The notes under the pieces: model-generated
Told to the model about the DNA's origin: nothing
Databases searched by the model: none
The model's input: the letters and a program-made list of their open reading frames with translations, nothing else
Translations under genes and position numbers: made by a program
In this document: positions 1 to 36,778 of the stretch, in pieces
Position numbering within the stretch: the stretch's first letter is position 1
Layout of the letters: every line of letters begins with the position of its first letter
Source of the DNA: a virus
Lineage: Duplodnaviria > Caudoviricetes
Virus record (IMG/VR): IMGVR_UViG_3300037484_000849
Location: 1 to 36,778 of that record
DNA: 36,778 bases
Reading direction: 5' to 3' (one strand)

Positions 1-69
1 AAGGACTATCGTCCCCCGGCCGGCGGCGCGAGCCTGCGCGCAACCCCCGAAGCGCGCGGCCACCACGGC

Positions 70-480
70 TCAGCGTCGCCGCTGGCCGCTCCCGTAGCGC
101 CAAGCCTTGCTGCCGAACAGGCGCAGGGCGAAGTATCGGCCATGGGCGATCAGCTTGCCCAGGGAGAGGAATACGAAGCCGTCGAGGTGCTGATTCAGCA
201 GCCGGATGCACTCGTCGCGGTAGAGCGCGTCCGCGCGCTGGCGCCACGTCGCCGGCAGGCTGAAGTGCCGCCCGAGGAAGTAGAGCCAGTCGTGGCGGTT
301 GGCCGGGAGCGCCGCGTGCCGGTGCGACGCGGACATGATGCCAATGCGCACCCCGCAGATCGTGTCGGTGCTCGAGCTCGAGCCGTCCGGCCCGTCCCAC
401 GCTTCGCGCAGCGCTTCGAGCCACTGACGCTGGGACGGCGGGGCCAGGAAGTCTTCGATCGTGTCCGGGCGGCGCAGCAT
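70..480 (-). CDS. DUF1353-like / phospholipase-A2-fold-like small phage protein
   Basis: ATG at 480 overlaps the upstream TGA (TGATG). Motif ANRHDWLY...RQRADALYRDEC...RLFG resembles the HDxLY...ADxxF family often found near lysis genes. Confidence 0.55.
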   Translation of the reverse strand: MLRRPDTIEDFLAPPSQRQWLEALREAWDGPDGSSSSTDTICGVRIGIMSASHRHAALPANRHDWLYFLGRHFSLPATWRQRADALYRDECIRLLNQHLDGFVFLSLGKLIAHGRYFALRLFGSKAWRYGSGQRRR

Positions 481-692
481 CACAGAAGCCCTCCTAGGTA
501 GCCAAACGCGGCGCCGAGCGTGGCCCACAGGCCCGCCGAGCCCTCTCCGCCTTCGATCGTCTCGCACGTGATCTTCGCGTTGCCGAGCGCGACACCGCGC
601 ACTTCGCACGAGCCATCGGCGTGCCGCGTCGCCATTCCGGCTGCACAACCGGACAGAATCAGGCAGGTTGCGAGAACAGACAGGCGCTTCAC
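480..692 (-). CDS. lipoprotein, candidate (unimolecular) spanin
   Basis: Signal peptide with lipobox LSG|C and a C-terminal hydrophobic segment GLWATLGAAFGYLGGLL. GTGA overlap with the endolysin stop. Confidence 0.55.
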   Translation of the reverse strand: MKRLSVLATCLILSGCAAGMATRHADGSCEVRGVALGNAKITCETIEGGEGSAGLWATLGAAFGYLGGLL

Positions 693-1213
693 GGCTTCCG
701 CCCCGGCGACCCGTCCGCGTTCGCGGGCGGGATGACCTGCGGCGGCACGTAGACGTCGCGCGCCGGCACCAGCTCGAAGTGGACGAGATCGTTGAAAGTC
801 TGGTCGGTGAAGTAGTTGTCGCCGTCCCAGTCACCACCCCAGCGGATCGTGATGCCCATGAGCAGCGCCATGCCCTTGACCAGCCCGGCGAAGTGGTAGA
901 AGCGGGCGTAGTTCGCGAGCGCTTCGCGGTCGAGCGCGCCGCCCGACATGATCTTCGTGTTCCAGTTGACGCTTTTCAGATCCACGTCGTAGGGCGCTGC
1001 GTCGATCGCGTTCGACGGATAGGCGTTGTGATTCCCATTCGGAAACTTCAGCTTGCTGTTCCCCGCGGCGAACGCGCGGTTCTGAGCTTGCTCACCGCGG
1101 TGGCCTTCGATCGCGACGCAATCGTAGTCCAGCACGACGCGCTGGAAGAGACGCTGCAACAGAACGTGACACGTGGCGAGCTGCGCCTGTGAGGCGCGAC
1201 CGAAGCGAGGCAT
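689..1213 (-). CDS. endolysin, M15-family L-alanyl-D-glutamate peptidase
   Basis: Motifs EGHRGEQAQ, HNAYPSNAID, IRWGGDW and DLVHFEL. Located after the tail genes. Confidence 0.9.
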   Translation of the reverse strand: MPRFGRASQAQLATCHVLLQRLFQRVVLDYDCVAIEGHRGEQAQNRAFAAGNSKLKFPNGNHNAYPSNAIDAAPYDVDLKSVNWNTKIMSGGALDREALANYARFYHFAGLVKGMALLMGITIRWGGDWDGDNYFTDQTFNDLVHFELVPARDVYVPPQVIPPANADGSPGRKP

Positions 1214-1223
1214 GGGGATCTCC

Positions 1224-3785
1224 TCAGAGCAGGGTTACGATGAACGTGCGGTCGATCATCACGCGCGACGTCAGCGCCGTGTCCGACTTCAACCGCGACG
1301 AGACGGTCACGCGCGTGGAGAAGTCGCCGGTCGGCTGAGCCGCGTCGATCTTGATGTCGGCGCGCGGGTAGAACACCGACGTCCAGGTCGTGTTGGTTGG
1401 AGGTGGCGACGCGCTGTCCACGATGAACTGCTTGTACTGCGTGGTGCCGGACTTGTAGAACGTCACCACGTACTCGACGTCGGTGTCCTGACCGCCAGTC
1501 GGCGTTGCATCGCTCTGGTCCTGGATGAAGATGTAGTCCAGGACGCGGTGTGCCCAAGTCAGCGTCACGTCCGCGCCGCCCACGCTGGCCGTGTAGCGCG
1601 AGCCGTTGATCTGGAAGTTCCCGACCGGATACGGACGAACCGAACGACTCGCGAACGTCAGCGCGCGGGCGGTGGCCGTCGTGATATCCAGCTCGCGCGT
1701 CTCGGAGAGCGTCTTCGACTTGACGTTGATCGCCTGCGTGGCGGTGAACGATCGCTGATCCGAGGCGCCCGAGCCGCCGATGAAGAACCAAATCTTCGCG
1801 TCTGCGAGATGCGCAGCCGGCAGCGTGTCGAGCAGACCGCGGTGGACGTTGTCGATGAGATACTGCCCGCCACCCATGTCCGTGATCGACTCGAAGCCGA
1901 TGATTTCGTCGCCGGCTGCCGTCGCGCCCTGAATCCACGCGAGCCCGCGGCCGAACTGCTCGATCTGCGAAGCCGTCGCGCCTTCTACGCTGTCGGGGAA
2001 GTCGACGGTGTCGATCAGGAATCCAGTTGTGTCGATGTCGAGCGTGTTCTCGGCATAGGCGGACACGAGCTGGCCGACCGGCGTGAAACCATCCGCGGAG
2101 CCAGCCTCGAGATAGCCAGTGCCGGTGCCATCATCCACGAAGGGCGTGAAGTTCACGAGGTTGCCAGTCGGATTCTGCGCCATATGGATGAAGCGCTCGC
2201 CGACCGGATTGTTCGGGATGGACTCCGTCAGCATGAACCACGACGGCGCATCGCGCACGATCTCGGTTGTGACCGGGACCGGGAGCAAGGAGGGCTCGAC
2301 CCATCCCGACTCGGGCGAGTCGGCGAAGAGCGTCGTGCCGAGCGAGAAGAGATCCTCGACTGCCGAGATCACGACGCGCCCCTTGTCCACATCGCCGAGC
2401 TCGATCGACATGGCGCGCATGACCATGTCCGTGATTCCGTACTGCGCCCAAGAAAACTTGAAGGCGTCGCCCGGCTTCAGACTGGCAGCTTGGCGATTGC
2501 ACGTGATCTGGGTCTTGGCGAGCGGGTAGCTGCTCTTTCGCAGTTCACGCGCTGCGAGGCGCGCGGCGTTGCCCGCATCCAGCACGCCGGGGTACTTGGT
2601 CTGCAAAGACACGTGTCGACCGTCCTGAATTGCGACGTTCGCGAGATCCTGTGCGCGGGCCGACGTTTCGAAGTAGTCCTTGTCCCGGTCGACGTACTGA
2701 ACTTCCACGCTGTTCGCGGTGGTGTTCCAGGCGACTCGGGCATAGTTCTCGACGCCTGAGACATTGCTCTCATCGAACACCAGAAGATCGCCCAGCACGA
2801 AGTCCGCTCGGATCAGGCGAACGACCATCTTGCCTTCTTGGTCCACGTAGAGCAGGGCGTCCATCTGGCGCAGAAGCTCACTGATCGTCTTGCTCGCGCT
2901 GTCTCGCACGTCCAGCACGAAGGAGAAGCCATTCAGCTCGTCGAACATGGTCTCGCCAACGTCGATGAAACTCTGGAAGTCGATGTCAGCCGGGTCCATG
3001 GCGAGGCCGAAGGTCGTGCTCGTCAGGATCTCATACAGCACTTCCGCGGGGTTAGCATCGGCGCCGATGATGTGGTGCGATCCCGCCAGCGTGAGGTTGT
3101 TCGGGAATCGTTTGACTTCGAACCGCCACGGCTCGACGGTCGTGCTCTCTCCAACATCGCCGTTGAAGACGCAGTGCGCAATGTCAACGTAACCCGGCAC
3201 AGCACCCACCCCGAGCTGGCTCTCGAGATATGGGTCCGGGATCTGGGTCGAGAAGCCGCCGTAGACCTGGAGCGGACCTTTGATGCCACCGCCCTTCGCG
3301 CGACCACCGAAGAATTCCTGATCGTCCAGATCAAGCGTCACACCATTGATCTCATCGGCCGACGGATCGACTGCGTCCACTGCGTCCGTCAGCCAATCCT
3401 TGCCGACGCGAATGCGCGTGAGCTCGTCGATCGGTCCATAGCACATTGCCATGCTGACGCCGAGCTTGTAGCGAATTGCGATGGTGCGGTGGTTGCGGTT
3501 GAAGTATCCGCCGTTGTAGCCCTCTTTGATCTGGTCTTTGCGAAGATGGCCGTACCAGAGGACGTTCGGGGCTTTCAGCAGCGCGGTTCCCCAGACGACA
3601 GGAATGGCGCGACCCTCTGTCGCCGTCGGGAATCGGAAGGAGCCGAGAGGTTCCGATCGGATACTCTCGAGCTTCGGGGGCGGATTCAGCAGAGTGCTGA
3701 TCACCGACAACGACGCGGAGATGAGCGCCGTGATGATGATGGCCGACAGACCGAAATCCGCCGTGATGAACTGGGGGCTGTCCAT
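1224..3785 (-). CDS. central tail hub / tail tip protein (gpJ-like, GTA/YuA type) with fused N-terminal small tail-assembly domain
   Basis: Motifs PTATEGRAIPVVWGT..PNVLWYG, DANPAEVLYEILT, NSVEVQYVDRDKDY and HRGLLDTLPAAH. Follows the BR0599-like gene. Confidence 0.85.
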   Translation of the reverse strand: MDSPQFITADFGLSAIIITALISASLSVISTLLNPPPKLESIRSEPLGSFRFPTATEGRAIPVVWGTALLKAPNVLWYGHLRKDQIKEGYNGGYFNRNHRTIAIRYKLGVSMAMCYGPIDELTRIRVGKDWLTDAVDAVDPSADEINGVTLDLDDQEFFGGRAKGGGIKGPLQVYGGFSTQIPDPYLESQLGVGAVPGYVDIAHCVFNGDVGESTTVEPWRFEVKRFPNNLTLAGSHHIIGADANPAEVLYEILTSTTFGLAMDPADIDFQSFIDVGETMFDELNGFSFVLDVRDSASKTISELLRQMDALLYVDQEGKMVVRLIRADFVLGDLLVFDESNVSGVENYARVAWNTTANSVEVQYVDRDKDYFETSARAQDLANVAIQDGRHVSLQTKYPGVLDAGNAARLAARELRKSSYPLAKTQITCNRQAASLKPGDAFKFSWAQYGITDMVMRAMSIELGDVDKGRVVISAVEDLFSLGTTLFADSPESGWVEPSLLPVPVTTEIVRDAPSWFMLTESIPNNPVGERFIHMAQNPTGNLVNFTPFVDDGTGTGYLEAGSADGFTPVGQLVSAYAENTLDIDTTGFLIDTVDFPDSVEGATASQIEQFGRGLAWIQGATAAGDEIIGFESITDMGGGQYLIDNVHRGLLDTLPAAHLADAKIWFFIGGSGASDQRSFTATQAINVKSKTLSETRELDITTATARALTFASRSVRPYPVGNFQINGSRYTASVGGADVTLTWAHRVLDYIFIQDQSDATPTGGQDTDVEYVVTFYKSGTTQYKQFIVDSASPPPTNTTWTSVFYPRADIKIDAAQPTGDFSTRVTVSSRLKSDTALTSRVMIDRTFIVTLL

Positions 3786-3788
3786 GTC

Positions 3789-4607
3789 TTACTCGATTCC
3801 CTCGAAGGGATTGCGTGCCGGCACCCAGGGGAAGCCGCCGTAGTTCGTCATGTTGTTGAACTTCGTAATGCACGTGGCGGTAGTGTGATCACACCCCGCG
3901 TATGCCTTCACCAGCGAACCGACGCCAACTCCAGGAAACGCCAGAAGGATGCTGAAGCGCGCTTGGTCGGGGCCAAGGACGGTCTGCGCCAAGATCATGC
4001 GCCGCTCGAGCGATCCATGCACCACCATGCCGGAGCGGAAGTACGTGGCGCCAAGTGCGGACAGCCCTGTTCCGGTCACGTCGATGTAGTCAGCGCCGAC
4101 GGCCTGCACTTCCAGATCGGTTTCAAAGTCAAACTCGTTCATCTTGCAACCACGATCGTACAAGATGTGCGAGCACAGACTGGAGAACGAACGGTAGGGG
4201 ATCGCGTGATCCATCAGCTCGGAGACCGAGTGACAGGAAATCTTCGCGTAGTTGTTCTCGAAGCGAACGGACTTGATTTCGCCTGCAAAGAGGATGATCG
4301 CTTCCGGATCGGACAGATGCTTGCGATAGATCGTCACCGTCTCGCGGCTCGGCGGAACCGTGCGAACGTATCGCGGGTTGACCAGAGGGTCGGTCGCGGG
4401 AATCGTGATCTCGAACGGCTTGTTTTCGTACAGCGCGGTCAGCGACGGCTCGGGCCGGTCGATCGACGCGGGGGTGTACAGGATGCTGTTGTGCGTGATC
4501 TCCGTCGGCGACGTGGTGTAGGCGAACTGCGTTCCTGTCGATTGGAACAGGAACAGCTCGATGGGCTTGCCGCCCTCGACGGACTGGTCGACCGCTTCGT
4601 AGCTCAA
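3789..4607 (-). CDS. BR0599-family (lambda gpL-like) distal tail protein
   Basis: PIELFLF N-terminus and Cys cluster CSHILYDRGC...GCDHTTATCITKFNN..NYGGFPWVP. Likely TTG start at 4607 overlapping the upstream TGA. Confidence 0.85.
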   Translation of the reverse strand: MSYEAVDQSVEGGKPIELFLFQSTGTQFAYTTSPTEITHNSILYTPASIDRPEPSLTALYENKPFEITIPATDPLVNPRYVRTVPPSRETVTIYRKHLSDPEAIILFAGEIKSVRFENNYAKISCHSVSELMDHAIPYRSFSSLCSHILYDRGCKMNEFDFETDLEVQAVGADYIDVTGTGLSALGATYFRSGMVVHGSLERRMILAQTVLGPDQARFSILLAFPGVGVGSLVKAYAGCDHTTATCITKFNNMTNYGGFPWVPARNPFEGIE

Positions 4608-6313
4608 ATCAGCACTCCTCGGACCGGCACTTCGCACGTCGCCCGGCCCAGGCCGGTGTGGTCGATGCGCACGGTGTCCGTGTTCAGGCGACAGCGCACG
4701 AGGTACGAGATGCGCGCCACGTCAGCAATTTGGATCGTCGTACCCAGATTCGCGTCGATCGTGAGCTCGTCGATCACACCTGTGTCGGATGCGTTCGTGA
4801 TCTCACGGTAGTACGTCGTGCCGTTCTTCAGCATGATCGCGATGTGCTTGACCGGCTCATCCAGGTCCAAGTAGCGCGGGTAGCCCGAGCGCTCGACCGA
4901 AAGGACCGTGTCCGCCGCAGCGATCGCTTCCGTCAACGTGAAGTCGATCCGATAGGTCGGCAACCAGAAGGACCGCTGCCGGCCTTTCAACGCATGGATC
5001 AGCAGCCGCAACGCCCACACTTCGGCAGCCGTCTCTGGCTCCCAGCGCTTCTTGAAGTCGAGCTTCGGGAACGACTTCCGAATCACCGAGAAGATGCCGA
5101 CGTTGGTGTCCAGGAAGTCCGCGCTGCCGCCGAAGGGCTCTTCGCGCGTGTCGCTGCCGAGGAAGTTCGTATCAATGAACACGGGCATCGACTTGTACAT
5201 CGTCAGCCCGGCGTCGCTTGAGAGATCCTTGTACTCGCTCGAACGCCAGCGCATCCCTAGCGTGTGATAGCCGCTGCCGGTGCGCGAAACCCTGGCCGTA
5301 TCTTCGGCGAAGACGACCTGCATCGGGATGACCAGTGTGTCGATCGCCAAGTGCGCGAGAGTAGTCTCTCGGAGGATATCCAGCGAGAGGGGGTTGACCG
5401 CTGTGATCGCGACGACGTCGAAGTCGTCGTAGGCGTTCCAGAGGATCGCCGTACCGCCCACTCGAAAGTCGGCGATGGAGGTATTGACCGGAATCGAGAA
5501 GACGCCCGCACTGATGTCGGAGAGCAGCGGCTTCATGTCCGTCCACACGGGCACCGCGAAGCCGCGACCCATGTTTCCGTACAGCGCGTTGATCGCGTTC
5601 TGCCGCTCGACACCGTCGATCATCTGGTAGTTGTACTGGAAGACTTGCCGGGGGATGTCGCGCAGCGCGATCCGCTGTTCCGTCCCGTTGTAGGACTCCA
5701 GGATGTCCGTGAGCCAGATCAGCTCTTCGGAGATTGGGCGCTGCGGCTCGTAGGCGAACACGACGGCGCGATCGCCCGTGACCGTCAGCACCGGCATATC
5801 GTCGACGCCGAAGTCCCACGTGTAGGTCGCGGCGATGCGCGCCGGCCCATCTACGTCGACCGTCAGGGTGTAGGTCGTCTCGATGTAGGCTCCGACGTCG
5901 AGCGGTGGCGTCCCGAAGCCCCCCGTCAGAGCGATTCCCTCGGTGCCGGTTTCGACGATCTCCGCGAGATTCTTCGGGATGCTGTAGCCGTTCCAGACTT
6001 GGATCGTTTGGATCGTCTCACCGAGCACGAAGCCCAGTTCCAGGAGTTGTGGGATCACGTGGATCTGGTTGTACCAGTCGAGCTCGAAACCCTCGGCGTA
6101 GACACCAGCGCCCGGCGGGGCGAGCGGCGCGTAGGGGGCGGGAAGCGATCCGAAGATCGAATCTCGAGCCGGTTCTTGCGATTCGCAGTCCAAGCCGCCC
6201 GTCGGCCAAAAGAGATCCAGAGACAACTGATCGAAACTGATCGACGCGATCGGATTGGACCGATCGGCGAGATCGACGCCCAGCTCGGCCGGGTCTGTGT
6301 AGAAGCTCGCCAT
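4604..6313 (-). CDS. virion structural (distal tail) protein, YuA/M6-type
   Basis: Motifs DWYNQIHVIP, EELIWLTDILESYNGTEQRIALRDIPRQ and LKGRQRSFWLPT. Position between TMP and BR0599-like gene. Confidence 0.8.
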   Translation of the reverse strand: MASFYTDPAELGVDLADRSNPIASISFDQLSLDLFWPTGGLDCESQEPARDSIFGSLPAPYAPLAPPGAGVYAEGFELDWYNQIHVIPQLLELGFVLGETIQTIQVWNGYSIPKNLAEIVETGTEGIALTGGFGTPPLDVGAYIETTYTLTVDVDGPARIAATYTWDFGVDDMPVLTVTGDRAVVFAYEPQRPISEELIWLTDILESYNGTEQRIALRDIPRQVFQYNYQMIDGVERQNAINALYGNMGRGFAVPVWTDMKPLLSDISAGVFSIPVNTSIADFRVGGTAILWNAYDDFDVVAITAVNPLSLDILRETTLAHLAIDTLVIPMQVVFAEDTARVSRTGSGYHTLGMRWRSSEYKDLSSDAGLTMYKSMPVFIDTNFLGSDTREEPFGGSADFLDTNVGIFSVIRKSFPKLDFKKRWEPETAAEVWALRLLIHALKGRQRSFWLPTYRIDFTLTEAIAAADTVLSVERSGYPRYLDLDEPVKHIAIMLKNGTTYYREITNASDTGVIDELTIDANLGTTIQIADVARISYLVRCRLNTDTVRIDHTGLGRATCEVPVRGVLI

Positions 6314-7269
6314 CAGACGAACTTTCGGAAGGCCAACCCGTGATAGGCGCTAGACGTGGTTGTGAAAAGTGTCATCGTGGTATCGAGCGCAGCAGTACCC
6401 TTGGCGCGTGGCGGGAAGATTTTCCACGTGTCACTGCCAATGATGATCTCGTCTCCTCCGGAATGCAATTCCATCGAAACGAGACGCACGTCCTGTACAC
6501 GGCCCAGGTTCACGTTGCGACCTACCGCCGAAACCGTGAGATTCTTGCGCAAGAAAATCGGCGCGAGGATCGTACGCTGGGTCATGGGCATCAGCCCACC
6601 CAGCCAGAGTTGCTTCTCCGCATTGCGGTAGTTCGACGTCGAGGTATTCTGCATCGGCCCGAATTCTCGAGTCCAGTTCGGAGACGCAGCGCCAAGAACG
6701 CCATCGGTTCGGAACCACTGGGCGTGGACGGTCGACATGGCCGGACCGCCGGTAGCGCCAGCCGACGCGAACGGCGGGCGACTGGTGCCGACGGCGCCCG
6801 ACCAAATCAGGCTAGTGCAGTAGCCGCCGCCCGTGTAGGTGCCGAACTTCTCGACCGTTCCGAAGTGCCAATGCGAGTAGATACCCGACGAAACCTCGAC
6901 GACGCAATGGATGTAGCGCGGCGAGGCGTCGTTGCCAAACAAGTAGTACGCAGTGTGCGGGCCGGGGATTGCCTCGACCCGTCCGAACGTGTTGGCGGCG
7001 GCCGTAGTGTCCGGCGAACCAGGATGATCCTCGAACGCGGTGGCACCGCCCGCCGTATATCCGGTCGACGGCTGGAAGTGGATTCGATCGCTCGCGCCCA
7101 CCGCGATTGCATGGACCCACAGATCGTCAGAGTTGAAGGAGACCTGTCCGCTCGGCGCATCGCCCCCGAGTCCGCCCGTGTGGACGGTCCAGCCACGAGC
7201 GGCTGCGAAGACCGCGATCTTCGCCAGGAGATCCTCTTCGGAAGTGCTGACGCCCGTTTCGTATGCCAT
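6313..7269 (-). CDS. virion structural protein (tail)
   Basis: MAYETG...FAAARGW start and GDEIIIGSDTWKIFP...GLAFRK end. TGATG-coupled within the tail module. Confidence 0.75.
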   Translation of the reverse strand: MAYETGVSTSEEDLLAKIAVFAAARGWTVHTGGLGGDAPSGQVSFNSDDLWVHAIAVGASDRIHFQPSTGYTAGGATAFEDHPGSPDTTAAANTFGRVEAIPGPHTAYYLFGNDASPRYIHCVVEVSSGIYSHWHFGTVEKFGTYTGGGYCTSLIWSGAVGTSRPPFASAGATGGPAMSTVHAQWFRTDGVLGAASPNWTREFGPMQNTSTSNYRNAEKQLWLGGLMPMTQRTILAPIFLRKNLTVSAVGRNVNLGRVQDVRLVSMELHSGGDEIIIGSDTWKIFPPRAKGTAALDTTMTLFTTTSSAYHGLAFRKFV

Positions 7270-7281
7270 CAGAGGATTCCT

Positions 7282-9174
7282 TTACGCCAACCGCAAAGCG
7301 CAGAAGTTTGCGCGATCCGTTCGGAAGATGTTTTGCACGAGCAGATGATCGACACCATCCACGACCGTGATCTCTTCGGCCGCTCCGCCGAAAAACCCGC
7401 CACCAAACACACCGTCGAGCGCGCCGAATGGCTCGACATTGTTGGGAGCGGACGCGGCGGTTCCATTCATGTAGAGAATGCACGGATACAGCACATACTC
7501 TCCCGCCACGGTCACTTCCACAGCGTCGATCCAAGCGCGAGCGGTCGATTCCGTATCGTAGGGCCAGACGTATGGGACGTTGTCCGAAGCTGCATCGTTG
7601 TCGATGGTATCCCACGTTCCGCCGACAAGACGCAAATTTCCCGCCTGCGGGTCGTAGAAGGCTGCGGTCGCGGTGACGGCACTGGTGTGCGCATGCGACG
7701 CGGCGTTGTCGCCCGCCACGTACATCGGGTAGGGGTACTCGCTCGGCAGGGAGTAGGGCAAAAAGAAGCCCGCGTACAGCGTATGGTAAGTCGTGCTGGC
7801 GCGCGACACTACGATGAAGCGCCGGCCGTTCCACACCAACCAGAACGAATCCGCTGTCGGATGGAATGCGGTGAACGTGTCGGGACTGACGCCCGGCTGT
7901 GTGGTCAGCGAATTGCCGGCCGCGTAGCCGGTCATGCCATACGTTTCCCACGTGTAGATCGTCGAAGCGGGGGTCTCCTGAACTCGCAAGCCGATGTAGA
8001 CCGCGTCCGCGCCCGCGAGTCCCTGACCGTGCATGATCGTTTCCAGGTCGGCGGAGAATGGATCGTAACGGTCGATGATCCAGGAGTCGAAGCCGGCGCG
8101 CGTCTCGGAGATCAGCACACCCGCGTCGCCGGTCTCGGCGAGAACCGTGGTAGTGAACTTCAGCTCGAGCGCGCCGACGCGCGACACCACGAAGGTTGCG
8201 TTGTTCCCGCCGTCCACCGCGCCTGTGACTACTACACTCTGTCCGGCCAAGAAGCCGTCGGTCACGAAGGAGCCCGAGCTCCGGTTGACCGTGTTGGCCG
8301 TCTTGAAGTCGACGGTGAGCGAACCAGACGTGACGGTCTGGATGAACGTGACGCCTGCATCGCCTGTTTCGTCATCGGTGATGTCGCCGCCCGTGAATGT
8401 CAACACCAGCGCGCTGACGCCGGTCAGGGTCTTCGTGCCGTTGTTGCCCGCGTCGACCGCGCCTGCAATCACGACCGAACCGCCGACCTTGAAGCCATCC
8501 GTGATGAACGATCCGCTAGCGCGTGTTGCCGTCTCGGCCGCGTTGTCGAAGTCGACAGTCAGCGATCCGCTCGTGACCGTTTCGATGATCGTCACACCCG
8601 CGTCTGCTGCGGCCGTGGTGAGATCCTCGTTTACGGTGAGGACCAGAGCCGTGACCGCGGCCAGCGTGAACGTCGCGTTGTTCGCCGCGTCGGCCGCACC
8701 CGCTACGACCACGGTGTCGCCGACCTCGAACAGATCGGTGACGAAGGAGCCACTTCCGCGCGTGATCGTGCGACCGGGGATGAAGTCGACGGTGAGCGAA
8801 CCGCTCGTGACGCCGACCGGGACCACGAAATTGTCCCCTGCGATGAACGCGACACCGCCCACGTTGATGCGGAATGTGAACCGACCGGCTGGGGTGTTCG
8901 ACGTGTAGTTCGTCCCGGTGGTACCCGCGGCTTGCGCGCCCGAGATCGAGCCCGTGACCGAGAAGGCCGTCGCGCTCGTCATCGCGATCGTCCAGATTTC
9001 GGGCGGAGCGAGCGCCGCGGTGTCGACCGTGACGAGCACGCCGTTGCCTGTGCCCGTGTAGACCACGGTGCCGATCTGCGGTGCGCCCGTCAGGAAACGC
9101 CGGCAGTGGCGCCACAGACGGCGATGTGCCGTCTCGACGGTGTTGGCGGCGGGGCCGGTTCCATTCTTGTACAT
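7282..9174 (-). CDS. virion structural protein (tail) with three inserted ~80-aa repeats
   Basis: C-terminal part YAGFFLPYSLPSEYPYPMYVAG is typical of the first post-TMP protein. Three tandem TSGSLTVDF...SGSFxTDxF...GAxDxxNN...DAGV repeats. Confidence 0.75.
   Translation of the reverse strand: MYKNGTGPAANTVETAHRRLWRHCRRFLTGAPQIGTVVYTGTGNGVLVTVDTAALAPPEIWTIAMTSATAFSVTGSISGAQAAGTTGTNYTSNTPAGRFTFRINVGGVAFIAGDNFVVPVGVTSGSLTVDFIPGRTITRGSGSFVTDLFEVGDTVVVAGAADAANNATFTLAAVTALVLTVNEDLTTAAADAGVTIIETVTSGSLTVDFDNAAETATRASGSFITDGFKVGGSVVIAGAVDAGNNGTKTLTGVSALVLTFTGGDITDDETGDAGVTFIQTVTSGSLTVDFKTANTVNRSSGSFVTDGFLAGQSVVVTGAVDGGNNATFVVSRVGALELKFTTTVLAETGDAGVLISETRAGFDSWIIDRYDPFSADLETIMHGQGLAGADAVYIGLRVQETPASTIYTWETYGMTGYAAGNSLTTQPGVSPDTFTAFHPTADSFWLVWNGRRFIVVSRASTTYHTLYAGFFLPYSLPSEYPYPMYVAGDNAASHAHTSAVTATAAFYDPQAGNLRLVGGTWDTIDNDAASDNVPYVWPYDTESTARAWIDAVEVTVAGEYVLYPCILYMNGTAASAPNNVEPFGALDGVFGGGFFGGAAEEITVVDGVDHLLVQNIFRTDRANFCALRLA
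8107..8814 (-). repeat. three tandem ~240-bp coding repeats (80-aa module)
   Basis: Recurring gaagtcgac(g/a)gt(g/c)agcga(a/t)cc near 8305, 8548 and 8782. Visible in the translation. Confidence 0.9.
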
Positions 9175-9187
9175 CGGGGATGTCCTT

Positions 9188-11788
9188 TTATCCGACCGAG
9201 TCGCGGATGCGGTTGCGGTTGCGCTGGATGACGTTCAGGATCGCTTCTTCGCCTTCGCGGGTATTCATGGCGCGCGGCACCGAGCTCGGATCGTCGACGT
9301 TCACGACGGTCACGTTCACGGGTTGCTGGGCCATCGCACCCGACGGCACGATCGTGCCAGTCGACGGCGGGGTGAACATCTCGGGTCCGCGCTCGCCGAC
9401 CATGAACGTGCGACCGGGGCCAACCGGCCCGCCGGTCGCGCGTCCGCCCGCCACTCCACCGAGCGACGTCGCAATCGAAGCGACAATCCCGCCACCGGAA
9501 CCGCCGGCCAGACTGTTCAGAGCCATGACCAGAAGCAGCTTCGCGACCACGCCGGCCAAGGACGAGATCACGTCCGACGCGAAGGCCCGGAAATCCAGCT
9601 TGCCCGTCTCCACAAAGGTCTTCACCGCGTCGCCCGCCGTCGAGAAGATGTCGGTGAAACCCTGCTGGATGATGGCGCCCTGCGTGCCGATGTCCTCGCC
9701 CATCTTCACCAGCGCGGCATTGAAGCCCCCGGACAGCGCGTCGAAGCCCCCGACCTCGGGACCGACATTCGCCTGTACATCCGTGACGATTTTCTTGGTG
9801 AACTCATTCGTCGCGTTCTCGGCCGCCTGCCGCACGAGCTCCGGATCGGCGCCCTTCTTCGCGGCCTCTCCGATCTCCTCGAGCTTCAGGCGGTAGTCCT
9901 CGAGCACGCGCACCGCGGGATCGACGCCGCCGATCAGGCCACGCAACGCGGCGTTGCTCTCGTTCACGCGCTGAGTGAAGGGGTCGATCTCCTGCGCCGC
10001 GAACTTGTACTCGAGCGCGACGTTCTCGATCGCCTTCGCCGCGCCACCCTGGATCTCGACGCCCGCGGCGACCGCAACCGCGATGGCCTTGACCTTCTCT
10101 TCGTAGACCCGCGCGGCCGCTGCGGCCGGGTTGAACGAATCGGTGATCTGATTGATCGTGTCAGTGATCCCGCGCAGCGCCGGGCTGAGCGTGTCGAGCG
10201 TGAGTGCCTGGAGGCGCAGCTCTTCCGTGAAGGCAGCCTCGACCTTGTTCGCGCGCTCCTGCGAGATGACCTTCAGGTTCAGCGCGTTGCGAATCGTCTC
10301 GAGCCCCTCCGCGCGCTGGTTCTCCAGAGCGATGATCGGGCTGAGCGAACTCTCGAGATCGCGGAACTGGTTCAATGCGGCGAGCTGATCCTTCTTCAGC
10401 TTCTCGGCCGCCTCGCTCTTCTTCACCGCCATGGCCGCGTCTTGGTCGGCGCGCTCGGCGGCGACCGCGGCCATGCGCGCCTGGAACTTCGACAGCTCCT
10501 CCGCTTCCTGGCGTGCTGCGCGCTGCGCGACGAGCTGATCCTTGAAAGTCGGCTCGGGAGCGAAGTTCCCGCCCGCCAGGGTTGGATTCTTCGTGAGATC
10601 CTGCGCCTGCTCGAACGCGGGTCGGGTCGTCTTGCTCGGCCCCTTCTCGAGCAGGCCGAAGAACACGAGCAGCTCGTCCGTGGTCGAGGTGATCCAATCG
10701 GACCAGTTCTTCCACACGACGGTCACGATGTCCGCGAGCGACGTCGTGATGCCCATGATCTCGAACTCGACATCGCGGACGCGAAAGAGCGCGAGCACAA
10801 CCAGCGCAATCACAGCTAGAGCCGCAGTCCACGGGGTTGAGAATGCCGAAATGATGGACAGAGACTTCAGGGCCTTGGCGAGTGCGATCACGCTGGTGAT
10901 CAGCTTCGGAATCAGCGACAAGGCAAGCAAGCCGATGATCAGTTTGATGTTCTCGAGCCACGACTGCAAGCGCGCCGGATCTGACGCGAGGTTCTTGATC
11001 GAGACCGCCAGATTGCTGATCACCTTCGTGAAGAAGGCGCCCGCTCCGGTCAAGTCGTTCAGCTTGCCGAACAGCAGCGTGACCGCAATGCTCATCTGAG
11101 TGAATGCCTGACCGAATGTCACGGCCGTCTTCGCGAAGAGAATGTCGATCGCGCCCGCGCTGTTTTCCAACGCGCGGATGATGACGTCGGTCGTGATCGC
11201 GCCGGTCTTGTTGGCGAGCGACCGAAGCTGTCCCGTCGCGACTCCAAGCTCCTTCGCGATCAACTGGGCGATGATCGGGGTCTGCTCGAGAACGGAATTC
11301 AGCTCTTGACCCGAGAGGCGGTTGGCCGCGATACCCTGGGCCAACTGCCGCAGAGCACCTTCCGCTTCACCAGCCGTCGTGCCGGAGACAGCGATCGCCT
11401 TCGTGACCGTCTCTGTGATTCGCAGAAGATCCCCAGAGCTCTTGCCCGTTCCCTGAAGGGACAGAGACAAGCGCTGGTACAACTCTGCGGTCGCGTCGAG
11501 CGGTGCGCGTGAGCGCAACGCGACGTCGAAGATTCCCTCGAAGCCTTTCTGTGCGTCCAGGTTCGAGCGCGCGAAAACCGCGGTGCGGTTGCGCAAGATC
11601 GTGTAGGTATCGGCCAGCTTCAGCAGCTCGCGTCCCGCGGCCAAGACGACACCGGCCCGCAGGACTCGATAGAGCTTGTCGATCGAGGTGGCCGACCGTG
11701 CTGCACCCCCGGCGATCTGGCTCAGGCCGCGTGCGGTCTGTGCCGAGCCTGTCATCGAAATGACGATGCGGATGTTCTGCGTCGCCAT
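9188..11788 (-). CDS. tail tape measure protein
   Basis: Motifs LADTYT..NR, GALRQLAQGIAANRLSGQELNSVLEQTP and C-terminal RATGGPV...VGERGPEMFTP. 866 aa, Ala-rich. Confidence 0.95.
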   Translation of the reverse strand: MATQNIRIVISMTGSAQTARGLSQIAGGAARSATSIDKLYRVLRAGVVLAAGRELLKLADTYTILRNRTAVFARSNLDAQKGFEGIFDVALRSRAPLDATAELYQRLSLSLQGTGKSSGDLLRITETVTKAIAVSGTTAGEAEGALRQLAQGIAANRLSGQELNSVLEQTPIIAQLIAKELGVATGQLRSLANKTGAITTDVIIRALENSAGAIDILFAKTAVTFGQAFTQMSIAVTLLFGKLNDLTGAGAFFTKVISNLAVSIKNLASDPARLQSWLENIKLIIGLLALSLIPKLITSVIALAKALKSLSIISAFSTPWTAALAVIALVVLALFRVRDVEFEIMGITTSLADIVTVVWKNWSDWITSTTDELLVFFGLLEKGPSKTTRPAFEQAQDLTKNPTLAGGNFAPEPTFKDQLVAQRAARQEAEELSKFQARMAAVAAERADQDAAMAVKKSEAAEKLKKDQLAALNQFRDLESSLSPIIALENQRAEGLETIRNALNLKVISQERANKVEAAFTEELRLQALTLDTLSPALRGITDTINQITDSFNPAAAAARVYEEKVKAIAVAVAAGVEIQGGAAKAIENVALEYKFAAQEIDPFTQRVNESNAALRGLIGGVDPAVRVLEDYRLKLEEIGEAAKKGADPELVRQAAENATNEFTKKIVTDVQANVGPEVGGFDALSGGFNAALVKMGEDIGTQGAIIQQGFTDIFSTAGDAVKTFVETGKLDFRAFASDVISSLAGVVAKLLLVMALNSLAGGSGGGIVASIATSLGGVAGGRATGGPVGPGRTFMVGERGPEMFTPPSTGTIVPSGAMAQQPVNVTVVNVDDPSSVPRAMNTREGEEAILNVIQRNRNRIRDSVG

Positions 11789-12207
11789 TACAAGGCACCC
11801 CCGCCACGGAGCAATCGAAACTGCACCGCGACTCGCACACCGACCGCCACGGCCTTCTCAATGAAACCGGCGGGAGCCTGACGACTCGAGCCCGCGTTGA
11901 GCAACGGCAGATAGTCCACGTCGTTCGTGACGTTCACTTCCGCGTCGCCTTTGACGCGTCCACGAATGGTTGCTGCCCCGTCGGCGATCGTCTCGACTTC
12001 CGACCGAATGGGCACCGTGCCACTACGCGGTGCGCCCACGCCGACCAGCCAGTTCGAGCGCGCGTTGCCCGTCTTCACGGGTGTGCCGAGCACCAGCGCG
12101 CCATGCACGCGCTCAGCCACTTCCTCGACGAGTCGGCCAGTGCGCTCTTCGAGCCCCTCGGCGAGACCCTTCAGGTTCGTCGCGAACGCGCGCATGGTGG
12201 TGGGCAT
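11788..12207 (-). CDS. tail completion protein (HK97 gp10-like)
   Basis: TPVKTGNARSNW...NDVDYLPLLNAGSSRQAPAGF motif. Confidence 0.8.
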   Translation of the reverse strand: MPTTMRAFATNLKGLAEGLEERTGRLVEEVAERVHGALVLGTPVKTGNARSNWLVGVGAPRSGTVPIRSEVETIADGAATIRGRVKGDAEVNVTNDVDYLPLLNAGSSRQAPAGFIEKAVAVGVRVAVQFRLLRGGGAL

Positions 12208-12570
12208 CTATGTCCTCGACGCCTTCTTGGAGTTTTCGGCTTGCTTCCGCACGACGGTGAGGAATTCCTCATCGAGCGCACGGATGATGTAGACGAAGTC
12301 AGCGTAGTCGACCTCGTCGTCCGCGTAGCCGTACTGGTGCGCGTACTGATCCAGCGCCGGCCATGGAATCGGAAGGAGCGTACTGAATGCCGCCCCCCGC
12401 GAGGTGGAGAGCTCCCAGAAGTGGTAGAGCAACGGCTCGAGCTCTGGTGACACTTCGGGCGGCATGCAGGAGTCTGGAACCTCCTGACCCTCCTCCAGCG
12501 CAGCGCGCGCAATGGTCTGCGCGCGCTGGCCGAAGGTGAGCTGCCAAGTCAGGAGGGCTTTCAGTTTCCC
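12208..12570 (-). CDS. tail assembly chaperone frameshift extension (gpT-like, -1 frame)
   Basis: Open -1 frame GKLKALLTWQ...FWELSTSR...PIPWPALDQYA...IIRALDEEF, with no obvious own start, begins at slippery GGGAAAC. Confidence 0.8.
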   Translation of the reverse strand, partial: GKLKALLTWQLTFGQRAQTIARAALEEGQEVPDSCMPPEVSPELEPLLYHFWELSTSRGAAFSTLLPIPWPALDQYAHQYGYADDEVDYADFVYIIRALDEEFLTVVRKQAENSKKASRT

Positions 12571-12965
12571 GCGGCGGCCTTCCGCTTCGCCACGAGGAAG
12601 TTCCCGATCTTCTCGGACTCCTCGCGCACCTGGGTGAAGAACTCCGGAAGCTCGGTGAAGAGCTTGATGCAGTTCGTGACCGAGAAGTCGATCGTGAGAC
12701 CGTTCTCGTCCATCACGCCTTCCCAGCCGAGCACGACGGCCTCGGCGAAGCACTCGATCAACACCTTCTTCGCGATCTCCTCTGGGAGAGCGTTGAAGGC
12801 GATCGCGCGCTTGTAGCGGTCGAGCTTCTGGCGGACGAGCGTCTCGTACTTCTTGTTCGCGCCGCCGCTGCGGGCGATCGTGACCTTGAAGTCGCCGAAG
12901 TCCAGGTCGATGCCGTTCTGCTCTGCGTCCGAGTCGGTTTTGAAAGCGTCGTAGATCGAAGACAT
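12561..12965 (-). CDS. tail assembly chaperone (gpG-like)
   Basis: MSSIYDAFKTD...IARSGGANKKY...VLGWEGV. Between major tail protein and TMP, with RBS AAGGA. Confidence 0.85.
   Translation of the reverse strand: MSSIYDAFKTDSDAEQNGIDLDFGDFKVTIARSGGANKKYETLVRQKLDRYKRAIAFNALPEEIAKKVLIECFAEAVVLGWEGVMDENGLTIDFSVTNCIKLFTELPEFFTQVREESEKIGNFLVAKRKAAAGN
12564..12570 (-). other. -1 programmed ribosomal frameshift slippery site GGGAAAC
   Basis: GCG GGA AAC TGA at the end of the chaperone gene, an X XXY YYZ heptamer directly before the stop. Confidence 0.85.
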
Positions 12966-12995
12966 GCGGGGATTCCTTTCAGGGGTTGGGGGAGA

Positions 12996-13035
12996 CTACC
13001 TGGGAAGCAGGTCATCTGACCTGCTTCCCAGGTAG
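12996..13035. repeat. perfect 19-bp inverted repeat (long hairpin) between major tail and chaperone genes
   Basis: ctacctgggaagcaggtca-tc-tgacctgcttcccaggtag. Confidence 0.9.
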
Positions 13036-13042
13036 GTTGCGA

Positions 13043-14722
13043 TCACTGGTAGCCGAAGAAGCGCTGGAGCTTCATCGTGTAGCCGAACGTGGCGTGCCGG
13101 AGCGCCTGGAAGTTCGGGCTGATGGTGACGTCCGCGTTCTTGCCGGACACTTCGGGCTGGCCCTCGCTGTACTTGATGCGCGGGCAGTCGGTCAGGAGCA
13201 CGTGCGCACTGGAGTCCTCGAAGCGCGCATCGACCGACGTCTCGGTGTTGTTCACGACCTGCTCGGCGATCGTCTTGTCGTCGAAGTACGCTGCCAGCGA
13301 CCCGGTGACGTTGAACTCGCCCGCACCCACGTCCGCCGCGCCGAGGAAGCCGATGGCGTTCTTCCGGCGCAGGTTGTTCGCGATGGTGAAGGAGAGCTCG
13401 GTCACGAGGTTCTTCGTGCCCGCGCCGATCAGCACGACGCCGCCACGCGCGATGCGCGCGACGTTCGAGCTGGTATTGAGCACCTGGAACACGGATGCGT
13501 CGATGTCCGTGGAGCCAGCGAAGCGGGTCTCCGTGAACTCGCTGTCCAGGCCGACGAACGTGAAGTTCGACTCCAGGATCGCCTGTGAGGCGCCCGTGAT
13601 CACGACCTGATCGGGAATGAAGCCCGTGAGGTACTGGTACGTCACCGGACTGTGGTCGCTGAACGTGCGCTCGAGCGAGAAGCTCGAACGGGTCACGCCG
13701 TTGATCAGGCGGTCGCCCACGTAGAACTGGACGACCACACCCGTGCCGGGGTCCGTGGTCCAGCCGGTCGGAGCAGTTTCCCACACGACCGCGTTCGTAG
13801 CGACAGAGGCGATGCGGCCCCAGCCGATGTTGGCCGCCGGCCACGTGCCCCCAGTGCCCGTGATGCGGAGCCAGTCGCCGGAAGCGAGCTTCAGATTCGC
13901 GAAATCGAACAGCGTCGAGGTGAAGCCACTCGCCGTCGCGACGATGTCCGCCGACGCGGCCTGATAGCCGACGAGGTGGATCTGCGCGGTGGCCGGGGGC
14001 GTCTCGTTGACCCGGCCATCCACCGTGACGATCGAAGTCGCCGTGGTGCCGGCCGCGACCACGAAGTAGCCGTTGTTCGCGGCGTTCGTGAAGCCCTCGG
14101 CGCGGATGATCGAACCGACGCGCGCACAGACCGAAATGGTCACGCCCGTGTCCGCCGTCTCGTCCACCACGCCGTTCTCCAGCGTCAGCACGAGAGCCGT
14201 CACGGTCTTCACGAGGAACTGCGCGTTGTTGCCGCCGTCCACCGCACCGGAGATGATCACCGTGTCGCCGGCCTCGAAGCCGTCCGTCACGAACGAGCCC
14301 GTGGCGCGCGTTACCGTGTCGCCCGCTGCGGCGAAGTCCACCGTGATCGAGCCCGTGGTCACGCCGAGCGTGACCGTGTAGTCGTCGGTCGCTGCGGCCA
14401 CGGCCGTCACCTGAGTGGCGCCGCGATCGTTGCGCTTCGCGTAGCGCGTCTGCCACGCCGAGAAGAACGCCGACTCGAGCAGCTCGTCATGCAGGCCGAA
14501 CGCGAGCTCGCTGTTCGCCTCGCCGCCCGCCTCGCCGCCGACCAGGATCAGGTCGGACACCTGACGATCGTCGCGGAGCAGGTTGGACACGACCGTGGCC
14601 GGTGCGAGCCCCAGATTGGGCTGGCCCGTGCTCGCGATCTCGAAGAAGGCCGGGTTGCTGGGCGTGGTGCCGAAGGTCGTCTCGCGGACGGCGCGAAGGC
14701 CCACTCGGTTCGTATCGGACAT
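13043..14722 (-). CDS. major tail (tube) protein with inserted accessory domains
   Basis: MSDTNRVGLR..RETTFGTTP start, SFSLERTFSD, LSFTIANNLR and G.FNVTGSLAAYF. Upstream of the chaperone. Confidence 0.85.
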   Translation of the reverse strand: MSDTNRVGLRAVRETTFGTTPSNPAFFEIASTGQPNLGLAPATVVSNLLRDDRQVSDLILVGGEAGGEANSELAFGLHDELLESAFFSAWQTRYAKRNDRGATQVTAVAAATDDYTVTLGVTTGSITVDFAAAGDTVTRATGSFVTDGFEAGDTVIISGAVDGGNNAQFLVKTVTALVLTLENGVVDETADTGVTISVCARVGSIIRAEGFTNAANNGYFVVAAGTTATSIVTVDGRVNETPPATAQIHLVGYQAASADIVATASGFTSTLFDFANLKLASGDWLRITGTGGTWPAANIGWGRIASVATNAVVWETAPTGWTTDPGTGVVVQFYVGDRLINGVTRSSFSLERTFSDHSPVTYQYLTGFIPDQVVITGASQAILESNFTFVGLDSEFTETRFAGSTDIDASVFQVLNTSSNVARIARGGVVLIGAGTKNLVTELSFTIANNLRRKNAIGFLGAADVGAGEFNVTGSLAAYFDDKTIAEQVVNNTETSVDARFEDSSAHVLLTDCPRIKYSEGQPEVSGKNADVTISPNFQALRHATFGYTMKLQRFFGYQ

Positions 14723-14738
14723 GGTCGCGTACTCCTAC

Positions 14739-15173
14739 TCAGGAAGTGGTGTTGGTGTCGTAGTCGAACTGTGCGGACACGTTGACCTGATGGTACAAGC
14801 GGTCCGACGGGTCGATGCCGAGCTCAGTTGCGCCGATGCTGCGGAGCCGAACGCCCTGCAAGTCCCCAGGACTCGCCGAGGTGAGAGCCTTGACGAGCGC
14901 ATCCGCAATCACGTCAAGCCCTGCGGTCCCCGCACCAGACGGGGTGAACAACTGCACGAAGAGAATGCCGAACGCGCGATGTCGGCTCGAGCCGAGCGCG
15001 GCAATCTCTCCGTCGAAATGGCGAACAACCATGCGTCCGAACGGGGCCGGAGTCTCGGGGCGGTCGTCCTTGATGTTGTCGTAGAGCAGCGGAATGGACG
15101 TGACCGCGTCCCACGTGTCCTGCACGATCCCGCTCAACACGTCGCGAGCTTCCGCCATGGTGTTGACAGCCAT
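14739..15173 (-). CDS. tail terminator-like protein
   Basis: Motifs LLYDN, GILFVQLFTPSGAG and YHQVNVSAQFDYD. Position just before the major tail gene, TGATG-coupled start at 15173. Confidence 0.7.
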   Translation of the reverse strand: MAVNTMAEARDVLSGIVQDTWDAVTSIPLLYDNIKDDRPETPAPFGRMVVRHFDGEIAALGSSRHRAFGILFVQLFTPSGAGTAGLDVIADALVKALTSASPGDLQGVRLRSIGATELGIDPSDRLYHQVNVSAQFDYDTNTTS

Positions 15174-15559
15174 CAGTTCACCAGCTCCAAGATCCACAGA
15201 GCCACGTCATTGCCGGGCTTCACGCTCGACACGCTCGCGATGCCCCATACCTTGTCGCCGTCGACGACCTTCATCGTCATGTCGGGCAGGGTGGTGACAG
15301 TGCCGGGAATCAGAACGCGCACGCGCTCCGTCTCGACCGGGGAGAGCACGAGGCGCGAGACCGCGCTCACGCGCGCCAGGAAGTCTGTCGCCTTCGGGTC
15401 CACGAAGACGCCCTTCGTCGCGACGTCGGTGGTCGCGGGCGTCACGCCGAGCCAGGGCTTCGCCACGTCGACTGGCGTGGAGCCGCTCTGGTAGCGCAGC
15501 GAGATGTCGCGCCCGTTCTTCGTGATCAGGCGCAGGGCGAGCGCCGCGAAGTCTGCCAT
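15173..15559 (-). CDS. head-tail joining (head closure) protein
   Basis: ALRLITKNGR...PW...VVDGDKVWGI..V..VKPG. Neck position. Confidence 0.65.
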   Translation of the reverse strand: MADFAALALRLITKNGRDISLRYQSGSTPVDVAKPWLGVTPATTDVATKGVFVDPKATDFLARVSAVSRLVLSPVETERVRVLIPGTVTTLPDMTMKVVDGDKVWGIASVSSVKPGNDVALWILELVN

Positions 15560-16098
15560 CAGGCGTGGATCACGCGGCCGCCGGCCGAGATGACCAGCCC
15601 GCTCGCGGTGAGGCGGCGGTCGGCCGCCGGGTAGGGCTTCAGGAACGAGGGCGATCGCGTGTTCGAGTAGCGCGTTTCCTCTTCGAGCGGGCCGACCTTC
15701 TCGCGCTTGTAGATGATGTACTTGCCGTTGGGGTCGACTTCAGGGTCGGGCAGCAGCGACGCGCTAAGCGCGCGCATCGCATACTCCGCGACCGTCTGCT
15801 TCACGATCGTGGGGACGTTGTCTTCCTGCTCGAAGCCGTCCTTGTCGCACGCGCCCGCGCGAGGCCACTCGAGCGTCTGGTCTTCGTCATCGCGCGTGCC
15901 GACGAAGCGCCAGCGCGAGTCGATGTAGTCGGTGGCCTGGACGATCGCGGCGACCTTCTGGGGCTCATCCGCATTGGCCCAGGACACGTTGCCCCGGAGC
16001 TCGTGATAGCTGTCCGCGAACGCAATGGTGATGTACGCGTTCGCATCGGCCACGACGGTGCCGTCTTCGACGATCAGGTCGCTCGAGCTCAGGGGCAT
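15559..16098 (-). CDS. head-tail adaptor (DnaT-like annotated family)
   Basis: LIVEDGT..ADANAY...ATDYID...QTLEWPR...EKVGPLEEE. Confidence 0.8.
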   Translation of the reverse strand: MPLSSSDLIVEDGTVVADANAYITIAFADSYHELRGNVSWANADEPQKVAAIVQATDYIDSRWRFVGTRDDEDQTLEWPRAGACDKDGFEQEDNVPTIVKQTVAEYAMRALSASLLPDPEVDPNGKYIIYKREKVGPLEEETRYSNTRSPSFLKPYPAADRRLTASGLVISAGGRVIHA

Positions 16099-16110
16099 GG
16101 TGTCTCCAGA

Positions 16111-16548
16111 TCAGGGCGTGAAGAGCGGCGGCACGGGCTTGCGCGCTCGCGGTCGCGGCGCTTCGCGCACGACGCGCGCCACGTCGATTCCCTGCTCCGT
16201 CAGGCGGGCCATCGCTTCGCGGTGGTTGCGCGATGTTGCGCGGTCGATCTCTCGAGCCTCGGCGTTGCGGACGTGCAGCGGAATCTCGACTTCGACCACG
16301 GCCGAATCGGCGATCAGCTTGTTCAGGTAGCGTGTCGCCTCGGTCAGCGTCGCCTGCGCGGCGTCGCGCGCCGCGGTGGCTTCGGCGATTCGCTGGGCGG
16401 GGGTCAGCTCGGGCTCGGGCTGGACCAGCTTCGGGGCCGGCGGAGCGGTCAGGATCACGACGTTGGTCGTCGCTGGTACGTTGGGCTCGACCACCGTCGG
16501 GGTCACAGGGTCGGACAGGAAGTCCAGGTTGTCGGGTGCGTCCATCAT
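16111..16548 (-). CDS. hypothetical protein downstream of capsid
   Basis: Strong RBS (GAGGAG) before ATG at 16548. Pro-rich N-terminus and helical C-terminus. Confidence 0.6.
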   Translation of the reverse strand: MMDAPDNLDFLSDPVTPTVVEPNVPATTNVVILTAPPAPKLVQPEPELTPAQRIAEATAARDAAQATLTEATRYLNKLIADSAVVEVEIPLHVRNAEAREIDRATSRNHREAMARLTEQGIDVARVVREAPRPRARKPVPPLFTP

Positions 16549-16591
16549 AGCTCTCCTCATGGAGTGTGCGCGCCGCATCATGCGACGGGCC

Positions 16592-16624
16592 GAGAGAAGG
16601 GGCGGGGAGATGGCTCCCCGCCCC
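16592..16624 (-). terminator. terminator-like hairpin after major capsid gene
   Basis: 11-bp stem GGGGCGGGGAG-CCAT-CTCCCCGCCCC followed by a weak pyrimidine tract TTCTCTC on the minus strand, 6 nt after the stop. Confidence 0.65.
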
Positions 16625-16630
16625 AGTTGC

Positions 16631-17650
16631 TCAGGCGTTGGTCCGCAGGAGCGCGAGGCGGATCTTCTTGCGCGGGAACACGCGATCCCAGGACGTCGCC
16701 GCCCCGAGCTCGGTGTTCGTCGGGCTGTCGTCCGTCGGCGAACCGATGAACTTGAAGCCGCGCGGGTGGATCAGGGTCTCCACGCGGGAGGTCAGAACTT
16801 CCTGGCCTCCGCCCTTGCCGGCCAGAGCGTAGCGCGAAACCTCGGTCGGCACCTTGGCGTTGCCCTGACCGAGCGCGAACGATCCCGCACCGAAGAGGTA
16901 CGTGATGTAGGTCGCGTTCGTGTCCGTCACGCCCACGAGCGCGTCGTCGACGATCACGCGGCGGCCCAGGTACAGGTTGACCGGCTTGCCCTCGCTGTCG
17001 GGGACGCTGTCGATCAGGTTGAGCTTCTCCGCGCGCCGGAAGACGACCGAGTGCATGGCGACGGCCGCGAGCTCCTGGCCCGCATCGCCCATGGTCTGCA
17101 CCGTGTCCAGGAACGCCTCCGCCGAGAAGCGGTTCGCGTCACCCACGGCGCCCGCCGTGTGGATGTCGTTCACCATGTCGCCCGAGTCGTTCGCCACGTT
17201 GTCGGCGAACACGCCCTTGGCCGCGGCCAGGAGCGAGAGCTGGTACTGGCGGGTCCAGTATGCCGCCACGCGAGTCGCGATCGCGTTCATCGGATCGCTG
17301 CCGGCCAGATCGCCCGCGAGATCCGCGGCCGACCAGTGCTGGTTGCGACTCATCCGAATCGCGATCTCGCGACCCGTGGTGATCGCGAGCGGAACGGCGT
17401 CCGCGACCGAGAGCGTGCCCTCGAGCACGTCCGCGTTCGTGTCCTTCGACACGTTCGACTCGGTGTCCGCCAGATCGTTCCAGAAGGGCATGTTGAAGGT
17501 GATGCCACCGCCAACGAGCAGATCGTTGAAGCGCTGGTCCTGCACGAGAACTCCGCTCTGCACGAACGCACTCTTGGTGGCCGTGAGGAGCTGGGTGTAG
17601 GCGGTGAATTCCGAAGGAACGATCACCGCCGCGACATCGACGAGAGCCAT
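16631..17650 (-). CDS. major capsid protein
   Basis: VIVPSEFTAY...SAFVQSG...MPFWNDL...DLAGDLAGSDPMNAIA...MHSVV...YLGRRVIVDD...IHPRGF. RBS GGAG before ATG 17650. Confidence 0.9.
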   Translation of the reverse strand: MALVDVAAVIVPSEFTAYTQLLTATKSAFVQSGVLVQDQRFNDLLVGGGITFNMPFWNDLADTESNVSKDTNADVLEGTLSVADAVPLAITTGREIAIRMSRNQHWSAADLAGDLAGSDPMNAIATRVAAYWTRQYQLSLLAAAKGVFADNVANDSGDMVNDIHTAGAVGDANRFSAEAFLDTVQTMGDAGQELAAVAMHSVVFRRAEKLNLIDSVPDSEGKPVNLYLGRRVIVDDALVGVTDTNATYITYLFGAGSFALGQGNAKVPTEVSRYALAGKGGGQEVLTSRVETLIHPRGFKFIGSPTDDSPTNTELGAATSWDRVFPRKKIRLALLRTNA

Positions 17651-17745
17651 TTCAGCTTTCTCCGTTGCGTGCCCCATCCTGGGGCGGGTTGTTGGAAGGC
17701 CGAATCACTCGGCTGCGTAGATCCGCGATGCCGCCAGGGCTGCGG

Positions 17746-18078
17746 TTACTTCGAGATGTCCTGCACGAAAATGTACTCGTCCTTCGCCAGCGTGGTGATC
17801 CGACCATCAGGGTCGATCATCTGGACGTCGTACCAGTACGTGTCGGGAACTTGGTTTGCGTTGCCGGTCGTAGGCTCGAACTCGACGACACCGTTGACCG
17901 CGTCGATGATGACACCCGCGATCTGAAAAACTTGCGTTGCCGTGTTGGCTGGATTCTTCTTCTCGTCGACCGTCAGCAGGAACGTGTAGCTGGTGATGTT
18001 GATGACAGTGCCGTCGACATCTTTGACCGTGAAGCGATCGGGCGCGGTGTCGCCGCGATAGCGCGTGATCTCGGCCAT
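17746..18078 (-). CDS. BppU-N-like / Ig-fold virion accessory protein
   Basis: RYRGDT...INITSYTF...DAVNGVVEF...YWYDVQM pattern. Confidence 0.55.
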   Translation of the reverse strand: MAEITRYRGDTAPDRFTVKDVDGTVINITSYTFLLTVDEKKNPANTATQVFQIAGVIIDAVNGVVEFEPTTGNANQVPDTYWYDVQMIDPDGRITTLAKDEYIFVQDISK

Positions 18079-18500
18079 CAATTCTCCCTCGAAGGCACGA
18101 TCAAGTCTTGAGACCGACCGTTGAAGATGAGCACGCGTCCACCGCCGGGCTTCGTCACATCCTGGATGCTGTTCGCGTGGATGATGCCAATGCGCCGAAT
18201 CAGCTCGAGCAGACGCCCCACAGCAACCAAGCTGCTTTCGATGTCTCGCCGCAGGTCGAGTTGATCGCCTACCAACATCCGAATGTCGCGCCGGAGCTCC
18301 AGGTCGTCGCCGACCAGCGCGCGAATATCGCGCTGAAGCTCGAGGTCATCGCCGACCAACACGCGAAGGTCGCGCTGAAGCTCCAGCGTATCGCCGACCA
18401 ACGCGCGAATGTCGCGCTGAAGCTCGAGCGTATCGCCGACTGCTGTTCGAGCGAGAAGATGAGCGGCTGCGGGAACGAGGGGTTGGAATGCCCAGCTCAT
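18078..18500 (-). CDS. hypothetical protein with five 14-aa repeats
   Basis: VGD(T/D/Q)L(E/D)L(Q/R)RD(I/L)RxL x5. Translationally coupled to the downstream gene. Confidence 0.7.
   Translation of the reverse strand: MSWAFQPLVPAAAHLLARTAVGDTLELQRDIRALVGDTLELQRDLRVLVGDDLELQRDIRALVGDDLELRRDIRMLVGDQLDLRRDIESSLVAVGRLLELIRRIGIIHANSIQDVTKPGGGRVLIFNGRSQDLIVPSREN
18231..18440 (-). repeat. 42-bp tandem coding repeat, ~5 copies
   Basis: tcgccgacca(a/g)c...cgaa...tcgcgctgaagctc recurs every 42 nt. Confidence 0.9.
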
Positions 18501-18501
18501 G

Positions 18502-18852
18502 TCACGCTACCTGACGAATCGACCAGTTCACCGTGATGGTTCCCGCGAGCGCGTCGCACGTTACATCCCAGCCGTGAAGCAGAATCAGCGACGGGCTGAC
18601 CCAGATGGGCTCAGACTGCGTGCCGGTGAGGACCGTCTCGTAGACGATGCGCTGCGTGTCGCCGCTGCGAACCTTCTCGTAAATCCGAATTTGAAGCTGA
18701 TCGCCCGCGATCATGTCGCTGACGTCGATGAAGACTTGGTAGACGCCGTCCGCAGTCTGGGCATCCCCAGTGTCGTAACTGGTGTCGGTGGTAAGCGAGT
18801 GCTCTGTCGCGCCAACGGCTTCCGAGCCCGTGTATGGTTCTGCAATCGGCAT
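18502..18852 (-). CDS. hypothetical beta-rich virion accessory protein
   Basis: Likely start MPIAEPY at 18852, just after the upstream TAA. Confidence 0.6.
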   Translation of the reverse strand: MPIAEPYTGSEAVGATEHSLTTDTSYDTGDAQTADGVYQVFIDVSDMIAGDQLQIRIYEKVRSGDTQRIVYETVLTGTQSEPIWVSPSLILLHGWDVTCDALAGTITVNWSIRQVA

Positions 18853-18856
18853 CTCT

Positions 18857-19708
18857 TTACCCCCCGACTCCGACCGCCACCACGTTGTACCCAGTAGCCG
18901 GCGCACCGGAACACCGTGCGCGAATGAACAGCTCCACGCCCGCGGCGACCGGCGCATATCCAGACAAGAAGCCAGGAGACGGATTCATCGGCGTCCCGAG
19001 GGCTTCGGCGGTGGTGCAGGCCCCCATGATCTTCAAGATGGCGTGTTTGTTGGTCGCATCACCATACGCCAATTCGAAGTACGTGTTGTCCGCGATCAGC
19101 GCTGTGTTGGACACCTGCCATCCGATTACCCACCACCACAGTGCGCGGGTGATGGTCCCAAGCGATGTCCATGATCCGTCGGCTGCGTTGCCGGGAGTGA
19201 CCGACACTCCCTGAGATCCGGAGATGGTTCCGACAGTCTCGGAAAATGTCCCTACCGGCATGGCTGCCGAGTAGTTCCGTCCGAAAGCCTTGATCGCTAC
19301 GCGGATTGTTCCCGCCGTGGCGTTGCTACCTTGCACGCGAGCCGCGACCGCCGCCCCCGCCGGAATCCGCAAGGGGAAGTAGTATTCTTGGCCGCTGGGA
19401 GCCGCCGTCATCGCCACCGCATGTCCGCACACCAGATTCTCGATCAGCTTCTCGGTGTACGACGTGCCACCAGCGGGATCGTAGTACAGGTCGAGCAGAT
19501 GGCTCTTGATCGCACCCGAAGATGCCCCAGCGAAGATTGTGAGAAAGAAGCCGTGAACTTCCTCAGCAAGATCGCCGAGAATTTCGGTGAAGGAGCCCTC
19601 CACATCCGAAGCGCCAGGGATGATTGACGTTCCTGAAGTACCGCTCGGATTGGCTCCCCAGTTGTCGATCGTGAACAAAGACCGGGGTTGTTTCGGAACG
19701 TGCAACAT
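18857..19708 (-). CDS. hypothetical protein with internal two-fold duplication (possible head decoration/adhesin)
   Basis: GTSIIPGASDVEGSFTEI versus GVSVTPGNAADGSWTSL, and both halves end in P..A..G..V..R. More A/T third positions than core genes. Confidence 0.6.
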   Translation of the reverse strand: MLHVPKQPRSLFTIDNWGANPSGTSGTSIIPGASDVEGSFTEILGDLAEEVHGFFLTIFAGASSGAIKSHLLDLYYDPAGGTSYTEKLIENLVCGHAVAMTAAPSGQEYYFPLRIPAGAAVAARVQGSNATAGTIRVAIKAFGRNYSAAMPVGTFSETVGTISGSQGVSVTPGNAADGSWTSLGTITRALWWWVIGWQVSNTALIADNTYFELAYGDATNKHAILKIMGACTTAEALGTPMNPSPGFLSGYAPVAAGVELFIRARCSGAPATGYNVVAVGVGG

Positions 19709-19718
19709 GCGGAGCCCC

Positions 19719-20228
19719 TTACGCCGTGGTGTCGCCTTCGACTTCCAGGATCACGTTGTCAGCGCTGGCCGCCGCTGCGCCGGCCGTGACGGTCCAGCGG
19801 ACCCAGATGCCGTAGAACTGGCCGGGGGTCAGGTTGCCGAGCGAAAGACCCGCAGCTTTGGAGGCTGGTGCTGTGAACGACTCACCCGAAGGCGCGGTGT
19901 TCTCGTTCGCGATTGTCTCCATGGTGGCGTTCACGCCCTCGCCAGCGAGAGCGATCGCCACGGTCGTATTGACGTGCGGCGTGTTGGCCTGAATCCAGAG
20001 AAACACGTCCAACCACGTGATCGACCCATGGTCATTCTTCACGTAGAGACCGCGGTACTCTACGTCGCCGGCCGCCGATTCCGCACCCGAGACCACGTCG
20101 AACAGGTTGTGCAAGGACGCAGCGGTGATCTGGGTCGATGAGATGATTCCACCGAGCGATGCGTTCGGATCGGTGTTACCCGCTCCGCCCGAGAGGAAGA
20201 ACTTGATGTCGGAATCGGCGATCGGCAC
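19719..20228 (-). CDS. putative virion accessory protein
   Basis: DIKFFLSGG...SLGG...NLFDVVSGAESAAGDVEYR...GIWVR. GTG start with RBS AAGGAG. Confidence 0.6.
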   Translation of the reverse strand: MPIADSDIKFFLSGGAGNTDPNASLGGIISSTQITAASLHNLFDVVSGAESAAGDVEYRGLYVKNDHGSITWLDVFLWIQANTPHVNTTVAIALAGEGVNATMETIANENTAPSGESFTAPASKAAGLSLGNLTPGQFYGIWVRWTVTAGAAAASADNVILEVEGDTTA

Positions 20229-20238
20229 GGTGGCTCCT

Positions 20239-21108
20239 TCAGGTCAGGTACGCCGCAAAGACGGTGCGTGCTTGCGACGGATCTTTCGCCGTCGACACCA
20301 GCCGCTTCGCGAGCGCCGGATTTTCCCGGAACATCTTCGAGCCCGCGCTCAGGTTGAACGTGGCCTTCTCGAACGGGTTGACACCCGTGAACTTGCCAGC
20401 GCCGCCCTTGCCGCCCGTCGCACCCGCTCCTTCGGTGTCCTTGAACCAGTGGGGGCGCTTGCCCTCGGACTGGATCACGACCAAGAGCTCGCGCGGGGAC
20501 AGCCCTGGCTCGACGCCGACGCCATCCTTCGTGACGGGCTTGCCCGCCTCATCGAAGTCGAACACACGCTCGGCGAAGAGCTCCACGTCGACCAGCGCCT
20601 CGGGCCGAATGGGGATGCCCTTGTCGCCGGCCGTCACCTCGCGGATCGAATCCACGAGTACGCGCTTCTTCTTCTCGCCGACGAGTACGACGTTCTCGCT
20701 CGTGAGCGCGGCGTTGGTGGCTTCGAGATCCTTGATCTTCTTGTCGAGCGGGCGGCGTTCCTTCTCGAGCGCGAGCTGGACGAGCTTCTGGACCTGCTCG
20801 TCGCTGGGGCGGCCCCCCTTGCCCTTGCCCTCTCCGCTCGCGCGGAGCTCTTCGAGCTCGTCCTGAAGCTCCTGGATGCCTTCCGGAGTCAGGTCGCCGT
20901 AGCCCTTGATCTTGTCCTTCGTACCGCGGTGATCGGTGCGCTCTTTGCTGAGCGCCTTGGTGAGTCGGTCGACATCGGCCTGCGTCTTCACGCCTTCGAT
21001 GGCGAGCTCGAACTTGCCGTCTTTCTCCACGAACAGATCGCGGGGGTCGATCGACTCGGGCAGTTCGTCCAGGTTCTCGAGAATGGCCTTGAGCTTCACG
21101 GGAGACAC
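20239..21108 (-). CDS. capsid scaffolding protein
   Basis: LFVEKDGKFELAIEG...LTKALSKER, coiled coil, PHWF...GAGATGG...NPF. Follows the portal. Confidence 0.8.
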   Translation of the reverse strand: MSPVKLKAILENLDELPESIDPRDLFVEKDGKFELAIEGVKTQADVDRLTKALSKERTDHRGTKDKIKGYGDLTPEGIQELQDELEELRASGEGKGKGGRPSDEQVQKLVQLALEKERRPLDKKIKDLEATNAALTSENVVLVGEKKKRVLVDSIREVTAGDKGIPIRPEALVDVELFAERVFDFDEAGKPVTKDGVGVEPGLSPRELLVVIQSEGKRPHWFKDTEGAGATGGKGGAGKFTGVNPFEKATFNLSAGSKMFRENPALAKRLVSTAKDPSQARTVFAAYLT

Positions 21109-21130
21109 CTCATGGTGTTACCGACGCACT

Positions 21131-22663
21131 TCATTGTGCGTTGGTGTTGGAATCGGTCGCCGGCTTCTGGCCCGGCTTCGGCGGCCCGCCACCGGGCGCC
21201 ACGGTGGGCTCGGGCGGGGTCGGCTTCAGGAGCTCGTTGAGCTCCTTCTCGGCCTTGAGCTTCGCGACTTCTTCCTCGAACTCGATGTCCGTGAAGCCGT
21301 TGGCCTTGGCCCAGGCGTGGATGGATTCGTAGCTGAGCGGAGCGCCCTTCTCTCGAGCGTCGAGCAAGTCGCGCAGCTCGGACGTGCGCGCCTTCGTCTC
21401 CGCGAAATCGAGGTTCGGGATGACCTTGACCTGTTCCGGATCGGCGCCGACCCATGTGGCGCACACACGAAGGATCTGTTCCAGGCCAGCGGCCGCGGTG
21501 ACGGCTGTCTGCAAGAGGGTGGACGTCTGGGCCGCCACGCGGACCTTCAGCGCTTCGCCGGACTCGGCCTGTCCGCTGCGGGGCTCGAGCAGGCGGCTGC
21601 CCATCTCGCGCAGCTTCGTGTGGTCGTCGACGAGCGCGTGGCGCTGCTCGGGCAAACCGTCGCTGTTGACGCCGATGAACTTCGCGTCCGCGCCGGGCTG
21701 CGCAGGAAGGCTGATCTTCGCGCCGACGCCTACGCGCGTCTGCTTCGCGGGCTCGTCGTCCTCGCCCGTCTCTTCGCCAATCACGACCAGCGTGTCCTGG
21801 CCCAGCATGAAGAGCGTGGAGCGGAAATCTGCTTCGCCGCGGTAGACGACAAGCGAGTAGTTCGCGAGCCCAAGAAGGGGGATGGAGTCTGGGCTGACAT
21901 CGAGATCGTTCGCTCCGATGATCACGAAAGGGATCTCGTCGAGCGTGCGGCCCTTGAAGTGGGGAGTGATCGAGTCTTCGGGGTCTGCTTCGACACCGTC
22001 CTCTTCGACCATGGTCAACGTCTGGTACTTGGCGGGGCCGGGCTCGCCTTGCTCGAAGTCCGCCTGAAGCAGCAGAACGCGATAGCGCGTCTCGCTCTTC
22101 CACTCGAACATATCGTCGCCGCGAGTTGGGACGGTTTCCTTGAGCACGACCATCTGGAGCTTGTCGACTCCGAACGGGGCCGGATTCTCGTCATCCCAGT
22201 TGATGATCGTCTCGGCGTCGTAGGTGACGAGATGCGGAACATCGCGACCTGTCGCTACGTCCGCGAGCATGCCGAAGCGGCCCGTGAGAAGCTGTTGCTC
22301 GTTGATCTGGCGCAGCAGATTGTCGAGCGAGATGCCCTTCCGGGTGGCCGACTTCCGCATGGGCTCGAGCGCGGCGGGCAGTTCGATCTTCGCGGGCTTG
22401 CGGTGCAGCGCGCCGACCAGAACCTTGACCGCGTCCTCGACTGCATTCGGGAACACCGCGCGAGACAGGTAGGCGTTGTATGCTGCTACACCGGCTGCTT
22501 TGTCATTCCCTGAGTACAGGCCGTCGATCACCATGCCCGACGTCGGGGGCAAATAGACGACGGTCTTCTCCTTGATCTTGCGCTGACCCGCATTCGTGTC
22601 GCGCATGATCACCCAGTCGGGGTGACGCTCGACGTAGTCCGGATGTTCGGAGGAAATCGCCAT
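21131..22663 (-). CDS. portal protein (DUF4055 type)
   Basis: HPDY...W..MRD...YLP...AY.AYLSRAVF...GRFGMLAD...IINW...IPFV...ESGEAL. Follows TerL. Confidence 0.9.
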   Translation of the reverse strand: MAISSEHPDYVERHPDWVIMRDTNAGQRKIKEKTVVYLPPTSGMVIDGLYSGNDKAAGVAAYNAYLSRAVFPNAVEDAVKVLVGALHRKPAKIELPAALEPMRKSATRKGISLDNLLRQINEQQLLTGRFGMLADVATGRDVPHLVTYDAETIINWDDENPAPFGVDKLQMVVLKETVPTRGDDMFEWKSETRYRVLLLQADFEQGEPGPAKYQTLTMVEEDGVEADPEDSITPHFKGRTLDEIPFVIIGANDLDVSPDSIPLLGLANYSLVVYRGEADFRSTLFMLGQDTLVVIGEETGEDDEPAKQTRVGVGAKISLPAQPGADAKFIGVNSDGLPEQRHALVDDHTKLREMGSRLLEPRSGQAESGEALKVRVAAQTSTLLQTAVTAAAGLEQILRVCATWVGADPEQVKVIPNLDFAETKARTSELRDLLDAREKGAPLSYESIHAWAKANGFTDIEFEEEVAKLKAEKELNELLKPTPPEPTVAPGGGPPKPGQKPATDSNTNAQ

Positions 22664-24258
22664 CAGTGGTGTCCCGTCGTGTGGCCCGACCGCGCTTTCG
22701 CAGGCGGGGGCGCGAGTGTGAGCACGAGCGCGTCAGCGTGATCGGGGGACGCGATGCCGCGGGCGGCCATGCGCGTCTTCCGCTCGATCTGGATTTTGCC
22801 GCTCTCGAGGTACGTGTAGCCGGGCAGCGCGAGCTCACCCGCAAGGTTCGCGTCGTCAGGAAGGAACAGACACTCGTCGAGCTTGTGGGCGGTCCCGCCC
22901 TGACCCTGCTCGAACATGAACAGCTCGTAGGTCTTCTGGAGCCGCTCACGCAGCGTCCACCAGAGCTCGGCCTTGAGGTTCGCGAACTTGTCCTGCGAGC
23001 GTTTGCCATCAGGCCACGTCTTGTGGGATGGCTTGGTGCCCGTGTTGATCGGGATGGACCGCACGCGGTCCTGGCGCCGAAGCACGGACAGGACACCCTT
23101 GCCGACGCCGACCGTGTCGAACTTCAGCGCCTTGCAGCCCGTCTTGATCGACAGCGCGACGCCCTTGTTCGCGGTGTTGATGGAGTCGTCCGTCTTCCAG
23201 CTCTCGCTCGCGCCGACGATCGGGCCGTGGCGCGGAACGAACACGCTGAACGCGCGCCCGCCGCCGACGTCCAGTCCCGCGACACCATCGCGATGCTTGG
23301 CCCGGAGGTTCGCCCATTCCGGGCCGCCCTCATACTTTCGGCGGAGCGCCTGGGAGGCCCGCACCCACTTGGCTTGGATGACCGTGTCGTCGCCGGAGCT
23401 CTCGTAATCGAGATCGACTTCCTGCGCGAGCGTCCGGGGGTCGAGCTTCGCGCACTGCTCAGCGTACCACTTGTCGTCCTTGCGAGGGTCCATGGTCCAG
23501 TGGAGCGTGATCACGTCGACCACGCCGCCGAACCGTTTGCGATAGAAGGGATTGCCGACACCGTTGGGCGTCGACACGTCGAGCCGGACGTCCGTGTTCT
23601 GCGAGAGCGCCGCTTCGACGCGGTCAGGATTCTCGACGAACGCTGCTTCGTCCAGGACGTAGAGGGAGGAGCGCCCGCCGCGGCCGATGTTGTCGCCGGC
23701 CTCACCCGTGATGATCGACCCGTTCTCCGGGTTGGTGATCTTCATGTAGCGGGCGTGAACTTGCTCGTTGTACCCGATGGGCTTCAGCTCGTCGGGGAGC
23801 ATGCGGAGCATGATCCGCACCTTCTCCATCAAGGAGTCGGGATCGCCGAGCGTGTCGACGAGTGCTTCCTTGCGGGAGCCGATGCTGATTTTCGCGCCGG
23901 GCTCGAACAGGTACACCGCGAGCGCGAACGCGAGGACGACCCAGGAGGCGCCCATGTCGCGCGACTTCTCGACGAGCCCGCCCTTGCGGCCCTTGTAGTG
24001 GTCGCGCAGCCAGTTCACGAGCTCGATCTGCTTCGGGAACAGGATGAACGGCACGTAGGCCGGGAGTCCGCGGTTCACGTTGCGCGGATCGTAGGTGAAG
24101 AGCCAGTCTTCGATGAAGTCCGAGTAGTTGCCTGCGCGGTAGTAGGCGTGGACCTTGTCCCACGAACCATCCGTGCGAATCTGCTTCAGGCGTGCTTCGC
24201 GCTCCCGAAACACCGCGGTGTAGTTCGGGTGACGAAAGTCCGCGGGGCGGGCTCTCAT
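22663..24258 (-). CDS. terL: terminase large subunit
   Basis: Walker A KSRDMGASW, Walker B YVLDEAA, coupling motif STPNG, nuclease GLDVG...DTVGVG...SPDHADAL. Start 24258 (ATGA overlap) or 24288. Confidence 0.95.
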   Translation of the reverse strand: MRARPADFRHPNYTAVFREREARLKQIRTDGSWDKVHAYYRAGNYSDFIEDWLFTYDPRNVNRGLPAYVPFILFPKQIELVNWLRDHYKGRKGGLVEKSRDMGASWVVLAFALAVYLFEPGAKISIGSRKEALVDTLGDPDSLMEKVRIMLRMLPDELKPIGYNEQVHARYMKITNPENGSIITGEAGDNIGRGGRSSLYVLDEAAFVENPDRVEAALSQNTDVRLDVSTPNGVGNPFYRKRFGGVVDVITLHWTMDPRKDDKWYAEQCAKLDPRTLAQEVDLDYESSGDDTVIQAKWVRASQALRRKYEGGPEWANLRAKHRDGVAGLDVGGGRAFSVFVPRHGPIVGASESWKTDDSINTANKGVALSIKTGCKALKFDTVGVGKGVLSVLRRQDRVRSIPINTGTKPSHKTWPDGKRSQDKFANLKAELWWTLRERLQKTYELFMFEQGQGGTAHKLDECLFLPDDANLAGELALPGYTYLESGKIQIERKTRMAARGIASPDHADALVLTLAPPPAKARSGHTTGHH

Positions 24259-24455
24259 GTTGCTGAGAACGCGCTGGAGCACGGACATCGGTCGACGTGC
24301 GGGGCGTTGTAGGTCTTGCAGCGTCCACAGAGCACTGCGAGCCGGATCACGAAAGCCGCGACGACGCACGTGCGAAAGTGTTGGAAGCCGAGCTTGCCGC
24401 AGCCGCGACAGCCGGCGTACCAGACGTAGAGCGGTTTCGTCGAATCGGGCATCAC
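24255..24455 (-). CDS. small zinc-finger protein (Mu Com-like)
   Basis: CRGCGKL...LCGRCKTYN. Strong RBS GAGGAGG. Confidence 0.55.
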   Translation of the reverse strand: MMPDSTKPLYVWYAGCRGCGKLGFQHFRTCVVAAFVIRLAVLCGRCKTYNAPHVDRCPCSSAFSAT

Positions 24456-24462
24456 GCCCTCC

Positions 24463-25026
24463 TCAGTCTAGGAAGTCCATCGCGTCATCATTGACGGTGT
24501 ACTCTGCATCCACGACCTCATTCGCGAGCGTCGCGTAGTAGTCGTTCGCCGCTTGCGCTTCGTTCGGGTCCGCGCTGCTGCCCGCGCCGATGCGCCGCAG
24601 GCCAATCGCGCCCTCGATCTCGATTCGCTTGGGCTTGGGATCGACGCGGTCGCCGATCTCTTTGAAGTGCTCCGTGCTGCCCATCAGACCGCGCATCGCG
24701 AACACCCAGGCCGTCAAGGTCTGGAGCGTCGCCTTTGCTTCTTCTGGGATCTGCTCTGGCCGACAGCCAACCGCGAACGCGGCGCGCTCGAGCGCGAGCT
24801 CCGTGCCACCAGTCGTCTGCCAGACTTCTCGGAACGAGTCGCGGAGCAACGTGCGCTCGCGCTTTCGCCGCGTGAGATTCAGGGTGTGGCCCGGTGCCAG
24901 GGCGCCGCTGCCGCGCCGGTTTGGATCGAACTCGATGGGCAGTCCATCGTCCGTGTGGCGCGGGAGCTCCTGGAGCGTCAGCGCGTCATACGTCGGGACG
25001 GAAGGGATCGACACTGGGCACCTCAT
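24463..25026 (-). CDS. probable terminase small subunit
   Basis: GALAPGHTLN (DUF5681-like) and FKEIGDRVDPKP.RIEIEG. Upstream of TerL. Exact start uncertain. Confidence 0.6.
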   Translation of the reverse strand: MRCPVSIPSVPTYDALTLQELPRHTDDGLPIEFDPNRRGSGALAPGHTLNLTRRKRERTLLRDSFREVWQTTGGTELALERAAFAVGCRPEQIPEEAKATLQTLTAWVFAMRGLMGSTEHFKEIGDRVDPKPKRIEIEGAIGLRRIGAGSSADPNEAQAANDYYATLANEVVDAEYTVNDDAMDFLD

Positions 25027-25243
25027 GGCGCTTTTCGACGCGACCGACCGGCGCGAGGATGACGATGCCGTCGTCGCACTTCATCGCGCCGTACACTGTT
25101 CCGTCCTCGCTGAGCGCGCGATCGTTCGATGCTTCGCAGCCAGCGACAGGAATGGAGCCGGCCGGAAGGGGCTCGGGCCATGTGGCGCGCGCCAGGATTC
25201 CACAGAGAACGAAGCCGCCCAGGAAGCACACGATCGGCTTCAC
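24986..25243 (-). CDS. small membrane-anchored/secreted protein
   Basis: GTG at 25243 overlapping the upstream TGA. Hydrophobic N-terminus IVCFLGGFVLCGILA. Confidence 0.45.
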   Translation of the reverse strand: MKPIVCFLGGFVLCGILARATWPEPLPAGSIPVAGCEASNDRALSEDGTVYGAMKCDDGIVILAPVGRVEKRHEVPSVDPFRPDV

Positions 25244-25440
25244 GAACTGGTCGCGGAAACGACTGCGGTTTGAGCTTGAAGCGCGCACTCCGCGAGCTCG
25301 GCGCTGTCCATGCTGCTCCACGAAACCTCCGTGTCCCCGTCCAGGTATCGGACGATGACCATGACGCCGTAGACGCCCTCGCGCTTCAGCGCGGTGATGA
25401 GCGTCTGGTTGGGTGCAATCTGTCCGGCGCGCGGTGGCAT
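25240..25440 (-). CDS. hypothetical protein
   Basis: GAGG RBS before ATG 25440. Codon usage like neighbouring genes. Confidence 0.5.
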   Translation of the reverse strand: MPPRAGQIAPNQTLITALKREGVYGVMVIVRYLDGDTEVSWSSMDSAELAECALQAQTAVVSATSS

Positions 25441-25450
25441 GACCTCGACG

Positions 25451-26194
25451 TTAGACAGCGTCGTCGGCAACGAGTATGCCTTGGATGATGCCCGAGACGT
25501 TTTGATTTGCCGCTCCGACTAGGAACACGCGAAGGATGATGTCTGTGCGAGAGGGAAACATGACCGGGACGTCGAACTTCACCAACCCGGATTGACCCAC
25601 GTTCGCGAAGGTCTGTGCGAAGTGCTGTTTCTTGATGCCGTCGCTGATCACGTTCAACCCGAACCAGATGGTTGCGGCCGCGAAGTTGCTGACTTGCAGC
25701 GACGTGAGAAAAAAGCGATGTCCCGCCGGCACAGTGTAGTATGCACCGTTCGACTCGTTGACCGCCACGTTGTTGATCGGAGCGATCATGGTGGTGAAGA
25801 TGTCACCGCCACCCGCGACACGAATGGTGACGATGGCCCGATTTCCGCCCAACGCGCCGGCCGTGAGCACCGAAGCGTGATTGATTCGCGTGTACTGGTT
25901 CACCAACGGAACTACCGTCGTCCCGTTCATGGCGACGATTTCGCTCTGAAGTTCGTAGTTGGCGTCAAGCCCTTCTACGAGTACGGTCCAGGCACCATTT
26001 TCAGGTTCGACATCTTCCGTACTGGCCGAAACGATCTCGACACTCTGAACGGTCGAATGCCAAATCTTCGTGCCACCGGCAGCCCAGACATCCTCGGGTG
26101 TGTCTACGTCGAGGTTCGTACCGAAGGCTTGTACGGACGAGAAGCCATGTCGTGCGCCTCGCGCGACCTCGAAATAGAAGTCGTTCGCGTTCAT
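25451..26194 (-). CDS. putative virion protein, paralogue B
   Basis: MNANDFYFEVARG...FGTNLDVDTPEDVW...GAWTVLVEGLDANY. Clear paralogue of 26198-26926. Confidence 0.65.
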   Translation of the reverse strand: MNANDFYFEVARGARHGFSSVQAFGTNLDVDTPEDVWAAGGTKIWHSTVQSVEIVSASTEDVEPENGAWTVLVEGLDANYELQSEIVAMNGTTVVPLVNQYTRINHASVLTAGALGGNRAIVTIRVAGGGDIFTTMIAPINNVAVNESNGAYYTVPAGHRFFLTSLQVSNFAAATIWFGLNVISDGIKKQHFAQTFANVGQSGLVKFDVPVMFPSRTDIILRVFLVGAANQNVSGIIQGILVADDAV

Positions 26195-26197
26195 GAC

Positions 26198-26926
26198 TCA
26201 GACCGCGGCGTCGGAAAGAAGCACTCCCGTCAGTCCGCCGGCCACAACCTGATCGGCCGCACTGACGGCGGTCACGCGGACCACCACGTCGGAGCGGGGG
26301 CCGAAGAACTTCGGGGTCTCGAAGGGCTGCCGAAAGGGCGAGCTGGCGAGCGCATAGGACGCCGAAGCGTACAGCCGTTTCACCCCGTCCTCGTTTCCGA
26401 ACAGCCCGAATGTGATGGTGCCCGCGCTCGAGACGCTCCCCTGGAACGACGTGACGAACAGCCGGAATCCGACGGGGACGCTGTAGTAAGCGCCGTTGCT
26501 GTGACCCTCCGAGATCGGGATGTTCACCCACGTGGCGCCCGCGGCCGCGATTCGCACCGTGATGGTTCCCGCGTTCGTGAGGCCGGTTCCCGCCGTCCGG
26601 ACCGTGGCCTTGTTCACGCGCAGCCACGTGCCAGTCAGTGCGACCGCACCCACGCCATTCAGCGTCGCGACCTCGGACTTGTAGACCCAGCTCGCGTCGA
26701 CTCCTTCGATGAAGACTGTGCGCGCGCCCGTGCCGGCCGCAGCATCCGCCGCATCGCTGGAGAGGATCTCGAGAGACTGCGCGGTGGTGGCAAACGGGAT
26801 GCTTCCGCCGACCGCGAAGATGTCCTCCGCAGCGTCCACGTCGCCGTTCGAGCCGAAGGCGTGAATCGGCGTGAAGCCTGTGCGCCGTCCTCGGGCTACC
26901 TCGAAGAAGAAATCGTTCGCCTGCAT
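26198..26926 (-). CDS. putative virion protein, paralogue A
   Basis: MQANDFFFEVARG...FGSNGDVDAAEDIF...GTGARTVFIEGVDASW. Confidence 0.65.
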   Translation of the reverse strand: MQANDFFFEVARGRRTGFTPIHAFGSNGDVDAAEDIFAVGGSIPFATTAQSLEILSSDAADAAAGTGARTVFIEGVDASWVYKSEVATLNGVGAVALTGTWLRVNKATVRTAGTGLTNAGTITVRIAAAGATWVNIPISEGHSNGAYYSVPVGFRLFVTSFQGSVSSAGTITFGLFGNEDGVKRLYASASYALASSPFRQPFETPKFFGPRSDVVVRVTAVSAADQVVAGGLTGVLLSDAAV

Positions 26927-26935
26927 AGGTGCCCC

Positions 26936-27004
26936 TCAGATCCAGAAGGTTGCGATGAAGGCGGCGAGCCACGTGGCCGCGCCCCAGATGAGCTTCGCGG
27001 TCAT
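26936..27004 (-). CDS. 22-aa hydrophobic micro-protein (not in ORF track)
   Basis: MTAKLIWGAATWLAAFIATFWI*. TGATG overlap with the upstream gene, fills the gap to the next RBS. Confidence 0.4.
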   Translation of the reverse strand: MTAKLIWGAATWLAAFIATFWI

Positions 27005-28857
27005 CACCGCGCCTGTTCGTTGATCAGGAAGGCGTCGACCGAGGCCGTCGCGACCTCGGCCGCTGTGGCGCCGTTGACCTCGAGCACGGTTGTCGACACG
27101 ACCTTGCCGATGCGCCAGTAGCCGTCGTTCGCGCCGGAGGCCGCCGTGTCCTGGAGGTAGAGCAGCTTGCCGAGCGCGAAGCCATCCGTGGCCCAGGAAC
27201 CGGCGCCGCGCGTGAGGCGCGATCGGCCCTTCAGGGTGGCGTTCACGTCGCGAACGATTTGCGCCGTGAACGGAGTCGTCACGTAAGCGCGCGTGTTCGC
27301 GGTCGAGCGCAGGATGTAGTTCCCGTCCACGCCCGCGCCGGCCGCCGCGATGCTGATGCCCTCGGCCGCCTCGAAGAAGTCGTCCTCGAAGTCGCCGGCC
27401 GCGCGCAGGATCACGTTCGCGATGAACACCGCCTCGCCGCCCAGCGCGTCTGTCTCTCCCTCGAACTCGGCGCCCGTCACGATCGCGATGCCACTCGACG
27501 GGATGCTCGCGACCGTCGCCTCGAACGCCTGCCCGGCCGGAGTCGTGCCGACCAGGATGCAGCCCGCGACGATGTTGGTCGTGGGGAAGCCGTTGAGCGT
27601 GTTGTACTGGACGACCTTGCAGCGCTCGGACACCTCGTCCGTGAGCTCGGCCGTCGCGATCGTCACGCCCGCGTCGCCGACCTCGGAGGCCGGGAGATCC
27701 TTCACGTACAGGACCAGCGCCGTGACGCCGATGACCTCGAACTCCGCGTTGTTGGTGCCGTCCGCGGCGCCCGCGATCTGGACCTTGTCGCCGTGCTGGA
27801 AGCCGTCGGTCAGGAACGAGCCCGAGCTGCGCGTGATGGAGCCGCGCTCACCGAGCGCGAACGTCACCGTGATCGACCCGGTCGTGGCGCGCGCCACCGT
27901 GATGGTGTCCGTCGTGACCGCGGTGATCTTGTACCGGCCGTTGTTCCGCAGCGTGGACTGGACCTCGATCAAGCCGCCGACCACGAAGCCGATGGTGTCG
28001 AAGTCGATGTCGTCGGTCGAGACGATGGTCCGGCTCGAGCGATCGAACGTGAACTCGTCCGTCGCGGCCAGACAGTCCGCGACCACGCCGTAGCTGACGG
28101 TCGGGCTGCCGGCGCTCACGATGACCGACGTGTCGGTCGCCACGACCAGGATCGGATCGGTGAGCACGAGGCCCGCGCCCACGACCGTCTCGACCGCGTA
28201 GCCGCCGTCATTCGCAACGGTGCCAGACAGGTAGACCGTCCCGGCCGCGAGGCCGAAGTTCGCGAAGGTCACGCCGTCGACGTCCTTGATCGAATCCAGG
28301 GAGGTGAGGGTGACGCCTGCGTCGCCGACCTGATCGGTCGTGATGTCGCCGGCTGCGAAGGTGATCGTCAGCGCCGCCACGGTCGCGACGACCTTGCCGG
28401 TGCCGTTGTTCCCTGCGTCCACCGCGCCCGTGATCGCCACGCGCGATCCGACCACGAAGCCATCGTCGACGAACGAGCCGGACGCGCGAACGACCGAATT
28501 GTCCGAGTCGTCGAACGTCACCGTGATCGCGCCAGTCGTGGCGCCGATCTTCAGCGAGCGCGTCTCGGCCTGGGGGCTGTACTCGCCGAACGTCAGGTTG
28601 GTCGGCGAGATGGCCGCCTTCTGGAGCGCCGTCAGCGTCACCACGTTCACGACCGCGCCGGCCGCCGCGAGATCCGCCGCCGCGTCGATCTGCGCCGCGG
28701 TCTTGCCCGTCGGGTGGATGTTGCGGAAGCAGTCGCGGATCACGCGCTCGGGAGCAGCCTTGTCGGCCGCCTCACTCGCGAGGAACGCGGAGAGGCTCGA
28801 GTGGCGGTGCCGGTCGACGGCGCCGTGGCGCAAGTGCTTGCGGTGAATGTTCGGCAT
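27004..28857 (-). CDS. 617-aa repeat-built putative virion accessory (fibre/decoration) protein
   Basis: Two close and several diverged copies of the SGSFxxDGF..G..V...GA.D..NN module. His/Arg-rich N-terminus. Confidence 0.65.
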   Translation of the reverse strand: MPNIHRKHLRHGAVDRHRHSSLSAFLASEAADKAAPERVIRDCFRNIHPTGKTAAQIDAAADLAAAGAVVNVVTLTALQKAAISPTNLTFGEYSPQAETRSLKIGATTGAITVTFDDSDNSVVRASGSFVDDGFVVGSRVAITGAVDAGNNGTGKVVATVAALTITFAAGDITTDQVGDAGVTLTSLDSIKDVDGVTFANFGLAAGTVYLSGTVANDGGYAVETVVGAGLVLTDPILVVATDTSVIVSAGSPTVSYGVVADCLAATDEFTFDRSSRTIVSTDDIDFDTIGFVVGGLIEVQSTLRNNGRYKITAVTTDTITVARATTGSITVTFALGERGSITRSSGSFLTDGFQHGDKVQIAGAADGTNNAEFEVIGVTALVLYVKDLPASEVGDAGVTIATAELTDEVSERCKVVQYNTLNGFPTTNIVAGCILVGTTPAGQAFEATVASIPSSGIAIVTGAEFEGETDALGGEAVFIANVILRAAGDFEDDFFEAAEGISIAAAGAGVDGNYILRSTANTRAYVTTPFTAQIVRDVNATLKGRSRLTRGAGSWATDGFALGKLLYLQDTAASGANDGYWRIGKVVSTTVLEVNGATAAEVATASVDAFLINEQAR

Positions 28858-28887
28858 GATGTCCTGTCCCCCGTGAAGGTGAAGTGT

Positions 28888-28911
28888 AGCTCCACCCTTG
28901 CGGGTGGAGCT
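28888..28911 (-). other. perfect 10-bp stem with GCAA tetraloop upstream of the 617-aa gene
   Basis: AGCTCCACCC-GCAA-GGGTGGAGCT on the minus strand, with no U-tract. Confidence 0.75.
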
Positions 28912-28972
28912 GGTGACGCTCGAGTCTCGTAACGGCCTCGCTGAGCGGGGGTGCCTATTGAGGGTCGAGCGA

Positions 28973-29131
28973 TCAGTTCTGGGTGTAGTCGGGCGTGAAG
29001 CGCTCGTAGTCGGCGAGCGTTCCGATCTCGACGGTCTGCACCGACGCCGCGTAGGCGGCCGGCACGTTCTTCAGGTCGTCGGTGTAGTAGGGCACGGTGC
29101 CGACGAAGTAGAGGTAGGCCACGAGGATCAT
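28973..29131 (-). CDS. hypothetical protein
   Basis: RBS AAGGAG and ATGA overlap at 29131. Confidence 0.55.
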   Translation of the reverse strand: MILVAYLYFVGTVPYYTDDLKNVPAAYAASVQTVEIGTLADYERFTPDYTQN

Positions 29132-29478
29132 TTCTGCTCCTTTCGGCGCCGGGGTGCGCAGAAGTTCTTGGTGCAGAGGCCATCCGTGCGCTCGCATCGA
29201 ACGCAACGGGGATGGACGTCGATACGTAGGCGGCCGCGCGTGATGAGGTACTGCGTCACGTCTGGGTCCGCGACGAGCCGCTTGGGCTCTACGTCGAAGC
29301 GGATCTCGCCGGGGTTGTGGATCGTGTCCGTCTTCGCGCCGGCCGTCCGATCGTTGTACTCGTGCGCGCCGTACTCTGGCAGGAACATCAGCTCGAAAGC
29401 GCCGGGCTCTTCGCGCTTCAGGTTCTCCTTGGTCCAGTACGCTCGGAGTGCGGGGGACATCTCCTGGAGCGCCATCAT
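29128..29478 (-). CDS. hypothetical protein with C-terminal Cys cluster
   Basis: ATGATG overlap with the upstream stop. CVRC...LC...FC. Confidence 0.55.
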   Translation of the reverse strand: MMALQEMSPALRAYWTKENLKREEPGAFELMFLPEYGAHEYNDRTAGAKTDTIHNPGEIRFDVEPKRLVADPDVTQYLITRGRLRIDVHPRCVRCERTDGLCTKNFCAPRRRKEQK

Positions 29479-29813
29479 CCGAGTCCGATCAGACCGAAGA
29501 GCACGCTCGAGATGCCGCGCATGAACAGGCGCGCGTTCAGGAAGAACCGAGTCGAGCCGGCCTTGAAGCCTTCGCGGCCCTCGAGCCGCTCGAGCGCGAG
29601 ATCGGTGCGCACCGTCTCGCACGGGTAGCTGGGGAACGCGGCGCCGACCGAGCCGGCGTCGACCTTCGCGTTGTTGCCGCCGCAGAGCGCGTCGAGCTCC
29701 GTCGTGGGCGACGTGCGCACAACGACCTGGGTCTCGACGTTCGTCTCCTCGTCCATGGCGTTCGCCGTGACGGGCACGATGAAGAGCAGCAGGAAGAGCG
29801 GGAGCGTTTTCAC
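29475..29813 (-). CDS. secreted/membrane protein
   Basis: GTG start coupled to the SPFH gene stop. Signal peptide ending ANA, two Cys, hydrophobic C-terminus. Confidence 0.55.
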   Translation of the reverse strand: MKTLPLFLLLFIVPVTANAMDEETNVETQVVVRTSPTTELDALCGGNNAKVDAGSVGAAFPSYPCETVRTDLALERLEGREGFKAGSTRFFLNARLFMRGISSVLFGLIGLG

Positions 29814-30361
29814 GAATCCTCCGCCAGCGGATTTCCGCGGGGCGCGCTGATCAGATGCAGGGCCGGCGTCCGCGTGGCTGTCGCGATCGAGACGCGCTTG
29901 ATGTCCACGCCCCAGCCACGCATGCGCGTGTGGGCGAGCTTCCGGACCGTCTCGGCCCAGCTCGTGTCGAGGCGATCGCTGATGAGCGCGATCTCGCTCG
30001 CGGCCGCGCGCACCGTGTCGCCGACCGCTTCCTTCAGCTCGTCCTGGACGTTCTTGAAGTAGAGCGAGAGATTGTCGATCTGGCACTGCACGAGCAGCGA
30101 GAAGGTCTGGTCGCCGACGCGCTGCGGCGCCGTCTCGAAGACTTCGAGGTTGCACTCCCACGCGACGAGCGTGCCCACGATGGGCCAGTAGAAGTGGACG
30201 CCCGTGCCGCGCACGCCGTTCGAGGACGTGCGGTCGCCGTCCTTGTCGATCACGCCGAAGCGCGTGCGCACTCCGCGCTGCCACGCGTACACGATCTTGA
30301 CGGGGATCAGCGCCGAGATGTGGTCGAGGAGCTTCTGGAAGAACGCCGCGAGGCTGTTCAT
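29810..30361 (-). CDS. SPFH/Band-7-like protein
   Basis: IVYAWQRGVRTRFG...GVHFYWPIV...WGVDIKRVSI pattern. Confidence 0.7.
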   Translation of the reverse strand: MNSLAAFFQKLLDHISALIPVKIVYAWQRGVRTRFGVIDKDGDRTSSNGVRGTGVHFYWPIVGTLVAWECNLEVFETAPQRVGDQTFSLLVQCQIDNLSLYFKNVQDELKEAVGDTVRAAASEIALISDRLDTSWAETVRKLAHTRMRGWGVDIKRVSIATATRTPALHLISAPRGNPLAEDS

Positions 30362-30462
30362 GCGGACCTCGGGGGTTGGGGGTGTGCGCTCGCCCCGCTT
30401 GCACTTCCCGCAGCGTGGCGGTGGAGCCGACCGGCGGAGCGCGACCGGAGCGGCGGCGGGCT

Positions 30463-30633
30463 TTACGGAACGAAGGGCAGGAGCTCGGCGATCGGCTCCG
30501 CGATCGTGTCGGGCTTCGAGAAGGCGTCGAGCACATGCGCGGGCGCACCAAGCGCGCCGAGGATCTGGTAGGCGACCGCGGCCATCTCGCGTAGCCGAGC
30601 GTTCTCCGCCGCCAGCGCCGCGCGGGACTTCAC
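30463..30633 (-). CDS. hypothetical 56-aa protein (not in ORF track)
   Basis: GTGA overlap. VKSRAALAAENARLREMAAVAYQILGALG... Confidence 0.45.
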   Translation of the reverse strand: MKSRAALAAENARLREMAAVAYQILGALGAPAHVLDAFSKPDTIAEPIAELLPFVP

Positions 30634-30839
30634 AGCACCGACAGGGCGCCGTGCGCGCGATCCATCCGCTCCTGGAGCGCCGCGCGCTCGTCGGGAGTCG
30701 GGTTGCGGTTGTCCGCGACCATCGCAGCGATCTGGTCGTTCAGCGCGCGAAGCTCGAGCTGGATCTCGGGGGCGTGCATCAGGCCGAAGGTCAGGAGCCG
30801 CATGTACTTCAGGATCAGGGCGGCGAGCTCGGGCGTCAT
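30630..30839 (-). CDS. hypothetical helical protein
   Basis: RBS GGAGG and ATGA overlap. NRNPTPDERAAL motif. Confidence 0.6.
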   Translation of the reverse strand: MTPELAALILKYMRLLTFGLMHAPEIQLELRALNDQIAAMVADNRNPTPDERAALQERMDRAHGALSVL

Positions 30840-30970
30840 TCGGACCTCCGCAGATGCAGGGTGAGCAGGAGCGCCGCGACTGCCGCGACGATCAGGAGGG
30901 TGGCGAGGATTCCGACGGATAGGGTGGCAACGCGCCGAAGACGGTCAGGTCGGCGCCGCAGCTTGGGCAT
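30836..30970 (-). CDS. single-TM small protein
   Basis: Basic N-terminus then VATLSVGILATLLIVAAVAALLLTL. Its stop overlaps the next ATG. Confidence 0.4.
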   Translation of the reverse strand: MPKLRRRPDRLRRVATLSVGILATLLIVAAVAALLLTLHLRRSE

Positions 30971-31044
30971 GGCTGCCGTCCGGAGTGGTAGACCTGGATG
31001 CGGTCGTCGCAGTTCTCGCACCATGCGAGCGCGCAGGGGTCCAT
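30892..31044 (-). CDS. 50-aa zinc-ribbon protein (not in ORF track)
   Basis: MDPCALAWCENCDDRIQVYHSGRQPCPSCGADL... with TAATG-coupled start. Confidence 0.45.
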   Translation of the reverse strand: MDPCALAWCENCDDRIQVYHSGRQPCPSCGADLTVFGALPPYPSESSPPS

Positions 31045-31146
31045 TACCAGGGGCGCCGGGTCGGCTTGGGCTTCTTCTTGCGCTTCATCGCTTCAGCTTC
31101 GGGCGATGCGGGCAGCCTGCATGGTAGGGACCGCAGTCGCAACGCA

Positions 31147-31344
31147 TTAGCCGTGCAGCCGCGCGGTGTACCGGCCGGTCGTGTACTCGTCGGCGCGATG
31201 CTCGAGCGCGTGGGCCTGCTTCCGCAGCCACGTCGCGAGCCGCTGGCGCCGAATGGGGTCCAGGGAGCCGGGGCCTTGGACGGTGAGGCGCGCGATCGGC
31301 GGCCGGTCTGCGTCGGTCGTCTCCTCGACGATGGGGCCGGTCAC
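31147..31344 (-). CDS. hypothetical protein
   Basis: GTG at 31344 overlaps the lipoprotein TGA. Confidence 0.5.
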   Translation of the reverse strand: MTGPIVEETTDADRPPIARLTVQGPGSLDPIRRQRLATWLRKQAHALEHRADEYTTGRYTARLHG

Positions 31345-31700
31345 AGGTCGCTCGGCGGGATCGGGTTGTCGCCGGGCTTGCCGGCGCGCTCGATCAGGTA
31401 GAGCTCGAAGGCCGCCAGGGCCTTCTCGGCGAGCGCGGTGGCCGCGCTCGGGTCGCGGCCGACGGCGATCAGGGCCTCGCCGGCCTTGCACGCCTCGTAT
31501 GCCTGGGAGTCCCACACGCGCAGCGTGAGGATGTCCTCGGGCGACAGGGCGCCGGTCTGGGCGAGCTCGGCCGCGTTGGTCGCGACGACCGCGTAGGTGC
31601 CGCAGACCGCGTGGTAGAGCTGCTCTGGGGTGGCAGTCGGCCCGACGCTCGCGCATGCGAGACAGAGGGCCAGGGGGAGGGCGATCAGCGACTTGTGCAT
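31341..31700 (-). CDS. putative lipoprotein, first gene of the leftward operon
   Basis: MHKSLIALPLALCLA|C lipobox-like and RBS GGAGG. Confidence 0.65.
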   Translation of the reverse strand: MHKSLIALPLALCLACASVGPTATPEQLYHAVCGTYAVVATNAAELAQTGALSPEDILTLRVWDSQAYEACKAGEALIAVGRDPSAATALAEKALAAFELYLIERAGKPGDNPIPPSDL

Positions 31701-31818
31701 CGGGGCCTCCAGAGTGGGGACGGTTTTGCCACGAAAATGCGCAGCATTTGTGGCAAAGTGGGCGAATCTGCGTTCCGCCGGGCCAGCCGACGGGCGAGAC
31801 TCTCCCGATTCGAGCCAG

Positions 31819-31846
31819 AGTGTAGCACCGGCCGGAATTGCGTCAA
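31819..31846 (-). promoter_or_regulatory. sigma70-type leftward promoter
   Basis: TTGACG-16 bp-TACACT with extended -10 TGn, ~120 bp upstream of the first leftward gene. Confidence 0.6.
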
Positions 31847-31847
31847 G

Positions 31848-31987
31848 TCTGCTACTAAAATGAGGTAAATTAGGGGTATATTAGTAGCAGATGCGCAAAA
31901 TGTAGCTGAAACGCCCGGAAAAGTCGTTTCACGGAAAATTCTACTAAAATAGAAGACTTAGGGGCCGGATCTTCTACTCAAATAGAA
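31848..31987. promoter_or_regulatory. cluster of CTACTAAAAT-type operator-like repeats
   Basis: 11-bp inverted pair tctgctactaa (31848)/ttagtagcaga (31881), plus TTCTACTAAAATAGAA (31939) and TTCTACTCAAATAGAA (31972). Confidence 0.6.
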
Positions 31988-32094
31988 CGCGGGTCGGCAG
32001 CTAAGTACCTGAATTAGCGGGTTTTGCGGGTTTTTACCGAGATACGAAACGTACTCGAGGCCCCGAGGCACGCAACTCGTGCGCATTTTCCTTA

Positions 32095-32760
32095 GTGTAC
32101 CCCCATTGACCCCTAATGAACCCTCTTGTACCCTCATTGACCCTAGTTATGCAAAGCTGCACATGCGTTGCATATGTAGTGCATGCGCACTATACCCTAT
32201 GCGCACGCATCATGCACACTAGCTGCCTACCCATAGTGTACCCTCGTGCATGTGCAATATGCGCACGCATAGACCCTAATGCGCGCGCAGCATACCCCCT
32301 CGCATGTTGCGTGCGCATTGACCCTAGTGTTCGTGCAGCGCTCTGCCCGAGCGCTCGGAGTCGGAATCGGGGGGTACCTGCGCATGCGTTCCTAGGAATT
32401 GCGCCGATATGCGCCCATAGAATCGAGCCTTTTAGGGGTACATGCGCTAGGGTTATCTCTAGGTTAGGGTCAAATAGGCTCTATTAGGGAAATCGAATTC
32501 GCGCGCGTGAAATAGCCTCGCTATTAGGCGCTATCCGGGATCGCTCGCCATATTCGCAATCTGCCCATTTCAGCCTCCGATTGCGCGGATGCGCGCATAT
32601 GCGCGCCACTTTCCCTGGAGTCTGTAGAAGGGTTCGGGCGCCCCTACCCTACCCCATGCGGGAGCGCCTAATAGGGTAGGCTATACAGGGTATCTATACA
32701 GTCTTAGATATATCAGCGTAATCAGCGCACTAGCGCAAAGTCTTGTCATTGCTAGGGTTT
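32095..32760. repeat. non-coding array of ACCCT/AGGGT short repeats and purine-pyrimidine tracts
   Basis: ACCC at 32099, 32109, 32120, 32130 and 32140. Further (G)ACCCT copies to ~32330, then TAGGG copies from ~32430. Confidence 0.7.
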
Positions 32761-32802
32761 TCCCTCCGCCGATTCTACGCTAACCTGCGCCGAAGCAAGT
32801 CT

Positions 32803-32891
32803 CGCGCAATTTGCGGCCGAAAGTGACAATCCGCGGCGCCCCGCGCGCTCGCGCGCCCGTAGCGTGCTCCGCGCTTCGGCATGCGCCTTGC
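32803..32891 (+). promoter_or_regulatory. sigma-54 promoter P1 with upstream tandem activator-like sites
   Basis: CGGCATGCGCCTTGCT (GG 32878, GC 32890, 10-nt spacing). 15-mers at 32803 and 32823. Confidence 0.7.
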
Positions 32892-32904
32892 TCTACCCCC
32901 GCCC

Positions 32905-33255
32905 ATGCAATCCGAGCGCGATCGAAAGCGGCCGATGCCCGACAAGGCGGCCGATACAGCGGGGCGGGGCGCGCAGTCTACGGACGCGGCGCGCGAAAGC
33001 CTTGCCGCTCGGCCAGTCGACGCGCGGCCGTTTGACTTTGAGCGGCCGCGCGTCGACGATTCGCCCGCCAGCGTGGCGAGCATGCGCCGAGCGCTGCGCG
33101 ACGCGGCCGTCCGCGCCGAGTACCTGCGCGACGCGTTCGAGCGCCTAGGCGATCGGCTGGCGGCCGTCAACTACCCCCGCGAAGCGAAGGCGCAGCGCGC
33201 GGACGAAAAGCGCGGGATTCGCGAGCGCGCGCTGCGCGCCGCGAAGGGGCGCTAG
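32905..33255 (+). CDS. hypothetical early protein
   Basis: ATG 32905 lies just downstream of P1. The track's ATG 32881 lies inside the promoter. Confidence 0.5.
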   Translation: MQSERDRKRPMPDKAADTAGRGAQSTDAARESLAARPVDARPFDFERPRVDDSPASVASMRRALRDAAVRAEYLRDAFERLGDRLAAVNYPREAKAQRADEKRGIRERALRAAKGR

Positions 33256-33257
33256 CC

Positions 33258-33656
33258 ATGCGAGACGCGCAGCGCTCGCGAGTCTACGCGGCGGAGCGCG
33301 CCGCTTTCACAGGCTCGGATGTAGCCTGCAAGCTCCGCCTTGGCGACGCGCAACGCGTCGCCGCATTCTACAAAGTGAATGCGACGCATAACCCACGCCT
33401 TCGCCGCTTCGCTGGTACTGCGCGCGTCGAATCCGAGTCGATCGAGTTTCGCGACGCGGCGCCTAGCCTCTGGATTCTACTTCACGAGCTAGCGCACGTC
33501 GTAGCATGGCGCCGAGCGCCTAAGGCGGCCGCACATGGCGGAGAATTCTGCGCCGCCTATCTGCGCCTAGTCGCGGAGCACGCTGGAACCCAAGCGGCCG
33601 AAAGGCTCGCCCGCGAATTCCTCGCGGGGCGCGTTGATTTCGGCGCGTGGCGATGA
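33258..33656 (+). CDS. HExxH zinc metallohydrolase (SprT-like / TIGR04338-like)
   Basis: RDAQRSRVYAAE N-terminus and LLHELAH...HGGEF. Confidence 0.75.
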   Translation: MRDAQRSRVYAAERAAFTGSDVACKLRLGDAQRVAAFYKVNATHNPRLRRFAGTARVESESIEFRDAAPSLWILLHELAHVVAWRRAPKAAAHGGEFCAAYLRLVAEHAGTQAAERLAREFLAGRVDFGAWR

Positions 33657-33865
33657 AAACCCGCGCGGAGCGCTTCGCGGCGCGAGTCGAGTATGCGCAT
33701 GCGTGCTACTGTGAAGCGCTGGCGAATGCGCTCGCGGCGCGCGATGCGTCGATAGCTCGAGCCGCGTCGCAATTTGCGGCCGAAAGTGACGAAACGCGGC
33801 AGCGCGAAGGGGCGCGCGCCACGCTCCGCGCTCCGCGCGCTGGCATGCGCCTTGCGATAGGGTAG
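33653..33865 (+). CDS. possible hypothetical protein overlapping P2
   Basis: ATGA overlap, but the 3' half runs through the regulatory element. Confidence 0.35.
   Translation: MKTRAERFAARVEYAHACYCEALANALAARDASIARAASQFAAESDETRQREGARATLRAPRAGMRLAIG
33766..33855 (+). promoter_or_regulatory. sigma-54 promoter P2 with upstream tandem activator-like sites
   Basis: TGGCATGCGCCTTGCG (GG 33842, GC 33854). 15-mers at 33766 and 33786. 23 bp identical to P1 (cgcaatttgcggccgaaagtgac). Confidence 0.8.
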
Positions 33866-33869
33866 GGGT

Positions 33870-34031
33870 ATGGACAAGCAAACTCTCAAGGCTTCGGATC
33901 TGACGACTCTGGCGGAAAGCATGCTCGACGTGCAGCGCGACGCGGACGCGGCGCGCAAGGCGGACGCGAACGTGATCCGCGGTATCGAGTCGGGCGATCG
34001 CACCATCCGCCTTCCGGACACGCTGAAATGA
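33870..34031 (+). CDS. 53-aa hypothetical protein (not in ORF track)
   Basis: MDKQTLKASDLTTLAESMLDVQRD...PDTLK*. ATGA overlap with the next gene. Confidence 0.6.
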   Translation: MDKQTLKASDLTTLAESMLDVQRDADAARKADANVIRGIESGDRTIRLPDTLK

Positions 34032-34285
34032 GCAAGCGCAAGGCGACGCTGCGCTGCGCCGCGTGCGGCAAGCGCGACGCGGGGCGCTCGGGTACCAGTA
34101 CCGCGATGCGCTGCCCCGATTGCGCGGACGGCCGCACGCTGGTACGCTTCGCGACGAAATGCCGCGCGTGCTGCCCGTCGGGGCATGGTACGCGCTGGCC
34201 GGCGGACGCGCCCGAGATTTTCGCGCCTTCCGAGCCTTGCTCATGCGGCGCGAGCGGATGCCCCATGCACGGAAAGGAAAGCTAG
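34028..34285 (+). CDS. Cys-rich zinc-finger protein
   Basis: CAAC...CPDC...CRACC..H...CSCGASGCPMH. Confidence 0.6.
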   Translation: MSKRKATLRCAACGKRDAGRSGTSTAMRCPDCADGRTLVRFATKCRACCPSGHGTRWPADAPEIFAPSEPCSCGASGCPMHGKES

Positions 34286-34287
34286 CG

Positions 34288-34617
34288 ATGCGATACCTAG
34301 AACGATGCGTTTTCGGTTTGCTCGTCGACTCCGCGAAGGCGGACGGTTTCACGCTGCGCCGCTTCGCTTGTACTCCCGCGACGGGCGAGCAAGGCGACGA
34401 AATCACGGGCGAGCCTGTGAGCCTTGCGTCCGCGATCGCGCATGCGAACGCGTGGGATTCGAATAGCGTGGCGGAATTCGCGCACGCGGACGGCCGAGAC
34501 TTTTGGGCGCTCCTAGTATGGGGCAATGGGGAAGACGTGATTTCCGACTATGCCGACACGCGCGCAGCGCGGGCAATCGTCGAGCGCGTGTCCACCATTC
34601 TCGACTCGGACGTCTAG
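34288..34617 (+). CDS. hypothetical early phage protein
   Basis: RBS AAGGA before ATG 34288. WALLVWGNGEDVISDY motif. Confidence 0.65.
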   Translation: MRYLERCVFGLLVDSAKADGFTLRRFACTPATGEQGDEITGEPVSLASAIAHANAWDSNSVAEFAHADGRDFWALLVWGNGEDVISDYADTRAARAIVERVSTILDSDV

Positions 34618-34619
34618 CC

Positions 34620-35132
34620 ATGAAACGCGAGCGCTTTCTATGTCGCGCGCTCCGCGGCGGAATCACGCTCTACAGTGTAGAGCGCTACGCGCTCGGCGCC
34701 GAAGCGGCGCTAGCGGATTTCCGCGCCGAGTTAGTGCGACGCGCGGAGCACGCTGGCGCTAGCGTTTGCGTTGACCTACTCCCGCGCATAGACGTGAATC
34801 ACAGCGCGGCCGCGGTAGGCGCCAGCGTCGCGTGCGCCGAATGCGGGCGCATGCACGCGCTCTACTCGTCGACATTCGGCGATGAGCCTTTCCGTTTCTA
34901 CTGCCACGCGTGCGCGTGCGCCCGATGGGGCGCCGCGCGTGTCGAAGCGGCGCACGCCTACGCGTGCAAGCATGGGCGCGCGTACCCCACGCGGCAATGC
35001 TCAGAGTGTACCTGCGCGCATGGTCAAACGATCGGATGCCGCTATTGCGCGGAGCGCCGCGCCGCTTGGATCGCGGGCGAGCCTTGCCCGGATGCGCGCC
35101 ACGCGGCCGAGCTCGAAAGGGGGACGAAATGA
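34620..35132 (+). CDS. Cys-rich hypothetical protein
   Basis: CAEC, CHAC, CKHG..CSEC and CAHG..CRYC. ATG right after the upstream TAG. Confidence 0.55.
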   Translation: MKRERFLCRALRGGITLYSVERYALGAEAALADFRAELVRRAEHAGASVCVDLLPRIDVNHSAAAVGASVACAECGRMHALYSSTFGDEPFRFYCHACACARWGAARVEAAHAYACKHGRAYPTRQCSECTCAHGQTIGCRYCAERRAAWIAGEPCPDARHAAELERGTK

Positions 35133-35371
35133 AACCGCGTCGATTGTATGTTGGGATTCTGCCCGATGGCATGCGCCGAGTTTTTCGCTCTGCCCGCGTA
35201 CCGACGGACGCGACGCACGGGCGCGAATTCCTCGCTTGCATCGGTCCGTTTCGCACGCAAGGCGCTGCCGACTACATGGCAAGCTATGGCGGAGGAAATC
35301 CGCATTGTGTATGTGTCGCGGACGCGGAGTCGATCGTAAAAACCCTCAAGCGAAAGGCGAAGCAATGTTGA
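35129..35371 (+). CDS. hypothetical early protein
   Basis: RBS AAGGGGG and ATGA overlap. YVG...VFRS...PT..THG...IGPFRT...NPH. Confidence 0.6.
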   Translation: MKPRRLYVGILPDGMRRVFRSARVPTDATHGREFLACIGPFRTQGAADYMASYGGGNPHCVCVADAESIVKTLKRKAKQC

Positions 35372-35535
35372 CCCTCGGAATTCTCGCGCTCACTCTGGCG
35401 GCCGAAATCATACTCGGCGCGCTCGCCTTCGCGCGGCCGCGGATCGGTACTCCGCTCCGCCCGTCGCAAGCGGCGCGCGACGCGGAAATCCGCGCCCGAT
35501 GCTCGCCCGCGCAGGCTCGCTATCCCATGCACTAG
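35365..35535 (+). CDS. small single-TM protein
   Basis: MLTLGILALTLAAEIILGALAFA. Confidence 0.45.
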   Translation: MLTLGILALTLAAEIILGALAFARPRIGTPLRPSQAARDAEIRARCSPAQARYPMH

Positions 35536-35536
35536 C

Positions 35537-35614
35537 GCCGCAATTCGCGGCAGAGCGCCGCGAAACGTCACGCGCGGCAAGCGCAGCGCGCTCCGCGCAT
35601 GGCATGGCGATTGC
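35537..35614 (+). promoter_or_regulatory. sigma-54 promoter P3 with upstream tandem activator-like sites
   Basis: TGGCATGGCGATTGCG (GG 35601, GC 35613). 15-mers at 35537 and 35557. Intergenic. Confidence 0.8.
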
Positions 35615-35627
35615 GATAGGTGAGGCT

Positions 35628-35834
35628 ATGAAAACCCGGACACTGAAACAGGTTGAAACCGATATAGCGACGATCACGGCCGAAGCCGAGAAGCATTTGA
35701 CCGCATGGCGCAATCTGCGGGCGATGCCGACGGACTCAGATCGGCAGGCATTCGAGCGGCGCAAGAAAGCAATCGTCGCGAAGCTGGCGAAGCTGGAAGA
35801 CGAGCGCTTGAATGCCATTCTTGAGTCGGTCTAA
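35628..35834 (+). CDS. coiled-coil hypothetical protein
   Basis: MKTRTLKQVETDIATITAEAEK... TAATG-coupled to the next gene. Confidence 0.6.
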   Translation: MKTRTLKQVETDIATITAEAEKHLTAWRNLRAMPTDSDRQAFERRKKAIVAKLAKLEDERLNAILESV

Positions 35835-36256
35835 TGCAAATGATTGAAACCCTGCGAAACGGACTAGGCGAAGCGCTCCGCGCGTTCGCCACTCCGCGCT
35901 ACACCGTAGCGGATCGCGCGCCGAGCACGCTCGCCGAAGTGGCGGCGCACTACTCCGCGACGCATTCAATCTGTGTCTGGAGTGGCGAAAGCGAGTCGAG
36001 CATATGGGGCGCGCAGGGTAACTACAGGTTTCGCGCGTGGCATGATGCGCTGCACTTGTCGACTGGGATCGGTTTCGAGCCTATCCCGGAAATCGAAATC
36101 GGCCGCTATCAAGCGCGGATCGCGGGGCGCTATGGCGACGCGTTCGCGCGCCTTGTCGAAATCGAAACCGCGGGGCAAGCGGCGGAGTACTTGCGGACGG
36201 GCGGTTATGTCGTCGATCAAATCGCCTTCGCGATCGCATCGGGCGCGGGGCGCTAA
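35834..36256 (+). CDS. hypothetical phage protein with HDxxH motif
   Basis: NYRFRAWHDALHL...GF....E...IETAGQ, a possible zincin-like metal site. Confidence 0.6.
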   Translation: MQMIETLRNGLGEALRAFATPRYTVADRAPSTLAEVAAHYSATHSICVWSGESESSIWGAQGNYRFRAWHDALHLSTGIGFEPIPEIEIGRYQARIAGRYGDAFARLVEIETAGQAAEYLRTGGYVVDQIAFAIASGAGR

Positions 36257-36257
36257 C

Positions 36258-36778
36258 GTGTTCGCCACTCACAATCCGATTATCCGAGCCTTCGCGCAGT
36301 CGAGCGCCGAAGCGCTGGCGCATGTCGGAGTGTTCGTGCTCGCGACCATACAGAATCCGATCGAGCGCGCGGCCGAAGACGCGGCGCGCATCGCGCGGGG
36401 CGAAGCCGAGCCTAGCTCGCTTCCCCGATCGTTTTTCGGTTTCAAGGTACGCGCCGCCTACGCGCTACTGCGCGAGCGCGAATCGCTTTTCGCGGATGCC
36501 ATGGCAATCGGCGCGGGCGATCCGCTCGCGCTCACTCTGCGCTTTTCGCGCCTTGACGGTTTCGGACTAGTCAAGGCGGGGTTTTTCGTCCAGCTTGCTT
36601 TCGGCGTGAGCGGATGCCTAGACGGACACAATCTAGCGCGCTTCAATATCGACGCGGGCGCCTTCCGGATTCGCCCCATGTCAGAATCGAGCGGAGCGCG
36701 AAGCGAGCGCACGCGAGCGAAGCGCTGCGCGAAGTATCTCCGCACAGTCGAGCGCTGCGGGGGTACTGCGGCGCTCTG
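36258..36778 (+). CDS. HhH-GPD-like (DNA glycosylase-fold) protein, truncated by window end (not in ORF track)
   Basis: GTG 36258 open to the window end. LDGFGLVKAGFFVQL...GCLDGHNL resembles HhH (hxGhGxKxA) plus the downstream D-x-H of Ogg-type glycosylases. Confidence 0.6.
   Translation, partial: MFATHNPIIRAFAQSSAEALAHVGVFVLATIQNPIERAAEDAARIARGEAEPSSLPRSFFGFKVRAAYALLRERESLFADAMAIGAGDPLALTLRFSRLDGFGLVKAGFFVQLAFGVSGCLDGHNLARFNIDAGAFRIRPMSESSGARSERTRAKRCAKYLRTVERCGGTAAL

Follow-up and report, generated by a model that had tools for sequence, protein, structure and literature searches.

Phage early promoters usually work without an activator and therefore fire at once. The early genes of the phage analyzed here raise the question of what starts their transcription, as a first-pass annotation had placed them under three sigma-54 promoters (P1–P3), each with a tandem enhancer-like site. 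If sigma-54 and a two-component regulator of the host controlled early genes, the onset of infection would be tied to host signalling. We therefore analyzed these units in the window, a stretch of 36,778 nucleotides from an uncultured siphophage of sediment, whose record is 61% complete (39% of the genome is missing). The annotated coordinates of the six 15-mers and the three −24/−12 elements were all correct when checked on the sequence, as were the site-to-GG distances of 75, 76, and 64 bp, and all three units match the sigma-54 GG-N10-GC −24/−12 consensus with exact spacing (Table 1). As in bEBP enhancers, paired dyads stand upstream of the −24 element: sites A (distal) and B (proximal) lie 20 bp apart in each unit, centered at about −93/−73 (P1), −94/−73 to −74 (P2), and −82/−62 to −63 (P3). 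The 15-bp pseudo-palindromes are where they had been located, but the proximal one reads better in another register, as the 17-bp site GTGACG-N5-CGGCNC, and in P3 this site is inverted (12/15 against the reverse complement of P1, 6/15 in direct orientation). The shared GCTCCGCGC is present but a weak mark of the units, with another copy at 35875, four more on the minus strand, and an altered form in a relative (T to G at 32868).

A chance origin of the units is excluded. The pattern YGGCAY-N5-TTGC has three copies in the window, all on the plus strand and no others, compared with a mean of 0.39 (maximum 2) in 100 shuffles of the window. Shuffling the 4078-nt early arm 3000 times gave a mean of 0.058 (maximum 2), or 0.002 for the pattern followed by an ATG 11–15 nt downstream; the tandem-site pattern, which was fitted to these sites, did not occur in any of 3000 early-arm shuffles. 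Overlooked in the first-pass annotation, TTGC lies 13–14 nt before an ATG in all three units, and therefore the predicted +1 falls 2–3 nt 5′ of the start codon. Each unit stands upstream of a same-strand gene; P2 sits in the 3′-terminal part of a 70-aa ORF whose reality is doubtful (33653–33865). Shine-Dalgarno-like sequences are present at P2 and P3, and an atlas search with the first ORF behind P1 returned no match.

Table 1. Features of the early arm and the tail region (window coordinates)
Feature	Position	Strand	Remarks
Tail proteins (two)	6313–7269, 7282–9174	−	Related to JBD30 tail-fibre chains
Lower-GC junction	31870–32800	.	Apparently non-coding; between late genes (− strand) and early arm (+ strand)
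P1 distal site A	32803–32817	+	15-bp pseudo-palindrome; pilin-matrix score −8.6
P1 proximal site B, PilR-type	32823–32839	+	17 bp; rank 2 of 73,524, 18.8 bits
P1 sigma-54-type −24/−12	32877–32891	+	Predicted +1 ~32903
First early-type ORF, 116 aa	32905–33255	+	No Shine-Dalgarno, predicted leaderless, no family
SprT-like metalloprotease ORF, 132 aa	33258–33656	+	PF10263, E = 2.9e-6
P2 distal site A	33766–33780	+	Pilin-matrix score 4.1
P2 proximal site B, PilR-type	33786–33802	+	17 bp; rank 1, 19.5 bits
P2 −24/−12 element	33841–33855	+	Predicted +1 ~33867
P2 block of small ORFs	33870–35535	+	No significant family; ORFs 33870–34031, 34028–34285 (Cys-rich), 34288–34617, 34620–35132, 35129–35371, 35365–35535
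P3 distal site A	35537–35551	+	Pilin-matrix score 3.7
P3 proximal site B, PilR-type, inverted	35555–35571	−	17 bp; rank 3, 18.5 bits
P3 −24/−12 element	35600–35614	+	Predicted +1 ~35626
P3 block	35628–36778	+	ORFs 35628–35834, 35834–36256 (phrog_7806), 36258 to contig end

The unit is conserved in a related phage. A relative in run X2 keeps it as a conserved island, the alignment covering exactly the stretch from site A to the ATG (32805–32907) with compensating indels. The relative's contigs are shallow (depth 2–7), and 10 of the 14 P1 differences are listed; the P1 −24/−12 element carries a C-to-T change towards the consensus at 32877, and the P3 site A a T-to-A change at 35544. At P3, the 14 nt to the ATG are retained even though the downstream gene differs, ORF 35628–35834 being missing from the relative. 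The unit is also found in two podoviruses, L216 and L231, for which no protein homology to this phage was detected, and in that lineage it lies at the early/late junction. L216 was retrieved with a pattern that did not include sigma-54, and two sigma-54 elements adjoin its sites; L231 is the sole one among the 19 matches of its scan to repeat the unit. The tandem was present in only 2/82 podovirus loci, and among the 8 matches of a viral scan only L224, on the same contig as L216, had a downstream sigma-54 element. A further podovirus entry retrieved by protein, L304–306, has a PilR-type site 116 nt before its sigma-54-type element. In IMG/VR, the full unit pattern had no match and ORF 35834 no confirmed relative; relatives of the terminase (14 loci, 35–48% identity) and of the 36258 family (80 loci, 23–38%) have sigma-54-like elements, none of them in such a unit. 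A blastn search with P2 against cultured phages gave no match. The genome-wide pattern scan returned 20 matches, about the rough chance estimate, several of them decamer repeats, and the metagenome scan returned 97 loci, mainly decamer arrays; a search of the 150 nt around them gave no strict sigma-54 element, and relaxed matches at two loci.

The first-pass annotation had guessed at a PilR-type host regulator, and comparison of site B with bacterial pilin promoters strengthens this guess, as do the tail proteins discussed below; nothing in these comparisons spoke for the flagellar-type regulator named as the alternative. Motifs were derived de novo from host pilin upstream DNA, with random start and phage sequence excluded, and ranks were taken over 73,524 window positions. 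With the motif from 27 loci of the class of genome G003, the P2, P1, and P3 sites B ranked 1, 2, and 5; with that from 16 other Myxococcota loci, they ranked 1, 2, and 3. With the refined 17-bp matrix, sites B ranked 1/2/3, the phage scores being 18.5–19.5 compared with a host median of 18.2. With matrices from other Myxococcota, the ranks were 3/10/20 or 4/11/6, with those from Gammaproteobacteria 6/13/16, and with those from Burkholderiales 1/6/13, so that in each of the four host sets no site B fell below rank 20; all 17-bp matrices had been seeded on GTGAC once the phage-pilin likeness had been noticed. Individual host sites also resemble sites B: the P1 and P3 sites B agree with a host site in L379 at 15/17 and 16/17 positions, and the first 15 nt of the P2 site B equal a host pilin site in L366 with no mismatch. 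At L371, a REC-AAA+-HTH activator gene ends directly upstream of the sites and the pilin gene; the name PilR comes from gene position and the literature, and the family search gave no such assignment. A pilin search of five Acidobacteria/Planctomycetes genomes gave three loci, none with a sigma-54 element. Because the −24/−12 elements are preceded by pilin-type 17-bp sites, the early blocks behind P1–P3 are probably transcribed by host sigma-54 polymerase activated by the host pilin regulator PilR, a reading from sequence that draws on the exact elements, their geometry and conservation, the pilin-motif match, the JBD30-related tail proteins, and the absence of an activator gene from the sequenced 61%.

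The geometry of the units agrees with host pilin promoters in part. Pairs are spaced by 19–20 bp in 8/11 gammaproteobacterial cases and by 21–22 bp in 22/24 pairs of the class of G003, compared with 20 bp in the phage; no sampled lineage matches on all counts, because the class of G003 has the best sequence and the wrong spacing. The exact tandem, with three mismatches allowed, was found in 0/301 Myxococcota and 2/301 Gammaproteobacteria genomes. bEBP enhancers typically lie 80–150 bp upstream. From the end of site B to the GG, we counted 38, 39, and 29 nt in P1, P2, and P3, whereas host distances are 109–165 nt in the class of G003 and 53–164 and 53–207 nt elsewhere. In distance to the −24 element, the phage departs from native PilR sites (29–39 nt compared with 53–207 nt in host pairs); L492 is the sole host example closer to the promoter, and none of 151 gammaproteobacterial genomes had a PilR-type site 20–50 nt from a sigma-54 element.

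Site A bears on whether PilR acts alone. It scores poorly on all pilin matrices (−8.6 to 4.4) and is conserved in five units (P1–P3, L216, and L231), and therefore it may bind something else. It is nevertheless unlikely that the sigma-54 promoters answer to a different activator of the host whose site is similar, or need a second protein at site A beside PilR: site B by itself scores like native pilin sites, and strong-plus-weak pairs are found at host pilin promoters. The site-A consensus does occur at 13 places in 11/71 genomes of the class of G003, one of which (L432) has a GTGACG site 21 bp later, but no sigma-54 element was found within 220 nt of any of the 13; the reversed-pattern control (0 matches) is biased by TA depletion. 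As described for Myxococcus xanthus, NmpR also uses bEBP-type paired 15-bp dyads, with the 5-nt gap at pilR seen here and a different sequence (PMC11841059). An NmpR-dependent promoter was rejected, the phage sites lacking, in a by-eye comparison, the GCA-N5-TGC core of the GCGCA-N5-TGCGC motif given there; RegAB was likewise set aside, as the motif string matched in one paper has the opposite orientation.

The nearness of the sites to the −24 element and the lack of an IHF consensus in the site-to-promoter linkers of P1–P3 would suit units that are mainly decoys or repressive. Such units would bind PilR and sigma-54, perhaps reducing host pilin expression during phage replication, and transcription of the genes would come from a different promoter. 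In L216, one sigma-54 element points leftward and has its start inside the sites, and other phages have sigma-54-like elements clustered on two strands. We consider this role very improbable, since the three units aim at ATGs at a fixed 13–14 nt, even when the downstream gene is swapped, and no sigma-70 consensus was found on the plus strand of 31600–36778. An activator encoded by the phage, either from the missing part of the genome or carried inside the virion, has a comparably slim chance. The incomplete record leaves room for it, and Htm of phage AV110 is described as a bEBP-like phage protein tied to sigma-54 transcription (bioRxiv 10.64898/2026.10.06.757011), but in that account it has neither GAFTGA nor HTH, targets host genes, and has no enhancer sites. 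Moreover, the sites resemble host pilin promoters and are common to unrelated phages. The earlier statement that the window encodes no activator was borne out, with 0 matches to PF00158 and PF02954, and none was above the cut-off in G000, G005, and G610 (one 12.7-bit match in G610 lay below it). It is hardly credible that the units are relics of duplication, or repeats of iteron type, with an incidental sigma-54 likeness: P1 and P2 share 23 identical bases, and GCGGC-N5 decamer arrays are frequent in metagenomes, some within phage replication-initiator-like ORFs, but the flanks are unrelated (5–8 of 30), the P3 site B is inverted, the unit stands out as an island of conservation in the relative, and an unrelated lineage has it too, again with sigma-54 elements.

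The two tail proteins appear to form a pair of the kind found in JBD30/YuA-type siphophages; JBD30 chains were their only PDB matches (8rk3/8rk5, E = 2e-16 and 3.9e-13), and JBD30 tail fibres are described as binding pili (PMC11946847). The receptor is thus likely the type IV pilus. In a DNA-based host search, 16800–36778 had short matches only (best 44 bp, 91%) among 151 genomes of the class of G003, and no repeat arrays lay in the 15 loci fetched. The phage would adsorb to type IV pili, and after entry phosphorylated PilR would bind site B, extend by oligomerization to site A, which is weaker and lies two helical turns further upstream, and open the sigma-54 complex at a start 2–3 nt before the ATG. 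The resulting mRNA would be nearly leaderless, and read-through from upstream would make use of the Shine-Dalgarno-like sequences at P2 and P3. As PilR is needed for pilin transcription in any piliated cell, a dependable activator would be the simplest benefit. The state-sensing gate on infection proposed in the first-pass annotation is possible but unnecessary, because the activator may simply be on in any cell that can be entered. More tentatively, and with considerable doubt, entry and early transcription could be joined through one host circuit: bound pili that fail to retract would drain the membrane pilin pool, PilS would phosphorylate PilR, and the early promoters would fire. Infection would then proceed only in cells with the pilus circuit on, possibly raised by phage attachment, and unrelated sipho- and podoviruses would have converged on one scheme.

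We found no literature report of PilR- or bEBP-driven phage promoters. An activator that also regulates the receptor would give a testable logic, the unit would hint, from sequence, at the receptor that an uncultured phage uses, and it may supply compact PilR-responsive promoters. Pilin control by PilS-PilR and sigma-54 is known in Myxococcus and Geobacter. It is also described for pilA of Pseudomonas aeruginosa (bioRxiv 10.1101/323923). Such pilA promoters share with the phage the −24/−12 element and paired upstream 17-bp sites, and the gammaproteobacterial ones also the 20-bp spacing. In contrast, the phage has three copies, no regulator gene, and one weak site; its sites lie 29–39 nt from the GG rather than mostly 53–200; and its starts are nearly leaderless, whereas Myxococcota pilin genes have 55–172 nt to the GFTL motif. 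The units would also make concrete how some pilus phages could depend on RpoN, a claim with loose support. Pseudomonas phage YuA, reported as sigma-54/RpoN-dependent and pilus-using (PMC5053324, PMC10914365, PMC12035536), is likewise a siphovirus; its tail proteins are related to those here (gp71, 29%), it has a sigma-54 link, and its receptor is the type IV pilus, which is likely here. Its genome holds no strict sigma-54 element and one PilR-type regex match (24836), far from the annotated promoters. YuA's three annotated −24/−12 promoters lie in the structural region, whereas those of this phage are early, of consensus grade, and accompanied by predicted activator sites.

The first-pass annotation had described three units in the window, P1, P2 and P3, in each of which paired sites, A (distal) and B (proximal), precede a sigma-54-type -24/-12 element, and all three were confirmed. 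Because sigma-54 promoters place the GC at -13/-12 relative to +1 and the ATG lies 13 (P1), 14 (P2) and 13 (P3) nt past the GC, the predicted +1 falls 2-3 nt short of the start codon. P1 lacks a Shine-Dalgarno sequence; P2 and P3 each have one, in the stretch that their own promoter would leave untranscribed but that read-through from upstream would include. Two bacterial loci, L101 and L110, also have sigma-54-like elements with the ATG 14 nt past the GC. The + strand of 31600-36778 yielded no sigma-70 consensus; both matches in this stretch are on the - strand (1.3 expected by chance). GTGAC/GTCAC occurs three times in 31500-36778 (5279 nt), these copies being the three B sites, and 82 times in the remaining 31,499 nt. 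We judge the P1-P3 unit to be a genuine regulatory element under selection, a variant of a promoter type already known.

The record is linear, with an estimated completeness of 61%. On the - strand are the terminase, portal, capsid, tail and endolysin genes of a siphovirus morphogenesis module; the capsid protein shares no more than 46% identity with those of cultured phages, whose hosts include Pseudomonas, Vibrio and Roseobacter. Beyond a junction that may be a genome end, a packaging site or an origin lie small + strand ORFs, mostly without a family, which we take to be early genes because of this arm layout.

Coordinates of the features discussed in the text
Feature	Record	Position	Strand	Remark
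Tail protein	window	6313-7269		
Tail protein	window	7282-9174		
SPFH/Band 7 family gene	window	29810-30361	-	late arm
Junction	window	~31870-32800		lower GC; many short TAGGG/CCCTA and ATGCGC repeats
ORF1	window	32905-33255		first early-type ORF after P1
ORF 35834	window	35834-36256		in P3 block
Sigma-54-like element	L216	10054	-	second, leftward, towards late genes; predicted start inside tandem sites
Sigma-54-like cluster	L060	3513-3761	both	4-6 elements
Sigma-54-like cluster	L070	992-1171	both	4-6 elements
Start classed as sigma-54	L505 (YuA)	38492		sigma-70-like -35/-10 in listed upstream sequence (by eye)

A relative was found in X2, one of the two sequencing runs listed, both of sediment metagenomes; the other run, X1, may derive from the source sample. 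In X2, a single shallow contig of 996 nt aligned over 32805-32907 (site A through the ATG), where 14 differences were counted along with two indels that compensate each other; the 10 differences listed all lie at 32841-32877, and one is a C>T change towards the TGGCA consensus. Past the ATG, 144 letters are unaligned before alignment resumes within ORF1, and the upstream 566 letters are absent from the listed alignment. In a second X2 contig (single, depth 2), P3 is joined directly to ORF 35834 with a GC-ATG gap of 14 nt.

Because no experimentally defined PilR consensus was found in the accessible parts of the literature, "PilR site" denotes here the conserved site preceding pilin genes. Pilin loci came from the class of genome G003 (30 fetched; matches in 56 of 61 genomes), further members of the Sorangium phylum ("other Myxococcota"; 26, of which 16 usable), the class of G008 (29, 13 distinct usable) and the order of G007 (29, 19 distinct usable). 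Two unpublished genomes were omitted, the samples for the class of G003 and the phylum of G004 overlap, and the labels Myxococcota, Gammaproteobacteria and Burkholderiales reflect our own reading, based on loci L110, L104 and L102. A sigma-54 element precedes the pilin gene in 27 of the 30 loci from the class of G003, and many sampled pilin promoters contain paired 17-bp sites, (G/C)TGAC-N7-G(T/G)CAC. In L371 the 3' end of a REC-AAA+-HTH activator gene lies just upstream of such a pair; similar C-termini were seen by eye in L336, L404, L408, L409, L442 and L455. Many promoters from the class of G003 (L358-L387) also have, by eye, a conserved TGCCGAT box ~30 nt upstream of -24, which the phage units lack.

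With de novo motifs derived from host DNA alone, the phage B sites ranked 1, 2 and 5 for the class of G003, and 1, 2 and 3 for the other Myxococcota. Refined matrices, seeded on GTGAC after the likeness had been noticed, ranked P2B/P1B/P3B among 73,524 positions at 1/2/3 with the class of G003, at 3/10/20 or 4/11/6 with the other Myxococcota, at 6/13/16 with Gammaproteobacteria and at 1/6/13 with Burkholderiales; that the top three positions should all lie upstream of the three elements has a rough chance of 4e-7. The first 15 bases of P2B equal the host site in L366, and P3B matches that in L379 at 16 of 17.

Other features fit the pilin promoters less well. Site A scored -8.6 to 4.4 with the pilin matrices, site B lies 29-39 nt from the GG in the phage versus 53-207 nt in host pairs, and no IHF consensus was found in the P1-P3 linkers. 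The A-B spacing of 20 bp in the phage compares with 19-20 bp in 8 of 11 gammaproteobacterial pairs, whereas the class of G003, the best sequence match, has 21-22 bp in 22 of 24. The host may belong to a Myxococcota class, or to Burkholderiales or other Gammaproteobacteria; the cultured phages with related tail proteins have hosts in Pseudomonadota.

A viral scan with the tandem site alone gave two matches, L215 and L216, of which L215 is a repeat array. GCGGC-N5 decamer arrays, probably iterons, lie in or adjoin phage replication-initiator-like ORFs in L118, L136, L170 and L215. In L216, a podovirus-type contig, the tandem sites (26 of 30 bases equal to P1; B site score 20.3) lie at the early/late junction and adjoin two TGGCAY-N5-TTGC elements; the 27-kb record contains no others. 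Including the sigma-54 element gave 19 matches, one being L231, which is related to L216 and syntenic with it (terminase, 61%) and in which the unit recurs at 52 nt versus 114 nt in L216 (B site score 12.2). Proteins shared with the window were undetectable in either. Among the best 80 of 375 terminase-fetched loci and 2 GenBank records, only L216 and L231 carry the tandem (25.3 and 22.0 bits; next best of these 82 loci, 12.9), and the unit is therefore patchy, as a host-dependent feature would be. Elsewhere in the family, several loci show a strict sigma-54 element ahead of the terminase, and in the L304-306 cluster a single PilR-type site lies 116 nt ahead of that element.

Independently of the DNA motif, each of the two tail proteins matched one PDB sequence, chains of 8rk3/8rk5, which the available part of PMC11946847 assigns to the tail fibres of JBD30, a phage that binds pili; this similarity points to the same host structure. 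Notably, this phage combines tail proteins of a pilus type with activator sites of a pilin type. In the accessible portion of bioRxiv 10.1101/323923, pilA is activated by PilR with sigma-54, PilS is a phosphatase when membrane pilin is high and phosphorylates PilR upon pilin loss, and attached pili failing to retract may signal likewise. We consider it fairly probable that the phage would enter by pili and that phosphorylated PilR would then serve its early blocks, and we favour a role for PilR as simply a reliable activator, though it may instead act as an infection gate.

Phage YuA is described as sigma-54-dependent (excerpts of PMC5053324; a table row of PMC12035536), with one start so classed (a supplement row of PMC10914365). 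Unlike P1-P3, its annotated -24/-12 promoters lie in the structural region; a genome scan gave 0 strict sigma-54 elements and no PilR-type site near those promoters. No report of activator sites in phage promoters was found in a literature search covering mainly open-access papers and the main text of preprints. A search for look-alike sequences listed none. Two-strand clusters of 4-6 sigma-54-like elements with 10-bp GTGGC-type repeats occur in L228, L234, L239, L241, L242 and L244. In L098, L102, L105, L106, L110 and L115, from diverse bacteria, 10-bp tandem repeats lie 25-55 nt upstream of sigma-54-like elements, a layout for which the search pattern selected.
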